Part shown: positions 1 to 64,000 of the stretch, one piece after another
How positions within the stretch are numbered: position 1 is the first letter of the stretch
Layout of the letters: each line of letters starts with the position of its first letter
Virus record (IMG/VR): IMGVR_UViG_3300025093_000018
Location: 16,991-80,990 of that record
DNA length: 64,000 nt
DNA from: a virus
Reading direction: 5' to 3' (one strand)
Position numbers and translations under genes: made by a program
Notes under the pieces: model-generated
What the model was told of the DNA's origin: nothing
Databases searched by the model: none
What the model saw: the letters and a program-made list of their open reading frames with translations, nothing else

Positions 1-1233
1 CCCATCAGACAACACAGTGCAAATCATTTTAGGATATCCTCTAGGTTGAGTGTTTTGAAAGTTATTAATAGTAGATGTTCCGTTAATAGATCTTATACGC
101 CCAAAATTACTAGAACCAGTGCCACCACCAATAAAATATCTATTATTCGATGATTTATCAGCTGTTGAAAACGCATAAATTAAATCATCGTTGGGGGTAC
201 AAATATAAGTTATCATACCTACGTTATCTCCTGATCTAAAATCTGAAAAGTTTTTATTAAATCCAGTAGATGTACCATTAAATTTAAACGTCTGTCTTCC
301 TTTGTAGTTAGAATCATCATATTGTATAGTGGGGTAATTCCATCCATGACTAGATAAATCGTGCGTCCCAGCATAATCATACAATACCACATGAGAAGTT
401 ATTTCAGTTTCAGCTATATCACCAACCTCACAATTTACCGAATCAGCTGTTATACTACTTATTTCATCATAAAATCTCCACTCATTAACTACATCGCTAT
501 TATAATTATCAGAAGCATTATCAAATCTATAGTAAACTATAGCATTAGATATACTACCTTCATCTTTAGGAAAACCATTATTATATATATCAGTTACAGC
601 AGCTGCATTTTTAGCATCACTTGTAATTAAGATATCACCAAACTTACCGTCAAAAAATTCGGTATTACCACCTGAATTGTAATTTAAACACCCAAGTCTA
701 CCATTATCCAATCCCGTGCAATCTGTAAACCATTTTGTACGATCTACATCCACAGCCCATATAGTAGATATATCAACCCCATTCACAAATAAATTAGGTT
801 TAACTCCATCATGAGCCACTAATAAATGTACCCAATTACCATCAGTTGTATCTATAGCGAAGGTAGATCTAATATTCCACTGGGTAGTACCGGCAATACC
901 TAAAGCCACTACAAATCTTCCAAGAGTATCTATTTGGAAGACTAAAAATTCATTAGCATCTGTATCACCAAATGTTATTAATCTGTGAGTAACACCAGCT
1001 ATTACATCTGGTAAATATACCCAAGTAGAAATTGTACCTGTAGTCTGAGATGCAACAGCAGTTAATACATTATCAAAATTAACATACTCATCTGTAACTA
1101 CAGTTAAAGCATTCTTAGTAGAGTATTCACTGATATTTTCAGCACTCCACATATGTAAAGGGCTATACTTATTATATATTACCGGTAAAGACGGAGGCTT
1201 TGCTCCCGCATATAAACTAGAATGAAAAAGCAT
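1..1233 (-). CDS. LamG/concanavalin A-like lectin-domain virion protein (partial, runs off window start)
   Basis: Not in the ORF track. ATG at 1233 overlaps the upstream stop (TAATG) and the frame is open to position 1. Manual translation MLFHSSLYAG... includes TISTWV and GNWVHLLVAHDGVKPNLFVNGV, typical LamG motifs. Confidence 0.75.
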   Translation of the reverse strand, partial: MLFHSSLYAGAKPPSLPVIYNKYSPLHMWSAENISEYSTKNALTVVTDEYVNFDNVLTAVASQTTGTISTWVYLPDVIAGVTHRLITFGDTDANEFLVFQIDTLGRFVVALGIAGTTQWNIRSTFAIDTTDGNWVHLLVAHDGVKPNLFVNGVDISTIWAVDVDRTKWFTDCTGLDNGRLGCLNYNSGGNTEFFDGKFGDILITSDAKNAAAVTDIYNNGFPKDEGSISNAIVYYRFDNASDNYNSDVVNEWRFYDEISSITADSVNCEVGDIAETEITSHVVLYDYAGTHDLSSHGWNYPTIQYDDSNYKGRQTFKFNGTSTGFNKNFSDFRSGDNVGMITYICTPNDDLIYAFSTADKSSNNRYFIGGGTGSSNFGRIRSINGTSTINNFQNTQPRGYPKMICTVLSDG

Positions 1234-4200
1234 TAACTAAAAGTTTGATTGAATGATGCTAGATAGTTTGTCCCGTCGTAAAAAAGAATAATTAAATCTA
1301 TAGCTGAAGCTCCAGTAGAAATTACTGGTGCAGTACCTCCAGGCCATTTAACTGCTGCAGGCCACACAAGGTCTCTTGGTGTAGTAGCGTCTTGAATTAC
1401 TTTTACTACATAAGATGCTCCTGCTTTAGGATTACTTAATGTTAAGGTAACATCTCCCGTGGCAGAGGCTAAATCTACTGTAGCAGCATTACTATCATTC
1501 CAATCAATTGTTTCAGTAGTTCCTGTAGGTGTTAAAGTAGAAGCAGCCGCAGAATATGCTTGACCTTCAACTCTATGGTTACCTTTTACATCTAGTGCCT
1601 CTGTAGGAGAGGTAGTATTTATACCTACTTTTCCTGTACTATCTAATTGTAATCCTGTATAATGTATTTTATAAGCTTGTGATCCTACTGTTGCACTTGT
1701 ATCTACATCAATAGAAGTACCACTTGTATATGTAGTAATTGTACCTGCATTAGTACCATCAGCAAAAATAAATTGAGAACCAACCATCGCTGCTGTAAAT
1801 GTTGTACCAGAACCTGTAATAGTATTACCAGATTGTGATGCTGTACCTGTTTCATACTGTATAGGAGATACAGATAAATCATTAGCAGGCACTTTAACAA
1901 AAATACCTAATTTACCAGTACCAGCCATATAAGAATCGGCTGTCTTAGCTAATAAGAAACTTGGCGTAGTTTCCTCCCAACCTATACCAAAAGAATTTCC
2001 AACTGAATTAGTTAAATCTGTTGATGTTGGATTATCTGATCTACCTATTATTATAGCTCCAGCTGCCGATGCAACACATCCTCCACCTATTGCTATAGAT
2101 TCTATACCTGTAGCCTCTGCTTCTGTACCTATTGCAATAGTATGAGCAGCACCAACTATTGCTGTATGCCCTATACCTACACCGCTAGATGCTCCAGTAT
2201 CTGTTACAGAATATCCTATTAAAAAGTTTGCTGCTGTAGTAACAACAGATGTTCCAATAGCTATTGCATAATTAGCCCCGGCAGTTGTCGCTCCATTACC
2301 TATTGCTACTGAATACCCTGCCCCAGCATTTGCTTGAAATCCAACTGCTGTTGCTCTAAACCCAGTAGATACTGATGAACCGCCAAGTGCAACAGCATTA
2401 TTTCCTGTACCATCAGCGCCATTTCCAATAGCAACTCCTGCCCCTGTAGTTGATCCTACTCCAATAGCAATACCTCCATTAGCTGTGTTTGTAGCATCTT
2501 TCCCGATAGCTACAGATGATGAGGCTACACTTGCATTAGTTCCAATAGCAACTCCATATACAGCACCTGCTGCACTTTGAGTAGCACCTACACCTATAAT
2601 AATTTGTTCTCTTGTACTCCCCGCATTATCACTTGCTCCATTTCCAATCACGATAGATGAAGCATGGGTAGCTGATGCATTAAGACCTATAATAACAGTA
2701 GTGTTAGTATTAGGAACAGCACCTTCGCCTAATGACCAAGAACCATCATCTCTAATTTGAAAAAAGTCAACCCCCGCAGAATCTTCAACAAGAAAAGAGG
2801 TAGTTCCAGCATCTGTCCCTTCCCCTTGAACATGTAATTTTGCATCTGGAGCATCATCACCTATCCCTAACCTACCATTTATATAGTTATAACCAGAATC
2901 AGATAAATATAAACCGTATCTAGCTCCAACAGCAGGCGCTCCAGTTACAGCACTTAGATCAGGTGTATAATAAGCTTTAAATCCTGTAATAGTACCTAAA
3001 TTAGAAGTAGATAAACCACTCCAAGATCCTATAGCTTCGGTTATAGTACCATTAGCTGTAACAGTTTGAAATTCATTAAGAATGCCAATACCTTGGGTTA
3101 CAGTACCCTGATCAACTAAAATAATTCTATTAGCACTACCAACCATACCTCTAGATGCGGTAAGTGATTGTCCAGCAGTTGTTTGATTCCAAACAGCCAT
3201 ATTTCTAGACCCTCTAATAGAGGTAAGGGCATCACCAGCAACAACATCTTGTAAAACTCCTACAGATTGAGTCCCAAAGAAAGCAGCTCCAGGAAGAACA
3301 GTTTTTGTATTTTCTGTATAACTACCAACGTCTTGAAGTAATCCTGCGGTTGGCCCACCACCTTTAACAAACATTACAAGACCGTCTCTAACTTCAAATT
3401 TAGTCCCTACAGTAGGAGAACTTGTATTAATAGCTATCTGCTCTGATCCTCCGTCTATCCAAAATAAGTTAGATCCACCGCCAGTAAAAAATGTAAAATC
3501 ATCAGTTAAAGTAGCAACTACTGATGTAGGTACAGTACCACTTCCTGCGTAAATACCATAACTAAGCGGTGTGATGTCGCTTAACATAGCAAGTGTTCCG
3601 GACTTATCGGGAACAGTAACAGCTCTATCCGCAATACCAGCAAATGTAAATATTGATTCTACATTAGTTGTACTACTACTAAAAAATCCAAGCTTATCAA
3701 CATAAGCTGTATCGTTAGTTTTTAAATGTCTAAGAACCCCAGCAGAACCCCCACCAATAGCAACAGACCCTGTTACACCTATATCAGACTGGATTTTACT
3801 AGAAGTACCTATAAGTACAGGTGATACACTTGCGTTAAGAATTGAGTGAGTAGAAGTGTTTAAACCAGATTTAAGTATTATCTTATCACCAGCTTTAACC
3901 TGTATAATATTATCAGAAGCAAATGCTTGAAACCCTGCTTTAGGTGTTACCCCTATATAATCAAACCCCATAGTAGCTTCAGCATCATCAAAATAGATGT
4001 TTGCTTTAGCATATCCACCAGAATCATTCGTTATAGCTACAACATTGTCAGAACTATCTCTTAAATTAATCTGACCACCACCATTTAATGCATCAATAGT
4101 TTGACCATCATTAGTAGTATTTCCAGCCGCCAATACTTGAGCTAAAGTATCAACATTAGATTTAATACCTAAAAAATCTGCAGCTAAAATAGCAGAATCT

Positions 4201-4628
4201 GCAGTAGCCATTAATATATCACCTATATTTAGAGTAGTTTCCCCAGCAATACCAGCAATAGTACCACTAACAGAAATTATCCAAAAATCACCCTTTTGAA
4301 TATTAGCAGGTGCAGTAGCTGATAAACCTTCATCATCTACACCAGAACCTATTTGACCAGCCGTAACGCCGTCAGGGATAGCTCCAGTTGAGGCGTCATA
4401 AGTACCAATTAAAGCTCCAAATTTATTTAAATCATCAGCAGTTACTATCTTTTTAATAGTAGTATCGGAGTAAATATAAATGTCTTTTTCGCCTGTAGTT
4501 AATTGCCACATTCTACCCTCATAAAGATCACCTCCAGTAGGGTGGGCACCTAACTTTTCAACAGAAAAATTTCTTATCTCATGTTTATTATGGTCAATAT
4601 GTACGTGTATATTATTAGTGTCTGCCAT
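1233..4628 (-). CDS. Tail fibre / receptor-binding protein with YadA-like head repeats
   Basis: Many A/VxIG repeats about 14 aa apart (aa ~640-860), GIG...P..KLHV fibre motifs, and a C-terminal WPAAVKWPGGTAP phage domain. Confidence 0.75.
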   Translation of the reverse strand: MADTNNIHVHIDHNKHEIRNFSVEKLGAHPTGGDLYEGRMWQLTTGEKDIYIYSDTTIKKIVTADDLNKFGALIGTYDASTGAIPDGVTAGQIGSGVDDEGLSATAPANIQKGDFWIISVSGTIAGIAGETTLNIGDILMATADSAILAADFLGIKSNVDTLAQVLAAGNTTNDGQTIDALNGGGQINLRDSSDNVVAITNDSGGYAKANIYFDDAEATMGFDYIGVTPKAGFQAFASDNIIQVKAGDKIILKSGLNTSTHSILNASVSPVLIGTSSKIQSDIGVTGSVAIGGGSAGVLRHLKTNDTAYVDKLGFFSSSTTNVESIFTFAGIADRAVTVPDKSGTLAMLSDITPLSYGIYAGSGTVPTSVVATLTDDFTFFTGGGSNLFWIDGGSEQIAINTSSPTVGTKFEVRDGLVMFVKGGGPTAGLLQDVGSYTENTKTVLPGAAFFGTQSVGVLQDVVAGDALTSIRGSRNMAVWNQTTAGQSLTASRGMVGSANRIILVDQGTVTQGIGILNEFQTVTANGTITEAIGSWSGLSTSNLGTITGFKAYYTPDLSAVTGAPAVGARYGLYLSDSGYNYINGRLGIGDDAPDAKLHVQGEGTDAGTTSFLVEDSAGVDFFQIRDDGSWSLGEGAVPNTNTTVIIGLNASATHASSIVIGNGASDNAGSTREQIIIGVGATQSAAGAVYGVAIGTNASVASSSVAIGKDATNTANGGIAIGVGSTTGAGVAIGNGADGTGNNAVALGGSSVSTGFRATAVGFQANAGAGYSVAIGNGATTAGANYAIAIGTSVVTTAANFLIGYSVTDTGASSGVGIGHTAIVGAAHTIAIGTEAEATGIESIAIGGGCVASAAGAIIIGRSDNPTSTDLTNSVGNSFGIGWEETTPSFLLAKTADSYMAGTGKLGIFVKVPANDLSVSPIQYETGTASQSGNTITGSGTTFTAAMVGSQFIFADGTNAGTITTYTSGTSIDVDTSATVGSQAYKIHYTGLQLDSTGKVGINTTSPTEALDVKGNHRVEGQAYSAAASTLTPTGTTETIDWNDSNAATVDLASATGDVTLTLSNPKAGASYVVKVIQDATTPRDLVWPAAVKWPGGTAPVISTGASAIDLIILFYDGTNYLASFNQTFS

Positions 4629-4636
4629 AATTTAAA

Positions 4637-5179
4637 TTATAATATATAAGTTGCTTTTACAGATAAATTAGCTAACGAATCTAATGAAGTTAAGGTTATA
4701 TCATCAACTGCTGTTAATTCAATATTAATACCATCAGTTATATTTTCACCTGTAGCAGTGTAAACACTTACAGATATAATATCAGCTGCTCCGGGTACAT
4801 TTACAACATAAGGAGTTGAAGCTACTAAAGATACAGATGTAACTATATGAGTACTGGCTACAACTGATAAACTAACAGTACCAGTCTCAACAAAGTTAAA
4901 ATCACGTCCACCATAAGATATACCATTAACTGTCAATCCAGCGGGGTAAGTAAATGATGATGGTAATTCACCTGTTGCAGACTCCTTCCATACATACTCC
5001 CTTTCTGTAGAAAGTACCCAAGCACGCATACCTTCATAATAACGATATGCATTAGAATCCCCGGCACCTAAATCTTGTAAGTCTGTAAGATCTGTAAATA
5101 CAACCCTATCATCTACAGGTGTTTGAGATCCTATACGAAGACCTTCTCCTTGAGCATTTTTATTAGTAATAGCTGACAT
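4637..5179 (-). CDS. Tail/fibre-associated structural protein
   Basis: PVDDR...YEGMRAWV motif as seen in Bacteroidota phage tail proteins; tightly coupled operon. Confidence 0.5.
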   Translation of the reverse strand: MSAITNKNAQGEGLRIGSQTPVDDRVVFTDLTDLQDLGAGDSNAYRYYEGMRAWVLSTEREYVWKESATGELPSSFTYPAGLTVNGISYGGRDFNFVETGTVSLSVVASTHIVTSVSLVASTPYVVNVPGAADIISVSVYTATGENITDGINIELTAVDDITLTSLDSLANLSVKATYIL

Positions 5180-5868
5180 TAAAAGATAAATTTATAATAG
5201 TAAGTAGCTGGTGCTATTGTATTTATACTGCAATATATTTTTCTATTGTTACCAGCATCTACAATAACATTAAATTGACTAGTAATATCTAGACCTGCTC
5301 CATCCTCAATAGCCGTAACAGTACCATAAGAATCCGGTACAACAAACACTACCCTAGCTGTTACTGCAGCAACTAAACTAAATATATTAATAATAGTCGC
5401 TTTATCTGTCACAGTTAAAGCAGCTTCTAAAGGCGCTGTTAAATCTCCAGGAACAGTAATATTATCTCCAGGACCTGATAATTGGCCGTACTTAAACGCA
5501 GCAGTAACCACAACAGTTATAGACTCAATAAAACTTTGTGGATCTCCATTTGAATCTGTATAATATACAGTTAAATAGTAATTATATGTACCAGGTGAAG
5601 ATGGTATACTACCTCCGGTTAATGTTGTAGATGGTGTTAAATTAGTTCCTGTAGCTATAGGAGTTGGTGTTACACCTTCATTAATTGCCCAACTATCTAC
5701 AGTACCATCATTTTGTGTAATAGTTCCGGATAAAACGATACTACCAGGTAATGAAGTATCTACGTATGTATCTGGTGTAGCTGTAAATGTTGAGGTAGGC
5801 GGAGTGTACCCAGGTATTCCTGAGAACATATAATCTGCCATATTTTTAAATTGTTTTCCGCTTATCAT
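5179..5868 (-). CDS. Ig-like virion structural protein
   Basis: T/S/G-rich beta protein; similar layout to 7357-8061 (KYG/YYG...VFVVP/LYVAIP). Confidence 0.5.
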   Translation of the reverse strand: MISGKQFKNMADYMFSGIPGYTPPTSTFTATPDTYVDTSLPGSIVLSGTITQNDGTVDSWAINEGVTPTPIATGTNLTPSTTLTGGSIPSSPGTYNYYLTVYYTDSNGDPQSFIESITVVVTAAFKYGQLSGPGDNITVPGDLTAPLEAALTVTDKATIINIFSLVAAVTARVVFVVPDSYGTVTAIEDGAGLDITSQFNVIVDAGNNRKIYCSINTIAPATYYYKFIF

Positions 5869-5869
5869 G

Positions 5870-7351
5870 TTATTTCAATTTAGTTATTTCTAAATAACCA
5901 GCTAATGTAGTATTTAAAGAACTGGCAGCCCAAGAACTAGTAGTTGTTAATCCAAGGATAACGCCGTCACCAACCCCAGCTGTAGATCCAATAATTAGTA
6001 AAGCCTCTACTTCATAAGAAGCTTGGTCAGAATCAGTCCACGCTGTTGTAGGACTAGCTACTGTTGCAATATCTTTTAAAACAGTAGTACCTGGAACACC
6101 TGCAGCTGCAGTAGTTAATCCATTTATACTGTAAAAATTAAATGTAAAATCATTATGTTTATCAGATACAACATTTATCTTTACCTTTACTTTATATGTA
6201 CCTTCAGGTAATGTGAACGATACTTTTTCCGTGGCTGGTCCGTCTGCATTCCACGCGGATACCAAAGCGTCCCCATTTGCAGTAGTTGTGTCAACTCTAG
6301 GGTTATAATTAGAACCTACAGCAGTTAAAGATGCATCTGCTGCAATATCGTATCTAACTATCTTAGAGTTATTTAACGGTTGATCTATTTGAATCCAGTT
6401 ATTAAATACCGTAGGGTCTTTTTGGGGCGGTAATAGATAAGCACCTTGGTCAGTAGACCTTAAATCTACCCAATAATAATTATCGGCCGGTGTAGAGTAA
6501 AGACCTGGTATCCATGTTGTAGGATCTATAGATTTAGGTCTAGTACCAGACCAAATTTCCCATGCCCATGGTAAAGCATATAATACATTTGGATCAGTTC
6601 CAGTCCACGCTAAATGTGTACCAAGATTAAAATTATCTACCTTTCCTTGTATAGCTTGGTTAAGTAAATTTCCTTGGTAAGCAGATAGTGGAGATGTTGT
6701 ACTTGTAGATGTAAGATTATTAATAACTCCTATAGCATCTAAGAAGTTAGTGATTAAATCCCCTTTCTTTATATACTGAACAGCATCCCACTGACACATT
6801 GCTGTACCATGATTCTTAAATGTAACAGATTCATTACCGGTTACACGACCATTAATAGTCATATCAAACCCGTCTTCCATTACAATATCGTTTGACCCAG
6901 CAACATCATAATCTTTATGTACAAAAGTTAATTGTTGTGCATCTGCTATATAAAATGTAACTTGCTCACCTGCAACTGCATTTGTAATGCTAGCAATAGT
7001 AGCGGATCCACCACCAACTACAGTAACTACTACACTATGACATGTAGCAATAGCTGGAGACACTAATGATAAATCTAATACAGTAGTAGTAGGTGTTATA
7101 TTAAGAGCTCCAGTCGTTTTAGATGTAGTTGTAGCTCCACCAATATTAACCCATGCTAGCACGCTAGGAGCTGATTCTTGGGCTTGGTAATTTAATTGTA
7201 CATCCTGTACATAAATAATAGCCCCTTCTGGGATAAAATTAGCAGCGGCATTAGGATCTGGTAAACTAGCAACATTAGCCACAGGAGCTAACCTTGCATC
7301 TAAAGATTCTTTTATCTTAGGATTTAGATTATTATTAATTTCTGTTGCCAT
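5870..7351 (-). CDS. Tail fibre-associated protein
   Basis: SLDARL...EGAIIYV N-terminus and NNLTSTSTTSPLSAYQG fibre repeat motif. Confidence 0.55.
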   Translation of the reverse strand: MATEINNNLNPKIKESLDARLAPVANVASLPDPNAAANFIPEGAIIYVQDVQLNYQAQESAPSVLAWVNIGGATTTSKTTGALNITPTTTVLDLSLVSPAIATCHSVVVTVVGGGSATIASITNAVAGEQVTFYIADAQQLTFVHKDYDVAGSNDIVMEDGFDMTINGRVTGNESVTFKNHGTAMCQWDAVQYIKKGDLITNFLDAIGVINNLTSTSTTSPLSAYQGNLLNQAIQGKVDNFNLGTHLAWTGTDPNVLYALPWAWEIWSGTRPKSIDPTTWIPGLYSTPADNYYWVDLRSTDQGAYLLPPQKDPTVFNNWIQIDQPLNNSKIVRYDIAADASLTAVGSNYNPRVDTTTANGDALVSAWNADGPATEKVSFTLPEGTYKVKVKINVVSDKHNDFTFNFYSINGLTTAAAGVPGTTVLKDIATVASPTTAWTDSDQASYEVEALLIIGSTAGVGDGVILGLTTTSSWAASSLNTTLAGYLEITKLK

Positions 7352-7356
7352 ATTAA

Positions 7357-8061
7357 TTATGTTGTTTTAATCGTAAATGTCTTCTTATGCGGTTCCGTAA
7401 ATATAGTATCATAATTTAATACCCAAAATTCATGAGATCCTACAGTGGTTTGAGTAAAATCTGATGCTGGAATCCATACTTTATTTGGTTCGATAGCCAC
7501 CCCTTTAAAATTGGCCCCTCCACTAGCTGTGGGTATAGCTACATATAATCTCTCTGGTACCCCATTTGTTGTAATTTCAAATGTATCTAATGAACTAGAT
7601 ATTTCAGATAGAGATGTACTATCTGGAGCTCCAACAGGAGCCGTCTTCATTCCATAATAAGTTGGTAGTACAGATGTAATGGTAAGTGAGGCATTTAAAG
7701 TTACCGGAGTAACACCATCAGTAATATCGACTGTAGATGTTACTACGAATGTAGACCCAACTGCTCCTAAAATAACACTGGTAGGTACACCAGATAACGG
7801 AGTAGCACTACCTACTGTATTTGGTTCAGCTGTAGGATATGTAATAACATGAGAACTGGCTACAATACTATAACCAGTTGGCATGTTTACTATTGTAGAA
7901 GTAAATACTACAGCACCATTATTATAATTTTCCGGTACTGTAATTTCACCTATAGATGATGAAAGTTCTAAGCGGGCTGTATTAAGACTTGCACCTTGCA
8001 GATCTTCTAGCCTTAGAATGATCTCAGAGATCGTTAAATCGTAAATATTATCTTTTGCCAT
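7357..8061 (-). CDS. Virion structural protein (beta-rich)
   Basis: Position in tail operon; T/S/V-rich. Confidence 0.5.
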   Translation of the reverse strand: MAKDNIYDLTISEIILRLEDLQGASLNTARLELSSSIGEITVPENYNNGAVVFTSTIVNMPTGYSIVASSHVITYPTAEPNTVGSATPLSGVPTSVILGAVGSTFVVTSTVDITDGVTPVTLNASLTITSVLPTYYGMKTAPVGAPDSTSLSEISSSLDTFEITTNGVPERLYVAIPTASGGANFKGVAIEPNKVWIPASDFTQTTVGSHEFWVLNYDTIFTEPHKKTFTIKTT

Positions 8062-8067
8062 TGTTTA

Positions 8068-11000
8068 TTAGTTAAATGAGTAAACGAACTTAGAAATGAT
8101 TGACTGTATCGTAACATAGTCGTTTCCTTCATATACAATTCTTATTTTTATTGCTTTATCTCTTACCCTTGATTTATCAGTACCCTTACCAACTTCAACA
8201 TATAAGTGATCTTCCCTATATTCCATATTTTGTTTGATGATCCCGAATTCTAATCTATTGATATTCAGACCAGTAAGTGGTGCTGTAACAGGAGCTCCAA
8301 ACTCATCAGTTATGCCTACATAGTTTACTCCATTCAACGTAATAGCATTCCCAATGATATAAAAAATATTGTTATGTACAAAGTGGGATCCTACAATACG
8401 TTCGGCTTCTTCAGCACTAATTCCAAAGTCTATAAGTAAGTTTCCACCATTCATAAACTGAGTAGCAGTCCATGAAATATATTCATGTCTTTGTTTCATT
8501 AATTGCGTATAAGATCCGTCAGTAACTGCGAATGTCTCATAATCAACATCAGAATCAATCTTATATGTAATTCTACCCGGGAAAGTTCTATTACATATAA
8601 AGTGTAAATTATTTAATATCTTTTGAGCTGAAGAATTATCAACCAACACAAATTCAAATTCAAACTTATCTTGATTACCATAGAAATGACAATAAGGTAC
8701 ATTAGGTGAAAAATGCTCCCAAACCTTATCCATATTATCTACAGCATTAAATGAATATAAATCATTACTTATATTAAATGTAAACAGAGGATTCCAACTT
8801 AATCTAGATACCCACTTACTTATAGTTTCATTAAAATATAAACTACCTAATTTATTAGTCTCTACTAATACAGGCTCATATATTTGAAGTTGTTCATTAT
8901 ATCCCGGTATAGTGGTATAACCGCCAGGCAATATAACCTCCCCTTTACTATTAGGACTTAATGTATCTAAACCATCTACTGCGTCATCAGTTGCTGTTCC
9001 CGCAGAAGCATCTGTGACAGGTGTGTCAGAAGCTGCTTTTGTTTTCTTAGCGGTTTCATACGCAGCAAAATCAGCAGCATTTACAGGACCACTTAAATCT
9101 ATATCTGTAAATTCATCGTCTACCGGCGGATCAACTGGAGTATCTCCTCCAACATCACCAACCTCTACAGGTACATCACCTATAGGATCTGGGTCATTAG
9201 GGGGAACTGCAACCATTTGATATAAATCTGTAGTATACTTACCATCTAATTGGTTTAAGAATGAGAATATAACATTATTTCTTTCCCTATCATAATTAGC
9301 TTTTACGAAACTTGGTAATCTATTATTATCTAACCTGTCCTTGTACTCGTTTAATATTACTTGTACTGCAAAATCACTAATAAGCTCCATACTATGCTGC
9401 TCACCTTGGCTTACAATTCTCCATATTTTGGTTTTATTTAAATCACACCCATATATGTACTCATCTGTTTTAATAATACTAAATTGTTGATCACTACCAT
9501 ATTCAGTAGAAATTATTTTCATTTTCTGTGCTAAGATCTTAGCATCATCAATAAATACTCCGTCTCCTTCACCCCCAACCATAGTACGTTGGTTCATAGG
9601 AACAACTCCTGTACCCTTTTCAAAAATACAGAATAAGTGATTATTATGAGCAACTAATTTTGTAATCTCTCCTAATTGTTTATTATAATCTCTAAAATTA
9701 AGACCACTAAAGTCTGTGTAACCATTTTTAAAGTTACCAGCAACAGCTGACTCAGAAACCATTACACGGTTACCATAATTTATATTTAAAACAGGAGACC
9801 TATCATTAAGAGCTGTATAATTACGATCACTAAATGCATAATGGTACCCGTGGTTATAACCAGCACTTTCATTTTGTCTAGAACCTCTAATATCTTCAAT
9901 AGTATCTATTGGAAAATAAGTTCTATTTTTACCATATAATACTTTTTCTTCCGGGCTAAAGAACTCAAATGTTCTCATAGATGTATTATAATTACTCTCA
10001 CATACAATAGGGAATACAGTACCTCTATCATATAAACCTGGTTGTAATAGATATGCATATAAAGTAGGGTCTGTGGCTGAAGGTGTACCTTCAATACCTA
10101 AAGAGTAATTTAATCTTTTATAAGCATAATTTATAAAACAATCCCCATCATAAATATCTATATCTGCATTATTTATTACATCTTCCCAACTATATCTTTT
10201 AGAAATTGCATAATAAGGTTCGACAACACCAGAATTATTATATTTATTTTTCCAGTCTGTTTGTGTTTGTGGACCTATTGGTGAACTATAGATGTTAGAA
10301 ACAACACCAAGTCTGAATCCTTCATGCTGTACTTTATATGTCCAATCAGCTATATCTGTACCAGCTAATCCATATCCATTTTGTTGAAATGCTAAATAAT
10401 TACGAACACTCTGATCATCATTTCTAAGTTCATTAGCTAGGTATATATCTGCTTTATCATTTTGTTCTATCTTAGATATTTTAACCCCAATATAATCTGC
10501 AAAACGAATTTGATCAGCTGCCCATATAATACCAGTATTTACACCGCTTAATGCTTGCTCACTATTAGGGTTACTAGAATAAGGTTGATCAATTAAATTA
10601 TTATCTTGCGCATCTCTTGCAGTATAGAATAGGTTTCGATCACTTTTAGAGGCAAACTGCCCGTTACTGAAAGAATCTTGATTATCGGGTATATAATTAA
10701 CTTTAATAGATTCACCAGTATCTAGATCATCTAATGGTGTAGGATCAAATACAATATTCTCAATACGTATATCTTGAATAGGTGTATTATCTGTAGAAGA
10801 TACAGTATGTAAATTATTATTAATTGTATTTTGCATACCAGTTAAAGTATATGTACCAGTAACTTCTACTGTTTCAGTATACGCTAGAGTAGGTGTATTA
10901 CCCTCACTATTACCATAATATTTATAATATCTATAGATAGGTAATTTTACTTGTATTGTAAATGTACCAGTTTGTCCGACAGACATTGTATTTAAAGGAA

Positions 11001-13677
11001 CGGAGAAAACAGCTGAGTTAACAACCCCAATTTCCCTATCATGTTGCGGTGATTGAGCAAATTGATTACCATATACAGATGGCTTCTTAGGTGATGAATC
11101 AAATACTTCTAAATACCTAAATGCAGTCCATGCACTAGTACCCGTGCTATATGTAGCATCTAACGCGTACCCACCAACAGTACCAGATCCTGGAACATAA
11201 TTACCAGAAGAATCTATTTGTAAATCTATTTTTAAAAACCCGGTCTCTGTTCTAGTATGAGAGATATTTAGGAGATCAACATATGTATGTGTAACAGGTC
11301 CTATACTCCATGCCCCATCTAAAGATCTAAACTCAGCATCTAAATTTAATGTTATATTACTATTAGGTGCTGTTTCAAAACCACCACCCCAAGGCCCTAA
11401 TATAGTTAAATCACCGTTTGCTGGCGGATTAGTACCACAAGTTAAATTACCTGTAGTAGCCGTTCCCGTAGTACATATATGTGAGTTAATAGTTTGGTTA
11501 CTTGGTATTGGAAACTCACCCTGCCACTGTATTGGGTACCCAGTACCACCACCTGGAGTTGTAGTTACTTGTAAGTTCTCTACTACATCTTGACGACCTA
11601 TAACTGTATTACCATTAACACCATTTATAGCTAATCCTTTATTTGATCCATTAAATATAGACGACATATAAGGCTTATTAACTAAAGCATCAGGTGTATA
11701 GAATGCGTAAGACATTGGAACAGCTTTCCCATTATGAGAGTAATAAGTTGGATCTGGCCAAACTATACCTTGCATAGATAATGGATCACCTCTTTTTATA
11801 CCAGGTACATTATTATTAGTAACAATAGGTGTATCTTGATACATTATAATATTTTCCCATATTCTACCTGGGGAAGGCATAACTTTTACATTATCTTCAA
11901 AAGCAGGTTGACCGTGATTATTTGAACCATATCTATCTTTACCAATGCCCCATCTACAATCTTGAACAGACTTGTATGTAGGTGTGGTTGGGCTTAACAG
12001 CGTAGGTATTTCTGCAGTGTTACACATGTAACCCTGAACTAAGGCGTCATTTTTTCTTTCTTTCCTAACAAAAAAGAATCCATCAGTCTCAGACTGAATA
12101 ATAGAATTATTAATTAATGATTGTACATTAACTCTAAGACCTTTTACCTCAGTAGTGTCGTAAGCTGCCCCCTTTAAAAGTACCTTACGTTTGTGAGTTC
12201 TGTAAACCCCAAGTCTATTTTCAGATGTGTTGCCAACAAAACCGTCAGCACTTGTTATTGGAGAGGTTCCTGTATAAGAGAAAGTCCCATCATAATTATC
12301 ACCACCTCTTATAGGTAATGCTGGTGTTAGACCTCGTCCATTATTTAAAATAAATATAATACCAACTTCATAAGTTTCTCCAGACCAATAACCTAAATTA
12401 TAGTAAACGTTAGAAGGATCAGCATATCCTTCACCTTTCTCTTTTATAGTTATATCTTTAGTAATCTCCTCTATGTGTAATCCTTGGGCGGCATCACTAA
12501 ATATATCAAAATTATCTGTAGTATTTGTAATATTACCTAAAACAAGTCTATCATCATGCTGAGCGATTGTTTTTACGGTATCAATAGAAGAATAATCTAT
12601 GTTAAGAGTAGCATATGATATTACATCTGTGACTTCAGTACCATATACAGTGATATTCATAGACCCACCAGTAGCTGGTAAATCATAAATATCTTGAATT
12701 TCATAAATTGTAGTTGTAGTATCGGTTTCTCCTACAGCATGAGAGTAATATACCTTTATACCACTAAATTTCTGGTCTAAGTTATTTAATGTAAAACTTA
12801 TTGTTTTACCAGTATCTTCTTGATCAGTTGCTCCATGATCATCATAACCCATAGAAATTAAACGAGATTCTTCTATAATGTCTGTTAATCCGCCATCACT
12901 ATCCGTGTATTTAAAATAAAATCTATATCCGCCACCTTTAATAGCCCCACCATAACTAAGACCATTATAAGTTAAGTCGACTATAGTATCCGACTGTCTT
13001 AGTAATTTAGTAGCACCAAACCTCGCTTCAGCATAAGTATTTGTATCTTTATCTTGACGCCTATCAGCAATAGCAGCATTTTTCCCATCCTCACTCACTT
13101 TAAATCTACTGTTAATTAATCTAACAGGGTTATAATCATCAGTAAATATAATATTCACTGAATCATCGTATGATGGTTGTATCTCTACTTCTATTAATCT
13201 ATCACTTAAAAAATTTAACTCTGGAGTTCTAAAAGGTTCATTATAGTTTACATCATCATCTAGTGGATGAGGTATAACTGGTGAATTATTTGGTATAGTA
13301 GAAAAATTCTTTAGTGGGGCATACTTATCCTTCATAGGTAAATAATAACTAGCATCTATACCATTATTTACCAGATTGTCCCAGTCTGGAGACGGGAAAG
13401 ACCCTATTTCTCCTTCGATAAAATTTCCGTTAGAGTCAAATCTACCAGATACTATATAAGATATACCTTTAAATACTTCAACACCTAATGGCTGAAATCC
13501 CTCAGTAAGTTGAGTAACATGCTCATTACCATTCATATTTTGAAGGATAAGCTGGTTTTTCCCTTTAGTTGTAAGAGCCGCGTTAATAGCGTCAGTCATC
13601 ACATTAGGTTTTGTATTAATCGGATGTGAATCTGTGTTAAGCTCTGTAAACTGATTAACTGACTGTTCTTGACTCAT
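8068..13677 (-). CDS. Tail stabilization / muzzle protein (P22 gp10-like) of crAss-like phages
   Basis: 1869 aa; N-terminal LNTD...MTDAINA..LQNMNGN, FTDDYNPVRLIN, YYNLGYWSGETYEVGI, STEYGSDQQFS and C-terminal RDKAIKIRI resemble the family; synteny. Confidence 0.8.
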   Translation of the reverse strand: MSQEQSVNQFTELNTDSHPINTKPNVMTDAINAALTTKGKNQLILQNMNGNEHVTQLTEGFQPLGVEVFKGISYIVSGRFDSNGNFIEGEIGSFPSPDWDNLVNNGIDASYYLPMKDKYAPLKNFSTIPNNSPVIPHPLDDDVNYNEPFRTPELNFLSDRLIEVEIQPSYDDSVNIIFTDDYNPVRLINSRFKVSEDGKNAAIADRRQDKDTNTYAEARFGATKLLRQSDTIVDLTYNGLSYGGAIKGGGYRFYFKYTDSDGGLTDIIEESRLISMGYDDHGATDQEDTGKTISFTLNNLDQKFSGIKVYYSHAVGETDTTTTIYEIQDIYDLPATGGSMNITVYGTEVTDVISYATLNIDYSSIDTVKTIAQHDDRLVLGNITNTTDNFDIFSDAAQGLHIEEITKDITIKEKGEGYADPSNVYYNLGYWSGETYEVGIIFILNNGRGLTPALPIRGGDNYDGTFSYTGTSPITSADGFVGNTSENRLGVYRTHKRKVLLKGAAYDTTEVKGLRVNVQSLINNSIIQSETDGFFFVRKERKNDALVQGYMCNTAEIPTLLSPTTPTYKSVQDCRWGIGKDRYGSNNHGQPAFEDNVKVMPSPGRIWENIIMYQDTPIVTNNNVPGIKRGDPLSMQGIVWPDPTYYSHNGKAVPMSYAFYTPDALVNKPYMSSIFNGSNKGLAINGVNGNTVIGRQDVVENLQVTTTPGGGTGYPIQWQGEFPIPSNQTINSHICTTGTATTGNLTCGTNPPANGDLTILGPWGGGFETAPNSNITLNLDAEFRSLDGAWSIGPVTHTYVDLLNISHTRTETGFLKIDLQIDSSGNYVPGSGTVGGYALDATYSTGTSAWTAFRYLEVFDSSPKKPSVYGNQFAQSPQHDREIGVVNSAVFSVPLNTMSVGQTGTFTIQVKLPIYRYYKYYGNSEGNTPTLAYTETVEVTGTYTLTGMQNTINNNLHTVSSTDNTPIQDIRIENIVFDPTPLDDLDTGESIKVNYIPDNQDSFSNGQFASKSDRNLFYTARDAQDNNLIDQPYSSNPNSEQALSGVNTGIIWAADQIRFADYIGVKISKIEQNDKADIYLANELRNDDQSVRNYLAFQQNGYGLAGTDIADWTYKVQHEGFRLGVVSNIYSSPIGPQTQTDWKNKYNNSGVVEPYYAISKRYSWEDVINNADIDIYDGDCFINYAYKRLNYSLGIEGTPSATDPTLYAYLLQPGLYDRGTVFPIVCESNYNTSMRTFEFFSPEEKVLYGKNRTYFPIDTIEDIRGSRQNESAGYNHGYHYAFSDRNYTALNDRSPVLNINYGNRVMVSESAVAGNFKNGYTDFSGLNFRDYNKQLGEITKLVAHNNHLFCIFEKGTGVVPMNQRTMVGGEGDGVFIDDAKILAQKMKIISTEYGSDQQFSIIKTDEYIYGCDLNKTKIWRIVSQGEQHSMELISDFAVQVILNEYKDRLDNNRLPSFVKANYDRERNNVIFSFLNQLDGKYTTDLYQMVAVPPNDPDPIGDVPVEVGDVGGDTPVDPPVDDEFTDIDLSGPVNAADFAAYETAKKTKAASDTPVTDASAGTATDDAVDGLDTLSPNSKGEVILPGGYTTIPGYNEQLQIYEPVLVETNKLGSLYFNETISKWVSRLSWNPLFTFNISNDLYSFNAVDNMDKVWEHFSPNVPYCHFYGNQDKFEFEFVLVDNSSAQKILNNLHFICNRTFPGRITYKIDSDVDYETFAVTDGSYTQLMKQRHEYISWTATQFMNGGNLLIDFGISAEEAERIVGSHFVHNNIFYIIGNAITLNGVNYVGITDEFGAPVTAPLTGLNINRLEFGIIKQNMEYREDHLYVEVGKGTDKSRVRDKAIKIRIVYEGNDYVTIQSIISKFVYSFN

Positions 13678-14428
13678 TTTGTTTCTTTTCTCTATTTAAT
13701 CTTTTCTTCTTGACGGATCTCATTACTTTATCATGATTTTTACCTAGAGGTCTATAAAATCTGATCTCACCGTCTTTATCTATGATCCTAAGTTCTTCCC
13801 CTCTCCTTAAATTGTAAGCCATTCTTCTGGATCCTATTCTTACAATCTTATTTATACTACTTTCTTTAATATAAGGAAATTGTTCGTAAATCTCCGGTAG
13901 AAAGTGATTAATATTTTTTGGTCGCTTAGAGAAGTTTTTACCACTATTAGCTGTATCTACTAGATGTTTATAATATGGTTTATTAACATAAACTTCTAAT
14001 TGCTGACGTCTAGAGTGTTTAGAAAATCTATACTTAACTCTAGGTATTTTATAATTAGTGGCTAAAAGATCGAATTCATGTAACTGACCTTTCTGCCTTC
14101 TATACTTAACAACTGAATCTTTCATTTCAGCTGTATATATCTCAGCTTTACAATTACCTGGAAACATATATGAACAATTTCCAGATATTATATCCCAAAG
14201 AACACTTTTTATATATAATCTAAAGATCTTCCTAACTAATGAAGAATTATCTTTAACATTATATAACTTTTGTAGTTTACCCTTAGGTGAGTTTGATTTA
14301 ACTTCCAATACTTCCTTAGCGAATTCTTTATCGTTAGGAAATATATCCTTAAGGGTAAGCATAAGACTTGCGTCAAATGCTGCTACCTTTATTAATTTTC
14401 CGTCCTCATTATAAACATGAGTAGGCAT
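13655..14428 (-). CDS. Basic conserved crAss-like protein (IHF-like by synteny)
   Basis: Lys/Arg-rich; lies between tail tubular and muzzle genes, the position of the IHF-like gene in crAss-like phages. Confidence 0.4.
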   Translation of the reverse strand: MPTHVYNEDGKLIKVAAFDASLMLTLKDIFPNDKEFAKEVLEVKSNSPKGKLQKLYNVKDNSSLVRKIFRLYIKSVLWDIISGNCSYMFPGNCKAEIYTAEMKDSVVKYRRQKGQLHEFDLLATNYKIPRVKYRFSKHSRRQQLEVYVNKPYYKHLVDTANSGKNFSKRPKNINHFLPEIYEQFPYIKESSINKIVRIGSRRMAYNLRRGEELRIIDKDGEIRFYRPLGKNHDKVMRSVKKKRLNREKKQNESRTVS

Positions 14429-15195
14429 TATTCTAAAGTTTTATAACTACTATAAAATACTTTTCTATCTGATCTAGTTTTTGCAGAAAGTAGTCTGTCT
14501 AAGAAGTTTTGAGATAAATATTCAGGAATTTTAGCTGCAGCGGCCATACGCTCAGCTTCTGGTTTAATATATGGTAGGAATTTAGTAGATTGATCATCCC
14601 CCATAAAAGCTTTCTTTTGTGTTACTAAGAAGGCCATCTTATAAGCAATGGCTTCAACTTCTTTCCTAGTTAACAACGGGTTTTGATCGGAATCCATTAA
14701 AATACCCCTATAAATAACGGTAACCATATTACCAACAAACTTCTTATCAAATCTAAGTTTCTTACAAGTACCAGATGCATCAATTTCATATGGAACAAAA
14801 TCACCCTTTGGATGAAGGTCTGATCTAGATAAATTATGTCTTTTAAAAGACGGATCACTAACCACATCAGGTAAAAATGAATAACTAGCTGTTATAGTTA
14901 TAGTTGTAGGGTCTCCATATAGAATTACTAGATCATCATCACTAAAATCTGCTGTTGACCCCTCTGATACAGCCTCTATATATTCGAAATTACAAGGAAG
15001 GTCTACAAAACCATCTTGATCTATATTAGCCGTAAACCCATGTACAGCTGTAGCAACATTTCCTAGGTCGCGAAATATAAAGTAAGAATCTTCAACGAAA
15101 TCATCATCAGTCATAGATATTCCAAATAATGCTTTCATTCTATGCTTACTAGTCAAGTATTCATATAAACGCTCTTGAGCTTCTTCTTGTGCCAT
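14428..15195 (-). CDS. Tail tubular / ring protein
   Basis: VDLPCNFEYIEAV and IYRGILMD..NPLL..EVEAIAY motifs typical of crAss-like tail tubular proteins. Confidence 0.7.
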   Translation of the reverse strand: MAQEEAQERLYEYLTSKHRMKALFGISMTDDDFVEDSYFIFRDLGNVATAVHGFTANIDQDGFVDLPCNFEYIEAVSEGSTADFSDDDLVILYGDPTTITITASYSFLPDVVSDPSFKRHNLSRSDLHPKGDFVPYEIDASGTCKKLRFDKKFVGNMVTVIYRGILMDSDQNPLLTRKEVEAIAYKMAFLVTQKKAFMGDDQSTKFLPYIKPEAERMAAAAKIPEYLSQNFLDRLLSAKTRSDRKVFYSSYKTLE

Positions 15196-15202
15196 AAATT
15201 AA

Positions 15203-15898
15203 TTAAGTTACTGGGTCAGACTGAGTATTAGGTAAAGGAGGCAGATTCATCTGTCTATAGTATCTAACATATTTCTCAGTCAAAGTATCAATTATAGCTT
15301 GTTGAACGTGTCCTGGTGCTGGATATTCCTTATCACCAAAATCAGGACTATCATCCCCAATTCTTGATGGGTGTTCAAAAATAGCTCTTATTGACATATA
15401 TTTTAAACCAACATGTTGACCAGCATTCATTAGATAAGCTGTCATCATGCCATTTTTATCTTGTGTTGTATCAATCCAAATAAACGGTCTTTTAGACGTT
15501 CTAACGCGATATTTATGGTTTTGCATACTATCGGTATCAAAATACACAATAAAGTCTTCCTGCTTATTCATAAGACCAAAATATTCTACAGCACTATCAT
15601 CGAATGTAGCTGCTACAGGTGGTATTTTAACAGCTGGTACTCCATCCCCGGAAGAAAACCCACATGGAGCATTCTGTGATAAGTCGTGACAGGTTACGTG
15701 TAAAGCATCTATAGTTTGGTATAAATATTTAGGATTAAGCTTTCTTCCGGAGTCTGCATATTTTTGTATATAAGCAGCTCTTTCTAAATCAACTTCCTCC
15801 TCAATTTGTTTAACTGAGTAAGCTTGGTTAGAAATATTTCCAGATAAACCATCTGAAACTCTATTACGTATTGCTGATGTTATCTCGTTTAGAGTCAT
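15203..15898 (-). CDS. Tail ring protein
   Basis: MTLNEI..IRN start, YRVRTSKRPFIWID and SIRAIFEHP motifs; synteny. Confidence 0.6.
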   Translation of the reverse strand: MTLNEITSAIRNRVSDGLSGNISNQAYSVKQIEEEVDLERAAYIQKYADSGRKLNPKYLYQTIDALHVTCHDLSQNAPCGFSSGDGVPAVKIPPVAATFDDSAVEYFGLMNKQEDFIVYFDTDSMQNHKYRVRTSKRPFIWIDTTQDKNGMMTAYLMNAGQHVGLKYMSIRAIFEHPSRIGDDSPDFGDKEYPAPGHVQQAIIDTLTEKYVRYYRQMNLPPLPNTQSDPVT

Positions 15899-15900
15899 AC

Positions 15901-17664
15901 TTATCTCTTTATAGTAGCAATCTTATTTAAATCTAAAGAGCCTTGTTTTTTTAATGCTTTCTTATAAGTCTTTTCAGATTTCTTAGCCCTTTTTTCTTTA
16001 TCTTTCTGAGACTTTTTATAATCTTTGTCATTCTTTTTAGTAACCGAATTATCCTTTACTACAAAACCTTTTTGACCTTTTCTAAGTAAAACCCCACCAC
16101 CTTTGTGAGATTTACCACCGCAGTTATAGCTAGCTGTTTTACTATCTGCTTTTCTTTCAGCTTTTCTTTTAGCTTTATTTAAAACACGTAATTCTTTTTT
16201 ATATAGTTCCTCTAATGAACCATCTCCACCACCTTGTTTCTTTCTTTTATTCTTACGTTTTTTAGATTGTTTAGTAAGCCACTTACCATAAGTTTCACTT
16301 ACTACCCCATCGTAACCCTCAACTTTAGTAGTTAACTTACCACCTTTCTGTGATTTTTTAAGTAAAACCCCACCTCTTTTATGTTTTCTAGCAGGCGCTT
16401 GAGATCCAGTAGTTAATCTATAACCAAAGTTTAAATCTCTAATATTTGTCTGAGGTGTATAACCTTGCTGTTCAGCTTCTTTACTTCCGTAATATTGTTT
16501 TTCTTTAAACCCCGCTCTTCTTCTATAAGCATTTTTCCACTCTAGATTTTTATAAAAATTTTCTAAGTCTTCTGCTGGTATCATTCTTTGACCTGCTTGT
16601 TTGTGGTCTTCCGGATAAACAGCATTAGGGTCGATTGTTTGGTTTATATCCATAGTATTAGGATCTATGCCATATTTCTTCTGAACCCCTTGTCTAAATT
16701 TAATTATCTCTTGATTTCTTCTATTTCTTTCTGCCATTATAGCTGCATTAGCTTTGGCTTTACTATCTAATTGAGTAGGTCTGTTTGGATCATAGGCTGG
16801 CTGCCATTCGCTTAAACCTTGATATTGTTTAGGATCTACTTCACCTGGAGTTAAAACAGCTGTATTTGTTCTTTGTACACCGTTTACTGCCTTAGGTGTA
16901 ATCTGGTAAGTATTTACAGAGTCTACTTTATTACCGGTTTGGTATTTTAGTAATCTACCTCCATTTCTATAATTTGTCATATTATTTTCCTTAATTTTAA
17001 TTCCTTGTGCTTGAGCTATATTTTGTGGTGTGCCCCAAGTAGAGGCAAATGCTCTTGGGTTTTCTTTAACCTGTTGAACTATCTCTTTACTACTTAAACC
17101 ATCTGTACCATATTTCTTAGCGTACATTTTGGCCATATTATAGTTGGAAGCTTCCCAATGTTCTTTTCCTGTATCCTTACCTTGTCTTCTTTGGTATAGT
17201 TGACCATCCTCATATTTAAATCCAGGTGTAAACCCTCTAGCACTATCTGATTGTCTCTGTGCAGCTATAGCATCAGCTTTTCTTTTAGCAGCTAATTCAT
17301 CAGTAGCTTTTCTATCAAATATCCAGTCTGCCTTTGTAGCATCTGCATCATACGAGTATACTTCTCCCATATCTCTAGCTACATCTTGAAAGAATTGTTC
17401 TCCTCCTTCTCTTCCTGTAGACCCCGGTAAACTTTTATAGTAATCTACAATACCTTGTTGTTTTGTATTACCTCGGGATGCTGCTGCTACATAATTTGGG
17501 TCACTTATATACTTTTCATATCCAGATTTATCCCAAACTGCAGGTTTAACCACTTTATTTGGTTGTGCTTTATAATTTGGAGCAGAAGCAGCTCTAGTAG
17601 CTATAATATTATCTCCTTTAGCGGCTATTAATTTATTACCTCCTTGATATTTTAATATTCCCAT
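15901..17664 (-). CDS. Highly basic putative capsid-internal/cargo protein with KYQxG(G) repeats
   Basis: MGILKYQGG, LLKYQTG, KRGGVLLKKSQKGG, KGGGVLLRKGQKG; Lys-rich C-terminus. Confidence 0.45.
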   Translation of the reverse strand: MGILKYQGGNKLIAAKGDNIIATRAASAPNYKAQPNKVVKPAVWDKSGYEKYISDPNYVAAASRGNTKQQGIVDYYKSLPGSTGREGGEQFFQDVARDMGEVYSYDADATKADWIFDRKATDELAAKRKADAIAAQRQSDSARGFTPGFKYEDGQLYQRRQGKDTGKEHWEASNYNMAKMYAKKYGTDGLSSKEIVQQVKENPRAFASTWGTPQNIAQAQGIKIKENNMTNYRNGGRLLKYQTGNKVDSVNTYQITPKAVNGVQRTNTAVLTPGEVDPKQYQGLSEWQPAYDPNRPTQLDSKAKANAAIMAERNRRNQEIIKFRQGVQKKYGIDPNTMDINQTIDPNAVYPEDHKQAGQRMIPAEDLENFYKNLEWKNAYRRRAGFKEKQYYGSKEAEQQGYTPQTNIRDLNFGYRLTTGSQAPARKHKRGGVLLKKSQKGGKLTTKVEGYDGVVSETYGKWLTKQSKKRKNKRKKQGGGDGSLEELYKKELRVLNKAKRKAERKADSKTASYNCGGKSHKGGGVLLRKGQKGFVVKDNSVTKKNDKDYKKSQKDKEKRAKKSEKTYKKALKKQGSLDLNKIATIKR

Positions 17665-17718
17665 AATACAAGTTTTGCGTATTATACATTATAGTAAAAA
17701 TACTTGAATATATAAAGT

Positions 17719-17750
17719 AAAAAAGCCCGCCTTTGTAGACGAGCTTTCTT
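17719..17750 (-). terminator. Intrinsic terminator
   Basis: Minus strand AAAGCTCGTCT-loop-AGGCGGGCTTTTTT directly after 17772-18791. Confidence 0.75.
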
Positions 17751-17771
17751 TTTAATCTATTTCTTAGACTA

Positions 17772-18791
17772 TTACGCGATAAACGCAGCAACAGTAGCAA
17801 CAGAACTTCTATCAGCTAAGATTAATGATTCTGTCTCTTCTTGTGCTCTTGTTAAAGGAGCAGCTTGAACAGTAGCTGTAGATCCAGCGTTAGCAGCAGC
17901 AGCTAAGATAGCAGCAGCAGCCATTTTAGAAATAGCAGCGTTAGCAGCAATCATTGTAGACTCATTCATCCAGATAGTAAATCTGTGAGTAGCTGGAAGC
18001 GGACCATGGTCAGCAGCTAAAGTAGATAGATTCTCATCGAAAGTAGTATCAATAGTGAAAGATACTTCAGTATACAATCCTCTAATATCTACGTTAGTAG
18101 AATCTTGATCTAATCCATAAGGATCAGTATTGTATCCTGTAGCCATTTTTACAGACTCTTCTAAGAATTTACCAGTACCTAATCCTGGCTCAGCAGATGA
18201 GTTAGTTACGTTTTTAGCTAATGATACTGGAGTTTGAGTTCCAATACCAGAGTTAGCTCTAGAAATTTCAATTTTAGTTACTTCAACTGACTCATAACCA
18301 GCAGTAGTAGCAACATCGATATCAGCAGCAGCAGCACCGTTAGTAATATTAATTACTGGATCCTCAATATGGAATTGAGTTACTCTATTAGTCCAAGCAG
18401 TTACAATTGCAGTTCTAATAGCAGCAGCGGTAACAGCTGTTAATGGTTGGGTCATAAAAGTAATTGGTCTAGCAGCACCAATAAAGTTATTTTTAACTTC
18501 TGATTGATATCTTCCAGTCTTAGCGTATACTCTAACTTCTACAGCATCACCAATAACAATACCAGCTGGAGCAACAATAGTCCAATCAATTGATTCGTTA
18601 GCAGCAGTAATTCCTCTGTGCATTTTCATATCTGAAATATCAGCAATAGCAAAGGTACCAAAACCTTCAATTGAGATAGTATCAGTATTTGCTACAGCAC
18701 CACTTGTGGCTACAGTAGCTCCGGTATTATCTCTTACGATAACTTCGGCATCTGAGTTTAATACTCTTAATTTGTCTCCTAATGTAAACAT
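17772..18791 (-). CDS. Abundant structural protein (putative auxiliary capsid protein)
   Basis: Ala/Thr-rich; biased codon use similar to MCP; own promoter-like site and terminator. Confidence 0.55.
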   Translation of the reverse strand: MFTLGDKLRVLNSDAEVIVRDNTGATVATSGAVANTDTISIEGFGTFAIADISDMKMHRGITAANESIDWTIVAPAGIVIGDAVEVRVYAKTGRYQSEVKNNFIGAARPITFMTQPLTAVTAAAIRTAIVTAWTNRVTQFHIEDPVINITNGAAAADIDVATTAGYESVEVTKIEISRANSGIGTQTPVSLAKNVTNSSAEPGLGTGKFLEESVKMATGYNTDPYGLDQDSTNVDIRGLYTEVSFTIDTTFDENLSTLAADHGPLPATHRFTIWMNESTMIAANAAISKMAAAAILAAAANAGSTATVQAAPLTRAQEETESLILADRSSVATVAAFIA

Positions 18792-18916
18792 AATTTTCTT
18801 TTGTTTTTGATCTTACTTATACCAGTGTAGTAAAATCGTTTTTATAAATTTTATAAGGTCACAGCTGGTATCCGCAACCTATTGTTTTTGTAGTATACTA
18901 AATTAAATTCTAACTA

Positions 18917-18924
18917 CAAAGGTA
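18917..18924 (-). promoter_or_regulatory. Bacteroidota -7 promoter element TACCTTTG
   Basis: Matches TAnnTTTG upstream of 17772-18791. Confidence 0.4.
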
Positions 18925-19701
18925 TTATTCAATCGACTCATTTGTCGGTATATGTGTCTGTAATCTAGGGTTTTGTTGGTTTTCCAAAATTAATTTTACT
19001 GTACGTTTTATAATTTCATTACAAACATATTCTGGAAATTCCATTTGTGGGGTATTATCAGTTACTGCATCTCTTTGTGTAGCAGTCATCGTTATTAAAG
19101 CTGGTTGTTTTAAATAGTCAATATTAAACTCTGTCACGGAAAACTTATTGGGATCACCGTAATAAATTTCTATAGCTCCAGGTTTAATATTATCTCTATA
19201 ATCATCTACTATTTTATAATAAGTAGTTCTATAATCAGGCTTTAAAAATGCATTATTCATTATACCAACGGCTAGATCAGATGTCAATCTTTTCGTAACA
19301 CCTTGGTGTATATACCCAGCAGGTTGACACTTATAAGGTATATTAGTTTGTACACTTGTATTACAACTTAGTAAGTGAAAATAATCACTAGGAAGCCCAA
19401 CAACCATAAAAGCACTATTATACTTATTACCAAAATAAGTATTTCTAGACCCGGAAAAACTTCCTGTAAAAGTAGTGGTGGCTGGGGATGAATTTGTTAC
19501 ATACACCCCACTCGTAGAAGAGTGGAGCGCTTGTAAATCATCTGTAAGTTGTTGTGTATCTTGATACTTTCTGTATCTCTCATTGACATATTCTTGAATA
19601 CCTTTATTACCAAAGTATAAGAAATCTTCAAGATGTAATGACGGAGCTTTTACTGTATTAAGCTCTGTTAGTAGATATTCGTAAAATTGTCTGTGAGTCA
19701 T
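18925..19701 (-). CDS. Head-tail ring/adaptor protein
   Basis: ELN..KAPSL.LEDF.Y..NK, LPSDYFHLL, IDYLKQP and EFPEYVCNEIIK motifs of crAss-like ring proteins. Confidence 0.7.
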   Translation of the reverse strand: MTHRQFYEYLLTELNTVKAPSLHLEDFLYFGNKGIQEYVNERYRKYQDTQQLTDDLQALHSSTSGVYVTNSSPATTTFTGSFSGSRNTYFGNKYNSAFMVVGLPSDYFHLLSCNTSVQTNIPYKCQPAGYIHQGVTKRLTSDLAVGIMNNAFLKPDYRTTYYKIVDDYRDNIKPGAIEIYYGDPNKFSVTEFNIDYLKQPALITMTATQRDAVTDNTPQMEFPEYVCNEIIKRTVKLILENQQNPRLQTHIPTNESIE

Positions 19702-19707
19702 TTATTA

Positions 19708-20568
19708 TTATTTTGTGAAGTCGAAAGCAGCCCCCTGTTCTGTACCTTCCTCTTTGTCGTTTGCGGGGTCATTATCTTTCACAAAGTAATCAGGATTAGT
19801 TTCTTTTTCTAATAACGCTAATACTTCCTTATTATCTTTGTTTTGTAAGAAAGAAATTGCAGCTTCGTCAGACATTCCAAATACTTGAGATCCAAACTTA
19901 ATTGCTCCATTAGGAGTTGTAGTAATTACATTTTTTTGTTTAGCCTTCAAATAAAGTAAGTGAATACCTAAGAATTTACTTTCATATACTTCGATTACTT
20001 TTTTACAAGTTTTACTATTATTAGCTTGTTCTAATAGGAACTGTTTAACAACCTCAGGATTTTCACCCTTCATGTCAAATCCTAATAACAAAGCTCTATT
20101 TTCATAGTTTACTGGTGAATCCTCTAATACATATTTAATAGCTTCGAATTTCTTCTCAACTTCAATATTTTTCTTTAAAGCTTCTTTACCTTCAATTTCT
20201 ACGTAGAATCTTGCTGTCTTTGATTTTTGTGCTTCCTCAAATGATGAAGCAACTTCTTTAGTCTCCTTTACCCAGGCCCAGTTAATAGCATCTACTTCAT
20301 TATCAAGGTTAAACTCAATACCATCCTCAAGGACAATTGAAGTATTTTTTCTAGCATTTTCGCCTGTTTCACCTACAGTTACATAATAAGTAAGGGATTT
20401 TTTATCATCCTCTGTAATTCTTTTTACGCCTCTATACCACCCTACTTTAGGGTCAAAAGCCGGTTGAACTGTATGCTTTGTTTTAAAGATTCCCCTAAGG
20501 GTAATAATCTTATCAATAGGAGTACCATTCTCCTTCTGCTCTAAATTAAGCATTCCTTTTTCACTCAT
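19708..20568 (-). CDS. Conserved crAss-like protein downstream of MCP
   Basis: ORF track 19708-20610; ATG at 20568 (MSEKG) is the likelier start. Confidence 0.55.
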   Translation of the reverse strand: MSEKGMLNLEQKENGTPIDKIITLRGIFKTKHTVQPAFDPKVGWYRGVKRITEDDKKSLTYYVTVGETGENARKNTSIVLEDGIEFNLDNEVDAINWAWVKETKEVASSFEEAQKSKTARFYVEIEGKEALKKNIEVEKKFEAIKYVLEDSPVNYENRALLLGFDMKGENPEVVKQFLLEQANNSKTCKKVIEVYESKFLGIHLLYLKAKQKNVITTTPNGAIKFGSQVFGMSDEAAISFLQNKDNKEVLALLEKETNPDYFVKDNDPANDKEEGTEQGAAFDFTK

Positions 20569-20647
20569 ATTATTCTTATTTGTTTTTATTAAAATGTTTA
20601 TAACAACCAAAATATAGTCATAATATTTTAATTTTCTATGTGTATAA

Positions 20648-20678
20648 TAAAAAAGAGGTACCTAAATAGATACCTCTT
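20648..20678 (-). terminator. Intrinsic terminator after MCP
   Basis: AAGAGGTATCT-ATTT-AGGTACCTCTTTTTT on minus strand. Confidence 0.7.
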
Positions 20679-20700
20679 AGTATATTACGAGTAATTATTA

Positions 20701-22113
20701 TTACACAATTACTGACTCTTCCAAGATGAAAGATTTGTAAGGGTTGAATACAACTGTACCAGCGAACCCTAACAAGTGGTACTGAGAACCAGCAACTCCT
20801 GTAGAAACTTCTCCAGAAGTCATACCGTCTTGTCCACCCATACCGTTTAAGTTTCCAGAAATCATTTCTGACCCTTTTAACGTAAACATAGCGATATTAG
20901 GTCTTCCAGAGTTTAAGTCAACACCTGTATCTAAGAAGATACCGTATCCATGATCAGGATATTCTTGACCTAAAGATCTATCTGGCATAAAAGTAATTGT
21001 ATTACCTTGTACATGGTAAGATTTGAAAGTAGCTCCAACTTCAACCTCTTTACCTTTAGCTTTAGAGTAGAAGTAAGATCCATCAGATGGAGAAATAAAT
21101 CTCAAGTCATCTTTCATCAATTTACCAAATGCTCTCCATAATCTTTCGTTACAGATAACAGCATAAACATTTCCAGTTGGGTTATCTGATTTTTCAACCA
21201 TTGAAGTGATAACGTCATCTAAAATGTCAGCAGTTAAAATAGAGTAAGAGAATTTATCACAGTATCTCTCGATTTGAGCTACTACACCATCTCCCATAGG
21301 GATGTCACGACCGTGGTCATCTTGCAAACGACATTTACCGTTCACATCGTAGTTAGTCTCACCCCAAACACATGCTTGGTCTCTTGAGTTCAAGAAGTGA
21401 TCTAAACAATCTTTCTCTTTTTTATTCATTTTGTAGTAAGCTGAATCATCCTTACCTTTAGCAGTTTGGATATAGATATCTTCTTGTCTAGCATAGTCAG
21501 ATGACCAGTCTACAGAAGCTCTATGACGAGAAATGTAATTTCTGTGCTTTTCAGTGTTACTTACAAATTTAGTGTATCCTCTCTCAGATAACTCTGGGAA
21601 GTAGTTACTTCTGTATCTAGTAGTGAAACCAGCAGCAGCGTAAGCAGTGTTAATAGTCTTGGTTGGATCATTAGTCACCAATCTTACTCTGTACTCATAT
21701 TTCTTTTGTGAGATTTTCTTAGGAACTGCAGTAACAAATAATTGTTGCTTGTTCTCTAATGTGAAAGTATCATTTTTGTCATAATATCTTTCCTCCAAGA
21801 TGATAGTCTCAACTTGCTCTTGAGAACCGTCTCCCGAGATAGCACCAACAATCTTAACTTTCTTAATAAAGTTAACGTTGATATCCCACTCAATACACAT
21901 TGAGTTCACAGGGCTAAAAGACCCTTCTGATTTCTTAGGATTGTAATAAACATTTTTTAATGCATCAGTCAAAGTACTGATTGCTAAGTGTGGGTACATT
22001 GTAACCACAGTACCCAATTTGTGAGGCTTTTCTCCTAAAAGAGTACCAAAATGTTGGATAGTTTTCGTATCGCTCATATTCTGAGGGATAGTATTTCTGT
22101 CTACAATTTTCAT
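20701..22113 (-). CDS. Major capsid protein (crAss-like)
   Basis: 470 aa; ELSERGY, HRNYISRHR and IPMGDGVVAQI motifs; order portal-scaffold-MCP. Confidence 0.88.
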   Translation of the reverse strand: MKIVDRNTIPQNMSDTKTIQHFGTLLGEKPHKLGTVVTMYPHLAISTLTDALKNVYYNPKKSEGSFSPVNSMCIEWDINVNFIKKVKIVGAISGDGSQEQVETIILEERYYDKNDTFTLENKQQLFVTAVPKKISQKKYEYRVRLVTNDPTKTINTAYAAAGFTTRYRSNYFPELSERGYTKFVSNTEKHRNYISRHRASVDWSSDYARQEDIYIQTAKGKDDSAYYKMNKKEKDCLDHFLNSRDQACVWGETNYDVNGKCRLQDDHGRDIPMGDGVVAQIERYCDKFSYSILTADILDDVITSMVEKSDNPTGNVYAVICNERLWRAFGKLMKDDLRFISPSDGSYFYSKAKGKEVEVGATFKSYHVQGNTITFMPDRSLGQEYPDHGYGIFLDTGVDLNSGRPNIAMFTLKGSEMISGNLNGMGGQDGMTSGEVSTGVAGSQYHLLGFAGTVVFNPYKSFILEESVIV

Positions 22114-22198
22114 ATTATTTAGCTTTTGTTTTATGGAAGGTAGTTCCTCCCTTGATTATTATTGATATATCCACCTAAGCAAAATATTTTTTAATTCA

Positions 22199-22206
22199 CA
22201 AAGGTA
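22199..22206 (-). promoter_or_regulatory. Bacteroidota -7 promoter element TACCTTTG upstream of MCP
   Basis: TAnnTTTG match in intergenic DNA. Confidence 0.4.
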
Positions 22207-22223
22207 AAAATAAAATTATTTTA

Positions 22224-23468
22224 TTAAACGTCATCATGAAGTTCATCTAGAGTAATCCTCTCTGGTTCTCTATATGGAGTTGGTGGTCTATCATCACCTT
22301 TTCCACCTTCTGGCTTTTCTGTTCTACCACTAATAGGTTTAGTAGGCATACCGTCAGTAACGCTAGCTCTACCCTTTTTATGAGCTTTAGTTACCTCTTT
22401 CTTCCAATAATTATCTAAAGTATCAAGTGCTTCTTCTCCTTTATAATGTAAATAAGCTACTCTAAATAACTTAGCTGGATCAGAGAAAACCTCCTCCATA
22501 AACAAAGAGTCACCACTCTCACCTACCTCTAGAATTTTACTTAGTACCTCATTCTTAACATCATTATCTACAGGAAAACCTACAACGTTTTCAATATCAG
22601 CTACAGCATTAACGATAGTAGTTCTGTCTTGCTCTAGCTCTGCTTTATAGGCTTCATGCTCTTCAGCTGCTAACCTCTTTGCTTCCTCTTGCTGAGTACG
22701 TATAAAAGACTCTCTCATACGCTCCACATTAGCCTCAAAGAATTTACCTTCTTTAGCTTTTGATAGATCTTCCGCAACCTCTTCGTCAGTTGCTTCCGGA
22801 TTAGCCTCTTTAATAAACTTTGTGTAAATAGCATCTTCAGACATACCTTGATAGTCAATTCCAGTAGATTCCGCTAAAGCTCTTTCTTCAGCTAATCTAG
22901 ACTTAGCCATACCCTCTAGAATTTCTTCTACAGTACCTTCTTGACTTCTAATGTAATTAATTAAACCTACCTCATCTTCGTCTAAACCATGTTGTTGAAC
23001 AGATTGTCGTGCGCCTAAGTCTGCTAAAGATTTAAGGACATTAAACTGTTCTTGTTCATCTAGTTCATTGAAGTGACGCTCAACAGTATTACCTTCCTCA
23101 TCTTCCATTTCAATGAGTCCAGCCTGGATACCAAATTCAGAAAGATACTGCTCGATACCAGATACTACCACATCATCGTCATTACCTCCTGTATCATCAC
23201 CGCCGTCATCATCAGACCCTCCGGTAGGTTCATTACCTCCATCTGGTTCATTACCATCACCTGGTTCATCTCCCCCTTCAGGGTTATTGTCTGGATCATT
23301 TGGTGGGGTTGTAGCGCTTCTAGGATTCCCTTCTGGGTTAACTACGTAATTAGGATCATTTGGATCCCCTTTGTCATCACCTTCTGGTGCTTTTCCGCCT
23401 TCTGGCGTTTTTCCTTGTTCTAAGTTGTCATCTTCATCACTGTGAAGATCTTCTAATGTAATTGCCAT
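22224..23468 (-). CDS. Capsid scaffold/assembly protein
   Basis: Very acidic, disordered D/P/G-rich N-terminus, helical remainder; immediately upstream of MCP. Confidence 0.7.
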   Translation of the reverse strand: MAITLEDLHSDEDDNLEQGKTPEGGKAPEGDDKGDPNDPNYVVNPEGNPRSATTPPNDPDNNPEGGDEPGDGNEPDGGNEPTGGSDDDGGDDTGGNDDDVVVSGIEQYLSEFGIQAGLIEMEDEEGNTVERHFNELDEQEQFNVLKSLADLGARQSVQQHGLDEDEVGLINYIRSQEGTVEEILEGMAKSRLAEERALAESTGIDYQGMSEDAIYTKFIKEANPEATDEEVAEDLSKAKEGKFFEANVERMRESFIRTQQEEAKRLAAEEHEAYKAELEQDRTTIVNAVADIENVVGFPVDNDVKNEVLSKILEVGESGDSLFMEEVFSDPAKLFRVAYLHYKGEEALDTLDNYWKKEVTKAHKKGRASVTDGMPTKPISGRTEKPEGGKGDDRPPTPYREPERITLDELHDDV

Positions 23469-23535
23469 ATTATTCTTATTTAAGTTATTAACTTATTAAT
23501 TTTTTCATTATATAATATATGTATTCTTTTTGGTA

Positions 23536-23955
23536 TTAGTTAGTACTTTCACTAGATAATCTCCAGTGAAACTGACCATCTATTAATGTACCAAAGAAGG
23601 ACATTTTCTTTCCAGCAGTAATAGTATAAGACCTGGTTGTATTAGCAGGATCATCTAATAATATATGATCTGTATTAAAGATAAAAATCTTACTTACTGT
23701 ATTATTTGAATTATCCAATTCTAACCAATGCATAGTTCTATCCTCCCAATTAACCGGAGAATTAATATAAACAGTTTGTGCTTGATTTACTGGAGAAGTA
23801 TATTTCATCCTAGTATGGTCATGCATTAAATCAGGTGAAACGGTTAAACCGTAAGATACTAATTCAATCTCTCTGCTATCTGTATCAGGAGCATCAGTAT
23901 TTTTAAGTGTTTTACTATTCCTGGTTGCTTGTTCTAATATAGGTGTATTTGCCAT
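23536..23955 (-). CDS. Hypothetical structural protein
   Basis: ORF in virion operon. Confidence 0.5.
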   Translation of the reverse strand: MANTPILEQATRNSKTLKNTDAPDTDSREIELVSYGLTVSPDLMHDHTRMKYTSPVNQAQTVYINSPVNWEDRTMHWLELDNSNNTVSKIFIFNTDHILLDDPANTTRSYTITAGKKMSFFGTLIDGQFHWRLSSESTN

Positions 23956-23966
23956 AATTTAAATTT

Positions 23967-24305
23967 TTAGTTGTTAGAGTTTTTTAATGCATTCAGATCT
24001 ACTGGATCTGGTAAATTATTAAACACTCTATCAGGTAATTGACTATTTGTTCCGCAAAGATCCTTAGTCAATAATTCTTTTAATATATCTAATAAATACT
24101 CATTATCTGCAACTTCTTCATTATCTTCATACTCTAAGTGATCAATAATAGCTCCAATTGCAATAGATAAAGCATACATCTTATCTAATTCTACTGAATT
24201 ACCTACAAAAGGCTCCTTGCTGGCAATCTTATCTATAAGTCTACCAACAAGAGCTCTACCCTCTATAAGATAAGGCTCATAACTATCTGTAAATTTAATT
24301 AACAT
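23967..24305 (-). CDS. Hypothetical protein
   Basis: ORF overlapping the upstream gene. Confidence 0.5.
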   Translation of the reverse strand: MLIKFTDSYEPYLIEGRALVGRLIDKIASKEPFVGNSVELDKMYALSIAIGAIIDHLEYEDNEEVADNEYLLDILKELLTKDLCGTNSQLPDRVFNNLPDPVDLNALKNSNN

Positions 24306-25369
24306 AAGTGTTCTTTATCATGGTATAAGCATAGGTAACATAATTCTCTTGTAGATTCAATGATCTTTTGAGATGTTTTAAATACCTCAGCGTTAAATTT
24401 AACTAATGCCCCAACTCTCTTCTGAGTTAGTTTTATCCAGTTATGGATAGTAGACATACCAAAATCCTTTTTATCACAACAACATGCTATTTTTAATAAC
24501 TCCTTTCTAATCGCCTCGTTTAAATCTGGTGTAGCTAAATGTTGAGTTTCAACAAAATAAACAGGATCATTAGTCATTGCTGGTCCCATATTATTTCTTA
24601 AAAAATCCATCCACTCTACAAACGTAGGAGTTTCTTTCCAATCTGTTGGATCTGGTATAGTTAAATTAGAATCATTAGGGTCTACAACAGGTGCTCCTGT
24701 ATTACCTGTAATATTCACATAAAACTTTTCTTGAGTTGGGTAGTAAATGATTTGTCCATTAGCTGCACTTGTAGCAGCGTTTGCAGCAGTCCAAGTCTTA
24801 CAAGCTATAACATAAGAAGTATACCAACCATCTGTATAAATTTTAGTCCCTATAGCATTAGCTAATTCAAACGAGTGTTGAACTGGAGCCCTATAGAAAG
24901 CTGTATATCTATTTTCAACTAAACCAGACTCTCCACCTAAAAATTGTTTTACAACAGTAATTCCTTGAGATTGATCGTATGGCCAGTTAGCTGTATCTAA
25001 TGGGTTAGATGTTTCTGGAAAGGATCCAGGTAGTTGAAATTCTGCTGGTTTATATACCCATTCATTTGAGTTGTTATACCCGGCTAATTGTGTAGCGCTA
25101 GCCCCTGAATCAGATTCCATAACTACAGTTTGTATTAATTCCTGAGTTTCACAAGAAATACCATTATAAGTTAAGAAAGTTTTCTTAACCATATCAGTCC
25201 CTAATTGCCACGGTAATACAGCGTAATTTAAATTAGTATCAAGTAGAGCTAGATCCTTGTCAGTGAAATCATAGTCTAATGATATATTCTCAACATTAGG
25301 GTTTAATCTAAATGCTGAGTCAGATAAACTACCTGCAGTAGGCATTGACTCTACTATTCTAATATCCAT
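24299..25369 (-). CDS. Putative tail hub/structural protein
   Basis: DGWY motif and Cys-rich helical C-terminus; located downstream of portal. Confidence 0.45.
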   Translation of the reverse strand: MDIRIVESMPTAGSLSDSAFRLNPNVENISLDYDFTDKDLALLDTNLNYAVLPWQLGTDMVKKTFLTYNGISCETQELIQTVVMESDSGASATQLAGYNNSNEWVYKPAEFQLPGSFPETSNPLDTANWPYDQSQGITVVKQFLGGESGLVENRYTAFYRAPVQHSFELANAIGTKIYTDGWYTSYVIACKTWTAANAATSAANGQIIYYPTQEKFYVNITGNTGAPVVDPNDSNLTIPDPTDWKETPTFVEWMDFLRNNMGPAMTNDPVYFVETQHLATPDLNEAIRKELLKIACCCDKKDFGMSTIHNWIKLTQKRVGALVKFNAEVFKTSQKIIESTRELCYLCLYHDKEHLC

Positions 25370-25527
25370 TATTTATAATTTTTAATAAATTCTTTTACTT
25401 TATCTACAGAACCAAAGTAATTAATCCATCTCGGTTTAAAAAGTTGTCTAATATTAACAGTTACAACCGCTCTATTTTCTAACTCAATTTTATACTTTTG
25501 ACTTGTATTTTCCGAAATCTCTGCCAT
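25369..25527 (-). CDS. Small 52-aa protein (MAEISENTSQKYKIELENRAVV...)
   Basis: Not in track; coupled by TAATG overlaps to both the portal gene and 24299-25369. Confidence 0.65.
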   Translation of the reverse strand: MAEISENTSQKYKIELENRAVVTVNIRQLFKPRWINYFGSVDKVKEFIKNYK

Positions 25528-27893
25528 TATATATTATTTCTAATTTCTCTCGCATTACCGGCAGTGTTCTCAGCATATAGTTGTTCTCTTTCTAATTGTA
25601 CAATCTCCCTATCTTTTTCAATATCTGCGGCATCTTTCTTAATTTTACGTTCTATCTCTTCTTTACCAAGATCAATCTTATCTTGATCATTTTTAGCTTT
25701 AAGAGCTAACTCTCTATTTTTTAGGTCTACATCCTCTTGAGATTTTTTATCAATCTCTTTTTGTAACTGATCTATTAATTTAGCTTGTTCTTGGCTATCA
25801 TTACTCATTTGCTCTACCTGACCCTCTAACTGACCAACCATATCGTTCTCCTCCCTACGTTTCCTTATACTAGTTTGTACTAGTTGTAGGATATTTGTAG
25901 TAGAATCAGACATAATCATTTCGATTAAAATTTCTGGATCTATAACACCAGCTGCAATTAACTCTGGTACAGCAGCTGATAACTTCTCTAACTTAGCGTT
26001 CTCCCTACTAGAATTAACAACTTGTATATTGAAATCTGTAAAACAAAAGTCTTTAGCTTGGACATCAAATAAAATTGATCTATGACCAACAATATAAGAA
26101 CCTCGCTTACCTTTTATATAGGAGTATCTTGCTCTATTAATTAAGTCAATAAGCATATATCTCCTAGCCGTATGAACTAATTCAAATAAATCTTTCGTGA
26201 TTAAAGATGTTTGTTGTTGACCAACTTTAACATTACTAACCGCATCTCTAACCTCAGCGGCTTGATACATATGTCTATTTATACCAGATACAACATCTGC
26301 TTGAGCTTGTATAGTCTCAAGTACCGCATTTAATGAGGCTATAACATTACCATCTACCGAACCTTTAAAATCTCCGTAATGTTGGAATAAATTTGCCCCA
26401 TCTTCTGTAGGGTCTATTATTTCAACGCCTTGCTTTCTTAGTGCGATAAATTTTAATAACCGCTCCATAAAATCATTACCAAGTACTTTTGGTATAGCTG
26501 CTAGGTTAATACGTGACCCATCAACACCAGAGTTAGCTATTAAGTTATCTCTAAAGAACATTACAATATCAAAAGAGTCTTGTAAATCCTTTAAAGACCA
26601 TGCTAATGAATATGGTTCTCCATTTCTTTCATTATACCCTACACCATTATAAGATAATTTAGTTTTCCACGGGGTACCTATACTTCTTACGGTATTTCTA
26701 CTCTTACCACATTCCAGGTAAATATTATAACCAATTCTAATTCCTTGATATTTATCAAGTCTATAAGCTTTCTTTTTTACCTTACTAGCCCCAGCATCTG
26801 CTCCATAAAATTCTCTATACTCCTCTGTTGATACTTTACTTTCATTTACAACTTGTAAGTCGTCTTGTGTCTCGTCATCAATGTCAACCTCATTACTAGC
26901 TAACCACTCAACAAAATATACCGGTATATAATCAGTTCCTCTTCTAGTGTATTGATTAGTTTTACCTATAGTTCCATCAATACTTCTATTGGCATACTCG
27001 ATTTCTCTTGTAGATCTTACTATATTTGTATGTCCAGTACCTCTACCAGGTGCTTTACCAAATAAGTCTTCTTTATCCTGTTTACTTAGTAAATGCCCCC
27101 ATCTATTTAAGATCTCTTCCCTCTTCATATACTCTCTCTGAACAACAGTGTCTACATTAGGATTATTTCCTGTAGACATAAATTGATGGTTAGTATTCTT
27201 ACTAAAGAATATATTTTCTGGTTTAACTATCTCTAAAACAGGGTCAGCACCTATCTGAGGTACTGATGTTTTATAGTAAGCTTCCCCAGTAACTAAAAGG
27301 TCTAAAAAGAATAATTTAACCTTCTGCTTTAAGTCTATAGTTGGGTCTTGTGAAAAGAATTTAATTAATGATTGAGCAGCTATTTCGAAGGAAGATATAA
27401 AGGATTCATTTATCAAAGAGTCAATGGATTCCAAATATCTTTGGCTAACCATATTATCCTCTATAGGCATCCCTTTCTGGAGATTTGTTTTATTCCTACT
27501 TAACTGCTCTTGGTACTTTGCTCTAACACGTTTTACTCTCTCCTCTGTTTTCTGTGTCTCTATGTTTTCTAGGGATACAGAATCATTAACAGTTACCCTA
27601 TATGTAAATGTTTCATCTAATAAAATTCCAAGTAATACATCAATCCTTGTTTTTACAAGAGGGGTCATTTTAAGCGCTAACGGGGTTTCAATTCCGAAAG
27701 TCTCTTGTAAATAACGAAATTCATCATCATCCCTAATACCTTCGTAAAGGTTTCTGGCTCTTCTAATATGATCTCTCTCGTAAACTAATTGAGCAATACT
27801 GAAGTCTATACACTTGTGTAGATACTCAAAGGTATTCTTTTCCTTTTCTGTAGTATATACATCTTCTATATTTTTATTAGTTACATATGGCAT
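25527..27893 (-). CDS. Portal protein
   Basis: 788 aa; F.DLLVTGEAYY, GEPYSL...DLQD and VSGINR motifs; coiled-coil C-terminus; between terminase and MCP. Confidence 0.85.
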   Translation of the reverse strand: MPYVTNKNIEDVYTTEKEKNTFEYLHKCIDFSIAQLVYERDHIRRARNLYEGIRDDDEFRYLQETFGIETPLALKMTPLVKTRIDVLLGILLDETFTYRVTVNDSVSLENIETQKTEERVKRVRAKYQEQLSRNKTNLQKGMPIEDNMVSQRYLESIDSLINESFISSFEIAAQSLIKFFSQDPTIDLKQKVKLFFLDLLVTGEAYYKTSVPQIGADPVLEIVKPENIFFSKNTNHQFMSTGNNPNVDTVVQREYMKREEILNRWGHLLSKQDKEDLFGKAPGRGTGHTNIVRSTREIEYANRSIDGTIGKTNQYTRRGTDYIPVYFVEWLASNEVDIDDETQDDLQVVNESKVSTEEYREFYGADAGASKVKKKAYRLDKYQGIRIGYNIYLECGKSRNTVRSIGTPWKTKLSYNGVGYNERNGEPYSLAWSLKDLQDSFDIVMFFRDNLIANSGVDGSRINLAAIPKVLGNDFMERLLKFIALRKQGVEIIDPTEDGANLFQHYGDFKGSVDGNVIASLNAVLETIQAQADVVSGINRHMYQAAEVRDAVSNVKVGQQQTSLITKDLFELVHTARRYMLIDLINRARYSYIKGKRGSYIVGHRSILFDVQAKDFCFTDFNIQVVNSSRENAKLEKLSAAVPELIAAGVIDPEILIEMIMSDSTTNILQLVQTSIRKRREENDMVGQLEGQVEQMSNDSQEQAKLIDQLQKEIDKKSQEDVDLKNRELALKAKNDQDKIDLGKEEIERKIKKDAADIEKDREIVQLEREQLYAENTAGNAREIRNNI

Positions 27894-27905
27894 TGATACT
27901 AGCTA

Positions 27906-28493
27906 TTATAATGTGCACAGTATATCTCTACTGTTTAATGTTTTTATCTGCTCACCAGGTTTATTTACAATTAAATTACCTGCATGAGGTTCAAAGAAAA
28001 CTACAGTACCTTCCGAATAACCGGTAGAGTTTATACCACATTTAATAACCTTTCCCTTTTGTGTTACAGCCTCTCTCGGGTCATTGTGATCTCCTATATA
28101 TACTTCGTCTTCTACTTTTTGATCTTCTATAAGTTCTACTAAAATTCTATCATTAGTAGGTTTAAGTTCTTCTTTTGTCATCTCTAAACTATCTGAAATT
28201 GCTACTATATTATATGCTGGAATTATTTTCGTATAAACACCTTTGGTTGCTAGTGCGTGGCCTGACCACTGTGAAAATATTGCATACTTACCTTCTTCTA
28301 TACTAGGACACTGATCCTTATCTTTTGCTTTAGGTCCAAACTTATGAATTTTACCTATATAAAACTCTGTTGGATGTGCATCTGTCTCGACAGCATTTTG
28401 ATTTCCTACGTATAAACCTTCAGATACTTCTTCTAGTTTTTCAACTTCTACCAGAACATGTTGATTTTCTGGTTTTACATCATTTACTTCCAT
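27906..28493 (-). CDS. Co-chaperonin with two tandem GroES/Cpn10 domains
   Basis: Two repeats: VKPENQHVLVE...GKIHKFGP and LKPTNDRILVE...KGKVIKCG...RDIL. Confidence 0.75.
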   Translation of the reverse strand: MEVNDVKPENQHVLVEVEKLEEVSEGLYVGNQNAVETDAHPTEFYIGKIHKFGPKAKDKDQCPSIEEGKYAIFSQWSGHALATKGVYTKIIPAYNIVAISDSLEMTKEELKPTNDRILVELIEDQKVEDEVYIGDHNDPREAVTQKGKVIKCGINSTGYSEGTVVFFEPHAGNLIVNKPGEQIKTLNSRDILCTL

Positions 28494-28551
28494 ATTATTT
28501 ATATTTACATTACCTCGATAATATATTAAATTCTATTTAATTAAAAATGTG

Positions 28552-30876
28552 TTAATACATTGGCTTTGGGTCATCAGGATCGGTCATATCTATCCATCTT
28601 ACCCCACCATGTTTTTTAAATTTTTCAGCTTCTAAGAATTGCTCCATCTCATTTCCTCCTTGACCTTTTTTCTCGGGAATTACTCCGTACCTTTTAATTC
28701 TACGACCGTCTGGTAACTTTTCTGTCCAATAACCAAAAGATTGTAATTGTTGAGTTTCTCTTACTGGTGGTTTAGCTACCTTACCCATTAAATCTTCATC
28801 TGATAATTCACATAACCCCATAGCTATTACCATATCATACTTAGTACGATTATCTCTATCATAATCTTGTAGTTGAGCTAGTAAATCCGGAAACCATATT
28901 TTATCATAACTATCATCAATATATGATTTAATTTTACCGTCCATATGATCAATAAGATAAGAACTTACCTGAGTACCTATTAAATTAGAGCTCTTCTTAG
29001 GGTCTCCCCCTTGTAAAGCAATAGATGGTCTCTTCTTTAGTAAGTGATAAAACCCCATATCTCTAAAATAACCAACAATACCAATTTTAGTATACTCTAT
29101 ATTTACTTGAGAGTTATAGTATATGGCCAGCTTAAGTGCATTACCCCAATCATCCCTAACATCGTCAGAACGTTTATTATATTTAGCAACATAAATATTT
29201 GATGTGTATTTAAAGTACCCTTTATCCACAACACGTTTTTTAACCATCATACAAAGTTCAGAACCTTTTTTATTATCTGTTGCGTAAGATGAATCAATAT
29301 TACCTTGATCAATACTATCACAACCGGATACATATAAATCTTTCATTGGTTGTTTCTCGTCGTCAGGTAAATCTGTTATATCCTGCAACCAGTGTGGATG
29401 CTCTAGTATTTCTATATCACCAGTAGTTGGTGCTGGATCCCATTCTACCCCAATAATTTTACCATTCTCAGCTTGTTTCCATTTAAGGAAACCTCTACCA
29501 GGTTTTGGTATATTATCTTTACCAAAGTCAATTGTGGTCCTTTGTGTGGCTATCTTATCCTGATCAAAGATATTTACTCCTGTACGTAAGAATACCTCTT
29601 TAATAGTCATAGGGAATTCTTGTAGAAGCCCCATGTATGCAATTGGGTCTGATTTCTTCTTGGCTCTCTCTTCTTCCGTTTCCATTCTACCTAAAGCTAC
29701 ATCTGGGCATCCACTATCTTCCCAAGTACCAGAACGTTTTATATGTGTTGGGATAAATATTCCACAACCTTTATCGCCAGCTTCTTCCCAATCCCATGTT
29801 GGTATACATTCACTAGCAATAGGATCCATAAATATCCCTTCTGCTTGATCATTTTCTACAGTACCTCCAGTCCCAGAATATAAAACTGTACATTTCTTCA
29901 TACCACCCATTACATACCAAGATCCTCTAGATTCTCTCATGCATGATTTAAGATCTCCTTTTTGTCCTGTAGGTGGGAACGCAGCAAACTCCTCTATTAA
30001 CTGTATAGTAGGACGCTTACCCCTTGTCTTACCGGCGTTTTTACCATAAGTAATTTTTTCCATTTTAGCTAGATACCCTCTATCTTCTGTTGTACCATCT
30101 GGTAATTCTACCACCTCTCCAGAATATTTCATTGTTAGCGAGTCGGTAATACGTTTATGTTTAAGAGCTCTATGTAACTTTTCAATAGCTGTTAAACATT
30201 CCTCAACCTTATTCCAAGCCTCGGAAGTTGTTTCATCATTTGTAGAAGATACTACAGTCCAAGAGTTAGGGAATAATCTATATTCTCTATCCATAATCGA
30301 GCCCCATAGGTATGATTTACCTATACCACGACCTCCCATTAAAGATACATCTTGTTTTGTAAGTCTTGCCTTCCAAGCTATATCAAGTATATATCTATCG
30401 ATATTACAATAAAAAGGATGACCTGGGTCAAAATCAGGAACTAAGTTTCCGTCTTCATCATATTTTGGGACTGGGAATACAAAAACATTTAACCAGTAAA
30501 CCATATAAGGATTCCAATACTCACCATCAACCCAAACACCATGTTTACAATATTCTATAAGATCTCGATACCAATTCTCCATATCTAAAGAATCCGGATG
30601 ATAAGCTGGTAAGTCTCTCCATTGTATTAGTTCTTTAGGTACAGGTCTATATACTAAGTAATCTTTTAAATTAATTTCTTCATTACCTGTTGGACAACCA
30701 TATAATTTATCTGGTACATCAGTAACATCAAACTCACCATTCATGATTTTTCCATCTTTCTTAACTAAGAAATCTAAATCAAACTTATCATAGTCATTTT
30801 CAAACGCAGCTCTTGGAAGTTTATTAATATCAATAAACTTTACCGGTTTTGGTTTATGTAATTCTCTAGTTGTCAT
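28552..30876 (-). CDS. terL: Terminase large subunit
   Basis: Walker A GGRGIGKS, Walker B IQLIEE, YSGTGG coupling motif, nuclease GCDSID and YDMVIAMG. Confidence 0.92.
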   Translation of the reverse strand: MTTRELHKPKPVKFIDINKLPRAAFENDYDKFDLDFLVKKDGKIMNGEFDVTDVPDKLYGCPTGNEEINLKDYLVYRPVPKELIQWRDLPAYHPDSLDMENWYRDLIEYCKHGVWVDGEYWNPYMVYWLNVFVFPVPKYDEDGNLVPDFDPGHPFYCNIDRYILDIAWKARLTKQDVSLMGGRGIGKSYLWGSIMDREYRLFPNSWTVVSSTNDETTSEAWNKVEECLTAIEKLHRALKHKRITDSLTMKYSGEVVELPDGTTEDRGYLAKMEKITYGKNAGKTRGKRPTIQLIEEFAAFPPTGQKGDLKSCMRESRGSWYVMGGMKKCTVLYSGTGGTVENDQAEGIFMDPIASECIPTWDWEEAGDKGCGIFIPTHIKRSGTWEDSGCPDVALGRMETEEERAKKKSDPIAYMGLLQEFPMTIKEVFLRTGVNIFDQDKIATQRTTIDFGKDNIPKPGRGFLKWKQAENGKIIGVEWDPAPTTGDIEILEHPHWLQDITDLPDDEKQPMKDLYVSGCDSIDQGNIDSSYATDNKKGSELCMMVKKRVVDKGYFKYTSNIYVAKYNKRSDDVRDDWGNALKLAIYYNSQVNIEYTKIGIVGYFRDMGFYHLLKKRPSIALQGGDPKKSSNLIGTQVSSYLIDHMDGKIKSYIDDSYDKIWFPDLLAQLQDYDRDNRTKYDMVIAMGLCELSDEDLMGKVAKPPVRETQQLQSFGYWTEKLPDGRRIKRYGVIPEKKGQGGNEMEQFLEAEKFKKHGGVRWIDMTDPDDPKPMY

Positions 30877-31478
30877 TACTCTTCATCATCCCTAAACACG
30901 CCACGTTCTATCATAGAACTTCCCTTATCTCCTCTAACTCTACCAACATTTTCTACTTTCTTAGCTGTTTCCTTGGCTTTTAACATACCAACTGCTAGTA
31001 CTTCTAATTGTTTTACAAATCCAGCAATAGCTCTCTCATTAGTAACAACCTTATCTAGTTGACCGTCTTCATCATGAACAATCTCTATAAAGGGTTCTGT
31101 TTTATTTAATAAAGCACTGATTTCATCAATTTTCTTTTGTTGTACCATAGCAGATCTTTCTAACGCATCCTCATTAAAGTAGTTGTATGCGTCCATAGCA
31201 GCATCTATAAGACTCTGTTCTTTATTAGTGAATGATGTTTTATTGATAGGACCTAGAGCTCTGACCATGGCTTGTCTAGGTTTTTCGCGGTAGTCTACAT
31301 CTTTCATAGGATTGCTGTTTGTAAGATCACAACAATAAAATACGTATAATAACATACGCATGCCTAGCTCTTCTTTGTTCTTTTTACTAGCGTATTCAAG
31401 GATATTAGTAAATTCCTCAATCATAGCTAATTTAGGATCAATAGCTAGTTTACCACCAAGTAGTGTAAACGATATCAT
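30876..31478 (-). CDS. Putative terminase small subunit
   Basis: Helical 200-aa protein coupled to TerL, ending GRVRGDK. Confidence 0.5.
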   Translation of the reverse strand: MISFTLLGGKLAIDPKLAMIEEFTNILEYASKKNKEELGMRMLLYVFYCCDLTNSNPMKDVDYREKPRQAMVRALGPINKTSFTNKEQSLIDAAMDAYNYFNEDALERSAMVQQKKIDEISALLNKTEPFIEIVHDEDGQLDKVVTNERAIAGFVKQLEVLAVGMLKAKETAKKVENVGRVRGDKGSSMIERGVFRDDEE

Positions 31479-31501
31479 ATTCTTCTTATTATCTTATATT
31501 A

Positions 31502-31720
31502 TTATTTCGAATGTACTAAATCTTTAGTATTAAAGATCTGTTCTTGATATTCTCCTTTATTTGTAAACCAAAAACATAAAACACCCATTAGCTGAGGTTT
31601 ATTAGTCTTCTCATCTTTCATTCGACTTTTCTTGATCTCTTTAACGATCATTTGAGGTCTAAACATAATTTCCTGTTTCAACTCTACAACTTCTCCAGGA
31701 ACAAAATATACCATACTCAT
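31502..31720 (-). CDS. YodC/DUF2158-like small protein
   Basis: PGEVVELK...PQMIV...VLCFWF..G.YQEQIF pattern. Confidence 0.6.
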   Translation of the reverse strand: MSMVYFVPGEVVELKQEIMFRPQMIVKEIKKSRMKDEKTNKPQLMGVLCFWFTNKGEYQEQIFNTKDLVHSK

Positions 31721-31824
31721 AACTTATTAACATTAAAATTTATATTACTTTAATATAAGAAAGTTTTTAATAAGGTCAATGGGATTCGCGATTCGCGTAT
31801 TGCATATCGTGATATGGAATATTG

Positions 31825-31897
31825 TTACCCCGCTAGGACTCGAACCCAGATCTGCGGGGCCGTAACCCACTGTTTTATCCAATTAAACTACAAGGCA
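31825..31897 (-). tRNA. tRNA-Arg(ACG)
   Basis: Cloverleaf; anticodon arm GTGGG-TTACGGC-CCCGC; T-loop TTCGAGT. Confidence 0.85.
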
Positions 31898-31903
31898 ATA
31901 TAG

Positions 31904-31974
31904 AGCACCTGGTAGGATTCGAACCTACGTCTGAGGTTTTGCAGACCCCTGCCTAGCCACTCGGCCACAGGTGC
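31904..31974 (-). tRNA. tRNA-Cys(GCA)
   Basis: Acceptor GCACCTG/CAGGTGC; anticodon loop CTGCAAA; U73. Confidence 0.92.
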
Positions 31975-31978
31975 GTAG

Positions 31979-32049
31979 CACGACAGGAAGGATTCGAACC
32001 TTCATGATACGGTTTTGGAGACCGATCAGCACAACCTACGCTCTGAAGT
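31979..32049 (-). tRNA. tRNA-Trp(CCA), two acceptor-stem mismatches
   Basis: Anticodon loop CTCCAAA; T-arm GAAGG/CCTTC; acceptor ACTTCAG/CTGTCGT. Confidence 0.7.
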
Positions 32050-32054
32050 AAATA

Positions 32055-32111
32055 TTGTTATTTATATCCGATTAGTAAGGTTATAAGTGACTAACCAGAT
32101 ATAAATAACAA
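32055..32111. repeat. About 22-bp inverted repeat spacer between tRNA-Leu and tRNA-Trp
   Basis: TTGTTATTTATATCCGATTAGT ... ACTAACCAGATATAAATAACAA; pairs fully with G-U on the minus-strand RNA. Confidence 0.8.
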
Positions 32112-32117
32112 GTTTTG

Positions 32118-32200
32118 TAGCCGGGGCGGGAATCGAACCCGCACGTCCTAGGGACAACGGATTTTAAGTCCGTCGCGTCTACCTGTTCCGCCACCCGGCC
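32118..32200 (-). tRNA. tRNA-Leu(TAA)
   Basis: Anticodon arm ACGGA-CTTAAAA-TCCGT; long variable arm. Confidence 0.92.
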
Positions 32201-32262
32201 ATAGATTATATTTGTTTCATTACCATTCACGTACAGTGAACAGGGACTTTTATTGAACATTG

Positions 32263-32343
32263 TAGCTTCGGTGGGATTCGAACCCACAAACCTCTTGCTT
32301 CTAAGGCAAGGTACTCTTCCATTCGTCTTTACGGCACGAAGCT
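32263..32343 (-). tRNA. tRNA-Leu(TAG), atypical
   Basis: Acceptor AGCTTCG/CGAAGCT; CTTGC-CTTAGAA-GCAAG; short variable loop and enlarged D region. Confidence 0.8.
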
Positions 32344-32348
32344 ATTTG

Positions 32349-32424
32349 TAGCCCTAGAGAGGATCGAACTCTCTTTTCCGCAGTGAAAACGCGACGTCCT
32401 AACCAACAATTAGACGATAGGGCC
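32349..32424 (-). tRNA. tRNA-Glu(TTC)
   Basis: Acceptor GGCCCTA/TAGGGCT; anticodon loop TTTTCAC. Confidence 0.88.
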
Positions 32425-32431
32425 ATAAAAC

Positions 32432-32460
32432 AAAAAACCCCGGTGGTTACCGAGGTTCTT
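32432..32460 (-). terminator. Attenuator terminator of tRNA array 1
   Basis: AAGAACCTCGGT-AACC-ACCGGGGTTTTTT ending about 7 nt before tRNA-Glu. Confidence 0.85.
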
Positions 32461-32500
32461 TAGTGTTTAACTTTAAAACTTTAAATTATGTCAATCAAAT

Positions 32501-32587
32501 TCAAATATCTTTAGCGCATACACCAGAACCTCCGTTGGATTCTTCCAACAGCCATAAACAAAGTTCTAATGTGCGTAATGTTTTCAT
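32501..32587 (-). CDS. Attenuator leader peptide 1, MKTLRTLELCLWLLEESNGGSGVCAKDI
   Basis: Codons 4-16 are L/R/E/C/W in 12 of 13 positions, matching the downstream tRNAs; contains antiterminator ACGGAGGTTCT. Confidence 0.8.
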   Translation of the reverse strand: MKTLRTLELCLWLLEESNGGSGVCAKDI

Positions 32588-32591
32588 ATTG

Positions 32592-32599
32592 CAAATTTA
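32592..32599 (-). promoter_or_regulatory. Bacteroidota -7 promoter TAAATTTG (array 1)
   Basis: TAnnTTTG 4 nt before the leader ATG, implying a near-leaderless transcript. Confidence 0.7.
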
Positions 32600-32626
32600 A
32601 TAATAAAATTTAAAAGTAAAATGGGG

Positions 32627-33073
32627 TTAATCGTAAACTCGAACTTCTATAGTGTGATTTTTATAAAACTCGTTATTTACATAAGTTCCAGCAGAGTTAA
32701 CCATTTCATAATAAATAGTATTTACATCTTCCCAATACGCTAATACGTGACTATTACCATTTTGTGCTGTATTATTATGAAAAACTGCAGTTTTACCTTC
32801 TGTAAATACTCCAGCTAAGGTCATATAATAACCACCTGGGTACCCAGCATAACTCCAAACAGGTGTTCCTCCTAAAGTATTTTCTAATACAGTAGCATCA
32901 GGAGCACTAGTACCTGATTGTGTTAATGTTGCTGTATATACTCTATAGGGTCTTACAGTCTTATTGGCTAAAGCTATAAGTTCCTCTCTAAGTCTATTAA
33001 TATCTTTTACATCTTTACCAGTATGTTGTATATTGGCTTTGATAGAATCTGTAGTATCAGATACTTGTCCCAT
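32627..33073 (-). CDS. Virion-associated protein with VYTATLTQSGTSAP domain
   Basis: YRVYTATLTQSGTSAP..VLENTLG...IEVRVY module recalled from Bacteroidota phage fibre C-termini. Confidence 0.55.
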   Translation of the reverse strand: MGQVSDTTDSIKANIQHTGKDVKDINRLREELIALANKTVRPYRVYTATLTQSGTSAPDATVLENTLGGTPVWSYAGYPGGYYMTLAGVFTEGKTAVFHNNTAQNGNSHVLAYWEDVNTIYYEMVNSAGTYVNNEFYKNHTIEVRVYD

Positions 33074-33099
33074 AATTGATTATTTTTAATTAAATTTTA

Positions 33100-33534
33100 T
33101 TAACTCTTAACTGACCAATCAATTACCATTGCAGCGTCTAATGCGTTAGAAGCGTGAGCATTAAAGATCTTAATAGTAAGGGTATCATCTGTAGGCTCTA
33201 CTTTAGAGATTACAGGCATTCCAGCTCCTGTATAACTAGAGATTACAGCTGTAACAATTGAACCTGTAGTTAGTAAAGTATTAGAAATAGTTAATACAGT
33301 TGCTTCTGTAAGAGCAGCAGTTGATAACGCAGCAGTAGTAGATTTACCAACTGAGTTATTTAATGTAGGTGTTGCACCTGTTGTTGTGTTGTCTGAAGCT
33401 TCACCTGTTAAGTAGTTAGCTACATCAGTCATGAAGTTTCTAAGGGTCGTAGTAAAATCTTTTCTATCTGAATTGTATTGTAAGTCAGCTAAGATTCTAG
33501 TTTTAAGACCCGCGGATCCTGTAATAGTTGCCAT
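33100..33534 (-). CDS. Putative head decoration/fibre protein
   Basis: Ala/Thr-rich beta protein. Confidence 0.45.
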   Translation of the reverse strand: MATITGSAGLKTRILADLQYNSDRKDFTTTLRNFMTDVANYLTGEASDNTTTGATPTLNNSVGKSTTAALSTAALTEATVLTISNTLLTTGSIVTAVISSYTGAGMPVISKVEPTDDTLTIKIFNAHASNALDAAMVIDWSVKS

Positions 33535-33635
33535 AATTTTTTATTTAAAATATTAATTAATATTGTTTATACGACTAAAGAATACAAAAATTTATCGTAA
33601 ATACAAGGTTAATTACAAACTATTTAATTTAAGTA

Positions 33636-35900
33636 TTATTTATAAGGTAATAGATTACTCTTTTTTACTGAGTTTGTTTTAAATTCTGGTAATGTATAAG
33701 CATTTCCAGTCTTTAAATAATCTTGTAACTGGGTAAACTTCTCTTTAATCTTGGTATCTTTTAAATATACTTCTCTAGCTTTAGGCCAATATCTAGCCTT
33801 TTCAAACTCTTCTTCAGTTCCTTCAAACATTAATCCCCTGATCTGTCCATCTATCCAATTCTCTTTAAACTGCTCTTTACCATCTCCCTCTCCATAATCT
33901 TCCTTAGACATTTCCCAATCACGCTCAAAATCTCCTTTATGTTTTTCCAAGAAAGCATCCTCAAATTCTTTTCTATGTTTTTTGTACACTTTATCACTAG
34001 TCATACCATGCATCATATCTAACATGATAGACTGCTCGTTGTTAGTTTTAGGGTCATAGACTATACCATGAGTACCAGGTTTAGGGTGATCATATGAATA
34101 TCCACTATAATAAGTTACTTTTTCTCGTCCTTCTTTAGGACTGAAATACTCTATACTACCAACACCAGTCTTATCTCTTGTGAACTCTGGGTCAGATTTT
34201 ATAGTAACTTCACCCATGTTTTTAAATGCTGGATATTTATTATAGATGTTATCAAGCATTACCCCACCTTGTTGATACTTCAATAACACTCCTCCATTCC
34301 TTTTTGATTGTATTGATACAGCTCCAGATACTCCCACCAAAGGTGTTGTAGTGTAAACAGCATTTAAAAACTGTTTTAGGTCTTTTTTATCTAAATTCAC
34401 TACTAAATTAGTAATATCATTTGGTAAATCTCCTCCTATTCTACTGCTAGATTTTAATTGATCAATGGCTGCATCAGATATATCCCCACCACTCCATAAG
34501 CCCTTTTCTTTTAGATAGGATAGAGCTCTAACACCTCTAACTTGTTGTTCTGGTTTTTTATTTAAATATTCTATTGTACGAATAACTTGTGGATTATCAG
34601 ATTGTTGTCGTATAGTTTTAAAAGGTATCCCTTTCATACTATAGTCAATATTATACGTATTTGAGGCGTGTATAAATTCATGGTTAGCTATATTACTTAA
34701 CTCCTTATTATTAACGTTTTTATCTATACCTAACCAAACATGCGGGTTTTCATCTATAGTAGAAGAAAATCCTAACTGTCTAGTATCTACCCCGGTCATA
34801 TCTTTATACGTAACTTCAGTTTTATTTAACTTATGTAAAGCTATTGCTCTAGCTCTCTTAGCATCAGCCTTACTTTCTTTGGCTACAGACATTCTACGTT
34901 TTAACCATTCATCTGATTTTAACCAATTTTCTTGTTCTTTAAATGCTTTTTGTACTACCTCCAAATTCTTCTTACTTGGTATCACAGTAGGTGTGTTTAA
35001 TAAATCTTTCTTTTTATATAATTGCTTATTTATAATATGTTGTTGTTTATCTTTTGGAGACTTTTTAACTATTTCCCAAAACTCTCTATCTTTTGATGTT
35101 AATAATTTAATTTTATCATTTGATAATTTTAATATATCATCAACTGACTTAATATTATTAGTATTTGTATTTAAAGCGTCATATACATTTTTTACACTAC
35201 CATCCTGATTATAATGTATAGTTCTCTTTGTATCTATCTTTGCTTTACCTTCTGGGGATAAAAAAGAATTAAATATTTCCTCTTCTTTACTATAAATCGG
35301 TTTCTTTTTAGATAAATAAGGTTCTAATTTAGGGTCAAGAGTTGTTTTATTTAGTTTAGGATATATAACTGTTCCTTTATATACTTTAGGTGAAGGGGAT
35401 TTTCTTAGTAATCCTAAACCACTCTTACTTACAGGTTTAACATACTTACCAAGTTTAAGAGTATGCGCTGCTGCACCTATTTCTGGGGCTACAGCAATTA
35501 CATCTAAAGCTTGATCAACACCTTCCCAATAAGGGCTCTTAGTGATAGGATTTACATAAGACATTTGAGCGTACATAGCTGAACCTGGGTTTGCGTACAT
35601 AGTTAAATCTGCGGCAGTCTTCGCGGTACCTTTTGCTGTCCCTACAGGGTCATCTATAATTCTTGTCATAGAATTAAACGGTGTTATATCACCTAAAAAA
35701 TTCATAACACTATGACCTATTTGATCTAATTCTTCAGTTGTAGACTTAGATTTAACTGTAAATTCTGATAAATCAGGTGCCTGATAAACATCTGTTTTAG
35801 GGTTATACTTAGTTACGGTACCTTTTTTATAAGCTTTTTTATAATCAGAAGTTCCGTATTTAATCCCGCCACCTTTTTGGTATTTTAATAATATACCCAT
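33636..35900 (-). CDS. Multidomain protein with zincin HExxH motif and KYQxGG motifs (putative virion cargo)
   Basis: NHEFIHA...PEQQVR; MGILLKYQKGGG and GGVLLKYQQGG. Confidence 0.55.
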   Translation of the reverse strand: MGILLKYQKGGGIKYGTSDYKKAYKKGTVTKYNPKTDVYQAPDLSEFTVKSKSTTEELDQIGHSVMNFLGDITPFNSMTRIIDDPVGTAKGTAKTAADLTMYANPGSAMYAQMSYVNPITKSPYWEGVDQALDVIAVAPEIGAAAHTLKLGKYVKPVSKSGLGLLRKSPSPKVYKGTVIYPKLNKTTLDPKLEPYLSKKKPIYSKEEEIFNSFLSPEGKAKIDTKRTIHYNQDGSVKNVYDALNTNTNNIKSVDDILKLSNDKIKLLTSKDREFWEIVKKSPKDKQQHIINKQLYKKKDLLNTPTVIPSKKNLEVVQKAFKEQENWLKSDEWLKRRMSVAKESKADAKRARAIALHKLNKTEVTYKDMTGVDTRQLGFSSTIDENPHVWLGIDKNVNNKELSNIANHEFIHASNTYNIDYSMKGIPFKTIRQQSDNPQVIRTIEYLNKKPEQQVRGVRALSYLKEKGLWSGGDISDAAIDQLKSSSRIGGDLPNDITNLVVNLDKKDLKQFLNAVYTTTPLVGVSGAVSIQSKRNGGVLLKYQQGGVMLDNIYNKYPAFKNMGEVTIKSDPEFTRDKTGVGSIEYFSPKEGREKVTYYSGYSYDHPKPGTHGIVYDPKTNNEQSIMLDMMHGMTSDKVYKKHRKEFEDAFLEKHKGDFERDWEMSKEDYGEGDGKEQFKENWIDGQIRGLMFEGTEEEFEKARYWPKAREVYLKDTKIKEKFTQLQDYLKTGNAYTLPEFKTNSVKKSNLLPYK

Positions 35901-35938
35901 ATCTAGGTAATGTACAAAAAATTATTAAAAATATAAAG

Positions 35939-36012
35939 TACTCCCGGTAGGATTCGAACCTGGAACCGTCCCCTTAGAAGGGGGATGCTCTATCCAGTTG
36001 AGCTACGGGGCC
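35939..36012 (-). tRNA. tRNA-Arg(TCT), apparently chimeric 3' end
   Basis: Canonical D and anticodon arms (TCCCC-CTTCTAA-GGGGA); T-stem CCAGG/CCTAC and acceptor GGCCCCG/CGGGAGT each carry two mismatches. Confidence 0.7.
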
Positions 36013-36016
36013 AAAT

Positions 36017-36049
36017 AAAAAAGCCCCGGAACTTTGTAGTCCGAGGCTT
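36017..36049 (-). terminator. Attenuator terminator of tRNA locus 2
   Basis: AAGCCTCGGA-loop-TCCGGGGCTTTTTT just before tRNA-Arg. Confidence 0.85.
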
Positions 36050-36074
36050 CCTGTTATATATGAATTATTCTTAC

Positions 36075-36167
36075 TTACATATTTACAAATACAGATAGCC
36101 GCGGACTCCGTCTCGAATCGACAGTTCCGTTACTCTTAATGCCTGTATTTATAATTATTGCTTGCAT
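36075..36167 (-). CDS. Attenuator leader peptide 2, MQAIIINTGIKSNGTVDSRRSPRLSVFVNM
   Basis: Preceded by promoter-like TATATTG; contains AGTCCGCGGCT complementary (10/11) to terminator 5' arm AGCCTCGGACT. Confidence 0.75.
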   Translation of the reverse strand: MQAIIINTGIKSNGTVDSRRSPRLSVFVNM

Positions 36168-36199
36168 GTTGATTGCAATATAAATATTAAATTTTAAAC

Positions 36200-36799
36200 C
36201 TAAAAGGTCTTAGAATAATTTTTTAGCTTTTCTTTATCAGAACTTGAAAATTTAGATGAGTAGGTTAGGTTACCTTCTTCGCTCATTATATAATCCTCTG
36301 TACCACTATGGTATAAACCAAATAGATGTCCAAACTCATGTATAATAACCCTTGAACAATCCTTATTCGAATCCTGAAGACTGAGATCTACAAGGGCTAC
36401 AGCCTTTAAAGTACCTATACAGTTAGTATGAGCTGCTCCTATAACATCTTCGTCACTTCTACCTGTAATATACAAACTTATATCGGCCCAATTATTAGTT
36501 AACCTTTTAATAGAGGCTATTACAGAAAGATACGGGTTATAATCACTACCTCCATATGTAAAGGTAGAAATTTTAAAGTGGATGCCTACTTGAGCATATA
36601 CATTATTAACGTGGATCATAATCTCTTTAAGATCACTATAAGTTTTACTGGATGTGGTATCTACAAAGATATTTACGTTATAATGTTGGGTAGCTACTAA
36701 CTCCTGCGCATTAGATTTCAACACAGGATCAATTTTATATTGCCCTAGTAATGTAAAGCTGCAAACAAATAAGGCTAAAAATAATAAAAGTTTTTTCAT
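36200..36799 (-). CDS. Secreted metzincin (M12/reprolysin-like) zinc metalloprotease
   Basis: Signal peptide; HEFGHLFGLYH; Met-turn YIMS. Confidence 0.85.
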   Translation of the reverse strand: MKKLLLFLALFVCSFTLLGQYKIDPVLKSNAQELVATQHYNVNIFVDTTSSKTYSDLKEIMIHVNNVYAQVGIHFKISTFTYGGSDYNPYLSVIASIKRLTNNWADISLYITGRSDEDVIGAAHTNCIGTLKAVALVDLSLQDSNKDCSRVIIHEFGHLFGLYHSGTEDYIMSEEGNLTYSSKFSSSDKEKLKNYSKTF

Positions 36800-36869
36800 A
36801 ATTTAAATCATATTTACATTCTCATAGTACTAAGGTAACACTTTTTATTTGAATAAAAAAGTGTAATTG

Positions 36870-36940
36870 TTACCAGGAGAGGATTCGAACCTCTACCTTC
36901 TGGACCAAAACCAGACGTCCTGCCATTAGACCACCCGGCA
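36870..36940 (-). tRNA. tRNA-Gln(TTG)
   Basis: TCTGG-TTTTGGT-CCAGA; U1-A72 acceptor. Confidence 0.9.
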
Positions 36941-36946
36941 ATTTTG

Positions 36947-37019
36947 TGGACGAGGGCGGATTCGAACCACCGACGCTAGGCTCTTCAGGCCCACGCTCTA
37001 CCAACTGAGCTACTCGTCC
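36947..37019 (-). tRNA. tRNA-Phe(GAA)
   Basis: GGACGAG/CTCGTCC; anticodon loop CTGAAGA. Confidence 0.92.
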
Positions 37020-37025
37020 AGTTTA

Positions 37026-37114
37026 GGGTGTACGATGGGATTCGAACCCATGACGTGTCACTAACCGTACCGGGACCACAACCCAGCGCCTTCGACCGCT
37101 TGGCTACGCACACC
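37026..37114 (-). tRNA. tRNA-His(GTG) with unusually long variable region
   Basis: G-1/C73; CTGGG-TTGTGGT-CCCGG; about 18-nt variable region. Confidence 0.85.
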
Positions 37115-37120
37115 ATGTAG

Positions 37121-37202
37121 TGGGACCGGGAGGACTCGAACCTCCAAGCCGTTAGGACCCGGGTTACAACCGGGGACGCTACCAATTACGCTCTACGTTC
37201 CC
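37121..37202 (-). tRNA. tRNA-Tyr(GTA)
   Basis: CCCGG-TTGTAAC-CCGGG; long variable arm. Confidence 0.87.
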
Positions 37203-37318
37203 ATATTATATACGATCACATATAATCCCCGATATATCAGGTAATTTTATAATATTATACCCGCTATAGCATGGTTTTATATGTTTTACATATATTATAC
37301 CCTAATAGGTATAATTTG

Positions 37319-37392
37319 TGGAGCTACCGGGATTCGAACCCGGAACCTCTTCCGTGCAAAGGAAGCGCTCTTCCAGTTAGAGCTACAGCCCC
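37319..37392 (-). tRNA. tRNA-Ala(TGC)
   Basis: GGGGCTG/TAGCTCC with G3-U70; anticodon loop TTTGCAC. Confidence 0.93.
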
Positions 37393-37397
37393 ATATG

Positions 37398-37471
37398 TAG
37401 CGGGGGCGAGATTCGAACTCGCGTCCTTCGGGTTATGAGCCCGACGTCCTAGACCCCTAGACCACCCCGCT
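37398..37471 (-). tRNA. tRNA-Met(CAT), initiator-like anticodon stem
   Basis: TCGGG-CTCATAA-CCCGA with three G-C pairs. Confidence 0.88.
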
Positions 37472-37474
37472 AAG

Positions 37475-37547
37475 TCGAGTGAGCTGGATTCGAACCAGCG
37501 AATTCGTGCTCCCAAAGCACGCCCGTATAGCCTCTGCGTACCACTCG
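37475..37547 (-). tRNA. tRNA-Pro(TGG)
   Basis: CGAGTGG/TCACTCG; CGTGC-TTTGGGA-GCACG. Confidence 0.85.
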
Positions 37548-37556
37548 ATATAATAC

Positions 37557-37587
37557 AAAAAGCCCGAACTCTTTAAGAATCCGGGCT
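37557..37587 (-). terminator. Attenuator terminator of tRNA array 3
   Basis: AGCCCGGATTCT-TAA-AGAGTTCGGGCTTTTT ending about 10 nt before tRNA-Pro. Confidence 0.85.
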
Positions 37588-37614
37588 AATCAGCTTAGTA
37601 TATGTATGATCACA

Positions 37615-37692
37615 TTATAACACACTAATATCACCCAGAGAGCTAAAGGCCATCGGCTGAAAATAAAATGCGTTATGTTGTGTTTTTCTCAT
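37615..37692 (-). CDS. Attenuator leader peptide 3, MRKTQHNAFYFQPMAFSSLGDISVL
   Basis: Codons 5-16 are Q/H/A/F/Y/P/M in 11 of 12 positions, exactly the seven downstream tRNA specificities. Confidence 0.82.
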   Translation of the reverse strand: MRKTQHNAFYFQPMAFSSLGDISVL

Positions 37693-37725
37693 TGAAGTTA
37701 TTTCTTCGTTTTGTTTATCGTACTG

Positions 37726-37733
37726 CAAATATA
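37726..37733 (-). promoter_or_regulatory. Bacteroidota -7 promoter TATATTTG (array 3)
   Basis: Exact TAnnTTTG upstream of leader 3. Confidence 0.7.
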
Positions 37734-37772
37734 AATATATGTTTTTAATCTACAAGGTACTAAATAAAAATT

Positions 37773-38504
37773 TTAAATATCTGTTACATCAGGTAATGCT
37801 TTATATGTCTTCAATTCTTCTTCAGCCTTTAATCTAAGCTGTCTCTCCTTCAACCCCATAGATTTCCATTTGGCCTCACTTTGTACAGCTCTAGAGTACT
37901 CGTATTCGGCTTCATCTATTACTACAGCATAGATATTTATTGTGTCTTCATCAGATACATGGCCTAACGATTTAAGCTTTTTAGCTAAATCATTTAAAGC
38001 TTTATTTGTAAAACCACAGGGCTTGACTCTGTTACTTTTTGCATCATTAAATTCTATCTCCTTGCCTGTTTTTACCGTATAGATGTATAGTTGTCCTATC
38101 ATTAACTTCTCTTCCCAGGTAAGATTCTTTGAATTAAGAAAAGCACTGGGGATCTTCATCACATCTCTATAACTACTGCTTACTCTATACTTGCCATTAG
38201 ATATCTTCCCAAGGACACCGAGTTCTTCAAGATCTTTAAAAGCTCTTTTGATCGTACTAAGTGATGCTCCAGTAATTTCCGCTATCTCAGACCTATTAGG
38301 CAATGTTAAGGTATTTGATCTCGAATCATAAACACCTATTGTTTTAAGTATGGCTAGTACCATTAATTGTTTTGGATAATTAATAAAACCATCAGGTAAT
38401 GTTACATACCCTCCGGTTCTTAATGTGGCTTTCATACCACCAACCCCTTTAAAGGTTACAGGACTTCCGTCGTCCTTTAGTGCATTAAACTTCTTCATTT
38501 CCAT
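37773..38504 (-). CDS. Winged-HTH DNA-binding protein, RepL-like replication initiator candidate
   Basis: RSEIAEITGASLSTIKRAFKDLEELGVL..GKYRV wHTH plus a second HTH-like segment; TATATTTG immediately upstream; adjacent direct repeats. Confidence 0.6.
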   Translation of the reverse strand: MEMKKFNALKDDGSPVTFKGVGGMKATLRTGGYVTLPDGFINYPKQLMVLAILKTIGVYDSRSNTLTLPNRSEIAEITGASLSTIKRAFKDLEELGVLGKISNGKYRVSSSYRDVMKIPSAFLNSKNLTWEEKLMIGQLYIYTVKTGKEIEFNDAKSNRVKPCGFTNKALNDLAKKLKSLGHVSDEDTINIYAVVIDEAEYEYSRAVQSEAKWKSMGLKERQLRLKAEEELKTYKALPDVTDI

Positions 38505-38550
38505 AATGCAAATATAAGGAAAATTAATGAATTAAAAAAGGTTCATTTTA

Positions 38551-38775
38551 AAAAGGGTCAGATTTCCTCACCCGTCTTTAAAGGGCTAGAGAGCTTTTAG
38601 TAGTTTTAGTATGGTTCATTTAGGTGTTTTTCGGTAGTTTTTCGGTAAAATTTCGGAAAAAGGGTCAGATTTCCCCCAAAAAGGGTCAGATTTCCTCAAT
38701 GATTTTTGGTAAAATTTTTGGGGTTAAATAGTTGAAAATAAAAACGTTAAAAAGAAAAAGGGTCAGATTTCCTCA
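38551..38775. repeat. Four direct repeats AAAAGGGTCAGATTTCC(TCA), iteron-like
   Basis: Copies at 38551, 38658, 38679 and 38756, plus TTTCGG and GGTTCATTT sub-repeats. Confidence 0.85.
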
Positions 38776-38808
38776 TCTTTTTAACGCTATTATATATTAA
38801 GGATTATT

Positions 38809-39132
38809 TTATTTTGAAGTACTACAAGTAACCCAAAACGGTTGATCAAGTGGTCTATATGTCCAATCAGGTCTACTTAGAATAGGGCCATGGATTGGGC
38901 ACCAGGTTGAGTTCCACCAACCGCATGTACATGTTTGGGAAATATATGGTACTGGAGATGTTACCGGAGGTACGTAAACTTCCTCCTCTACCTCCTCATG
39001 TTTGTCCGTAGATTTGTCGGAAAACTTTGCTAATTTATCTTTAATCTTTTGTACTTGTTCTTCATTTAAGGTCTTAGCTCCTGATATATCAAAGAAACCA
39101 TTTAACCAGATTATAAATTCTTCGTGTGTCAT
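38809..39132 (-). CDS. Hypothetical protein
   Basis: MT.EEFIIWLNGFFDIS...L.EEQV.KIKD.L, a common small phage protein pattern. Confidence 0.6.
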   Translation of the reverse strand: MTHEEFIIWLNGFFDISGAKTLNEEQVQKIKDKLAKFSDKSTDKHEEVEEEVYVPPVTSPVPYISQTCTCGWWNSTWCPIHGPILSRPDWTYRPLDQPFWVTCSTSK

Positions 39133-39308
39133 TTCTTATTAAATATTAAATTAAATTCAAACGTTGTTACAAGGAAAGTAAAACTATACGGCTTTTTACT
39201 CTTTTCATAAATCTCTATATCATCTTCTTCATTATCATGTAATCTTTCCCAGTATTTACTATTTTCAAATATTACCTCAGGGTTATATTCATATTGTTTT
39301 TTCGTCAT
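39129..39308 (-). CDS. Small hypothetical protein (59 aa)
   Basis: Not in track; ATGA overlap with the downstream gene. Confidence 0.45.
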   Translation of the reverse strand: MTKKQYEYNPEVIFENSKYWERLHDNEEDDIEIYEKSKKPYSFTFLVTTFEFNLIFNKK

Positions 39309-39373
39309 ATTCTTCTTATTTTGTACCCACCAACCCGCCCTTTGAGTAAAGCGGCTTCGCCGTGTTTACGATG

Positions 39374-39652
39374 TTAAATCCTATATTTATCCCATTTTGA
39401 ATCAATATCGTCTTCTTGATCTGTAATTTTTATAGATCTTTGATCACGAAGTCCTTTATTAATTATTTCCTCAGGTTCATTTATAGGTTTGATAAAATCT
39501 TGCTGAATGTCGGTATTCGGTTCTGACTCTTGAGATTTGGCCGGCCCAGATTCATCATACATTTCAATATCGTCATCATCATCACTATGTAAGTCATCTA
39601 AACCACTTGACTCTTCACCTTTATCTATGTCATCCCAATCTTTAAAATCCAT
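39374..39652 (-). CDS. Acidic hypothetical protein
   Basis: D/E-rich; LDDLHSDDDD resembles the scaffold termini. Confidence 0.55.
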   Translation of the reverse strand: MDFKDWDDIDKGEESSGLDDLHSDDDDDIEMYDESGPAKSQESEPNTDIQQDFIKPINEPEEIINKGLRDQRSIKITDQEDDIDSKWDKYRI

Positions 39653-39654
39653 AA

Positions 39655-39927
39655 TTAATCTTTTAGTTCATATGTTATTTGTTCCAGGTGTTTAAAATCT
39701 TTTATATCCGCTAAATTAATTCTAACTAACGTGCTACAGGATGCAGCTACATTACATACTTTACCTACCTCTAAAGATACTTCAATTTCTACATAATCCA
39801 CAGCCTCGTCAAAGGTGATCTTCATCTTATTTATACTGCAAATTAATTTGGTTGGGTCGTCCTCCGGACTGAAGACGAAATTCTTTGGTAAGCCATCTAA
39901 GTATTCATATACTTCTTCTATTGTCAT
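39655..39927 (-). CDS. Hypothetical protein
   Basis: ORF; last minus-strand gene before the strand switch. Confidence 0.55.
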   Translation of the reverse strand: MTIEEVYEYLDGLPKNFVFSPEDDPTKLICSINKMKITFDEAVDYVEIEVSLEVGKVCNVAASCSTLVRINLADIKDFKHLEQITYELKD

Positions 39928-40393
39928 ATTATTCTTATCAAGTGATTTAATTTAATTATCAAATCGACTACATACCTAATATAGTGATTTATAACGAAAT
40001 AACCATGGGTATGCTAAAGTAACACTATGTATGTTATACAAGAATCTTCTCTGTTAGTTTTCTGATATACAGGTACTTATATACAAACCCCCGCCCTTTA
40101 TATTAAAGAGGTACTTTATATAATAACCCCCATCGAATTATATTATAGCATGTTAGGAGGTATAAAGAGCTTGTATAGTATGTGACAAGGTGGCAGGAAC
40201 GTGACAAGTTGACATAAATAAGGAAGGGGTGGGGCTAATCTTACAACCTCCCCGGCTAAGTTTCAGTGGGAAAACAATATATATTGAACTTCGATTTATA
40301 TTTTGGAAAACTCCAATCCCAAATTAAATTGCTAAATAATTAGCATTTGTTTCAACAACCCGATAACGGTGTGGGTGCTCATATACATGAGTT

Positions 40394-40828
40394 TTGGCCG
40401 TCTTTGTCATGAAGGAGAATTTAAGTAAGGTTTCAGACTACATCAGAGCAATCTCTGAGCATTTTAACCATGACCCTAAGTATATAACTCTGCGTGTGCT
40501 GGTGGGTAATATGCATTTTGACGGTAGTGTGAGTGAGTCTGGTATGAAGGTTATCAAGGCTATGAAGGCTCTAAGCCCTGAGGATCATGTTGTTTCTCAT
40601 ATTTACAATGAGCTTGATATGATCAGGATGGGTGCTGAGTATGAAGCTAGTATTGTTAAGGAGCCTGTTATCATAGGTCGTATAGATCTTGATAATGAGG
40701 TTAAGGAGCAAATAGCTCTTGAGGTTGCAGAGGATAGGGCTAACATGCCTGATATGAACCCTGGACCACAGGAGCATTGTCCTGAATGTAGAGAGATGAT
40801 AGTGTTGGGTCATTGCAGATGCTTCTAA
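40394..40828 (+). CDS. Hypothetical early protein with C-terminal Cys cluster
   Basis: CPEC...HCRC; start probably ATG at 40409. Confidence 0.6.
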   Translation: MAVFVMKENLSKVSDYIRAISEHFNHDPKYITLRVLVGNMHFDGSVSESGMKVIKAMKALSPEDHVVSHIYNELDMIRMGAEYEASIVKEPVIIGRIDLDNEVKEQIALEVAEDRANMPDMNPGPQEHCPECREMIVLGHCRCF

Positions 40829-40875
40829 TAATTTATTAACTTGCCGGAACTAGTGGCGGCACTCTTGATTGAGTT

Positions 40876-41175
40876 ATGGCTAGAATTATCATGGCGAAGG
40901 CTTTGATTAGTGGTGTTGTGACTAAGGTCAGTTTATTCACACAGAATGAACCACCGCGTTTTGTTGACATGCCTGTCAGGTGTGTGTCAGTTTATAAGGG
41001 GAAGTCTGATCTTCTTATAAATACTAGTGACTTGAACGATGAAGCTATTGCTTATATCACTAAGCATGCTTTAGACAGTCAAGTTGAAATTGTAGGACTT
41101 GGTAGTCTTACAAGAGTAGTATTTGCTCCGGCTGATGGCGTTGTTATGGGGTTTGGCGCTGATGTTATCCCTTAA
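40876..41175 (+). CDS. Hypothetical protein
   Basis: ORF. Confidence 0.55.
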   Translation: MARIIMAKALISGVVTKVSLFTQNEPPRFVDMPVRCVSVYKGKSDLLINTSDLNDEAIAYITKHALDSQVEIVGLGSLTRVVFAPADGVVMGFGADVIP

Positions 41176-41210
41176 TAATCTTTCAACTACCCTGCTAAGA
41201 TTTAGTGGGG

Positions 41211-41266
41211 TAGCTGTCTACAGATGTGTGTCTGTACTGATGAGTTCCAAAAGGACGAAACAGCTA
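41211..41266 (+). ncRNA. Type III hammerhead ribozyme
   Basis: Stem III TAGCTG/CAGCTA, GTC cleavage triplet, stem I TACAGA/TCTGTA, CTGATGA core, stem II GT(T)CC-AAAA-GGAC, GAAA. Confidence 0.9.
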
Positions 41267-41303
41267 ATTTAATAGGTGATGACTTACCATCGAAATTCAT
41301 GTT

Positions 41304-41822
41304 ATGAAAATGTATTCAATCTACCTACGGGGTTCAGAAGGACAGTACGAACACGTAGGCGCAGTAGATGCGACAAATCTTGAAGAAGCGTTTGTAATGA
41401 CGCAAAATATTGATGAGCGTCCTAACGCTTTAGGCAATTGTAGAAGTACATCAGTTGGTGATATCTTTGTTGAATTTGACTTAGACTCACAGGAACCAAT
41501 ACCTTACAAGGTAGAGGTGACTGGGTTTAGTATTTCTGATGTAGATCCTAGTGCTCCTGGTAGACACTATTTCCAAGAGAAGATGACAGAACAAATGTGT
41601 GCTCCTGCACCTAGTTATGTTATTAGTTTCGAAGGAGTAGATGTTGAGTTAGAAAGTGCTAGAGATCTTATACCAACAATTGTTAAGTTATTACCATTGT
41701 ATGATGATGATACTAAATTCGAAGTAATCCAAGTAATTGGTAACCAAGAAGGTATTGTTGCACAAGGGTATGGAGAAGAAGTATTACCTAAAGTAGCTCA
41801 ATACATCTTTGAAAACTACTAA
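41304..41822 (+). CDS. Hypothetical protein with YodL-like RSTSVGD motif
   Basis: LEEAF..TQN...RSTSVGDIFV. Confidence 0.6.
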   Translation: MKMYSIYLRGSEGQYEHVGAVDATNLEEAFVMTQNIDERPNALGNCRSTSVGDIFVEFDLDSQEPIPYKVEVTGFSISDVDPSAPGRHYFQEKMTEQMCAPAPSYVISFEGVDVELESARDLIPTIVKLLPLYDDDTKFEVIQVIGNQEGIVAQGYGEEVLPKVAQYIFENY

Positions 41823-41902
41823 TAATCTTATATCCACCTAGCTATTTTATAGTTGGGTGGATTTATTACTAATTAATAAGCCCTGGAAACAGGCAATATA
41901 AA

Positions 41903-42115
41903 ATGAAAACATCGTTAAAAATATCCAAGAAACATTTACTGTACTTAATAGACCTATGTATAACATTATGTGGATACACAGTGACATTAGGCTTAGGTAA
42001 AATGAATGACAACCCTTACTACAAAAGCTATTACATATCTCTTCACAATAAGAAAGGACATACAATAGCTGAGTGCGGGAGAACTAATAAGTATAAACAA
42101 TTACTAAATAAATAA
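41903..42115 (+). CDS. Hypothetical protein
   Basis: Follows the CCTG-GAAA-CAGG hairpin motif. Confidence 0.5.
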   Translation: MKTSLKISKKHLLYLIDLCITLCGYTVTLGLGKMNDNPYYKSYYISLHNKKGHTIAECGRTNKYKQLLNK

Positions 42116-42119
42116 AACA

Positions 42120-42677
42120 ATGAACAAAAAAGAAATAGTAACTATGCTACAATTTGCAGTAGACAATACTGCTGCAAGAAATCCTGCTTTGACTAAGGAC
42201 GTAGCGGACAGAATTTACAGTCTAATTAATGATGACTATATGGAGCCAAACTATAGTTCTGCTAGCCGGATTCTAAAGGTTAACATGTCTATGAACTTTG
42301 GTAGTATAGAAATCCAAACAGTTGATCATCTTGATCAAGATGGTGGTGATGTACGTGAGGGTGAAAGAGTAAGTGTTGAAGGAACAAGCACTGTTATCTA
42401 TTTTGGTGAAAAAGGTAAGAAAGGACCTGAACCATACAATAGACAAGGTGTGCAATACATACCACTACAGTGGTCAAGCCTTGAACTTGTAGATGAGAGA
42501 GAAGAGTGTGATGTGTATGCTACACTTCCTATGAAATGTAATACATCAATAGAAATAGGAAGGTTCAACTACAACGATCACTGGAATACAATAGAATTCA
42601 CTATAGTTGTTGAGCAATTTAATAAAGATGATTTCATCAATGAATTGTTCGAAATACTACAGTATTCTAACAAATAA
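42120..42677 (+). CDS. Hypothetical protein
   Basis: ORF. Confidence 0.6.
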   Translation: MNKKEIVTMLQFAVDNTAARNPALTKDVADRIYSLINDDYMEPNYSSASRILKVNMSMNFGSIEIQTVDHLDQDGGDVREGERVSVEGTSTVIYFGEKGKKGPEPYNRQGVQYIPLQWSSLELVDEREECDVYATLPMKCNTSIEIGRFNYNDHWNTIEFTIVVEQFNKDDFINELFEILQYSNK

Positions 42678-42761
42678 AATAAGTAGGGCAAGGTAATCTT
42701 ATCACTACCTTGCTCTATTTTAACCTTTAATTAATAAAATCCTAGAAATAGGTAATATAAA

Positions 42762-42875
42762 ATGAAAAAGTTATTAAGTAAAATCGTAAGTCTCCTAGTA
42801 ATGACACCTAGAGAGAACAGATTGGTAAGAGTGTCAGCGTTAATGATAACAGGTCATAGACCACAAAACAAATAG
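42762..42875 (+). CDS. Small peptide (37 aa)
   Basis: Not in track; ATG follows the second hairpin motif with the same AATATAAAATG context. Confidence 0.45.
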   Translation: MKKLLSKIVSLLVMTPRENRLVRVSALMITGHRPQNK

Positions 42876-42877
42876 TT

Positions 42878-43333
42878 ATGTTGGTAGAGATAATAAAAGA
42901 TGACGAAGGATGTCCAATCCTTTTAGAAGATGGTAAGAGGGTAGATTCTCATACTATAGCAACTAGTAGAGGGGATTACATAGGTAAATCAGCTTATATG
43001 TTATTCCGAAGATATGGGTGGGGATGTAAAGGTAAACTTACAGGTCCTGCTGAGGATTGTAAAGAAATAGATGCTGAATTACATGAAAAGTATTTCACTA
43101 TTAATGGTGAAGATGCTTCTAAGTATGTTATTCATTTACCTCCGAGTTTAGCTAATTTAAATTGTAGAATAGCTAGATTGCATGGGTATGAGTATTATAA
43201 AGAGTTAATTAAAGCTGGATTTACAGAGTATTTCTCAGCTACTACTGCTTATAACTACGGACTACTGCTTGCAAACCCGGATAAAGAAGAAATCTTCGAC
43301 ATCTTAGGTATAAAATCAAAAACTAATTATTAA
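42878..43333 (+). CDS. Hypothetical protein
   Basis: ORF. Confidence 0.6.
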   Translation: MLVEIIKDDEGCPILLEDGKRVDSHTIATSRGDYIGKSAYMLFRRYGWGCKGKLTGPAEDCKEIDAELHEKYFTINGEDASKYVIHLPPSLANLNCRIARLHGYEYYKELIKAGFTEYFSATTAYNYGLLLANPDKEEIFDILGIKSKTNY

Positions 43334-43424
43334 TTAATAAAGTCCTGGAAACAGGCAATAAAAGCAAGGTAATCTTACGGGACTGCCTTGCTTTTATTAA
43401 GTGTCTAATTTAAAATGAAACAAA

Positions 43425-43640
43425 ATGATAGCACGTATCAACGGTATCGTCATGCCGGTAGTATTTGATGGCGAAAACATAGTAATAGCTCTTGACCCTT
43501 CAATTGAGGGTGACGACCAAAGAGTGAGTATTAACAAGGCAGAGAACGAGGTCGTGTTCACTGAAAACACTCGTTTAACAAAACGACCAAAGAGACGACG
43601 CATGAAGCGAAGTCCTATTAACCTAAGCAGAATAAAATGA
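43425..43640 (+). CDS. Hypothetical protein
   Basis: ATGA overlap with the next gene. Confidence 0.5.
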   Translation: MIARINGIVMPVVFDGENIVIALDPSIEGDDQRVSINKAENEVVFTENTRLTKRPKRRRMKRSPINLSRIK

Positions 43641-44068
43641 AAAGAACATTTGCTCCGCTTGTCCTAATGATGATATTCTCGTTGGGACTAGCACTGACCT
43701 CTGTATGTCAGTCCAAAACTGCAGAAGCTAAAGTAGCTGAAACAGCTGTATTTGATTACGATTTAAATCGCTACTTGAGTAGTAAAAACGGTGAGGTGGA
43801 TAACCACTACACCGAAGCTGTAATCACTAAAAAGAATAACCTAATGACTTTCAAGATGAAAGTAGGAAAGGATTCTGTACATACAGCTGTATACAAGATC
43901 GTTGAACGAAAGCAGGGTCATCGAGTAATTTTAGCCAAACGTGTTGACACTAAGGCTAAGATAAAGATAATTCAGCGGAAGCACGAGCTCGAAGTACTAT
44001 GTGACTTTAACCGGAAACATAATAGATTCGATGGTGCTATTATATTTACCGATCTTGAATTTAAATAA
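43637..44068 (+). CDS. Exported hypothetical protein
   Basis: N-terminal signal peptide. Confidence 0.6.
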   Translation: MKRTFAPLVLMMIFSLGLALTSVCQSKTAEAKVAETAVFDYDLNRYLSSKNGEVDNHYTEAVITKKNNLMTFKMKVGKDSVHTAVYKIVERKQGHRVILAKRVDTKAKIKIIQRKHELEVLCDFNRKHNRFDGAIIFTDLEFK

Positions 44069-44268
44069 TGTTTAACCGGGGATCATTTCGGTGGTCCCCA
44101 TATTATTTGTCAATCATGAAAGGATTAACAAAAGAAGAGTTTGAAACAGAGTATATAGCAATAGCTAATACAAACTTCAACTCTAAACCCTGGAAGATAA
44201 TCGTCCGGGCCCTCGCTCAAAAAGCTATACAGAGCTCAATGGTTGGGGACAAACTAGACAGTAAATAA
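44068..44268 (+). CDS. Hypothetical protein
   Basis: ORF; start possibly later, at MKGL. Confidence 0.4.
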   Translation: MFNRGSFRWSPYYLSIMKGLTKEEFETEYIAIANTNFNSKPWKIIVRALAQKAIQSSMVGDKLDSK

Positions 44269-44344
44269 TCTTACTGTCAACCCAGCTTTAATTAAGTCAA
44301 TCAATTGTTTAACTAATAAAGTCCTAGAAATAGGCATTTTTACT

Positions 44345-44830
44345 ATGAGTAAAATCAAGTATTCCAAGAAGAGGTTAACCTCTCAAGCGAGATTGAAGAA
44401 CTTCATCTCGAAAATTATCCCTGTAGGGACAGTGTTAATGGTTACTGACCTTATGAAGGGTCACTACGAAGACAACGACGGAAACGAAGTTGCCAACGAT
44501 GTGATTCTTTGTCAGGATCCTGATGGTCAAATTCTTAAATTGTCAGTTCGTGAGTTCATGAAGATGACAGTGAAGGATGGTGAGCACTATCAGGGTGAGT
44601 CTGACAACGATGATATCTTCTTACCTGAGAAGATTGAAATTGTTGCTAGTGAGGACCGAAAAGGTAAGGGCGAGGATGAACCTCGGTACCCTACTTACGC
44701 GTACAATGGTGCGCAAGAGTTCATCGACTCTAAAGGTCAGCTTGATTACGTTGAAACCGTGATTAAGTCTGGGCTAAGAGAAGATAACCCTTTCGACCCA
44801 CTTCAGAACTACACTGTAGTATTGTCGTAA
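44345..44830 (+). CDS. Hypothetical protein, paralog A
   Basis: Similar over its full length to 45014-45505. Confidence 0.75.
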   Translation: MSKIKYSKKRLTSQARLKNFISKIIPVGTVLMVTDLMKGHYEDNDGNEVANDVILCQDPDGQILKLSVREFMKMTVKDGEHYQGESDNDDIFLPEKIEIVASEDRKGKGEDEPRYPTYAYNGAQEFIDSKGQLDYVETVIKSGLREDNPFDPLQNYTVVLS

Positions 44831-44837
44831 GACTTAT

Positions 44838-44875
44838 AGCATCTCCGGCTAACCACCGGGGGTGCTTTTAAAAAA
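44838..44875 (+). terminator. Intrinsic terminator
   Basis: AGCATCTCCGG-loop-CCGGGGGTGCTTTT. Confidence 0.7.
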
Positions 44876-45013
44876 TTTTGCCAGTAAAAAATTTAATCTT
44901 CCGATCGACTACATAATCTTCCAATCGACCCAGCTTTGCCGTAGGCGCGATGGATTGCAGTAGAAATCGATGTCGCATTAATTAAATTAATTTTATAATT
45001 AAAAATAAAAATT

Positions 45014-45505
45014 ATGTCAAGAGTAAAATATTCAAAGAAAAGAATGGTAGGTCAATCAAGAACTAGTAACTTGAAATACATGCAACCACTTAAACCTGGA
45101 ACTGTGTTGCACGTTGAAGATACCGTAGAAGGTAGCTTTATTGGACCAAATGGACAGGAAGTAATGAATGATACAATCTTATGTCGTGACGCTGATGGTC
45201 AAGCTATCAAAGTTCCTGTAAGAGAGTATGCAAAAATGGATATCGACGGACAACCTTGGGATTCTGAAGGTGATTCTGATGAAATCTTTTTGCCTGAAAG
45301 TATTACTATTATCTCATCTGAAGATAGAGTATATACTCCTCAAGGTGGAGAAGAGCAAAAGCTTTATCCAACATTCGCTTACAATGATGCAGAAGCATTT
45401 GTAGCATCTCAAGGTGGAATGGAATTTGATGACTTGGTGAAGTCAGGAGTTAAAGAAGATAACAACTTCGCTCCAGTGCAAAACTACACTGTACAAGTAA
45501 AATAA
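45014..45505 (+). CDS. Hypothetical protein, paralog B
   Basis: KYSKKR, NDxILCxDxDGQ, IFLPE, YPT(Y/F)AYN and QNYTV shared with paralog A. Confidence 0.75.
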   Translation: MSRVKYSKKRMVGQSRTSNLKYMQPLKPGTVLHVEDTVEGSFIGPNGQEVMNDTILCRDADGQAIKVPVREYAKMDIDGQPWDSEGDSDEIFLPESITIISSEDRVYTPQGGEEQKLYPTFAYNDAEAFVASQGGMEFDDLVKSGVKEDNNFAPVQNYTVQVK

Positions 45506-45837
45506 TGTAACACGGGGAGGCTACTGACTCCCCTATACATATTAGATTCATACTTGAAGAAATCTTAAGTTGGTAGAACATAAATCCAATCTCTAAGTAG
45601 GTAAGAAATCATAGAAATGTCGCCTTAAAGAACATATTATTTGATAATTAGCCGAGTTTAATCACTTGAACTCTTAGGCTTGAATTATATAACCTTATAA
45701 CCCTTTGGTGGTATGGATCGAATCCAGTTATAAGGTCAATAACTATTACTTTTGGTAAATTGTTTATTAATCTGTTGACATAATGGCAGAAATTGCTACG
45801 TTTTAGATTGATAAATATTAGTTAGGTTGATTGACTG

Positions 45838-45868
45838 AAGGCTCCTGGGTAACACCGGGAGCTTTTTT
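45838..45868 (+). terminator. Intrinsic terminator
   Basis: AAGGCTCCTGG-GTAACA-CCGGGAGCTTTTTT. Confidence 0.7.
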
Positions 45869-46029
45869 AATGACAATCTGGCGGGATTCGGGGGAAATGT
45901 CACCCTCTCAATTACCCATACAAGCCATTTTGACACATCTGTCAATCTGTCACTTAAATAAAAGTAATAATACTGCACGTCCTTGAGACTTGCTCTTAAA
46001 AAATTTAAACCAACAAAAACACTATAAAA

Positions 46030-46188
46030 ATGAACTTAATTAAAGGAATTTGGACCCTATTTCTTATCAGTTTAATACTATTTTTATGGTGGATAGGTGG
46101 TTGGTTATTTTGGGCCGTATGTATAACAGCTAGTTTTATGTTAGCGTTATTCTTTGTAATAATATATTTATTAAACGAAAATAAATAA
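46030..46188 (+). CDS. Small membrane protein (52 aa)
   Basis: Not in track; MNLIKGIWTLFLISLILFLWWIGG..., two hydrophobic segments. Confidence 0.5.
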   Translation: MNLIKGIWTLFLISLILFLWWIGGWLFWAVCITASFMLALFFVIIYLLNENK

Positions 46189-46190
46189 TC

Positions 46191-46430
46191 ATGAAAAGAC
46201 CTAGACTAAAAAATGGTTCACAAATAAACTTAGACTCATTTGTCTTAACAATGGACCAACCAAAAGAAGAGTATAAAAAACCGGATACACTCTGTAAGAT
46301 CACAGTAGAGAATATCCGTGAGACCAGAGCTCGACGAATTGCTAATAAATTTATTCCAATATTTTTATCAGAAGCTCGTAAGATTGCTGGACCTAGAAGA
46401 ATCCTTGAAAACCTTAATTATGATTTTTGA
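46191..46430 (+). CDS. Hypothetical protein
   Basis: ORF. Confidence 0.5.
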   Translation: MKRPRLKNGSQINLDSFVLTMDQPKEEYKKPDTLCKITVENIRETRARRIANKFIPIFLSEARKIAGPRRILENLNYDF

Positions 46431-47188
46431 AGATAATTCTAAACAAAAACCAGTGAAACGCTGGGCAAACGCATTGCTTTCCGCAGTAGTATTTGTGATC
46501 GTGTGGTTAGCATTTTGGTGGTGTGTTAATTCAATTATTTGGTTAATATCATTACTATAAAGATCGATAAGATGCCCAAGCATGTAAACGCCCTGGTATA
46601 TGAGATCTGTAACTATTAAATAAACTATTATGAAAACATTAATTGCATATTATATAGGCTTAGGCATAGGTTGGTTAATGTTTCATCCTGATAGTCCATT
46701 TAATAAAACTAAAACTAAAACTTAGTAAGACAAACCAATTTCATGCAAAGAAATGGTAGACTAATAACGGGTAGAATAAGATCCAAAGTTATTAATCTTT
46801 ACTCAAATTACGAGACTACGGCGAAGCCGTATCTCTTCATGTGCTTGCCCAGCACTTTAATGAACTAGTAGATAAATAAATGAGTAGTTATAAGAGACAA
46901 GCGGAGAAATTCGCTTTAAGGCACCTGTACTCCCAGGTTAAGAAAACAGCCGTAAACATTATTGAACTTAAGGTAGTAATAAAAGGAGAACCCTACCAGT
47001 CTTAGAAGTTCTTCTCATTTATTTTGATAAAAATACTATAGTAAACAACTGACACAAAAGTAACCCAGTAATGATTGGTCATACAATAAGATAACAGGTA
47101 ATGCTGATAAACGATATTTAATATTGAGGCGGGTTTCAATCTGAGTGTAACATGAAGTTGTATTATTAACTTAACTAAAACTAATATT

Positions 47189-47386
47189 ATGATAGCAATT
47201 TTTATATTATCCGCTTTAGGATGGTTATTTAATGCCATCGGAAATGAAGATGAATTAAATTTAGCTATGTCAGCTATACTATGTATTTCAGCTTGGAATA
47301 TATGTACATTATGGTTAGCAATAACTATTTTATGTATTGTATGTATAGTCGATATAATTAAATTTCTAGTTATCAAATTTTACTAA
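47189..47386 (+). CDS. Small membrane protein
   Basis: Hydrophobic; AACTAAAA-type upstream context. Confidence 0.5.
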   Translation: MIAIFILSALGWLFNAIGNEDELNLAMSAILCISAWNICTLWLAITILCIVCIVDIIKFLVIKFY

Positions 47387-47408
47387 TTTTTAACTAAAAT
47401 TAAATAAA

Positions 47409-47795
47409 ATGAAAAACTTAATTTTATTCATGTTAACCTTCTTACTATCAGTAGGGTTATATGCACAGAACAAAACAAATCCTTTAAACGGTAGATTTAT
47501 ATCTCCTGAAAAAGGTACCATTGAAATATTTGCTAGTGATAAAACAATTGTTACTAGTCCACATGATGTAAATCAAGAAATTATTACTCATGTAGTACAT
47601 AAAATTAAAAGTTTAAATCAAATAACTTATGTAGAAACTATTGATGGTTTATTATTTATTTTTCTTACCGGTAATTATAATACTGATGTTTGGATAGGAC
47701 CTGGACAAATAGAAGAAAATGAAATAGATTTTATGGAAGTCGCTGGTATAGAATATGAGCGAGTCAAACATAAAAGATACGAAGGGATTAGATGA
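47409..47795 (+). CDS. Exported hypothetical protein
   Basis: Bacteroidota-style signal peptide ending YA-Q. Confidence 0.6.
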   Translation: MKNLILFMLTFLLSVGLYAQNKTNPLNGRFISPEKGTIEIFASDKTIVTSPHDVNQEIITHVVHKIKSLNQITYVETIDGLLFIFLTGNYNTDVWIGPGQIEENEIDFMEVAGIEYERVKHKRYEGIR

Positions 47796-47861
47796 TCTTT
47801 CATTTTATTAATTAGGCGTTAATAATTTAAATTCCTGTGAAACTAAATAAACTTAGCATGC

Positions 47862-48314
47862 TTGATGCCGAATTCACGTTCGTATATAACGTGCCAGGAA
47901 TTTTTAAAAAATTTTATTATGAGGAAAGTAGAATCTAATCGATGGGAAACTTGGTTAATAATGAGTATAGCATTATTATTTTTAATAATATCTTTACCAT
48001 TATTATCAGCATTTTATTTAATGCCAGCATTATCATTTTTTCTTTTAAGTATAACTTTATTTATAACTTGTTATAAATTTGATCCTCAATGGTTTGATTG
48101 GGATATACAAGAAGAAAAAAAGATAAAAGTAAATGATCCTAATTTTCCTGTTGATCACCCAATTAATAAGCCTTTAAAAGCTGTTAATAAAATGACTCCA
48201 GTTAAAATGAGAGATCCTGAAAGATACATAAAATTTGTTCCACTTTGCAGGAAGAGAACTTTTAAGGAAAAGGTAATTTATTATTTTGAAAAAGCTCGTG
48301 ACTGGTTTAATTAA
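47862..48314 (+). CDS. Membrane protein
   Basis: Two TM segments; true start probably ATG 47919. Confidence 0.55.
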   Translation: MMPNSRSYITCQEFLKNFIMRKVESNRWETWLIMSIALLFLIISLPLLSAFYLMPALSFFLLSITLFITCYKFDPQWFDWDIQEEKKIKVNDPNFPVDHPINKPLKAVNKMTPVKMRDPERYIKFVPLCRKRTFKEKVIYYFEKARDWFN

Positions 48315-48392
48315 ATTAATAATTATAATTATTGAATTTAGATAATAATCTTTTTACAGTCACGACTTTTTTAACCTTAAACTTTATTTATT

Positions 48393-49778
48393 ATGAAAAA
48401 ACTTTTATTTATTGCACTATTATTGATACCTTTCTTAGGTACATCACAAATAGTGTATACAAACGCAAATGACATTGTGATATTATCAATGAATGATATC
48501 CAGTCAACATACTCAGCTACCTGGGACTTTGATATTGATGGTGATAATCAAAGAGATTTTGTATTTAAAATCAAAAAAGGTAGTATATCAAATTTATTTC
48601 AAAGCCTTTCAATTGCTAAAGACGCAACTTGGGATAATCAAGTATTTACAGAAATAACTGGTAATCCTTTAGGTAGTAATCCAAACACGGACCAAATGGT
48701 TGATATGGAAGGACAATTAGTATGTCCGGGATTATATATTCCATCTCCATATACATCAGCTTGGATAGGTACTCAAGGTTGGTTTGAAGGTACAGCAATT
48801 GAATGGGAAAATGATGATTTACATAATGGAGATATATCTCTCTATTTAGGGTTAGAATTTACAAGAATTCATCCTATTAGTGGTGATACTAATTTACATT
48901 ATGGATATGCACATATTGGATTAGGAGCTAATAGAGCTCTTGTATTACATAGTTATGCATGGAATCCAAACCCTGGAGAATGTATAGTAGCTGATGATTA
49001 TAATTTAGCTAACTCCGGAATAATTTGTACACAAAATGTAACAGTTTATGATACCACAAATATATCAGTATTTGATACTACTATGGTAACAATAAATGAT
49101 ACTACATTTTTTAATGTTCCTATTTGGGATACAATTATTCAAACTGTATTTGATACAACTTTTATTCAATCCAATGATACCATTTATTGGAATGATACAA
49201 TATCATATGTAGACACTACGTATTTTCAATCTAATGATACTATTTATTGGAATGATACTACGTTTGTAACACATGTTGATACAATGACTTTTAATGATAC
49301 AATTACCTATGTGGATACTCTTACATATATTCATATAGATACAAATTGGATTAATTTAGGTACTTATTTAGATACATTAACTATAACAGTCGTCGATACT
49401 ATTATATTTAATGATACTGTCACAACACAAGTTTACGACACTCTCAATTTATATGTAGTAGATACTATATATCAAACAGTTTGGGATACAGTTGATTGTG
49501 GTGGAGGCAGTCCTATAGGAACTGATGATCCAATAGGAAATACTTCAACACTCAGATCTGGTAATTTTGGTTTATATCCAAATCCAGCAGAAACTGTAGT
49601 AAATATTCAAGGTTTCTTTGATGATGTAGCTGATTATTATTTAATAGATATTTTAGGTAGTCGAACGGAAATTAATGATCCAACTATTTATGTTGATCAT
49701 TTTCCACCTGGTATTTATATGATAGAGAAGATACACTCAGACGGAAAACGAGAAGTTGAAAAATTTCAAAAACATTAG
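48393..49778 (+). CDS. T9SS type A C-terminal sorting domain protein with DT-repeat stalk
   Basis: Signal peptide; many xDT repeats; C-terminal LYPNPA...NI...PGIYMI...KFQK. Confidence 0.8.
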   Translation: MKKLLFIALLLIPFLGTSQIVYTNANDIVILSMNDIQSTYSATWDFDIDGDNQRDFVFKIKKGSISNLFQSLSIAKDATWDNQVFTEITGNPLGSNPNTDQMVDMEGQLVCPGLYIPSPYTSAWIGTQGWFEGTAIEWENDDLHNGDISLYLGLEFTRIHPISGDTNLHYGYAHIGLGANRALVLHSYAWNPNPGECIVADDYNLANSGIICTQNVTVYDTTNISVFDTTMVTINDTTFFNVPIWDTIIQTVFDTTFIQSNDTIYWNDTISYVDTTYFQSNDTIYWNDTTFVTHVDTMTFNDTITYVDTLTYIHIDTNWINLGTYLDTLTITVVDTIIFNDTVTTQVYDTLNLYVVDTIYQTVWDTVDCGGGSPIGTDDPIGNTSTLRSGNFGLYPNPAETVVNIQGFFDDVADYYLIDILGSRTEINDPTIYVDHFPPGIYMIEKIHSDGKREVEKFQKH

Positions 49779-50039
49779 ATAATGGGGCCAATTAATTTTG
49801 GTCCCTTTCTATAATAACCATAGCATCATATCACGGGACGTAAAGGATTTTTTATCCCAGTATTTATACTGAATAGCTTAAATTAAATGGACAAAGAAAG
49901 CACGTGAAGATTTGCACTTAAATACTATTCGAAAAATGGTAGATTGTCACTGCCCATCGGATGTCCTGGGTAACTATACTTTGTATACAATCAAGGTCCG
50001 GTAAGTATAGCGTTTAGTATTTATTTAAAATTAAAAGTC

Positions 50040-50492
50040 ATGAATACTAAAATTAAAATGTGGGTTGGTTACATATGTTCTATTTTATGTATTTTACTTA
50101 TGGTATCAATGCATAAACATGTACCAACAGCAGCAACTGCAATTATTTTATCTGCAATATTTTTCTGGGTAGGACAATATTATAATTCAAAAATACCCAA
50201 AATTTGTAAAGCTAAACCTATTGAAGACGTTTTTGATCTTCATTTTATGTCTCAAATCGGTTATACTATAATCAAGGATGATGCATATGGTGAAGCTCAT
50301 AGTCAAAGAATAATAGGTAAAACTATTATTTATTGGAATAGAAAAGGCCCTAAATTTGATTACTTTGGTGATCCATTAGAACCTGGTGCAATATATTTAG
50401 GTATAAAAGAAGATGGTGGTACAAGAACTGTCTTTCATGGTTATATCTATAGTCGTGAAGAATTATTGTTAATTCTTAAACGAATCTTGTAA
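50040..50492 (+). CDS. Membrane-anchored hypothetical protein
   Basis: Two N-terminal TM segments. Confidence 0.55.
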   Translation: MNTKIKMWVGYICSILCILLMVSMHKHVPTAATAIILSAIFFWVGQYYNSKIPKICKAKPIEDVFDLHFMSQIGYTIIKDDAYGEAHSQRIIGKTIIYWNRKGPKFDYFGDPLEPGAIYLGIKEDGGTRTVFHGYIYSREELLLILKRIL

Positions 50493-50613
50493 ATAACTGA
50501 AGCATGTCTTTTTAGTCATGATGGTTATTTAATTTTGTGGTTAGAGAGGGTACAATGTACTCTCTCTTTTCATAAATTAATTAAAAAATTTATAAAAACT
50601 AAACTTAAATAAA

Positions 50614-51165
50614 ATGAAAACAACAATTAAATTATTCATCGTACTTATAATTGGAGCAATAACTTTTTCAAGTTGTAATAAAGGTATTGCCTTTAATCAA
50701 CGTGTTCAAGACAAATATAGTCTTACTAAACAAGATATTCCTAATATGCAATTTTTTGTATCTAGTGATATCATGCTTGAAAGAAGTGAAAAAATCGTTC
50801 CAAAAAAGAGATTTGATTCTCATGGAAAATTAATAGTAAATACTTACTCTTCAATGAATCTTATTAAGATTGATGCGAAGACTCCAGGTGTATGTGTTAA
50901 AGTATATGGAGACCGTAAACTTGCTATTACTTTCTTTGATGATGAAAGTAAACAATTAATATTTGGCGACCCTGATAACATCGGTAAGTATAAATTATTA
51001 GCTGAATCGTGGGAAAATGGTAAAGGTAAAATAAAATTAGGAGGAATTACATACCATATTAGACCCGGCGGATCTAAAGCTTATTTAAAGTTTAAGATTT
51101 CTAGAGTTGATACTGAAGACACTGTTATACAGAGTGCTAAAGGTAGAAAAGTCTATAAAGATTAA
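50614..51165 (+). CDS. Lipoprotein
   Basis: Signal peptide with FSSC lipobox. Confidence 0.65.
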   Translation: MKTTIKLFIVLIIGAITFSSCNKGIAFNQRVQDKYSLTKQDIPNMQFFVSSDIMLERSEKIVPKKRFDSHGKLIVNTYSSMNLIKIDAKTPGVCVKVYGDRKLAITFFDDESKQLIFGDPDNIGKYKLLAESWENGKGKIKLGGITYHIRPGGSKAYLKFKISRVDTEDTVIQSAKGRKVYKD

Positions 51166-51170
51166 ATTTT

Positions 51171-51635
51171 ATGAACGAAACAATCAATCAACAAGAAGGA
51201 GTAGTCGAAGAGGCTACTCCTCAATTTACTGAAAAAGAGCAAGCAATTGCTAAAATGAGATATTATGGTCAACAATCTGGTAAAGGATTTAGACCTAATA
51301 ATACTAAAGGTTCTAACCGTGGTGTTAAATTAACTAAAAATGATCAAAAAAGAATTGGTAAAGCATATGAAAAATATGTCGACTATTATTTTGAATTATC
51401 TTTAGATGATTTAGAAGCAATGATAGAGGATAATATTGCTTATAAAATTGTCGAAGATAAAAAAGTTAAATTAACAGGTACAGAACTTGAAGCATTTGCT
51501 AACTCATATAACTTCAAACTTAGAGAGAAGATTCATAAAGAAGAAGAAGAAAAAGAGAAAAGAGAAGAAGAAGAAAACTCTAAAAAAGAAGAAAAATCTG
51601 AGGATATTCCACAAATAACTGTGGACCCTAAATAA
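51171..51635 (+). CDS. Hypothetical protein
   Basis: E/K-rich ORF. Confidence 0.55.
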   Translation: MNETINQQEGVVEEATPQFTEKEQAIAKMRYYGQQSGKGFRPNNTKGSNRGVKLTKNDQKRIGKAYEKYVDYYFELSLDDLEAMIEDNIAYKIVEDKKVKLTGTELEAFANSYNFKLREKIHKEEEEKEKREEEENSKKEEKSEDIPQITVDPK

Positions 51636-51841
51636 ATCTTATATACAGAGTCTCAAATAAAGTATATAAGTGGTTTGGACAGAGTTTAGCCATAAAATTT
51701 TGTACGTAGTTTTTAAGAGTTAGCTTATTGGCGACATCAAAAAGCACTCCTATTATACAGGGAAAGTATAAGAACAGACTAAAGAAAGGGGGAAAAAGTA
51801 TACTTAGTACCCCTTTTTTATTTAACTAAAATTAAACTAAT

Positions 51842-52216
51842 ATGAAAAAATTATTTTTTATGGTATGTTTACTACTAGGTAGTTTAAGCATGCAAGCGCA
51901 ATGCGCGATCGAATTACAAAATGAAGGTATATTTGCTGACCCTAAATCAGGACAAATAGTTAACTTCAGTGTAAATGGGTTAGAAATTACATTTCAAGAT
52001 CCAAATTTGGTAACTGACACTAGTCAAATTGAAATTATTCAATTATTAAATCTTAATGGGCAAAATTGTGCATTCTTAACTATAGAACATAATTATAAAG
52101 AACTTACTTTAATAGTTTGGCCTAATAATTTAAATAAAATAGGTATTTATGCCGGTGAAGAACAAGATGAACATGGCGATCCTATTATTATGATTCAAGA
52201 ATTTAAACGTATCTAG
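51842..52216 (+). CDS. Exported hypothetical protein
   Basis: Signal peptide ending MQA-Q. Confidence 0.6.
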   Translation: MKKLFFMVCLLLGSLSMQAQCAIELQNEGIFADPKSGQIVNFSVNGLEITFQDPNLVTDTSQIEIIQLLNLNGQNCAFLTIEHNYKELTLIVWPNNLNKIGIYAGEEQDEHGDPIIMIQEFKRI

Positions 52217-52218
52217 CT

Positions 52219-52821
52219 ATGAAAAAGTTACCACAAGAGCAAGAAAAACAAGAGCAAGATGCAGTAATGAATTATATGAAACCTTATAAAGTGAACTTAG
52301 TAGCCCTAGGTTCACTTGTTAGGGATCATGAAGGGTATCTTTATCTTTTACATAATGGTATTGTTTCTGACTATAGAAACGATGTAAATACTACATCTGA
52401 AAATATAAATCTTCAAACATTTAATGGTAATTCTGGTCATATCCATTTACCAATAGTAAATTTTGATGGTACTTTAGTTATGTTATTAGATAATATAACT
52501 CCTTACCATCGAAAAGTACTTCAATGTGGGGAATTTAATCCAGTAGTTAATCAAGGCGTAATAAATGAAAGTCATCCTATAGAATTTTACTCTGTAGATG
52601 ACCCAGATTTATTAGAAGAGTTAACTATTGAAGGAATGCATCAATTGATGAAATTTTATGCAGCTACTGAACAATATAATTGTGCCGCAATAGTTCGTAA
52701 AAGAATTGAAGACGATGAATTTCTAGAAAAGTTAGATCCTGAACTTGATAATATTAATATGCCTTATGAAACTGCTAATGAGCTAGCACAAAAGATAGGT
52801 TTAAAAATTGTTGAGCCATAA
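52219..52821 (+). CDS. Hypothetical protein with UVR-like motif
   Basis: MKFYAATEQYNCAAIVRKRI resembles the UvrB/UvrC (UVR) motif. Confidence 0.45.
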   Translation: MKKLPQEQEKQEQDAVMNYMKPYKVNLVALGSLVRDHEGYLYLLHNGIVSDYRNDVNTTSENINLQTFNGNSGHIHLPIVNFDGTLVMLLDNITPYHRKVLQCGEFNPVVNQGVINESHPIEFYSVDDPDLLEELTIEGMHQLMKFYAATEQYNCAAIVRKRIEDDEFLEKLDPELDNINMPYETANELAQKIGLKIVEP

Positions 52822-52861
52822 TTTCTTATTGTTATTTGAAAGTTTAAGGTTAAACAATGGC

Positions 52862-52976
52862 ATGCCTATTAGCTCAAATGGTAGAGTATTATTATATTTC
52901 ACGGGGGATGCTCGTGTTTTAAAGAGCTTGCTCGAATATAATAAAGGTTATAGGTTCGAACCCTATATAGGCATCA
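52862..52976 (+). ncRNA. tRNA-like RNA with expanded, branched anticodon domain
   Basis: Acceptor TGCCTAT/ATAGGCA; D-arm GCTC-AAATGGTA-GAGT; T-arm ATAGG-TTCGAAC-CCTAT; 11-bp stem enclosing two hairpins in place of the anticodon loop. Confidence 0.7.
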
Positions 52977-53097
52977 CTTAGTATGATGGGTTGAGTCGCT
53001 TTAGGGTGACTTGTGAAGTTGGATTATTAAGTTTAGTTTTAGTTAGGCAGAGGGTAATTTTATTACTCTCTGCTAATAACCATAAAATTAAATTAAA

Positions 53098-53709
53098 ATG
53101 AATACAAATAAAATAAGCCCATTAATTATATATTCTGGTGATTTAAAAGAATGTATTGAATTTAGATATAGGTATAATCGATTATTAGAAAACCCAATAG
53201 CTAAAGAAATATTAGAAAATCTAGATATAATGTTTCAAGAAATTAATGCCAGTATTGAGAAATTAAATGCTGGAGGTTGCGGTGTATTTGCTTATTATAT
53301 GTCTAAAAAATTTAAAGAAGTTAATATACCTCATCAAATACTAGTTTCTGATACATTTCGAGGAGAACATTGGGATTGGGAAACTAGAAATCTTGAATAT
53401 TTAAATGGTAATATCAATACTTTATCTTGTTCACATGTATTTATAAAATTATGGGGATTAATGTTTGATGGATATGGATGGTTAATTGAACATAAACATA
53501 GAAGTGAATTTAATGTGCATGCTATTTTAGATTTAACTGAAGGTAAAACTATTATTGATAATACACATTATGACCCAATTGTAGGTGAATTTGATTTTAA
53601 CTTATTAAAATGTTCTGCTATTGATAGTAATGGAGCAGGGTGGAACCCTAAATATAATCGAACACAAAATGAAATAATTGAAACTATAATAGAAAATCGA
53701 TTTAACTAA
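53098..53709 (+). CDS. Hypothetical protein with possible Cys-His-Asp (papain/transglutaminase-like) triad
   Basis: LNAGGCGVFA...SHVFI...MFDG. Confidence 0.45.
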   Translation: MNTNKISPLIIYSGDLKECIEFRYRYNRLLENPIAKEILENLDIMFQEINASIEKLNAGGCGVFAYYMSKKFKEVNIPHQILVSDTFRGEHWDWETRNLEYLNGNINTLSCSHVFIKLWGLMFDGYGWLIEHKHRSEFNVHAILDLTEGKTIIDNTHYDPIVGEFDFNLLKCSAIDSNGAGWNPKYNRTQNEIIETIIENRFN

Positions 53710-53720
53710 ACTAAACTAGT

Positions 53721-54044
53721 ATGAAAAATTTACTAAATAAATTATTAGTCACATACAAAGAAAGATGTGATAGATGTCTTTGTGATACTATTGATTATGT
53801 AAATATATCAAAAGAATTTAAAAATGAATTAAAAGAATTCATAGATAAAAAATTAGAAGAAACACCAGCTAATAAATTATGGTATTCTGATAATATGACT
53901 ATAAATGAAAAAGATAATTTAGATAATCTTACTCCCTCTAAAAGAGATATAAATCCTAAAACTAAAAGAGGTTTATATTTATTTAAACCTGGTGATGTTA
54001 AATCTAGAATTAAATTTTTAGAAGATGAAATAAATAAATTATAA
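53721..54044 (+). CDS. Hypothetical protein
   Basis: CLC...SRIKFLE; resembles 57595-57915. Confidence 0.5.
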   Translation: MKNLLNKLLVTYKERCDRCLCDTIDYVNISKEFKNELKEFIDKKLEETPANKLWYSDNMTINEKDNLDNLTPSKRDINPKTKRGLYLFKPGDVKSRIKFLEDEINKL

Positions 54045-54242
54045 ATATCATTCCATCGTGTAATGCGGTTATTATAACCGGGTCTGAGTTATGATATTAT
54101 TTAAAATTCTCTTCCCATATGGGATAATTTGTATAATTAATCTGTGGGGGTTTAAACACCTCGGATATCGTAAGATAACTCAGAAACTTCAATGGGCGGA
54201 AAGTCGAAGTTTTTCTAATGAGTATGCTCTGTTTATATCAAT

Positions 54243-54305
54243 ATACTAGTAAGTCATAGAGTTGACAGTGAAAACGTATAGGTTAAAGTCCTATTTAGTG
54301 TCACC
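54243..54305 (+). ncRNA. Anticodon-less tRNA-like element
   Basis: ATACTAG/TTAGTGT acceptor, GTCA/TGAC D-like arm, GT-GAAA-AC mini-hairpin, ATAGG-TTAAAGT-CCTAT T-like arm. Confidence 0.5.
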
Positions 54306-54374
54306 TAGTTAGAATTATTTGGTTGTGCACAGCCATGAGAGAATTTATTTAACTAAAATTAAAAAACTAAAACT

Positions 54375-54908
54375 ATGAACTTTCAAATAATACCAAATGA
54401 ACAAACACCTGCAGTTCCAAGAACTGATGATGTTGAAGTATTTATTAATGATAATAAAGAATTAATATATGCATTTAAATCATACGCAGAGTCATTAGAT
54501 AATTGCGCAGGTCTTGCTGCTAATCAATGTTCTTTAAACGACAAACGTTTAATGAAAAGAATTATTGCTGTAAGAAACCCAGAAACTAAAGAATTTATTA
54601 TAGCTATAAATCCAATGATTATATTCAACTCAAAAGAAGAAAAAATTTGTGTTGAAGGATGTTTAACCTGGAAAGAAAAGAATATTATAGCTAATCGTTA
54701 TAAATCAATTGTAGTTGAATATTATAATGAAGAAGGAGAATTAAAAGAAATACATGCTGATAATTTTCATGCTCAAATTTGGCAACATGAAATAAACCAT
54801 ATTAATGGTGTAGAAGAAATGTTTGAATTTCCAATTAAAGTTCAAAATAATGAACTATGTCCTTGTGGATCCGGAAACAAATTTAAAAAATGTTGTAAAT
54901 TTAAATAA
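54375..54908 (+). CDS. def: Peptide deformylase with C-terminal SEC-C motif
   Basis: GLAANQ, EGCLT and QHEINH motifs; C-terminal NELCPCGSGNKFKKCC. Confidence 0.9.
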   Translation: MNFQIIPNEQTPAVPRTDDVEVFINDNKELIYAFKSYAESLDNCAGLAANQCSLNDKRLMKRIIAVRNPETKEFIIAINPMIIFNSKEEKICVEGCLTWKEKNIIANRYKSIVVEYYNEEGELKEIHADNFHAQIWQHEINHINGVEEMFEFPIKVQNNELCPCGSGNKFKKCCKFK

Positions 54909-55782
54909 TACTAATCCTACATCACTTACTAGTACTATTAGGAACGGAGTAAAAGGAGAAGTCCTGATGTTAGGCTTAAAGACCTTCTAAAGATAACAAG
55001 GTGATCCGGCAGAGACACCGATAGAAAGATTTCACAACCGATACCTTGCAGTCGCACTGTTTAAATGGCGGAAAGGGTATATACATTCAAATATTAGGAA
55101 GTATATTATCTGATAATTTGGAGGAATCACTAGACAAAAAAGAAGCCTTGAAGGTCTTTTAGAAATTAATAGTCATAAGGTCGATACGTTCAAACCAATA
55201 GGTTAACCACTAAATAGGAAATCGTTTAGGGGCTAATGGATGAGACCTAAGTGACTATTATTAATCTCTCTGCTTGAAAATAAACAGTAATATAGTCGCT
55301 TAGTACGAATACGAGTGTTAAAGGTTAAGAACGTTTAATACTTAGGACAATAAAGGAGATGACGTATTACAAACTGCTCCAACAATTGTTGTTTATTAGA
55401 TAGGACGAATGTAATTAAAAAGCGTAATGGGTTTATCGAATTTCCCACATTAATAAAAAAAAATACAAAGCCGAGTGTTGCACTCAATTATTATTCAATG
55501 TCTCCAATGGAACGGACAGAGAGATTATTTAAAACTTATAGAGAAAATAATTAAACTTATTGTACAATAGCGAGTCTGGCGCTTCCATGAGCTCTGAACC
55601 AGAAATTGTTAACTCATGGGTCATATTAACGGTTCCCAAATACCAAGTAAGTTAAGGTAAAAGACTTACATAATCAACTAGTAAGGTGGTATAGTTGGAT
55701 TCTACATTGTAATAGAATTAAAGTCTACTGTTGAACCGTGGTAGACAGCCTTTAAATTTAAATATATACTAAAATTAAACAA

Positions 55783-56106
55783 ATGAAAAACTTAATATTA
55801 TTAAAAGATTTACCCGCAATAGAAATATATGGAGTAATTTATCAAAGACCAGCTGGTACAGTTTATGCTTGGGATGGTGATGAAGAATGGGATTTAATAC
55901 CAGAATATACTGGAGGAAATATTACAAAAGAAGATTTAAAAAATAATTCTGATTTTTATAAGCTTACTACTAAAACCCCAACATATAATAAACCTCTTGA
56001 AATAAATAATAAACCAGTTGTATTTTTAAAGGGGGAAATAAAAATAGGTTGTGTTAATGTTGATAATAAAACTGTTTTAGAAATAGCATCTTTATTAAAA
56101 GATTAA
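55783..56106 (+). CDS. Hypothetical protein
   Basis: LLKDLP N-terminus, IKIGC C-terminus. Confidence 0.55.
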   Translation: MKNLILLKDLPAIEIYGVIYQRPAGTVYAWDGDEEWDLIPEYTGGNITKEDLKNNSDFYKLTTKTPTYNKPLEINNKPVVFLKGEIKIGCVNVDNKTVLEIASLLKD

Positions 56107-56283
56107 AGATAAACGTTTCGGTAGATTTAGCCGCTTAACGTGGGTGTTGTAGTTTATACCTGTGAAGAGAACCCAAAAACTACAGTCGTCATATACTAAA
56201 ATATGTCCGATAATAAATCAAAGAGAGGGGATTGGCCTTATATTCCCCTCTTTCTTTAAAAAACATTTATTATATTAAAAACT

Positions 56284-56600
56284 TAATTACTGTTAGGCTT
56301 TTATACTTAACTGTTTGGACGAGGGTTCGAATCCCTCCGACTCCACAACGCATCAGTTAGCGAAGGTAGAAAACGCTTGCGTAAACCTACCTAAAAAATT
56401 GGCAGAGTACCCGGAGATACTTGTACACTAAATGGTTGAAATAACCACTGCCAACAATATGGGGTCGTTTTTGGTTTTGACAGCAGAAGACGAGGTATTA
56501 GATAGGTAATTATAATCTCTTAAACGGAGAATTTGATATGGAGCACAATCCATTTATTGTGCAAGAAGAAGCAGTTGCTGAGAAATTGGCAGCCTAATCT
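56284..56600 (+). ncRNA. ssrA: Circularly permuted (two-piece) tmRNA
   Basis: 3' piece first (GAC-GAGGG-TTCGAAT-CCCTC-CGACTCC-A, ending 56345). 5' piece GGGGTCG...TTTTGAC starts at 56461. Acceptor stem has G3-U70. Tag frame 56526-56597 reads GEFDMEHNPFIVQEEAVAEKLAA*. Confidence 0.85.
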
Positions 56601-56604
56601 CATT

Positions 56605-56640
56605 AGTCCCGGTGAAGTATAGTACCCGGGACTTCTTATT
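56605..56640 (+). terminator. Hairpin/terminator closing the tmRNA coding piece
   Basis: AGTCCCGG...CCGGGACT followed by TCTTATT. Confidence 0.55.
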
Positions 56641-56655
56641 GAACTAAAATGAAAT

Positions 56656-57042
56656 ATGGAAAGAGATATTCTAATCAAAAAAATTACAGAAGGTAACCCA
56701 GATAAAACTACAATACTTACTTGGATAAGATCTTTACCTAATTACAATAAATTAAAACCATCTACTTATAAAAAAGGAGATATATTGATGCATCCAATAT
56801 TTGCGCATCCTTATATACTTATTGAATATCATGAAGATAGAGGTTGGATTTGTTGTATGTTAACAAGTAAAGAAGAATGCGATGAAGTATTAGTTAAATG
56901 TAATTCAAGGTTTTTACCTGATTCTTATGTAACTAAAATGTTATTTACAATTAATGAGCCTGTTGGATCTTATATGGGGCCTTATGAAAATAATACTCAA
57001 TTAAATTCTATTATTAGAAAATTAAAGAAAATATTTAAATAA
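56656..57042 (+). CDS. Hypothetical protein (possible SH3/PemK-like fold)
   Basis: KKGDIL...HPYILI...CCMLTS. Confidence 0.45.
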   Translation: MERDILIKKITEGNPDKTTILTWIRSLPNYNKLKPSTYKKGDILMHPIFAHPYILIEYHEDRGWICCMLTSKEECDEVLVKCNSRFLPDSYVTKMLFTINEPVGSYMGPYENNTQLNSIIRKLKKIFK

Positions 57043-57051
57043 AAATTAACT

Positions 57052-57294
57052 ATGAAGCGAGTACATCAACACATCGCTCTTAAAAGAAGAAGAGAAGGTG
57101 TAAAAGAGCGTTTAGAAGCTCAACTTGAAAGTGGAGTTAAGCCAATAAAAGGCAAACCAGGTGAATTTATTCCTTTAACACCTCAAGATATTAAAAGGAT
57201 AAATAAAGAAATTGAAGTTCTTAATGGTCCTATTATGAAGTATCGTAAAAAGAATCGTAAATATGATAAAAAAGGTAATAAATTAGGAGCTTAA
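57052..57294 (+). CDS. Small basic protein
   Basis: K/R-rich ORF. Confidence 0.55.
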   Translation: MKRVHQHIALKRRREGVKERLEAQLESGVKPIKGKPGEFIPLTPQDIKRINKEIEVLNGPIMKYRKKNRKYDKKGNKLGA

Positions 57295-57594
57295 AAATAT
57301 TATAGGGTGGACAACTTTTCAAAGAGACAAACAAGCCCCTACAATTGAAGGAAAGAAAGGGGGTATAAGTTATAAGTAAGTCTGGTAGTCATGTCCACGC
57401 TGAATCCTCTGGCAATGAGTGAAATATTTCGTCGATGATCACGATGGCCTGTACTTTCCAAAATTTATAAAAAATATTTATTATGTGTGAATTTATAAGA
57501 GATCTTATATTTTATGGTCTATTATTTATGGCTGCAGGTATTGCATGGATATTAGCTAAAATATTTCCATCTAAAAAATCCACTCGTCATTTAT

Positions 57595-57915
57595 ATGATT
57601 ACTATCCATAAACTAAACTTAATTAAAATGAAAGAAATATTACAAAAAGTTTTAGAAGAATTAAAAAATGATAGAGAAATACATGATGATGGTCATTTTT
57701 TATGTATTTTAGCTAGACAAGTACTAGATAAATATGATTATAATATATTTAAAGATTATTTATATTCTAATGTAGATAATATTATATTACCTGATCATGA
57801 TATTACTTTTAAAGAATTTAAAAAAGAAAATAATACACATCACACAGCTATTTGGAAAGGTAATGAATATGAAGCTAGACTTAAGTGGTTAACTAAACAT
57901 ATATCTTTAAACTAA
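57595..57915 (+). CDS. Hypothetical protein
   Basis: FLC...W...RLKWL; likely start 57628. Confidence 0.5.
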   Translation: MITIHKLNLIKMKEILQKVLEELKNDREIHDDGHFLCILARQVLDKYDYNIFKDYLYSNVDNIILPDHDITFKEFKKENNTHHTAIWKGNEYEARLKWLTKHISLN

Positions 57916-57921
57916 AAAATT

Positions 57922-58602
57922 ATGATGAAAGGAATGACACCTGAACAATATGCTGAAGTATTAGCATTTGTTAAAAAATATCATGGGTTTTATGGGTTTA
58001 AGGATGATAAACAACTAAAAGAAATAGCTAAATTATTTCCAGGGCTAAAAGAAAAAGATCGATTAAGAGGTTATTCTATTAAATATGTAGAAGCTACATA
58101 CGATAGTCGAGATGGATGTATCTGGTCAATTAAATTTAGAATAGGTAATGGTATTTGGTTTGCTACAAACGGTGATCAAGGAGACTATAACTTTACTAAT
58201 TTATATGATTGGGTTATGGCTTTTCTTAAAGGTGAAATAGAAGTTAATAAATGGCAACATTCTGGTCCTATATATTGTGATGGAGCAGAAGTTTTAAAAT
58301 GGGCTGGGAAGCAAGCAGAAAAAGTTAAAAGATCTATTGAATCATTTGATGCTATGCAACCTGACTCACACCCTGATGATGGATTTGTAGATAAAAAAGC
58401 TTTAGAAGTTCCTATATTAGCAGCTATAGTTGAAGCATTTCATAAAGGACGTGATAGAAATCATAAATTAGATGTAGAATTATTAAAGAAGTTTACACTA
58501 GAAATGTTCGCTGAAAACCCACATACAAATGATATAGAAGAATGGTATGAAGATCACACATTTACTGAGCGTATGGAAAATGTAATCGATCTTGGAAGAT
58601 AA
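57922..58602 (+). CDS. Hypothetical protein
   Basis: ORF. Confidence 0.6.
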   Translation: MMKGMTPEQYAEVLAFVKKYHGFYGFKDDKQLKEIAKLFPGLKEKDRLRGYSIKYVEATYDSRDGCIWSIKFRIGNGIWFATNGDQGDYNFTNLYDWVMAFLKGEIEVNKWQHSGPIYCDGAEVLKWAGKQAEKVKRSIESFDAMQPDSHPDDGFVDKKALEVPILAAIVEAFHKGRDRNHKLDVELLKKFTLEMFAENPHTNDIEEWYEDHTFTERMENVIDLGR

Positions 58603-58644
58603 ATCAATTAAAATTAAAAATAAGTTAAATTAAAATTAAACAAA

Positions 58645-59850
58645 ATGTTAAAAACATTATTTACACACAAGTGGAAAATTATTATTACTGCATTAATATT
58701 ATTTATAGCAGTACCGATTTTAAATCCGTTTTCAACCAATGATGCTGGAAATAGGCAAGTAGTACAAACTTTTAGTGGTGACCTTTATGTTCGATTTGAG
58801 CCAGGTTTCTATTGGGCAGGTATATTAAGCAAAGTAACAACTTGGCCAAATAATGTATCTGTACAAATATCTCAAGAGAAAAATAAATCAGAAGATTCTG
58901 ATTTATGGATAGAAGGTAGTATGAAAGATGGTACATTTTCAGAAGGTGATAATGCTTATTTAGAACATACTGTAAAATGGGATTTACCAGGTAATGCTGA
59001 ACAGATGTTAGATATTCATAGAACGTATAATAATATACAAAATCTAATGACTACTACATTATTATCTTATCAAAAGAAAATTGCATCATTTAGTACACAA
59101 CGATTATCATCTGAAGCACATTATTCAGGAGGAAAATCTCAATTAGATGACTATTTTGCAGATCAATTAGAAAATGGACAAGTATTTTTAAATACAGAAA
59201 CCAAAACTAGAACACTTGCAGATAGTAGTACTCAAACATATATTCGAGTAACTCCTAAAGAAGATAAAAACGGAAATATTCTTAGAAAAGAATCCGAATT
59301 GTTAGATTTAGGTATAAAAGCTACTTACACATCAATGGATAATGTTCATTATGATAAAAGGATTTATGAAAAATTAAAAGCTAAAATTGATGCAGCTGCA
59401 GATGAAGCTACAGCTAAACAGGAATTAATTACTGCTCAACAAGTTGCTAAAACAGCAGCTGCTGAAGGAGAAAAATTAATAGCTCAAACTAGAGCAACTG
59501 AAGAAGCAGATAAAATAAAATCAGTAATTCAAGCTGAAAAAGAAGCTTTAGTAGCTGGAGAAAACCTTAAAAAAGCTAAACTTGATGCACAATCAGAGCT
59601 TGTACAAAAGAAAGCTGCAGCAGAAGGAGATAGACTTAAAGTATTAGCAGGTTTAACACCATTAGAAAGAGCTAAAATCGATAAAGAAACTGCTATTGGT
59701 GTAGCAGCTGAATTAGCTAAAGTTAAATTTCCAGAATCTATGATTATTGTAGGAGGTGATGGAAAATCTTCCGGGAGTGTAAACCCCTTTGATGCGGTTG
59801 GATTACAATCATTCCATGAATTATCTAAAAAGATGAGTACTAAAAAATAA
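58645..59850 (+). CDS. SPFH/Band-7 (flotillin-like) membrane protein
   Basis: N-terminal TM segment, NDAGNRQVVQ..G, Ala/Glu/Lys coiled coil, LTPLERAKIDKETAIGVA. Confidence 0.8.
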   Translation: MLKTLFTHKWKIIITALILFIAVPILNPFSTNDAGNRQVVQTFSGDLYVRFEPGFYWAGILSKVTTWPNNVSVQISQEKNKSEDSDLWIEGSMKDGTFSEGDNAYLEHTVKWDLPGNAEQMLDIHRTYNNIQNLMTTTLLSYQKKIASFSTQRLSSEAHYSGGKSQLDDYFADQLENGQVFLNTETKTRTLADSSTQTYIRVTPKEDKNGNILRKESELLDLGIKATYTSMDNVHYDKRIYEKLKAKIDAAADEATAKQELITAQQVAKTAAAEGEKLIAQTRATEEADKIKSVIQAEKEALVAGENLKKAKLDAQSELVQKKAAAEGDRLKVLAGLTPLERAKIDKETAIGVAAELAKVKFPESMIIVGGDGKSSGSVNPFDAVGLQSFHELSKKMSTKK

Positions 59851-60100
59851 ATAATATAAGAGTGGGTATCTTACGTCGATGTGAAAATGTCATAATACCT
59901 GCAGGGACTAATAAGCTCTACCCCCTCTTACTTTTAAACTAACTATTATGATTGTAGATACACCACCTCAACCTAATAATTTTAATACTAATTCAGATAA
60001 TTTTTGGTTTAATATTTTAATATTAATTATAGTATTAATTATTTGTATTTATACTATATTAAGCCCTTTTTAATATTAAAAGCTAAATAAATAATTTAAA

Positions 60101-60559
60101 ATGTTAAGTAAAGCTATATCAATTACCGCTCAAGCATTTGAGGGTATAAAAGATAAAGGAGGAGCTCCGTATATATTACATTGCTTAACAGTAATGAACG
60201 GAGTTAAATACCTCGGAGAAGACGCTATGTGTGTTGCAGTAATGCATGACCTCATAGAAGATATTGACGAGATAACCATGGACACAATTATAAGATATAA
60301 GTTTAACCAAACTATATGTTATAGCCTTGGTTTATTATCTCATAATCCAAATATGGATTACATGGATTACATTAAAATGGTTGGAACAGATTTTATTGCA
60401 ACTGCAGTAAAAATGGCCGACCTTAGACATAATACCGATATTCTTAGAATGAAAGGTATTCGAAAAAAAGATTTTGAACGTTTAGAAAAGTATCATAGAG
60501 CTTTCATGTACTTACAAAAACAAAGAGAAATACAAGAATTACAAATTTTAAAACCATAA
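60101..60559 (+). CDS. HD-domain hydrolase of the RelA/SpoT-hydrolase (Mesh1-like) family
   Basis: G.PYILH, AVMHDLIED and VKMADLRHN motifs. Confidence 0.82.
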   Translation: MLSKAISITAQAFEGIKDKGGAPYILHCLTVMNGVKYLGEDAMCVAVMHDLIEDIDEITMDTIIRYKFNQTICYSLGLLSHNPNMDYMDYIKMVGTDFIATAVKMADLRHNTDILRMKGIRKKDFERLEKYHRAFMYLQKQREIQELQILKP

Positions 60560-60562
60560 ATT

Positions 60563-61333
60563 ATGGAAGATAACTATTTTGAAGAAGAAGAAGAAGAAAT
60601 TACTAATGTATTCGGATTAGAAGTTGGTGATATATTATTAGCAGAAGATATAAGCGCTTGGTCCGCTAAAGGTATGAATTATTATGCATCTCAATTTGCT
60701 AAAAATTGGGAAGCTTGTGATACACCCTTTGGAGGTAATAGAGAAATTGGAGGGTTTGAACAACTTAATGGAGAATGGGCATTTGCTGTATCAGGTACAA
60801 ATGGTGTTTATTTAAGAGCTGAAGGATTTAAAAGATTTTGTGCAAATAGACATAATCAAGAAGAAAAACCTATTATTAAAACATCTTATAGAAAATTTCT
60901 AGAATCATTTGATCATGGAGATATTGTAGTAATTAGTGATGGAGAACATAATGTTGCAGGTGATACTGGTAAAATAGGTACTTTTGTATCTTGTGTTATG
61001 AAAGATGTACCCAATACAAGTGATCTTACATTTGAAGTTAATTCTTATTATGAAGATAAAGATCATAAATTAAATGTGTGGTTTAATTGTATTCGTCATG
61101 CTACTCAAGCTGAAGTTGATCGTTATTTAAATGGGTTTCACTATATTTCAGGTTATGGACCTGCTAAATCTGTGAATCCTAATGAAATTGATCAGGTTTA
61201 TGATGATGATGGAAATTTAATTGAAGACGAACCTTTTGTTTATGAAGAACTTGATTATTCTCGAGAAAACGAAACTACACGAGAAGATATTGTAATTGAA
61301 CAAATTGCTATGATATCAGTTCCAGAAAGATAA
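60563..61333 (+). CDS. Hypothetical acidic protein
   Basis: IRHATQAEV motif shared with the next gene. Confidence 0.55.
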   Translation: MEDNYFEEEEEEITNVFGLEVGDILLAEDISAWSAKGMNYYASQFAKNWEACDTPFGGNREIGGFEQLNGEWAFAVSGTNGVYLRAEGFKRFCANRHNQEEKPIIKTSYRKFLESFDHGDIVVISDGEHNVAGDTGKIGTFVSCVMKDVPNTSDLTFEVNSYYEDKDHKLNVWFNCIRHATQAEVDRYLNGFHYISGYGPAKSVNPNEIDQVYDDDGNLIEDEPFVYEELDYSRENETTREDIVIEQIAMISVPER

Positions 61334-61350
61334 AATTAAAATTTATTAAA

Positions 61351-63489
61351 ATGAAAAATTTACCAAGATACTGGGCTATTACTAATTTAGAGGGTGATAA
61401 AGCTGATATTATATCAGATTTTGTTTATAAAGAATATAGTTCTAAATGGTCAATAAATTCTAAAAATGATATTATAGGACATAATGGAAATTCATTCTAT
61501 ATAAATGGTACCTTCTGTGAAGAATCATTTTCTACAATTAATGATCTAAAAAATAGTTCTCCTGTTACTCCATTAACTTATGAAGAATTAACCACAACAG
61601 AAGAATTTCAAAATTTCTTAGATTTAAATGGATTATCACTTCCAGATGATGAAGAGGATAGTTTATATAATAATCAAATTATTGTAATAACTGATGATTC
61701 TATAGAAGGTTATCCAGCTGGTACTATGGGTAAAGTTTTAGATGAAAATTATGATGGTGCTCTTCGTATAGATTTTCCAAAAAAACCTAAAAATGATAAA
61801 GGTATTATTTGGCTTATGAATGATTGTGTAAGACTAGCTACCCCAAAAGAAGCAGATTTCTTTGGTGATATATATCATATTGATGATATATTAAAGTTAG
61901 ATACTTATAAATTCTATAAAAAAGTAGGTGTTAAAAGATATTATTTTAAATCACGTACTTCTTTATGTAGAATTGATCCATTTAACGAAGATGTTGGAAC
62001 AAATCCTAATTTATTAGTTAAATTAAAACCTATAGAAAAAGCCCAAGCACTAGAATATCTTTATGAAACAGCTTTAAAGAAGTATAAAAATAAAAACTTT
62101 AATTGTTTAATGGGTGAAAGCCCTTTTCGAGGAGATATTACAGAATATCCTATTAAAAACTTTGAATATGATACTAGTTTATGGTTTACCCCAAGTAAAG
62201 GTATTGCTATTCAATTATTTAATAGAAATGATGGATGGGCTAAACCTTTAAAAAAAGTAGAAAACGTATCTCATAAATTTAATGAGGGAGATTTAATTAG
62301 AGTTACTGAATGGAGATATAACAAATCAATACCTACAGATCTTACTAAAGATATTCTTATTAAATTAGGAGGTAAATATTGGGATAAATATAAAGACGGT
62401 GTTAATAATTTTAAACATTTACCATTTATAAATAAAAGAAAACCTGATGGAGATGCTTATTCTGATTTAAAAGGTTGTTTATGGAGACATGCAACTGAAG
62501 ATGAGATAGCTGTATATAATAAAGAAGATGAATCTAATATAAGTACTTCTTATAATTTTAATTTAGGAGATTTAGTTATAGTAACTAAATTTGGAGGAAA
62601 AAATGATTGGAATCGTCATTGGTTTAAACCAGGAGAAATTTTAAAATTAGGTGGTAAATTTTGGGATAATAAATCTTTAAAAGGTATAAATGAATTTAAA
62701 GAATTTGCAGCTATATCTGAAAAATCTCCAAAAGGTAATGGTATGAATAGTCAATCCGGTTTTGAATTTAGACTTGCTACTACTAGAGAAATAGATTACT
62801 TTAATAAGGTAGGTTATGGAGCTAATATTAATGATATGGATAAAAAGCTAACACCTAAATCAAATGTAAAATTTGAAGTAGATAAATATTATAAAGAACC
62901 CTTTGGTGATATAATGGTTAAATGCCTTAAAACACATCCTAACTTTGATATTATTACTGAAGGATTTGGTGTACCTTTAATATCTCATTTTGATGAATCT
63001 AGTTTTGAACCGCCTGATAAAAGAATGGAGTGGGGAGAATTAGATAATGAACAAATTAGAGAATGTTTAATTAAACAAGCTACAATCAGATATAAAGATA
63101 AATATATTAAATCTTTATATGAAGAAGAACAAGGTATTTATAAATTTGATCCTAGTCAAATAAATAATTATGTAAGTCATGTAGATTCTTTAAATTATAG
63201 AGTAGGTAATAATTTAATTACTATTTATAAAAATTGTAAATGGACAGAAGCTTTAACATCATGTTCAACTGAAATTAAAGATCCTGTACTTGAAGATCTT
63301 AGTGATAAAATTGATAGTATTGAAGACCCTATTTATGATAAACAACCTTTATTATCCGGAGATGAAATAGAATTTGATGTTGAAACTAAAGGTAATGATG
63401 GAAGAGGTAGTATTTATATGGTAATTAAACATCCAAAGAAAATAATAGAAAGTCAAGAAATTTCTATGCTTAAAGTTAAAGAAAGATAG
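61351..63489 (+). CDS. Repeat-domain hypothetical protein
   Basis: Repeated R(L/H)ATxxE(I/A) modules and duplicated F..GDL...LKLGGK.WD....G.N.FK domain. Confidence 0.6.
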   Translation: MKNLPRYWAITNLEGDKADIISDFVYKEYSSKWSINSKNDIIGHNGNSFYINGTFCEESFSTINDLKNSSPVTPLTYEELTTTEEFQNFLDLNGLSLPDDEEDSLYNNQIIVITDDSIEGYPAGTMGKVLDENYDGALRIDFPKKPKNDKGIIWLMNDCVRLATPKEADFFGDIYHIDDILKLDTYKFYKKVGVKRYYFKSRTSLCRIDPFNEDVGTNPNLLVKLKPIEKAQALEYLYETALKKYKNKNFNCLMGESPFRGDITEYPIKNFEYDTSLWFTPSKGIAIQLFNRNDGWAKPLKKVENVSHKFNEGDLIRVTEWRYNKSIPTDLTKDILIKLGGKYWDKYKDGVNNFKHLPFINKRKPDGDAYSDLKGCLWRHATEDEIAVYNKEDESNISTSYNFNLGDLVIVTKFGGKNDWNRHWFKPGEILKLGGKFWDNKSLKGINEFKEFAAISEKSPKGNGMNSQSGFEFRLATTREIDYFNKVGYGANINDMDKKLTPKSNVKFEVDKYYKEPFGDIMVKCLKTHPNFDIITEGFGVPLISHFDESSFEPPDKRMEWGELDNEQIRECLIKQATIRYKDKYIKSLYEEEQGIYKFDPSQINNYVSHVDSLNYRVGNNLITIYKNCKWTEALTSCSTEIKDPVLEDLSDKIDSIEDPIYDKQPLLSGDEIEFDVETKGNDGRGSIYMVIKHPKKIIESQEISMLKVKER

Positions 63490-63532
63490 AAAATAATAAA
63501 ATTTTATTAATTAATTTTTAAAACGACAAGAC

Positions 63533-63976
63533 ATGTCAGAAACAAAATCAAAATTTGCAATTGTAAACAAAATTGCTGCAGCCCTTAAACTGGGAGAATT
63601 TGGTAAAATCGAAAATTTTATCAATAAAGTAGATAGAACTCTTAATAAAGAGATTACTGCTTTACAAAAAAATAAAGAAAATGAAGCTTTTAATTCTAAA
63701 AACAGAACTACAGATCTTAAAGATCAGTTAGAAGATGCTAAACAAGATTTAGAAAATGCTTATTTAAATATCGACCCTAACCAGGTAGATACTAATGAAA
63801 AAGCAAAAAGTTTTATTGATCCTTATTTATCAAACATCAAAAGAAAGCAAGACGAAGTTAAACGTTTAGAAGATGCTATTAAGGATGAAGCAACTGCCCT
63901 TAAAGATTCTAATAAAGTAACTGATGAAAAGATTGCTTATAGAAAAGAAGCTTTAGCTAGTATTACTGGGAAGTAA
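63533..63976 (+). CDS. Coiled-coil hypothetical protein
   Basis: Heptad-like K/E/D pattern. Confidence 0.55.
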   Translation: MSETKSKFAIVNKIAAALKLGEFGKIENFINKVDRTLNKEITALQKNKENEAFNSKNRTTDLKDQLEDAKQDLENAYLNIDPNQVDTNEKAKSFIDPYLSNIKRKQDEVKRLEDAIKDEATALKDSNKVTDEKIAYRKEALASITGK

Positions 63977-64000
63977 TAATAGTTAATCAACAAAAACGGC

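Follow-up and report, generated by a model that had tools for sequence, protein, structure and literature searches.

Several amino acid operons of enterobacteria (trp, his, leu, pheA) are controlled by leader-peptide attenuation, and multivalent leaders are also known: the thr leader contains Thr and Ile codons, the ilvGMEDA leader Ile, Leu and Val codons. In pheST-type attenuation, an aminoacyl-tRNA synthetase operon is controlled by a leader with Phe codons. The tRNA arrays of phages have been explained as compensation for depleted or cleaved host tRNAs or for codon mismatch. Such accounts give a rationale for carrying tRNAs and for sensing their supply, and in the literature searched they do not include a dedicated cis-regulatory sensor for phage tRNA arrays. 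Our literature search likewise returned no published account of leader-peptide attenuators controlling tRNA genes, in agreement with a preliminary description of the DNA analyzed here, according to which attenuator control of phage tRNA arrays is not known to have been described.

The stretch of 64,000 nucleotides investigated (the window) comes from a marine crAss-like phage with a virus record of about 81 kb (80,990 bp). It had been proposed that its tRNA loci are gated by attenuators of the trp/his type; all elements of this proposal that can be read from the sequence held, and independent support came from comparative data. We consider it likely that all three cassettes are transcription attenuators of the ribosome-mediated (leader-peptide) kind, which would regulate tRNA genes by sensing decoding speed. 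Like the enterobacterial attenuators, such a cassette would combine a short translated leader with regulatory codons, several of which are sensed per leader, a stop codon near region 2, the alternation of pairings 1:2, 2:3 and 3:4, and an intrinsic terminator before the regulated genes. In contrast to these, the phage-borne cassettes precede tRNAs and not biosynthetic enzymes, would restore decoding capacity and not amino acid supply, and include one (cassette 1) that is probably leaderless; instead of runs of one codon, they contain a roster of five to nine amino acids, mostly with one to three codons each, resolved to the isoacceptor level.

The pheST type resembles the phage cassettes in that leader-peptide attenuation acts on a component of the translation apparatus and not on a biosynthetic pathway, but it belongs to a cellular gene with a protein product and senses a single amino acid. 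T-box riboswitches also sense tRNA status and switch between terminator and antiterminator ahead of translation-related genes; however, they bind one uncharged tRNA directly, without ribosome or ORF, whereas the proposed phage readout is the speed of the ribosome over many codons. The trn operon of Anabaena sp. PCC 7120 is a long, inducible tRNA array. This supernumerary array stays off until impaired translation induces it, as proposed here, but control is exerted at the promoter, with direct repeats as putative repressor site, and the array is cellular or plasmid-borne (PMC8421152). The terms attenuat-, leader and terminator do not occur in that text (PMC8421152).

Layout of the three tRNA cassettes

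In the window ARAGORN detected 11 tRNAs, which form three minus-strand loci, and it found no further ones in the whole 80,990-bp record, counts to be read with the caveat that detection is difficult for some tRNAs of phages. Rfam added a Glu tRNA (32349-32424, 49 bits) and a weak Trp tRNA (31979-32049, 25 bits), the latter below the cut-off of 29 bits. Relaxed ARAGORN runs added Trp(CCA) and, at 32262-32343, a tRNA-like gene of ambiguous identity, which by eye reads as a probable non-canonical Leu(TAG); its orthologues are called Leu(TAG) in five relatives by relaxed ARAGORN. With these additions, the tRNA sets described earlier for the three loci were recovered. One cassette lies ahead of every tRNA block in the record, always in the order −7 box, ORF of 25-30 codons, intrinsic terminator, first tRNA:

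32592..32599, minus strand: promoter-like −7 box TAAATTTG, cassette 1; exact TAnnTTTG
32501..32587, minus strand: leader ORF 1, 28 aa, MKTLRTLELCLWLLEESNGGSGVCAKDI; five homologues
32540-32578, minus strand: leader 1 sensor, LRTLELCLWLLEE
32512-32536, minus strand: region 2 of cassette 1
32429..32463, minus strand: region 3 and intrinsic terminator 1; dG −17.6, 14-pair stem
31825..32424, minus strand: tRNA array 1, Glu(TTC), Leu(TAG), Leu(TAA), Trp(CCA), Cys(GCA), Arg(ACG); ARAGORN, Rfam, relaxed ARAGORN
36175..36182, minus strand: promoter-like box TATATTGC, cassette 2; not the sigma-A consensus, fits the TAnnTTGY variant
36075..36167, minus strand: leader ORF 2, 30 aa, MQAIIINTGIKSNGTVDSRRSPRLSVFVNM; homologues in L003, L004 and L026
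36111-36158, minus strand: leader 2 sensor, IIINTGIKSNGTVDSR
36090-36108, minus strand: region 2 of cassette 2
36021..36050, minus strand: intrinsic terminator 2, bulged hairpin and T-run; dG −16.7
35938..36012, minus strand: tRNA-Arg(TCT), apparently chimeric, sole gene of locus 2; ARAGORN, Rfam 41 bits
37726..37733, minus strand: promoter-like Bacteroidota −7 box TATATTTG, cassette 3; exact TAnnTTTG
37615..37692, minus strand: leader ORF 3, 25 aa, MRKTQHNAFYFQPMAFSSLGDISVL; homologues in L004, L026 and L023
37645-37680, minus strand: leader 3 sensor codons, QHNAFYFQPMAF
37623..37640, minus strand: region 2 of cassette 3 (ORF tail), pairing with the sensor part or the terminator 5' arm
37560..37588, minus strand: intrinsic terminator 3, hairpin and T-run; dG −17.9, 12-pair stem, tail TTTTGTATTA
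36870..37547, minus strand: tRNA array 3, Pro(TGG), Met(CAT), Ala(TGC), Tyr(GTA), His(GTG), Phe(GAA), Gln(TTG), with a 115-nt spacer between Ala(TGC) and Tyr(GTA); ARAGORN, Rfam

This layout agrees with the preliminary description in all parts except the distance from terminator to tRNA, which had been given as 4-10 nt; the stem and the first tRNA are about 6-13 nt apart.

TerL scans yielded 36 IMG/VR loci and 16 metagenome loci for comparison. Eight of them have tRNAs upstream of TerL, and six related phages carry homologous leader ORFs and terminators ahead of the same arrays, confirming that the leaders are conserved. Including the window phage, 14 leaders from seven phages were available, which fall into three families (F1, F2, F3) and thus form a small sample of four to six sequences per family. 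For 27 loci, at least 2.5 kb of sequence upstream of TerL was available. Both tRNAs and the leader motif are absent from 21 of them and present in five; L024 alone has tRNAs without the motif, and the motif was never found apart from tRNAs. Arrays without leader are Arg(TCT) and Met directly after a peptidase gene in L023 and L024. The tRNA array of PhiCrAss001 is preceded by a promoter and a 4-codon ORF, and no terminator was found ahead of it.

For 11 of the 14 leaders, the 130 nt ahead of the ORF contain an exact TAnnTTTG box (expected by chance: 0.084 per 130 nt). In cassette 1 the box sits 4 nt ahead of the leader ATG, a spacing of 4-6 nt that is common to L003, L004 and L026, and the mRNA is predicted to be probably leaderless. 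The box of cassette 2 ends 7 nt ahead of the ATG, and that of cassette 3 predicts a 5' UTR of about 29 nt. For Flavobacteria, a published study places the TAnnTTTG box at −12 to −5, describes the TAnnTTGY variant, and reports that some mRNAs are leaderless and that there are "strong clues" of leader-peptide attenuation for amino acid operons (PMC9723704).

A terminator with T-run follows all 14 leaders (dG −13.8 to −20.8), the distance from the end of the ORF to the hairpin being 20-45 nt. In a terminator scan of 9 kb, the hairpins of loci 1 and 3 were the two longest among seven terminator-like sites; the bulged hairpin of locus 2 was not reported by this consensus scan.

Codon rosters and conservation of the leaders

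The leader codons had been claimed to match the tRNAs of the array behind them, and this proved correct. Scored for a run of its own amino acid set, each window leader ranks first among the 463 ATG ORFs of 15-60 aa in the genome; scored on the sets of the other two leaders, the ranks are 98-461 of 463. In 300,000 simulations, values as high were reached 2, 58 and 13 times for leaders 1, 2 and 3 (P 7e-6 to 2e-4). The match is located in the front part: in leader 1, 12/16 front codons are cognate (background 0.15, p 1.7e-7) and 1/11 in the tail, and all six array-1 tRNAs are represented; in leader 3, array-3 tRNAs read 11/16 front codons but 0/8 tail codons, and seven of seven tRNAs are represented. 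Across the 14 leaders, fronts are enriched in cognate codons and tails are not, and a cognate codon is present in the front part for 83 of 84 tRNA-by-leader cases at the isoacceptor level. CGY codons precede Arg(ACG/GCG) and AGA precedes Arg(TCT), the Ile codons ATA and ATT accompany the anticodons CAT and GAT, and the Ser codons AGT and TCG accompany Ser(GCT) and Ser(TGA). Some conserved front codons are non-cognate (Thr ACA in F1, Asn AAC in F3), which we attribute to region-1 pairing.

Small ORFs are common, as the number of 463 shows, and the leaders might be chance ORFs of AT-rich intergenic sequence that separates ordinary terminators from tRNA genes. The ranks and simulated probabilities argue against this, as does the retention of the leaders in relatives with a TerL only 62-69% identical; the probability of this reading is negligible, and it is ruled out as far as sequence statistics can do so.

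Nucleotide conservation in the leaders is high, third positions included, and the tail is constrained as RNA and not as peptide: in L026 a 1-nt indel shifts the tail frame and leaves the region-2 nucleotides unchanged. This would fit an element acting as RNA only, with an incidental ORF, such as a direct tRNA binder, a 5' leader whose structure serves processing or stability, or a small RNA set free when transcription terminates, which would give discrete molecules of about 150 nt. However, ATG and stop are retained in 14/14 leaders, each of the three front-part indels spans 3 nt, some substitutions are synonymous (TGT/TGC, CGC/CGT, GCA/GCC, TTT/TTC), and rosters that match the arrays in amino acid and isoacceptor make sense in the reading frame only. 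In addition, Rfam found neither a T-box nor another cis-regulatory family at E≤1, and we regard an RNA-only element as quite unlikely.

The N-terminal parts of the leaders are conserved as peptide, as expected for functional micropeptides whose composition merely co-evolved with the adjacent tRNAs. Such micropeptides are very improbable here: the L026 tail is read in another frame, the motif is never away from tRNAs, and three unrelated peptides would each have to draw on the amino acids of the neighboring array alone and even match its isoacceptor codons for Arg, Ser, Ile and Leu.

Alternative pairings and the proposed switch

In the attenuation model, the host RNA polymerase would initiate from a −7 promoter of the Bacteroidota type (in cassette 1 with the A of the leader ATG as first nucleotide, so that the mRNA would be leaderless), and a ribosome would translate the leader while the polymerase advances. 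The leader front (approximately codons 4-17) would serve as the roster of codons read by the downstream tRNA genes, and three alternative pairings could form: 1:2 between roster segment and ORF tail, 2:3 between tail and terminator 5' arm, and 3:4 as the terminator hairpin, with a U-tract that adjoins the first tRNA. If all roster codons are decoded quickly, the ribosome would reach the stop codon in or just past region 2, or would leave so that 1:2 re-forms; with region 2 occupied, 3:4 would form and transcription would stop ahead of the tRNAs. If any roster codon is slow because the charged tRNA is scarce, the stalled ribosome would hold region 1, 2:3 would pair, the terminator would not form, and the array would be transcribed, after which RNase P would release the first tRNA from the leader.

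Both pairings claimed earlier, a leader segment complementary to the terminator 5' arm and sensor codons that pair over this segment, are present. The 2:3 pairing is better than in shuffled sequences in 12/14 leaders (300 dinucleotide shuffles, fraction as good ≤0.05), the fractions for window leaders 1, 2 and 3 being 0.000, 0.000 and 0.040. The respective dG values are −20.2 (z −4.7), −23.5 (z −5.0) and −16.6. The 1:2 pairing also exceeds shuffles in 12/14 leaders (fraction ≤0.05), with dG −24.8 and a fraction of 0.000 in cassette 3. In the three families cognate 2:3 pairings are more stable than non-cognate ones (−17.05/−13.06, −22.27/−17.63 and −15.03/−12.61). Covariation was detected for 2:3 in F2 (six pairs altered on both sides, 2.4 in shuffles, reached in 0/500) and in F1 (score 0.347, 0.247 in shuffles, 3/500); it was not significant for the F3 antiterminator and no higher than in shuffles for the F2 terminator.

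Without ribosome, the minimum free energy structure of most leaders is 1:2 plus 3:4; crude footprint folding did not separate the stalled state from the state at the stop codon, and in many leaders the terminator 5' arm pairs upstream in both. Since the states were not separated, we base the switch direction on the trp/his analogy and on the placement of the stop codon. The same parts could follow another logic, in which translation of the leader is needed for readthrough, as a licence that translation is working, or in which the hairpins are mainly insulators and the leader modulates basal leak; tRNAs would then be made under good and not under poor translation. The lack of separation in most leaders is compatible with this, and with U-tracts directly adjoining the tRNAs, the hairpins also stop transcripts that arrive from upstream. 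Nevertheless, the stop codon lies within or just past region 2 in nearly all leaders, and with the gap of 20-45 nt a terminating ribosome would sit on region 2, leaving the terminator uncovered. Roster and region 1 overlap, which is also the case in attenuators of the trp/his type, and a mere licence has no need for codons matched to the array. We therefore judge a licence or insulator unlikely.

We infer that the leaders are translated and that slow decoding opens the switch. If attenuation operates in this way, it would be a negative feedback on decoding capacity, one tRNA block at a time, and phage tRNAs would probably be made only when ribosomes run short of them. Conceivable triggers would be anticodon nucleases, starvation or codon mismatch. 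Amino acid starvation also stalls ribosomes, a situation in which extra tRNA is no help.

Cassette 2 and changes in the arrays

Eight amino acids spelled by leader 2 (Lys, Ile, Gly, Asp, Asn, Ser, Thr and Val) have no tRNA in this phage, as stated in the preliminary description. In L003, L004 and L026, array 2 consists of Arg(TCT), followed by Lys, CAT (Ile2), Gly, Asp, Asn, two Ser, Thr, Ile and Val. The L003 homologue of leader 2 has 18/18 cognate front codons, with 11/11 tRNAs represented. Leader 2 of the window phage spells exactly the array of its relatives, which shows that this phage lost it; the leader retains codons for ten lost tRNAs. Cassette 2 is thus a relic with a deleted array. 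The remaining Arg(TCT) gene (35938..36012) is apparently chimeric and the sole remnant of array 2: in our reading, the 3' strands of its T-stem and acceptor stem mismatch its own 5' half, and its 3' flank resembles the flank past the last array-2 tRNA of L004. The deletion probably occurred by recombination between tRNA T-loops. The suggested sensing of all 20 amino acids would accordingly apply to the relatives or an ancestor, but not to the window phage, where cassette 2 would gate only the chimeric tRNA-Arg.

Leaders can be out of date relative to their arrays in other phages as well. Leader 3 of L023 still contains His, Phe, Tyr and Met codons, and only the Ala and Gln tRNAs are left. The codon-anticodon correspondence expected in related phages is found at the isoacceptor level, but joint loss is partial: by hand count, a roster tRNA is absent or undetected in 25 cases, and the codon is also gone in 3/25 (hypergeometric p ~0.011, ignoring phylogeny). 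These three codon losses are Arg in L004, Cys in L045 and Pro in L023.

Cassette anatomy and codon content at the three tRNA loci

The virus record is a single contig of 80,990 bp with a G+C content of 33.5%, and its tRNA genes are confined to three minus-strand loci. At all three the same order was found, a Bacteroidota -7 box followed by an ATG ORF, a hairpin with a T-run and the first tRNA, which confirms the shared layout of promoter, ORF, terminator and tRNA proposed in the preliminary description.

Promoter boxes and tRNA genes of the three cassettes in the window
31825-32424 (-): locus 1, tRNAs Glu(TTC), Leu(TAG), Leu(TAA), Trp(CCA), Cys(GCA), Arg(ACG)
32592-32599 (-): exact TAnnTTTG -7 box of cassette 1
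35938-36012 (-): locus 2, tRNA Arg(TCT) only
36175-36182 (-): -7-type box TATATTGC of cassette 2
36870-37547 (-): locus 3, tRNAs Pro, Met, Ala, Tyr, His, Phe, Gln
37726-37733 (-): exact TAnnTTTG -7 box of cassette 3

The ORFs of leaders 1, 2 and 3 comprise 28, 30 and 25 codons. The G+C-rich hairpins of cassettes 1, 2 and 3 have a dG of -17.6, -16.7 and -17.9, each is followed by a T-run, and the distance from the stem end to the first tRNA is 6-13 nt; two of the three hairpins are also reported by a consensus terminator scan. A sigma-70 promoter scan showed no excess (38 found versus 35.8 expected), as is expected given a Bacteroidota-type host. According to a Flavobacterium psychrophilum transcriptome study, the sigma-A box is located at -12 to -5 (PMC9723704). 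Because only 4 nt separate box and ATG in cassette 1, transcription would with this placement begin at the first base of the start codon, so that the mRNA is probably leaderless. Similar box-ATG spacings of 4-6 nt recur in the related virus loci L003, L004 and L026.

Three locus-1 genes (Glu, Trp and Leu(TAG)) are missed by ARAGORN at default settings. The Glu tRNA has an Rfam match of 49 bits, and the Trp tRNA, with just 25 bits in Rfam, was recovered by relaxed ARAGORN. Leu(TAG) (32262-32343, minus strand) has no Rfam match at E<=1 and is ambiguous in relaxed ARAGORN; its identity was read by eye and is backed by clear orthologues in relatives. In this clade the tRNAs for Leu depart from the canonical form (for L026, see 5513-5686): their D region is enlarged, and the long variable arm is missing from Leu(TAG). 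In array 3, Ala and Tyr are separated by a 115-nt spacer (37203-37317, minus strand) in which a GGGTATAATAT-like repeat occurs three to four times; in L004 the corresponding gap is about 30 nt.

The front part of each leader consists largely of codons read by the tRNAs downstream, here termed the roster. In leader 1, 12 of the 13 residues in the stretch LRTLELCLWLLEE belong to the set {L,R,E,C,W}, and in leader 3, 11 of 12 residues in QHNAFYFQPMAF belong to {Q,H,A,F,Y,P,M}; all 18 residues of IIINTGIKSNGTVDSRRS in leader 2 fall within {I,N,T,G,K,S,V,D,R}. Counted by codon, 12 of 16 front codons in leader 1 are read by its six downstream tRNAs (background 0.15, p 1.7e-7), and just 1 of 11 in its tail. 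The alternative that these are chance ORFs was rejected by comparison with every ATG ORF of 15-60 codons in the genome (n=463), using a scan statistic for each amino-acid set. With its own set each window leader ranks 1/463, versus ranks of 98-461 with the other two sets, and random ORFs of the genome's base composition matched the observed scores in only 2, 58 and 13 of 300,000 trials. The match between leader codons and tRNA array, claimed from the sequence at the outset, thus exceeds chance.

Leaders and arrays in related viruses

The closest large-terminase (TerL) proteins in INPHARED are those of crAss-like Bacteroides phages, at 21-27% identity, and the virus is taken to be a marine crAss-like phage. 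A TerL scan detected 36 IMG/VR loci with 58-74% identity and further relatives in 16 metagenome loci, among which tRNAs occur at L045 alone; in GTDB genomes it found no relative. Distant blastn of a 6.9-kb stretch against INPHARED returned only tRNA-sized matches and an unrelated DUF285 piece. A look-up of sequencing runs gave two DNA runs of marine metagenomes, one of which may be the source, and no RNA run; the sole run containing the entire window is a marine metagenome.

Eight loci carry tRNAs 5' of TerL (L003, L004, L006, L023, L024, L025, L026 and L045), and six of them, all on separate contigs, also have homologous leader ORFs followed by a hairpin and a T-run. Including the window this gives 14 leaders in three families (F1, n=6; F2, n=4; F3, n=4; homologous to window leaders 1, 2 and 3). 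All 14 have an intrinsic terminator before the first tRNA, a hairpin with a dG of -13.8 to -20.8 followed by a T-run. Over all leaders, a cognate codon is present in the front part for 83 of 84 downstream tRNAs, the lone miss being Leu(CAA) of L026; the front is enriched in cognate codons and the tail is not. The correspondence holds at the isoacceptor level: F1 spells Arg as CGY (the array tRNA being Arg ACG or GCG), F2 as AGA (ahead of Arg TCT); F1 rosters contain TTR and CTN, and F2 rosters contain ATA and ATT as well as AGT and TCG.

Of 27 loci in which 2.5 kb or more of sequence precedes TerL, 21 show neither tRNAs nor leader, five have both and one (L024, with two tRNAs) has tRNAs only; none has the leader motif without tRNAs. 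IMG/VR pattern scans, one per leader family, gave no new contigs, and for leader 2 such a scan of metagenomes gave 0 matches.

The covariation of leader codons and arrays, put forward as a check in the preliminary description, is only partial: leaders lag behind their arrays. By hand count, 25 tRNAs on the rosters are missing or escaped detection, and the codon is gone in only three of these cases (Arg in L004, Cys in L045, Pro in L023), versus 0 of 83 cases with the tRNA present (hypergeometric p about 0.011, relatedness ignored). tRNAs can also occur without a leader: L023 and L024 carry Arg(TCT) and Met with none, and scattered tRNAs elsewhere in the records of three relatives have no leader cassette. 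PhiCrAss001, a cultured crAss-like phage (accession MH675552), has a tRNA array in the same position upstream of TerL. This array lacks a leader and a terminator and is preceded only by a -7 box with an ORF of four codons; it begins about 20 nt past TATCTTTGcatcATG (MH675552, 1640-1683), in which the style of the -7 box and the 4-nt spacing are as in window cassette 1.

The leaders could in principle be constrained only as RNA or, alternatively, encode a micropeptide. Start and stop codons are retained in 14 of 14 leaders (24-31 codons), the three indels in the front part are each 3 nt long and synonymous changes are present there; on these features, together with rosters matching the arrays, an RNA-only element was rejected, and the leader front evidently behaves as codons. 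In L026 a 1-nt indel alters the frame of the tail and leaves the nucleotides CTCCGGRGGTTCT unchanged, which indicates that the tail behaves as RNA. This difference in tail frame, and the fact that the leader motif was never seen apart from tRNAs in the 27 loci, led us to reject the micropeptide as well.

Leader 2 and the missing array

In L003 the F2 leader (MKNISINTGINKTDKVDSR...) stands ahead of 11 tRNAs, in the order Arg(TCT), Lys, a CAT-anticodon tRNA, Gly, Asp, Asn, Ser(TGA), Ser(GCT), Thr, Ile(GAT) and Val. The CAT-anticodon tRNA is probably Ile2, since the L003 leader uses ATA. Each of the 18 front codons of this leader is cognate, and every one of the 11 tRNAs has a codon there; the picture in L004 and L026 is similar. 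Because relatives keep this array behind a homologous leader, window leader 2 is evidently the roster of an array since lost by this phage. This explains why, as the preliminary description had noted, leader 2 lists the amino acids that the other arrays lack.

The remaining tRNA-Arg(TCT) of the window looks chimeric. Read by eye, its T-stem and acceptor-stem 3' strands do not pair with the 5' half of the same gene, and the sequence beyond its 3' end is similar to that following the final tRNA of array 2 in L004. In Rfam the gene scores 41 bits, versus 50-72 for orthologues. From this chimeric structure we infer a deletion of roughly ten tRNAs, which would fit recombination between T-loops. Leader 2 correctly predicted a lost ten-tRNA array that is still present in relatives, and such leaders are a practical annotation aid, listing the tRNAs which an array holds or formerly held.

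The interval between the array-2 remnant and leader 1 (32627-35900, minus strand) is occupied by tRNAs in relatives and contains three protein genes in the window (754, 144 and 148 aa), for which no Pfam match was found. Other ORFs are inserted behind Arg(TCT) in L004 and L026, and the interval looks like a hot spot of gene exchange. In L003 a small lipoprotein-like ORF (MKKLILVSALLFMISC..., 655-795, plus strand) is inserted directly into array 2, separating Arg(TCT) from the other tRNAs. A small secreted-looking metallopeptidase (36200-36799, minus strand; M10/M12-like, HEFGH motif) is encoded in the window between arrays 3 and 2, and a similar HExxH gene is found immediately ahead of Arg(TCT) in L023 and L024. 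A winged-helix/RepL-like protein is encoded 5' of cassette 3 (37773-38504, minus strand).

The predicted switch and its possible role

Three pairings were compared: the roster segment with the ORF tail (1:2), the ORF tail with the terminator 5' arm (2:3) and the terminator hairpin itself (3:4). Region 2, the ORF tail, is complementary to the terminator 5' arm and the bases preceding it. Measured against 300 dinucleotide shuffles (fraction as good <=0.05), the 2:3 duplex, an antiterminator that would exclude 3:4, is better in 12 of 14 leaders, the exceptions being L004 F1 (0.073) and L004 F3 (0.29), and in all three families cognate pairs are more stable than non-cognate pairs. Covariation is supportive of the antiterminator but not conclusive, with 4-6 sequences per alignment and the structure taken from one member. 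In F2, six pairs are altered on both sides versus 2.4 in shuffles (0/500), and pairing amounts to 76% versus at most 52% after sliding; in F1 the score is 0.347 versus 0.247 (3/500). Antiterminator covariation in F3 was not significant and terminator covariation counts in F2 did not exceed controls, both partly due to alignment register.

The 1:2 pairing is likewise above shuffles in 12 of 14 leaders (exceptions L003 F2 and L004 F2). Region 1 lies within codons 2-17 and overlaps the regulatory codons, and the conserved non-cognate codons Thr ACA (F1) and Asn AAC (F3) sit inside its pairing. In most leaders the unconstrained MFE structure is 1:2 plus 3:4, and the stop codon is located inside region 2 or 0-21 nt past its end. 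Both pairings postulated beforehand, that of a leader segment with the terminator 5' arm and that of the sensor codons with this segment, thus found support in most leaders.

Taken together, we consider it likely, from sequence and comparison, that the cassettes are ribosome-mediated leader-peptide attenuators of tRNA genes, as the earlier trp/his-type reading had it. Crude ribosome-footprint folding did not cleanly separate the stalled from the terminating ribosome state, and the direction of the switch is therefore put forward by analogy with the trp/his paradigm. Each cassette is predicted to open only on slow decoding of one of its own codons.

Classical attenuators of amino-acid operons (trp, his, leu, thr, ilv, pheA) regulate genes for amino-acid biosynthetic enzymes, and the thr and ilv leaders are multivalent. 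The window device has the leader ORF, cognate codons, terminator and alternative pairings of a leader-peptide attenuator and would work like these multivalent leaders; unlike the classical families, it has tRNAs as its downstream genes, which places it outside them. It is not a T-box riboswitch, as the model for specifier loop and T-box motif had no Rfam match at E<=1 in window positions 30000-40000. The closest functional analogue among the texts consulted is the Anabaena trn operon, a tRNA array that is induced upon impaired translation; in that report (PMC8421152) control is exerted via promoter repeats, and attenuation, leaders and terminators go unmentioned. Full-text searches of the literature open without subscription gave no description of tRNA genes, phage or cellular, being controlled by leader-peptide attenuation, in agreement with the initial impression that attenuators of phage tRNA arrays had not been described.

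Control of tRNA genes is usually attributed to promoters responding to growth rate and the stringent response, and phage tRNA arrays are commonly regarded as constitutive cargo. An attenuator whose roster mirrors its array would sense decoding capacity by direct feedback; the textbook mechanism would then reach from amino-acid supply to tRNA supply, and phages would regulate their own tRNAs on demand. More speculatively, and on balance doubtful as a whole, three-cassette sets of the L004/L026 type could form a complete isoacceptor-level decoding monitor for all 20 amino acids, which detects host tRNA depletion or cleavage in infection (e.g., by anticodon-nuclease defences or host shut-off) and replaces only the affected block; leaders that survive the loss of their arrays, as leader 2 has in the window, might have acquired a new use in coupling virion genes downstream to translation capacity. 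Such a monitor would be the sensing arm of a counter-defence. The cassettes also bear on why phages carry tRNAs, be it for matching codon usage or for replacing host tRNAs lost in infection.

A permuted tmRNA gene with the tag peptide GEFDMEHNPFIVQEEAVAEKLAA was detected by ARAGORN on the plus strand of the window (56253-56688).

Follow-up and report, generated by a model that had tools for sequence, protein, structure and literature searches.

The multivalent leader-peptide attenuators of enterobacteria include trpL, hisL, leuL, thrL (which reads Thr plus Ile) and the ilvGMEDA leader (Ile, Leu and Val). In the trp and his attenuators it is established that ribosome stalling reports charged tRNA, and in the trp operon the attenuation decision is kinetic. 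Expression of translation components is tied to tRNA state by the pheST attenuator of E. coli, whose leader is pheM, and by the T-boxes of Firmicutes, and the Rfam Bacteroid-trp motif represents leader-peptide attenuation in Bacteroidota. Phage tRNA genes are usually seen as constitutive help with codon usage or as spares against tRNA-cutting defences, and to our knowledge the control of their expression is largely unknown. A 2002 work by Gollnick and Babitzke is cited in PMC9723704.

The nearest printed case to the locus described here is the trn array of Anabaena sp. PCC 7120, which stays silent until translation is impaired (PMC8421152, PMC10272220). Control of the Anabaena type is attributed to direct repeats over the -10 box and transcription start that are bound by a ribbon-helix-helix (RHH) repressor, and the terms attenuat-, leader and terminator occur 0 times in PMC8421152. 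Clues to leader-peptide attenuation have been described upstream of amino-acid operons in Flavobacterium psychrophilum (PMC9723704); Supplementary Table S7 of that source holds 64 structured 5' regions and may bear on tRNA genes.

We analysed a stretch of 64,000 nucleotides of DNA from a marine phage (hereafter the window), which corresponds to bases 16991-80990 of an 80,990-base IMG/VR record with a completeness of 42% (CheckV). The window has a G+C content of about 34%, and its large terminase (28552-30876, minus strand), assigned to phrog_6681, is 21-27% identical to crAss-like phage terminases of Bacteroidota. Bacteroidota are also the likely host clade of the phage, as in the comparison with Flavobacterium psychrophilum. 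The stretch is present in three DNA sequencing runs, one of them possibly its source, and no RNA run is listed. All features of the putative attenuator unit lie on the minus strand, and reading 32700-31700 on that strand gives the order of a 148-aa gene end, a -7 box, a leader ORF, a terminator and tRNAs. The anatomy of the unit was observed as follows.

32627, minus strand: end of the 148-aa upstream gene, with no terminator between the gene end and the leader
32592..32599, minus strand: -7 box TAAATTTG of the Bacteroidota sigma-A type, by direct reading
32501..32587, minus strand: leader ORF MKTLRTLELCLWLLEESNGGSGVCAKDI of 28 codons plus TGA (32503-32501), last sense base 32504, by direct reading
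32540..32578, minus strand: control-codon block, codons 4-16, 12 of the 13 specifying Leu, Arg, Glu, Cys or Trp
32561..32575, minus strand: segment 1 CGCACAUUAGAACUU, the 5' strand of helix 1:2, at codons 5-9, from minimum-energy folds
32532..32551, minus strand: inner hairpin CUGUUGGA-AGAA-UCCAACGG between segments 1 and 2, from folds
32515..32535, minus strand: segment 2, the 3' strand of 1:2 (ORF nt 57-73) and 5' strand of 2:3 (ORF nt 53-68), from folds and duplex prediction
32449..32466, minus strand: segment 3 ACACUAAAGAACCUCGGU, pairing with segment 2, or with segment 4 as the terminator 5' arm, from duplex prediction and truncated-transcript folds
32425..32462, minus strand: intrinsic terminator 3:4 with a 14-bp stem, AACC loop and U run, -16.8 kcal/mol
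31824..32424, minus strand: regulated array of six tRNA-like genes, from ARAGORN, Rfam and hand reading

This arrangement resembles that of the enterobacterial attenuators in the criteria that we applied for membership: a short ORF sits between the promoter and the regulated genes and close to the promoter, control codons are clustered on segment 1 and next to it, the three helices (1:2, 2:3 and 3:4) are mutually exclusive, and an intrinsic terminator precedes the first regulated gene. As in that group, one leader reads several amino acids. Unlike the enterobacterial attenuators, the unit is phage-borne and probably leaderless, and its targets are tRNAs rather than biosynthetic enzymes. Its roster names up to six isoacceptors of five amino acids, mostly 1-4 times each, in contrast to the single-codon runs of enterobacterial leaders; its segments 2 and 3 lie about 50 nt apart, and it has no sequence relation to the leader families in Rfam. 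With pheST and the T-boxes the unit would share charged-tRNA feedback onto genes of the translation apparatus through a choice between terminator and antiterminator, whereas pheM acts on a synthetase and senses only one amino acid, and T-boxes bind uncharged tRNA directly without a ribosome. Like the Anabaena trn array, it would keep a supernumerary tRNA array off until translation falters. The Anabaena array, however, is cellular and under promoter control, with direct repeats bound by the repressor TrcR, and shows no codon roster. The Bacteroidota attenuators agree with the unit in likely host clade, promoter type and principle, but they control amino-acid biosynthesis.

We consider it likely that the element is a functional ribosome-mediated leader-peptide attenuator gating a phage tRNA operon, although no expression data are at hand. 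Judged from sequence, it would work like the multivalent leader-peptide attenuators, yet it belongs to no curated family: none of 4227 Rfam models gave a leader family, either over the window at gathering score or over 31700-32700 at E up to 1. The sub-threshold Rfam matches over the leader were chance ones (PsrR1, 27.5 bits vs 42; rimP, 25.1 bits vs 47). A T-box or other known riboswitch was rejected on the same searches, which gave no T-box match in the window or in 31700-32700 and no match to another such family. We found no published leader-peptide attenuation of tRNA genes in the full-text literature, a search from which most subscription journals and supplements fell outside. The mechanism itself is known; its targets here would be tRNA genes of a phage. 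If this is true, textbook attenuation extends to a new target class and forms a direct feedback loop on tRNA supply, and the leader roster offers a simple signature by which regulated tRNA arrays could be recognised in metagenomic sequence.

The tRNA genes downstream of the leader were identified as follows.

32424-32349, minus strand: tRNA Glu-UUC, Rfam 49 bits, missed by ARAGORN at default settings
about 32343-32262, minus strand: Leu-UAG-like gene, non-canonical, called by neither ARAGORN nor Rfam
32200-32117, minus strand: tRNA Leu-UAA, canonical, ARAGORN
32049-31978, minus strand: Trp-CCA-like gene, 25.0 bits where the cut-off is 29, recovered only under relaxed settings
31974-31903, minus strand: tRNA Cys-GCA, canonical, ARAGORN
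31897-31824, minus strand: tRNA Arg-ACG, canonical, ARAGORN

The preliminary description had named Leu-UAA, Leu-UAG and Arg-ACG as array isoacceptors; Leu-UAA and Arg-ACG were called, as were Glu-UUC and Cys-GCA, Trp-CCA lies below the cut-off, and Leu-UAG was seen by hand alone. Read by hand, the Leu-UAG-like gene has an acceptor stem with all 7 bp paired and a CUUAGAA loop; its variable arm is short and its D region enlarged. The Leu-UAG-like and Trp-CCA-like genes may be defective, since neither was called at standard thresholds.

We then examined the control codons of the leader. Codons 4-16 read TTA CGC ACA TTA GAA CTT TGT TTA TGG CTG TTG GAA GAA, exactly as first quoted, and every one of the six array tRNAs is represented in this roster. 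Across 74 long ORFs of the contig, 18.6% of all residues are E, L, W, C or R (background frequency 0.186), and against this phage composition the occurrence of 12 such codons among 13 has P = 1.9e-8. We also compared the leader with all ATG ORFs of 15-60 codons in the six frames of the 81-kb contig: among these 463 small ORFs it was the sole top scorer with 12, and the runner-up scored 9. A chance origin of the roster is thus excluded. ACA (twice) and AAA also occur in the leader without a matching tRNA in the array.

The match extends to the isoacceptors. CGC makes up 1% of the Arg codons of the phage against 68% for AGA, and CTG and TTG make up 1% and 6% of its Leu codons; the rare codons of the leader are those read by the array anticodons ACG, UAG and UAA. 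Across the leaders of the window unit and its five homologues described below, 6 of the 7 Arg codons ahead of segment 2 are CGY, fitting an ACG or GCG anticodon, and leaders of Arg-UCU units use AGA in 4/4. These counts bear out the earlier proposal that CGC rather than AGA is used to fit Arg-ACG.

Two further units of this kind were found in the window.

37692-37615, minus strand: unit 2 leader MRKTQHNAFYFQPMAFSSLGDISVL (unit spans 37561..37692)
37587-37561, minus strand: unit 2 terminator, ahead of a tRNA array
37547-36869, minus strand: unit 2 array of Pro, Met, Ala, Tyr, His, Phe and Gln tRNAs, downstream of the unit 2 leader
36167-36075, minus strand: unit 3 leader MQAIIINTGIKSNGTVDSRRSPRLSVFVNM (unit spans 36021..36167)
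36049-36021, minus strand: unit 3 terminator, ahead of a lone tRNA-Arg-UCU

The unit 2 leader has 11 of 12 codons matching its own array (P = 2.8e-6) and tops the 463 ORFs for that residue set. When codons 2-17 of the unit 1 leader were compared with all three arrays, 12/16 matched its own array and 0/16 and 1/16 the other two; the unit 2 leader matched its own array at 11/16 and the other two at 1/16 each. The three window leaders match their own arrays, two of them matching only their own. General codon bias of the phage was considered as a cause of the match and rejected, since the leaders match their own arrays (12/16 for unit 1 against 0-1/16).

To describe the RNA, we folded the leader and its parts. 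The 176-nt leader folds at -46.5 kcal/mol (z -3.96), and 0/200 shuffles were as good. In the minimum-energy fold CGCACAUUAGAACUU pairs with AGGUUCUGGUGU..GCG, as had been suggested for segment 1. For segment 2, the match of ACGGAGGTTCT to the reverse complement of the terminator arm AGAACCTCGGT was recovered at 10/11 by direct reading, and RNAduplex extended helix 2:3 to a pairing of GAGGUUCUGGUGU with ACACU-AA-AGAACCUC at -19.7 kcal/mol. The duplex has z -5.3, with 0/300 dinucleotide shuffles as good, and joins segments about 50 nt apart. A spacer of 38 nt separates the leader stop from the terminator. The terminator hairpin proper occupies 32462-32431, and tRNA-Glu starts 6 nt after it, adjoining the last terminator base. 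Terminator-like sites numbered 7 against 3.7 expected.

On the proposed mechanism, host sigma-A RNA polymerase would initiate on the leader ATG or close beside it, with immediate loading of a ribosome; translation of the ORF and its coupling to transcription are inferred. With charged tRNAs for UUA/UUG, CUN, CGC, GAA, UGU and UGG plentiful, the ribosome would cross codons 4-16, after which segment 1 would re-pair with segment 2 or the ribosome would cover segment 2; segment 3, left free, would pair with segment 4, and transcription would stop 6 nt before tRNA-Glu. If any of these tRNAs were scarce, the ribosome would stall on or near segment 1, segment 2 would be free to capture the emerging segment 3, and polymerase, meeting no terminator, would read into the Glu, Leu, Leu, Trp, Cys and Arg tRNA genes. 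The phage would then probably make the six tRNAs only when ribosomes run short of them. This would amount to negative feedback on the supply of the array's own tRNAs, because more tRNA relieves the stall. The biological trigger is also an inference; tRNA loss after host shut-off or through an anticodon-nuclease defence is possible.

We assessed the position of the switch with a ribosome model in which 28 nt were masked around each A-site codon and the transcript was folded up to and including segment 3. For the window unit, the terminator 5' arm was held by the ORF (0.6-0.7) with the A site at codons 1-15 and was free of it (0-0.1) at codons 16-26. The control codons are placed where a stalled ribosome would free segment 2, and in this masking model the release step fell just past the last roster codon in 14/14 units of three families. 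The direction of switching is inferred. In full-length RNA at equilibrium the terminator remained probable wherever the ribosome was placed (lowest value 0.38, at UGU), and in a transcript cut after segment 3 the antiterminator was favoured without a ribosome (0.71). Because the cut transcript already favours the antiterminator with no ribosome present, the off state rests on folding order. With the ribosome at the stop codon, segment 2 was free and the arm recaptured in several homologues. Equilibrium folding cannot give the direction, and on this analysis the choice between the two states would need to be made kinetically, like that of the trp operon.

The mechanism leaves room for a real attenuator that senses general translation stress or amino-acid starvation of the host instead of tRNA supply, so that the array opens whenever translation of the leader slows and the roster merely reflects charged tRNA as the sensed quantity. 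Stalling reports charged tRNA and cannot reveal whether the amino acid or the tRNA is missing. Translation inhibitors induce the Anabaena tRNA array (PMC8421152, PMC10272220). A general sensor, however, needs no array-specific roster, whereas the window leaders list their own arrays, down to CGY against AGA, and lack of an amino acid is not cured by more tRNA. We regard general stress sensing as unlikely, and read the element as a sensor of the array's own tRNAs.

To learn whether the unit is conserved, we searched for related loci by scans with terminase alignment, which gave 52 loci, 8 of them with tRNA genes (ARAGORN default). A homologue of unit 1 was present in L004, L007, L021, L023 and L043, whose terminases are 62-69% identical; their leaders are MKNLVTLLECRLWLEESSGGSSNAKTFL, MKTLHTLLERLLWLERFSGGSNCAYM, MKKLYTLECLWLEENFKGNLMDNF, MKVLHTLLERCLWLESISGGSIGVVTAQIMR and MNKLRTLLERCLWLEKTPGVLIMR. 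A separate search with the 148-aa upstream neighbour found no relatives. Sequence searches beyond these loci were negative: blastn of 31700-33100 against 50,697 phage records matched 177, all at a tRNA or a DUF285 gene, and left the leader unmatched; scanning viral contigs with DNA patterns of the three types of leader gave no new units; and nhmmer profiles of the three leaders found no further copies over the collected loci. One pattern match, in L055, was rejected as a chance match inside coding DNA.

The leader frame is open in 6/6 homologous units (24-31 codons) despite indels. In the five relatives a terminator of -12.6 to -20.5 kcal/mol lies 23-30 nt past the leader, and tRNA-Glu follows 11-15 nt past the terminator; across three families, all 14 units have a terminator (-11.4 to -20.5 kcal/mol). 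The array of L004 has the gene order of the window, and its six tRNAs are canonical throughout. In the leader 5' block the amino acids are kept through synonymous changes (TTA/TTG, TGT/TGC, CGC/CGT, GAA/GAG, TTA/CTT), and in the 3' part the amino acids vary while pairing is kept. Helix 1:2 forms between about codons 5-10 and about codons 19-24, around the inner hairpin, in all six units. The terminator 5' arm has its best leader partner at codons 15-23 in 6/6 units (-11.0 to -19.7 kcal/mol), and 0, 4, 0, 11, 0 and 9 of 300 dinucleotide shuffles were as good in the six units. With only six related sequences, these shuffle tests are not independent.

We then counted pairs for helices 2:3 and 3:4 in a MAFFT alignment of the five relatives. 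The window was left out because its terminator would not align, and its helices were tested on its own sequence alone. For the antiterminator 2:3, 97.7% of 44 cells pair (5 sequences, 9 pairs), and 3 of the 9 pairs show compensatory changes, such as C-G to U-A and A-U to G-C. Only 1/500 shuffles reached the paired fraction or the covariation score, 28/500 reached the number of compensatory pairs, and slid controls paired at 35-67.5%. For the terminator 3:4, 89.8% of 49 cells pair, with 41/500 shuffles as high; most of the unpaired cells arise because the 3' arm of L004 is two columns out of register. Covariation in 1:2 is thin, with 1 compensatory pair among 17 and a covariation term of +1.68 (RNAalifold on a MAFFT alignment with misplaced indels). 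The proposal of an attenuator with 1:2, 2:3 and 3:4 helices stands in every feature that sequence can test, with conservation in five relatives and weak support only from 1:2 covariation.

The four nucleotides CAAT separate the -7 box from the leader ATG (32587-32585). In Flavobacterium psychrophilum the sigma-A motif TAnnTTTG spans -12 to -5 and leaderless mRNAs make up 5.5% of mRNAs (PMC9723704). From this TAnnTTTG rule, +1 is predicted on the A of the leader ATG in the window. The spacing from box to ATG is 4 nt in the window, L004 and L043 and 6 nt in L021, so that the box abuts the ATG in 4/6 homologues, and the box lies 72 nt upstream in L007 and 82 nt upstream in L023. A leaderless start is not a conserved requirement, given these last two distances. 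The suggestion of a leaderless mRNA agrees with the published -7 rule in the window, but the spacing on which it rests is not kept in L007 and L023.

These comparisons also bear on a reading without codon sensing, in which the small ORF either encodes a conserved micropeptide or arose by chance, the hairpin serves as a plain terminator for the upstream late genes, and the tRNAs come from readthrough or their own promoters. The hairpin could indeed end the upstream transcript, as no terminator stands between the 148-aa gene, whose end is at 32627, and the leader; sites resembling terminators are not rare (7 against 3.7 expected), and LELCLWLL could form a short hydrophobic helix. A chance ORF, however, is ruled out by the P value of 1.9e-8 and the rank of 1/463. 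Against a micropeptide, each of three unrelated leaders spells its own array, pairing is kept in the 3' half of the ORF even where amino acids differ, the terminator arm covaries with the ORF, and the -7 box abuts the ATG in four of the six homologues. We hold this reading to be highly improbable. Scarcely credible to us is an RNA-only element with an incidental frame, such as a processing, stability or protein-binding signal for pre-tRNA or a T-box-like riboswitch: it would suit the strong conserved structure and the position against a tRNA that needs RNase P excision, but no T-box or other Rfam family lies over the leader at gathering score, the frame is open in 6/6 homologues despite indels, synonymous changes keep the amino acids, and the roster match resides in the codons rather than in the structure.

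Retaining the attenuator, we asked how closely roster and array change together. In L021, Arg is missing from the tRNA genes and from the leader alike; L007, without a Cys tRNA, carries Leu in place of the core Cys; and in the second-type unit of L040, which has lost the Pro gene, the leader reads QQM where other leaders read QPM. Counter-cases were observed as well: two UUA codons persist in L021, which has no Leu-UAA gene, the leader of L023 still has Arg with only a hand-seen ACG stem-loop as its Arg tRNA, and L040 keeps His, Phe, Tyr and Met codons after loss of those genes. On these sequences, the roster appears to follow the array only in part, and leaders seem to outlive their arrays.

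We tentatively put forward, as a possibility that is for now the less probable side of the question, a codon-addressed tRNA supply, in which block-specific leaders would top up exactly the tRNAs that the infected cell has lost and cost nothing otherwise. If true, the leaders would be a readable record of the host tRNAs that the phage expects to lose, and orphan leaders would mark lost tRNA blocks. Counting also against a joint change of roster and array, the unit 3 leader names Ile, Asn, Thr, Gly, Lys, Ser, Val and Asp with only one Arg tRNA downstream; in its L004 homologue 18/18 codons match Arg, Lys, CAU, Gly, Asp, Asn, Ser, Ser, Thr, Ile and Val tRNAs. The inner hairpin that separates segments 1 and 2 may serve for pausing or nucleation, and four relatives have CUGGAG(A)...(U)CUCCGG at its position.

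The third leader unit of the window, in which a small ORF whose codons list amino acids and a terminator precede a tRNA gene, was compared with its homologue in L004, a related contig.

Window 36075-36167, minus strand: third leader
Window 35938-36012, minus strand: tRNA-Arg-UCU behind the third leader
L004 407-1790: homologue of the third leader unit

The window's leader lists Ile, Asn, Thr, Gly, Lys, Ser, Val, Asp and Arg, and the only tRNA that it guards is tRNA-Arg-UCU. In L004, eleven tRNAs lie downstream of the homologous leader, with a codon match of 18/18. The third unit of the window appears to be what is left of a tRNA array that was lost. In L040, a further related locus, the second-type unit (5796-6152) guards only an Ala-UGC-like tRNA, identified by hand and with a terminal CCA, and tRNA-Gln; His, Phe, Tyr and Met remain in its leader despite this two-tRNA content.

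Between two tRNA units of the window lies a gene (36200-36799, minus strand) for a 199-aa protein that has the zinc-protease motif HEFGHLFGLYH and an N-terminal hydrophobic signal-like segment. Its relatives in L040 and L041 end just upstream of their tRNA-Arg-UCU.

In this phage group, the long variable arm that characterises bacterial tRNA-Leu is missing from the Leu tRNAs, several of which have an enlarged D region with the common motif TAAAGNCGAAT..GG.AGAG. Leu tRNAs of this kind in the window and L043 were not detected by standard tRNA finders.

Window 32262-32343, minus strand: Leu-UAG-like tRNA gene with a short variable arm
L043 5433-5686: tRNA-Leu region, without the long variable arm
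L004 2102-2175: tRNA-Leu without the long variable arm

The 70-nt spacer from tRNA-Leu-UAA to the Trp-like tRNA in the first array is occupied by an inverted repeat whose 14-bp stem is perfect and encloses a 29-nt loop; no clear U run comes after the repeat.

Window 32098-32111 and 32055-32068, minus strand: inverted repeat arms

In two relatives, about 70-80 extra nt separate the -7 box from the leader ATG.

L023 2260-2342: insert
L007 410-487: insert

The L023 insert contains an additional 20-codon ORF, MERIAPFVGYNMPITCRTCC, beginning about 7 nt past the -7 box.

The phage also encodes a permuted tmRNA (window 56253-56688, plus strand), a second investment in stalled-ribosome rescue on the same contig. 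ARAGORN gave its tag as GEFDMEHNPFIVQEEAVAEKLAA, and the Rfam model tmRNA_permuted scored 51.1 bits, where the cut-off is 47.

Follow-up and report, generated by a model that had tools for sequence, protein, structure and literature searches.

A probable remnant of a leader-peptide attenuator of tRNA genes, followed by a single presumed hybrid tRNA-Arg(UCU) gene, in a metagenomic phage record

In the virus record IMGVR_UViG_3300025093_000018, a short leader-like open reading frame (ORF) whose codons call for nine kinds of tRNA is followed by one tRNA gene only, an Arg(UCU) gene whose 3' end does not pair with its own 5' strands. The reading that we favour, with a probability of roughly 0.65, is that we see here what remains of a leader-peptide attenuator by which a tRNA operon was formerly controlled, and that the array of this operon was lost via recombination in the T loop, leaving a hybrid gene. 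In the ancestral layout, which a relative (locus L019) would have kept, a promoter would drive an ORF of about 30 codons, the middle of which is written in codons of the downstream tRNAs and part of which is able to pair with the 5' arm of an intrinsic terminator just ahead of the first tRNA. When a listed tRNA is scarce, the ribosome would stall in the run, the antiterminator would form and transcription would enter the array; when the ribosome reads through, the terminator would form instead. In the phage studied here the array would have been cut to one gene by recombination in the near-universal T-loop sequence AGGTTCGAATCCT, by which the first 63 bases of Arg(UCU) were joined to the last 11 of another tRNA. 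That stalling alters read-through is inferred, without RNA or reporter data.

The window, i.e. the whole stretch of DNA that was analysed, comprises 64,000 nt (positions 16,991 to 80,990) of a record of 80,990 bases with 33.5% G+C. This record is incomplete (CheckV 42%, terminal repeat absent), and at its left end (C1, positions 1-2007, left of the window) a minus-strand frame stays open for 669 codons and runs off. In the record ARAGORN calls tRNA genes on the minus strand only, and they form three clusters:

37547 to 36869, minus strand: cluster A, with Pro, Met, Ala, Tyr, His, Phe and Gln
36012 to 35939, minus strand: cluster B, a lone Arg(TCT)
32424 to 31824, minus strand: cluster C, with Glu, two weak tRNA-like genes, Leu(TAA), Cys and Arg(ACG)

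The same three features stand ahead of every cluster: a promoter-like element, then a short ORF, then a hairpin plus U-run whose end lies no more than a few bases from the first tRNA. In clusters A and C the amino acids of the leader are those of the tRNAs behind it, and the same holds for both arrays of L019. The Glu gene of cluster C rests on an Rfam match only, without an ARAGORN call. The two weak genes of this cluster (32271-32328 and 31979-32049, minus strand; 27 and 25 bits, threshold 29) were interpreted from their loops as Leu(TAG) and Trp(CCA), and L019 and a second relative, L022, have counterparts of them in matching places. Neither ARAGORN nor the Rfam tRNA model found a tRNA for Ile, Asn, Thr, Gly, Lys, Ser, Val or Asp in the record. 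Since the record is a fragment, the statement that the phage is without these eight kinds is valid only for the 81 kb in hand, and the missing tRNAs could sit in unsequenced DNA of the same phage.

Some further RNA features were seen in the window. All 11 ARAGORN tRNAs, the hybrid gene included, have a C after the discriminator and none encodes a full CCA. A tRNA-like gene at 52863-52974 (plus strand; Rfam 46.3 bits, 37% G+C), missed by ARAGORN and by the whole-window Rfam scan, has 46 bases in the place of the 7-base anticodon loop, and its anticodon is unreadable. A permuted tmRNA is found at 56286-56597 (plus strand; Rfam RF04321, 51.1 bits against 47; ARAGORN tag GEFDMEHNPFIVQEEAVAEKLAA).

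The locus around cluster B is built up as follows:

36175-36182, minus strand: promoter-like -7 element TATATTGC, 7 bases upstream of the leader ATG and 1 base short of TAnnTTTG
36075-36167, minus strand: leader ORF 2, 30 codons, with the regulatory run in codons 4-19 (36111-36158), followed by codon 20, CGG
36091-36107, minus strand: antiterminator strand, within codons 21-26 of the leader ORF, with the 5' arm of the terminator as partner
36013-36052, minus strand: terminator-like hairpin with U-run, ending at the first base of the tRNA
35950-36012, minus strand: tRNA positions 1-63, an Arg(UCU)-type 5' part with D and anticodon arms intact
35950-35962, minus strand: presumed shared stretch AGGTTCGAATCCT at the end of positions 1-63, 13 bases common to both presumed parents
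35939-35949, minus strand: tRNA positions 64-74, the foreign 3' end ACCGGGAGTA with the discriminator, unpaired with its own 5' strands
33636-35900, minus strand: gene for a protein of 754 aa, starting 38 bases after the hybrid tRNA

Leader ORF 2 encodes the peptide MQAIIINTGIKSNGTVDSRRSPRLSVFVNM. Its codons 4-19 (ATA ATT ATA AAT ACA GGC ATT AAG AGT AAC GGA ACT GTC GAT TCG AGA) stand solely for Ile, Asn, Thr, Gly, Lys, Ser, Val, Asp and Arg(AGA), which is the set of the eight amino acids that clusters A and C leave without service, plus Arg. In a six-frame search of the 80,990-base record, runs of 16 residues restricted to these nine amino acids with all nine present occurred at 2 loci (5 of 59,920 windows), and the equivalent runs of the two other leaders of the window, with every member of the set required, are each unique in the record. 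Reading of the ORF together with ARAGORN and Rfam bears out the observation from which the sequence-only reading started, that this run calls nine kinds of tRNA and that a single tRNA follows, i.e. the tRNA-Arg(TCT) gene of 74 bases (35938/35939-36012, minus strand), on which both programs agree.

Two other cluster leaders are preceded by an exact TAnnTTTG (32592-32599 and 37726-37733), a consensus which we take to be that of a -7 promoter element. As promoter evidence the motif was dropped, as it is not enriched in the window (80 observed against 89 expected), and it was used for position only; that the -7 element of leader 2 is a promoter is therefore a positional inference and no more. The element TATATTGC has one T fewer than the TAnnTTTGCA of five other leaders (two in the window, two in L019, one in L022), a shortening that may be decay following the loss of the cargo.

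Syntenic DNA of relatives was fetched by the large terminase (TerL), 1-7 kb downstream of the clusters, which yielded 3 IMG/VR loci and 16 JGI metagenome loci; a p72-p200-TerL block is common to the loci of all terminase relatives. The sole relative to reach the leader-2 region is L019 (10,525 bases, TerL 66% identical). Ahead of its p72 lie, in this order, a promoter-like element and the ORF MKNISINTGINKTDKVDSRLGSSCVDMIM, next a T-run hairpin, an Arg(TCT) gene in intact form, a 46-codon ORF and then an array of Lys(TTT), Met(CAT) (also given as Met/Ile(CAT)), Gly(TCC), Asp(GTC), Asn(GTT), Ser(TGA), Ser(GCT), Thr(TGT), Ile(GAT) and Val(TAC), so that its first array counts 11 genes in about 1.2 kb. 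A second array follows the same plan, with a promoter, the leader MKNLVTLLECRLWLEESSGGSSNAKTFL and a hairpin before Glu, Leu, Leu, Trp, Cys and Arg(ACG). The 46-codon ORF (655-795 of L019), between the Arg(TCT) and Lys genes, has a lipoprotein-like start (MKKLILVSALLFMISC...).

The leader-2 regions of the window and L019 can be aligned without interruption between the start codon and the Arg gene, hairpin included, and on into that gene; within the ORF there is one gap, which is 3 bases long and preserves the frame. Judged by this alignment, the two leaders are homologous. Downstream of the hybrid gene nothing aligns to L019. The inference that an array had been lost, drawn earlier from the leader alone, is hereby supported: in L019 the homologous leader precedes Arg(TCT) and ten tRNAs of the kinds listed by the leader, on the evidence of one relative and an incomplete record. 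Relatives with the same lone mismatched tRNA and no further array would have refuted that inference, and this outcome is absent, as the syntenic locus of L019 carries the full array.

A scan of 20 loci of relatives gave leader-like ORFs in two, L019 and L022, where they stand before all three arrays for which upstream DNA is available. The other leader-like matches, obtained with a less strict threshold, are chance occurrences, 13 of which fall within the C-terminal part of p200. In L022 the leader MKTLHTLLERLLWLERFSGGSNCAYM (488-568) stands before Glu, Leu, Leu, a weak Trp-like gene and Arg(GCG) (636-1044); L022 is without tRNA-Cys and its run LLERLLWLER is without Cys, and the window and L019 have both. 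The tRNA arrays are variable among the relatives: of seven with at least 1 kb upstream of p72, two (L019, L022) have an array beside p72 and five do not. Among the relatives ARAGORN found tRNAs only in L019 and L022; Rfam added one in L030, which has Trp and Cys genes 3.8 kb further up. No terminase relative was found among the GTDB genomes, no close relative among the named phages of INPHARED by megablast of 33000-39000 or tblastn of the 754-aa protein, and two leader-derived patterns matched the L019 contig only.

As criteria for a leader-peptide attenuator we used regulatory codons clustered in a short ORF, an intrinsic terminator between this ORF and the tRNA, a mutually exclusive antiterminator that takes the 5' arm of the terminator, and regulated genes that serve the amino acids of the leader. 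Leader ORF 2 meets the first by its codon run. The second is met by the hairpin with its U-run, since the region 36013-36175 folds at -44.7 kcal/mol (RNAfold; z -5.03, none of 200 shuffles equally stable); the leader region of L019 folds with a z of -4.20. A simple terminator consensus scan picked up the hairpins of clusters A and C and missed that of cluster B.

For the third criterion the ribosome was modelled by masking the RNA up to 12 bases beyond a chosen codon, after which the minimum-energy fold was computed. In L019 these constrained folds give the antiterminator for each position up to and including codon 16 and the terminator from codon 17 on, which in the model is the logic of classical attenuation. 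In the window a ribosome at codon 5, 14 or 16 is predicted to leave the antiterminator as best fold, and one at codons 8-12, or at codon 18 and beyond, the terminator, a modelled switch that is less clean than that of L019. Nine of the 13 antiterminator pairs of the window are kept in L019 at aligned columns, three columns falling in the gap, and four of these nine show double compensatory changes between window and L019. With two sequences compared this covariation is modest, but of the kind to be expected if an alternative helix is conserved; together with the constrained folds it meets the criterion. The fourth criterion is met in L019, where 9 of 9 leader amino acids are served, and failed in the window, where the hybrid Arg gene alone serves 1 of 9.

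This Arg gene meets the score criterion of the tRNA family (Rfam RF00005, 41.1 bits against a gathering threshold of 29), ranking 10th of the 12 tRNA matches of the window, and fails the criterion of a seven-pair acceptor and a five-pair T stem. In the structure given by ARAGORN the D and anticodon arms are perfect, the acceptor stem has the non-pairs G2.G71 and C3.A70 beside a G1.U72 wobble, and the T stem has the non-pairs C49.C65 and C50.A64. All four non-pairs trace to the last 11 bases, where they lie within one 8-base span on one strand, and none is left if the complement of the 5' strands is substituted for the 3' strand CCTAC-CGGGAGT, which upholds the earlier claim that a mismatched 3' strand follows a good Arg(UCU) 5' part. 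In a survey of the 255 ARAGORN tRNAs of all DNA analysed, both stems could be parsed in 233; of these, 195 have no non-pair and the hybrid gene alone has at least two in both stems. The other gene with four non-pairs, Leu(TAG) of L019, apparently has a mis-set start. The minimum-energy fold of the hybrid gene (RNAfold) lacks both the acceptor helix and the T hairpin, helices that are both seen in 9 of the 11 other window tRNAs folded and in Arg(TCT) of L019. With two acceptor non-pairs and a T stem of three pairs the product is probably a poor or dead tRNA; this loss of function is inferred, in the absence of RNA or charging data, and it cannot be taken as shown because the Rfam score lies above the threshold and is higher than those of two other tRNAs of the same phage (Pro 39.9, Tyr 30.6 bits).

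The 3' end itself is a natural one. The 22 bases that run from the T loop to the discriminator are found, letter for letter, in 15 other IMG/VR contigs and in 3 of the GTDB species genomes scanned, in tRNAs that ARAGORN reads as 7 CAT, 5 long Ile(TAT), 5 Arg (2 TCT, in L003 and L038; 3 TCG, in L008, L037 and L039) and 1 Leu(TAG). Each of the 15 IMG/VR carriers has 5' strands complementary to this end, and the window gene is the exception; the T stems of the carriers read GTAGG (11), GTGGG (2) or GCAGG (2) and their acceptors GCTCCCG, GCTCCTG, GCTTCCG or ACTCTTG. The GTDB carriers are two Patescibacteria and a Planctomycetaceae-labelled contig resembling a tRNA array, none being Bacteroidota by title.

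Could the mismatches have arisen without recombination, Arg(UCU) decaying by point mutation once it was dispensable, or tolerating them and remaining functional? Four substitutions would be enough if G1.U72 is ancestral, as it is in L019, other tRNAs of this phage are odd too (the low-scoring Tyr and Pro genes, the two tRNA-like genes below threshold) and the gene still scores 41.1 bits. We consider this quite unlikely, as the four changes would have to fall in one short span of one strand with the D and anticodon arms left perfect, as the altered strand equals an exact natural tRNA end of 18 other records, which is not expected from random decay, and as the minimum-energy fold has lost the two helices that most other tRNAs of the window retain.

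Comparison with individual genes gives a mosaic pattern. Over positions 1-53 and 64-74 of the window gene, respectively, 46 of 53 and 5 of 11 bases are shared with a gene of Pseudomonas phage PPpW-3 (which has the GGCCCCG acceptor strand in common), 38 of 53 and 11 of 11 with Arg(TCG) of L037 (whole D arm identical), and 41 of 53 and 10 of 11 with Arg(TCT) of Aeromonas phage MQM1. L003 and L038 match positions 64-74 in 11 of 11, and Arg(TCT) of L019 agrees in 28 of the first 53. On these comparisons a single crossover within AGGTTCGAATCCT would explain everything in the pattern, and a recombinant gene is the best reading of the putative hybrid. The donor of the 3' end is absent among the tRNAs of the record and of L019; none of the carriers of the 22-mer has a homologue of the 754-aa protein or of the 144- and 148-aa proteins encoded near it, or a similar flank. 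A 41-base stretch of the hybrid tRNA has no exact match in IMG/VR, and the 318 records that distant blastn returned from INPHARED matched by tRNA-Arg genes of unrelated phages alone, each over less than 80% of the query.

As Arg tRNAs commonly have this 3' end, another Arg isoacceptor may have served as the partner, and the hybrid could then stem from exchange or gene conversion between Arg(UCU) and another Arg gene, be it an isoacceptor of the array or the allele of a co-infecting phage, separately from the loss of the array. Besides the 5 Arg tRNAs among the 18 carriers and the resemblances to L037 and MQM1, codon 20 of the leader, CGG, points in this direction, as it has no standard decoder among the tRNAs of the record; we regard it as a lead, not a result. 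We hold such an exchange to be unlikely: it needs two events where one deletion suffices, the carriers include 7 CAT, 5 TAT and 1 Leu(TAG), so that the end is not specific for Arg, and the record has no second Arg gene of such a type. A different thought is that integration left behind, or makes use of, an attachment site here, the 3' end being copied from that of a host tRNA, as phages commonly integrate into the 3' ends of tRNA genes. This has next to nothing to support it, because the record (a fragment) holds no tyrosine or serine recombinase (PF00589, PF00239), the 22-mer occurs in 3 species genomes only with no matching host tRNA, and the gene occupies the position of the first array gene of L019; judged by the presence of a recombinase and identity to a host tRNA end, the attachment site was rejected.

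A metagenomic record and a repeat-rich tRNA array also raise the question whether the assembly collapsed an array, as the sequence-only reading had allowed, or joined two strains at the T-loop repeat. The stretch is present in one public run, X1, a marine metagenome; no RNA run is listed. The Logan contig of X1 (61,888 bases) covers 34500-37800 without a single difference or indel and shows no alternative joint within the phage, and the remaining pieces of X1 are short tRNA matches from other organisms. The parent-specific bases that flank the junction are 23 bases apart, inside one 31-base word, and the usual words of assemblers are longer than the 13 bases that the presumed parents share. 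X1 is probably the source of the assembly, for which reason the Logan contig is to be seen as a re-assembly and not as independent data. The sequencing data thus show the junction to be genuine, and we do not find it credible that an assembly collapsed over a repeat of only 13 bases; that part of the earlier proposal is not supported, and we give practically no weight to an artefact of assembly in either form.

We return to the remnant of an attenuator as the preferred reading, and here the history of the locus is less certain than its anatomy. As a single relative covers the leader-2 region, with Arg genes that agree in 28 of 53 positions, the ancestral state rests on one comparison, and the direction, loss here versus gain in L019, is inferred. 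Recombination at the T arm, put forward by the sequence-only reading, stands as the most economical account; that it was a single deletion is not proven, with the donor unidentified. Because nothing downstream aligns, a replacement that brought in the block of the 754-aa gene is as possible as a simple internal deletion.

The genes for the 754-, 144- and 148-aa proteins take the place of the next tRNA array of L019 and are not found at this place in L019. The 754-aa protein has 2 relatives among 5.8 billion proteins, one locus in IMG/VR, which is without tRNAs, and no Pfam or PHROG match. Between clusters A and B a secreted-looking zinc metalloprotease is encoded (36200-36799, minus strand; Reprolysin_3 / M10 motif HEFGHLFGLYH). 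A homologue with 31% identity lies directly upstream of p72, with no array between, in L020 (2476-2817) and L030 (3323-3841), and the M12-like protease as IMG/VR query gave no locus.

That leader, antiterminator and terminator are intact suggests either a recent loss or continued use of the switch, be it as terminator of the upstream protease gene or as gate for the downstream 754-aa gene. As there is no exact TAnnTTTG between the hybrid gene and the start of the 754-aa gene, the latter may be read from the leader-2 promoter via the switch, which is an inference. A more far-reaching proposal joins three elements: the leaders as a manifest of tRNA cargo that predicts lost genes, the orphan switch as gate of the 754-, 144- and 148-aa genes, and the hybrid tRNA as a processing signal for RNase P/Z instead of a decoder. 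Taken together we find it doubtful; if true, the expression of these late genes would respond when nine host tRNAs run short.

Amino-acid and synthetase genes are known to be controlled by leader-peptide attenuation, and multivalent examples exist in ilvGMEDA (Ile/Val/Leu) and thr (Thr/Ile), next to trpL and hisL. The window and L019 share with these amino-acid operons a run of regulatory codons in a short ORF, a terminator before the regulated genes and, as predicted, an alternative pairing that takes the 5' arm of the terminator when the ribosome stalls. Unlike in amino-acid operons, the regulated genes in L019 are tRNA genes rather than biosynthetic enzymes, the leader covers nine amino acids, the host of the system is a phage with Bacteroidota-style promoters and, in the window, the cargo is gone. 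For the hybrid gene, the duplicated tyrT genes of E. coli offer a parallel, in which unequal recombination between tandem tRNA genes yields a deletion and one hybrid gene. In both cases a short tRNA sequence shared by tandem genes would have recombined and left a hybrid; the tyrT parents are near-identical, so that their product works, whereas the presumed parents in the window differ, so that both stems are mismatched.

Other tRNA sets have been linked to stress and defence. The trn tRNA operon of Anabaena PCC 7120 is described, in the accessible portions of the reports, as silent and induced by translational stress (PMC8421152, PMC10272220), and it resembles the phage arrays in that accessory tRNAs would be kept off and switched on when elongation is impaired. 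Unlike what we propose for the phage arrays, control is there exerted by a repressor, TrcR, at the promoter (PMC10272220), and the portion of that article at hand contains no mention of a leader peptide, attenuation or a terminator. Phage tRNAs have also been presented as counter-defence against tRNA-cleaving immunity (PMC11464382, PMC11555353, likewise in the accessible parts), which gives a reason for phage tRNA sets covering many amino acids and under which expression on demand could pay; in those parts no regulation by leader translation is apparent. Among the literature matches listed, supplements excluded, there was no leader-peptide control of tRNA genes, which does not prove its absence.

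What is new here is an attenuator that appears orphaned, a hybrid tRNA, and a leader whose content predicts the cargo that was lost. From the leader alone nine specificities had been predicted, with Arg in first place at the junction, and the array found afterwards in L019 agrees with this; without a functional tie between leader and cargo such agreement would be difficult to explain. In addition, the locus illustrates a route by which tRNA arrays may be lost, through recombination across the conserved T loop, a mechanism that we infer, and the orphan switch offers a chance to ask what an attenuator does without its cargo.

Follow-up and report, generated by a model that had tools for sequence, protein, structure and literature searches.

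A putative leader-peptide attenuator listing seven amino acids ahead of a tRNA gene array in a marine phage

Introduction

Why phages carry tRNA genes is debated, and compensation for codon usage as well as escape from host defences that cleave tRNAs have been proposed. The locus described here raises the question of how the expression of such genes might be controlled. It is part of an 81-kb virus record from a marine phage, of which we analysed a stretch of 64,000 nucleotides (the window), and one of its tRNA arrays, array 3, is preceded by a short open reading frame (ORF), leader 3, and by a terminator hairpin. In our reading, to which we assign a probability of about 0.72, leader 3 is a multivalent ribosome-mediated leader-peptide transcription attenuator that regulates tRNA genes. 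The parts of the cassette, its codon match, its conservation and its alternative pairings are read or predicted from the sequence; that ribosomes translate the leader and stall on it, and that readthrough and feedback follow, is inferred, as there is no expression or translation evidence. The phage probably makes the array-3 tRNAs only when ribosomes decode the corresponding codons slowly.

Results

Layout of the leader-3 cassette

All parts of the cassette lie on the minus strand, on which the genes of the window run from about 40 kb downwards. The gene 5' of leader 3 encodes a RepL-like winged-helix protein of 243 aa (37773-38504; Pfam RepL, E = 1.9e-5). A TTG at 37753..37755, picked out by eye and lying at about -33 as computed from the -7 box, is presumably the -33 element of the predicted promoter, an assignment for which we assume the Bacteroidota promoter spacing rule. 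The -7 box itself, TATATTTG (37726..37733, minus strand), follows the Bacteroidota sigma-A consensus TAnnTTTG. As far as the available part of the source goes, TAnnTTTG at -12 to -5 is the flavobacterial sigma-A consensus, flavobacteria lack Shine-Dalgarno sequences, and their amino-acid operons show signs of leader-peptide attenuation (PMC9723704). From the position of this consensus, the transcription start is therefore predicted near 37721.

The 5' region between the -7 box and the start codon is A-rich. The leader ORF comprises 25 codons and a stop codon (MRKTQHNAFYFQPMAFSSLGDISVL; 37615..37692, minus strand, with the ATG at 37692 and the TAA at 37617-37615), and the candidate regulatory codons are codons 5-16 (QHNAFYFQPMAF; 37645..37680, minus strand), which read Q H N A F Y F Q P M A F. 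A spacer of 27 nt separates the stop codon from an intrinsic terminator hairpin of 12 pairs (6 G-C) with a 3-nt loop (37561..37587, minus strand; -17.9 kcal/mol), of which the 5' arm occupies 37587-37576, and the U-tract TTTTT (37556..37560, minus strand) directly follows the stem. The 13 nt from the terminator stem to tRNA-Pro are too few to hold another promoter, and thus any transcript of the array must pass the terminator. ARAGORN, which called 12 RNA genes in the window, assigns to array 3 (36869..37547, minus strand) the tRNAs Pro-TGG, Met-CAT, Ala-TGC, Tyr-GTA, His-GTG, Phe-GAA and Gln-TTG, with an A+T-rich gap of 115 nt between tRNA-Ala-TGC and tRNA-Tyr-GTA. All seven score above the cut-off of the Rfam tRNA model, with Tyr marginal (30.6 vs 29 bits).

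The same layout might mean no more than that the RepL-like gene is followed by an ordinary terminator, marking the end of an operon or serving as an insulator, or by a hairpin for 5' processing, with the tRNAs made by constitutive leak-through and the ORF untranslated, its composition being a coincidence or an A+T by-product. Consistent with this, no terminator lies between the stop codon of the upstream gene (37775-37773) and the leader, so that readthrough from upstream must also meet the hairpin, and the attenuator reading is without expression data. The promoter box directly 5' of the ORF argues against it, since this box is conserved, being intact in 3/4 of the homologous cassettes described below and carrying one mismatch in that of locus L021.

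Codon match of leader 3 to its array

We then compared the leader codons with the tRNAs encoded downstream. As a result, 11 of the 12 codons 5-16 were cognate to the array, with Asn as the sole exception, and 7/7 specificities were represented, which confirms the coverage claimed in the sequence-only reading of this DNA. That reading had also held the match to be unlikely by chance, and an enrichment test bore this out. The control set, taken from all six frames of the 81-kb genome, comprised 463 ORFs that start with ATG and encode 15-60 aa, and thus kept the A+T bias of the genome. Leader 3 is unique in this set both in its score of 11/12 (next best 10 and 9) and in its coverage of 7/7 (next best 6). 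With a background frequency of 0.259 for the seven-residue set, as obtained from 50 long ORFs, the binomial probability of at least 11 of 12 is 3.3e-6. Furthermore, 14 of the 77,520 seven-residue subsets fit leader 3 equally well, and its best-12 scores were 11 for its own set, 7 for the array-2 set and 2 for the array-1 set. A match that is unique in the same genome, A+T bias included, speaks against an untranslated ORF of coincidental composition ahead of an ordinary terminator.

Classical leaders carry runs of regulatory codons. The run of leader 3 contains His, Tyr, Pro and Met by one codon each, and we count this sampling as a point against the attenuator reading.

Relatives of leader 3

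Relatives of the phage were sought with the large terminase, a member of PHROG 6681. The terminase-based scans gave 52 related loci (L002-L053), of which 8 contain tRNAs and 3 a leader-3 homologue; the terminase proteins of the relatives show 62-69% identity. With the RepL-like 243-aa protein and a 199-aa metallopeptidase as queries, no IMG/VR relatives were obtained, and a neighbouring protein of 754 aa led to a single locus, which is without tRNAs. Among GenBank phages, megablast of 31000-39000 gave no match, the RepL-like protein had one weak tblastn match, to a Vibrio phage, and a distant blastn search with 35900-37800 matched tRNA genes only; no cultured relative was therefore found. A whole-record tRNA search detected no further tRNA arrays in the records behind L042, L040, L023 and L041.

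We also searched IMG/VR and bacterial genome contigs with two peptide-level DNA patterns of the leader-3 core. The IMG/VR matches fell on three contigs, behind L021 (leader 3, MNTIQHNAFYFHPMAFSFRKEFDV), L043 (MNLFQHNAFYPQPMAFSCLGNLVM) and L040 (MKNLLHNAFYYQQMAFSYPGDLDVL), and all three adjoin tRNAs. In each of the three viral contigs, the motif falls within an ORF of 24-25 codons that is preceded by a -7 box and followed first by a terminator and then by tRNAs. The reading frame is open in all of them, and the sole indel is of 3 nt and in frame. Conservation of ORF, frame and length in 3/3 relatives is a further point against an untranslated ORF that merely happens to precede a terminator.

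The N- and C-terminal thirds of the leader are variable, and conservation is confined to the cognate-codon core and the strands that pair. Over codons 5-17, the three relatives differ from the window in eight codons, and seven of these differences are synonymous (GCA>GCC, CAG>CAA and TTT>TTC) or replace a cognate residue by a different cognate one (Phe>Pro, Gln>His, Phe>Tyr and Pro>Gln). The single non-cognate change, Gln>Leu, is found in L040, in which Pro is also lost from codon 13 and gained at codon 19. The Phe>Pro exchange in L043 involves all three bases (TTT>CCC) and also converts U-G pairs to C-G pairs with GGG. The L040 leader lists all seven amino acids, with only an odd Ala-anticodon tRNA-like element and a tRNA-Gln downstream; a full leader over a reduced array means that the leader does not tightly track the content of the array. 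Since there are only four related sequences, the homologue statistics are not independent.

Conservation of this kind might also be expected if the element encoded a structured small RNA or a micropeptide, with a function and a terminator of its own, the adjacency to tRNAs being incidental. Across codons 5-17 the core is near-invariant (33/39 nucleotide positions), as against a terminase identity of only 62-69%, and such high nucleotide conservation could reflect a constraint at the RNA level rather than at the codon level. The 169-nt leader-3 RNA folds at -46 kcal/mol, far better than its shuffles (z = -4.37; 0/200 fold as well), and the element is kept in L040 though most of the tRNAs are gone. 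Such an independent element is hard to reconcile with N- and C-terminal thirds that are not conserved, and with substitutions that are mostly synonymous or cognate-for-cognate, including a three-base Phe-to-Pro swap. Likewise, the leader has no Rfam match at E <= 1, and the adjacency to tRNAs, seen in 3/3 IMG/VR occurrences, would have to be incidental each time.

Among the bacterial contigs, a Shimia match (L057) was rejected as a chance hit, as it lies antisense inside a 250-aa ORF with no tRNA in 8 kb. Separately, in the Caulobacter phage CcrBL10, a 31-aa ORF and a terminator of 15 pairs lie about 230 nt upstream of a block of Val, Ile, Gln and Arg tRNAs. This ORF tops 63 small ORFs with a score of 9/12, but four others reach 8, and the observation is suggestive only.

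Alternative RNA structures of the leader

The sequence-only reading had proposed a helix of 10 bp, and the minimum free energy (MFE) folds reproduced it. In this helix, P1, the putative base of an anti-antiterminator, the 5' strand ATAACGCATT (37667..37676, minus strand), which contains the codons His-Asn-Ala-Phe, pairs with the 3' strand AGTGTGTTAT (37617..37626, minus strand), which ends in the leader stop codon, and 2 of the 10 pairs are G-U. Pairing of the His-Asn-Ala-Phe codons within P1 would explain why the non-cognate Asn is conserved. A second helix had been proposed to bury TCTGGGT (37633..37639, minus strand; codons 18-20), the 5' strand of the putative antiterminator. With no ribosome on codons 2-14, this segment is indeed buried within the P1 apex of the MFE fold, but not in the proposed register with TATTTTCAG; it pairs instead with TCA.CCGA in codons 11-14.

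Alternatively, TCTGGGT can pair with GCCCGGA (37586-37580) in the 5' arm of the terminator. We found this antiterminator, which had been described as weaker and rich in G-U, at -11.2 kcal/mol, with 2 G-U among its 7 pairs, and 96 of 2000 dinucleotide shuffles (about 5%) matched it. The domain energies in the window are similar to one another, namely -19.0 kcal/mol for P1, -17.7 for the antiterminator domain and -17.9 for the terminator.

The P1 hairpin and the terminator are common to all four homologues, and in all four the antiterminator strand occupies the same place in the ORF, at codons 18-24. The antiterminator duplex is predicted at -5.9 kcal/mol in L021 (29/2000 shuffles reach this value), at -15.1 in L043 (9/2000) and at -12.8 in L040 (31/2000), and the altered terminator arm of L021 is matched by a different upstream antiterminator strand. 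RNAalifold analysis of the four sequences gave 23 consensus pairs, of which three show a compensatory change, all of them in the terminator. It kept seven P1 pairs, without any two-sided change. Overall, 0/12 P1 pairs have a two-sided change among the four sequences; as the pairs are invariant, they lend P1 no covariation support, and count neither for nor against it.

A cmscan search of 31000-38600 against Rfam at E <= 1 found nothing over 37553-37735, and only weak, chance-level matches in the leader regions. Neither a T-box nor a curated Rfam leader family (His, Leu, Thr, Trp leaders and others) matched the region at this threshold. Taken with the three homologous cassettes and the 7/8 conservative core changes, the presence of the alternative helices in 4/4 homologues supports the attenuator reading.

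Effect of ribosome position on predicted folding

To mimic the ribosome, 30 nt were blocked around each A-site codon, and we folded complete transcripts as well as transcripts cut in the terminator loop, before the 3' arm, the latter as a proxy for the kinetically relevant state. At equilibrium, the terminator prevails wherever the ribosome is placed on the complete transcripts of the window, L021 and L040, and its probability in the window is never below 0.96; switching is seen in L043 only (1/4 homologues). Dominance of the terminator in equilibrium folds is also what an ordinary terminator would give.

In the cut transcript of the window, the median antiterminator pair probability was 0.01 without a ribosome; it rose to 0.82-1.00 when the A site was placed on codons 2-14 and was 0.00 for codons 15-25. 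With the ribosome at the stop codon, it was still 0.40 in the window and 0.89 in L040. The cut transcripts of L021 and L040 resemble that of the window, and in L043 the antiterminator forms even without a ribosome (0.99). All seven specificities lie inside the productive region for stalling, codons 5-14. These results are thermodynamic proxies and partly a direct consequence of which strand the mask covers. The sequence-only reading had stated that an antiterminator too weak to compete in folding would refute it; this is the case in the equilibrium folds of the full transcript, but not in those of the cut transcripts.

The weak antiterminator of the window leaves room for the possibility of a device that senses leader translation but differs in its output or in its signal. 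Ribosome occupancy may control access of Rho, cleavage by an RNase or processing by RNase P, and not the terminator; or the signal may be general translation capacity or amino-acid starvation, used as a timer of late genes, and not the supply of these particular tRNAs. Single codons for 4/7 amino acids would make the leader little sensitive to any one tRNA, a shortage of charged tRNA caused by amino-acid starvation would produce an identical stall, and the arrays lie just upstream of packaging and structural genes. A different output fits poorly with the canonical terminator and U-tract present in 4/4 homologues, with three compensatory pairs.

Leaders of arrays 1 and 2

The layout of the leader-3 cassette is repeated ahead of both other tRNA loci of the phage, by leader 1 (MKTLRTLELCLWLLEESNGGSGVCAKDI; 32586-32500, minus strand) and leader 2 (MQAIIINTGIKSNGTVDSRRSPRLSVFVNM; 36167-36075, minus strand). 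Leader 1 is the best ORF of the genome for the set L, E, W, C and R, with 11/12 (next ORF 9). Leader 2 reaches 12/12 with the array-2 set. In relative L004 this set consists of eleven tRNAs (Arg, Lys, Met, Gly, Asp, Asn, Ser, Ser, Thr, Ile and Val); in the window, array 2 is reduced to tRNA-Arg-TCT, most of its tRNAs having been lost. Leaders 1, 2 and 3 score low on one another's array sets.

We examined ten leader-1/2 cassettes, from the window and from L004, L021, L043, L023 and L007. In 10/10, the 3' part of the ORF can pair with the 5' arm of the terminator; the predicted energies, -10.7 to -19.1 kcal/mol, were matched by 0 to 15 of 1000 shuffles, and the S-G-G-S conserved in leader 1 corresponds to the strand that pairs with this arm. 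Leaders 1 and 2 thus present a clearer switch, with stronger antiterminators, than leader 3. Within the leader-1 family, L021 lacks an Arg tRNA after Cys, Arg is also missing from its leader, and in L007, where no Cys tRNA was called, the core Cys is replaced by Leu. L023 keeps its Arg codons without an Arg tRNA, which counts against a tight link.

The same architecture ahead of the other two arrays and in their relatives, with stronger antiterminators, lends further support to the attenuator reading. It also bears on each of the other explanations. An ordinary terminator or processing hairpin would require coincidence at all three arrays and in their relatives, and we regard it as very improbable. 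A small RNA or micropeptide gene would leave unexplained that three unrelated leaders each list the amino acids of their own array, and we give this explanation equally little credence. As for a different output or signal, an antiterminator overlapping the terminator 5' arm, in 4/4 leader-3 and 10/10 leader-1/2 cassettes, points to the terminator as the output, and the way in which the amino acids divide among the three leaders, each matching its own array, points to set-specific sensing; we consider this possibility unlikely.

Discussion

Proposed mechanism

If leader 3 is a leader-peptide attenuator, transcription from the TAnnTTTG promoter near 37721 would produce the 25-codon leader. Fast reading of codons 5-14 would let the ribosome leave, P1 would form and its apex would bury TCTGGGT. 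With TCTGGGT buried, the terminator would fold, and RNA polymerase would stop 13 nt ahead of tRNA-Pro. When charged cognate tRNA is scarce, slow decoding of any of codons 5-14 would keep the ribosome on the 5' half of P1. Once this half is covered, the free TCTGGGT may capture the 5' arm of the terminator while the 3' arm is still to be transcribed, and transcription would then continue into the seven tRNA genes. The new tRNAs would in turn speed up leader translation and turn the array off, a negative feedback.

Comparison with known systems

Multivalent attenuators are known from enterobacteria, where the thr leader contains Thr and Ile codons and the ilvGMEDA leader contains Ile, Val and Leu codons. 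Leader 3 resembles these in its promoter, in its short leader with many regulatory codons that stand for more than one amino acid and in its intrinsic terminator, as well as in the predicted, mutually exclusive anti-antiterminator, antiterminator and terminator helices among which ribosome position would select, translation being inferred in the phage. Unlike thr and ilvGMEDA, it would regulate tRNA genes and not biosynthetic enzymes, it samples seven amino acids, four of them by a single codon, and it belongs to a Bacteroidota phage without Shine-Dalgarno sequences, with a TAnnTTTG promoter and no match to an Rfam leader family. The E. coli pheST operon, which encodes phenylalanyl-tRNA synthetase, is also controlled by a leader-peptide attenuator. 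As in pheST, a component of the translation apparatus would be controlled by slow decoding of cognate codons; unlike this synthetase for one amino acid, the phage product would be the tRNA set itself, feeding back directly on the sensor. T-box riboswitches bind uncharged tRNA directly and need no translation. Leader 3 shares with them transcription attenuation responsive to tRNA status and translation-related target genes, but it is coding and too short, and without a T-box match at E <= 1.

Closer to the presumed host lineage, the Bacteroid-trp motif (Weinberg, 2010) is said to represent leader-peptide attenuation in Flavobacteriia. In the part of the work on Flavobacteriia that was available, attenuation by short leader peptides is described as likely upstream of amino-acid biosynthesis operons (PMC9723704). 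The phage leader shares the expression signals of this phylum with these cases, which, as far as that part shows, are host amino-acid operons and include no tRNA genes or phages (PMC9723704).

The nearest published conditionally expressed accessory tRNA array that we found, judging from the accessible portions of two reports, is the trn operon of Anabaena sp. PCC 7120, a long tRNA array induced under translational stress and controlled at its promoter, where direct repeats are bound by the repressor TrcR (PMC8421152, PMC10272220). Within the limits of these portions, the Anabaena operon and, as we propose, the phage array are alike in being accessory tRNA arrays that are silent by default and turned on when translation is impaired, and they differ in that the phage sensor would be a cis-acting leader ORF with a terminator. 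The terms attenuat-, leader and terminator had 0 occurrences in the available text of PMC8421152. A full-text literature search, which did not cover supplementary tables (e.g. Table S7 of PMC9723704), found no published case of leader-peptide attenuation of tRNA genes.

Implications

The three leaders together allow a broader reading, which we offer only tentatively and consider possible rather than probable: the three attenuators might jointly replace the whole decoding set on demand, each array being turned on when its own codons are read slowly. In its full form, as in L004 together with array 3, the system would then cover all 20 amino acids across the three arrays. If this on-demand replacement is true, the phage could detect and repair the loss of host tRNAs, for example as caused by host anticodon nucleases or by decay during host shutoff, and the block organisation of phage tRNA sets would be explained.

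If the attenuator reading itself is true, leader 3 would be direct evidence of a phage that measures tRNA supply and responds to it, and attenuation of the trp and his type would be extended from enzymes to tRNA genes, with direct feedback from product to sensor. It would permit prediction, from sequence alone, of the tRNAs that a phage expects to run short of, and the composition of a leader would be a record of the past content of its array, as for array 2 of the window. Under the tentative broader reading, the design, glimpsed in CcrBL10 as well, would be a rule that holds generally for the control of phage tRNA genes and has not been described so far.

tRNA content of the three arrays

We examined the tRNA blocks that follow the putative leader-peptide attenuators, all of which lie on the minus strand. 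In the array-2 region (35938-36183, -), behind leader 2, whose amino acids comprise I, N, T, G, K, S, V, D and R, the window carries tRNA-Arg-TCT as its sole tRNA. In the corresponding region (407-1790) of the related viral locus L004, eleven tRNAs follow the leader-2 homologue, and protein ORFs are inserted 3' of tRNA-Arg in two further related loci, L021 and L043. Most of array 2 seems to have been lost from the window.

Array 1 also contains tRNA-like genes on the minus strand for which ARAGORN made no call. One of these, at 32349-32424, was matched by the Rfam tRNA model with 49 bits, and visual inspection of its anticodon loop gives TTC (Glu). The gene at 31979-32049, read by eye as CCA (Trp), scored 25 bits with the same model, under the cut-off. 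The intervening stretch, at 32260-32345, is similar to the Leu-TAG tRNA of L004 and was called neither by ARAGORN nor by the Rfam tRNA model. All of these may be degenerate or unusual tRNAs.

Array 3 of the window contains a 115-nt A+T-rich gap (37203-37317) separating tRNA-Ala from tRNA-Tyr. At the equivalent position, L043 (~700-830) and the related locus L040 (~5955-6035) hold an odd element resembling a tRNA, whose anticodon is TGC; the L040 copy also has an encoded CCA end, as judged by eye. Rfam gave only a weak match within this region of L043 (743-819, 20 bits), and solely to the tmRNA model. The tRNA-His of array 3 is 88 nt long in the window (37026-37113, -; ARAGORN) and 87 nt long in L043, which is longer than is usual for a His tRNA.

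Putative attenuator and possible additional promoter in L043

Among the four leader-3 homologues, L043 has the strongest antiterminator, that is, the pairing of the leader-ORF strand with the 5' arm of the terminator. Its terminator is separated from tRNA-Pro by ~55 nt (385-439), within which a near-consensus Bacteroidota-type -7 box with one mismatch was recognized by eye, and a constitutive promoter may also be present behind this attenuator.

Neighbouring genes and repeats

Between arrays 3 and 2, the window encodes a 199-aa protein (36200-36799, -) that matched the zinc-metallopeptidase families Reprolysin_3 (E = 4.3e-7) and Peptidase_M10 (E = 5.6e-6), and its hydrophobic N-terminus looks, by eye, like a signal peptide. 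In both L040 and the related locus L041, its homologue lies directly ahead of tRNA-Arg-TCT. Directly upstream of the RepL-like winged-helix gene (37773-38504), four copies of a ~20-nt repeat and a second repeat of 15 nt occupy 38521-38775; they look like replication-origin iterons or operator sites.

A tmRNA, and a possible analogue in Caulobacter phage CcrBL10

At 56253-56688 (+), ARAGORN detected a permuted tmRNA that encodes the tag GEFDMEHNPFIVQEEAVAEKLAA and is a second translation-rescue element of the same phage. At 5220-5374 of the Caulobacter phage CcrBL10 (NC_048045.1), a 31-aa ORF in which V, I, Q and R are abundant precedes a 15-pair terminator and lies ~230 nt upstream of a tRNA block of Val, Ile, Ile, Val, Gln, Gln, Ile, Arg and Arg. 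By its best 12-codon match to the array amino acids (9 of 12), this ORF ranks first among 63 small ORFs, four others scoring 8. This arrangement may be an analogue from a cultured phage.
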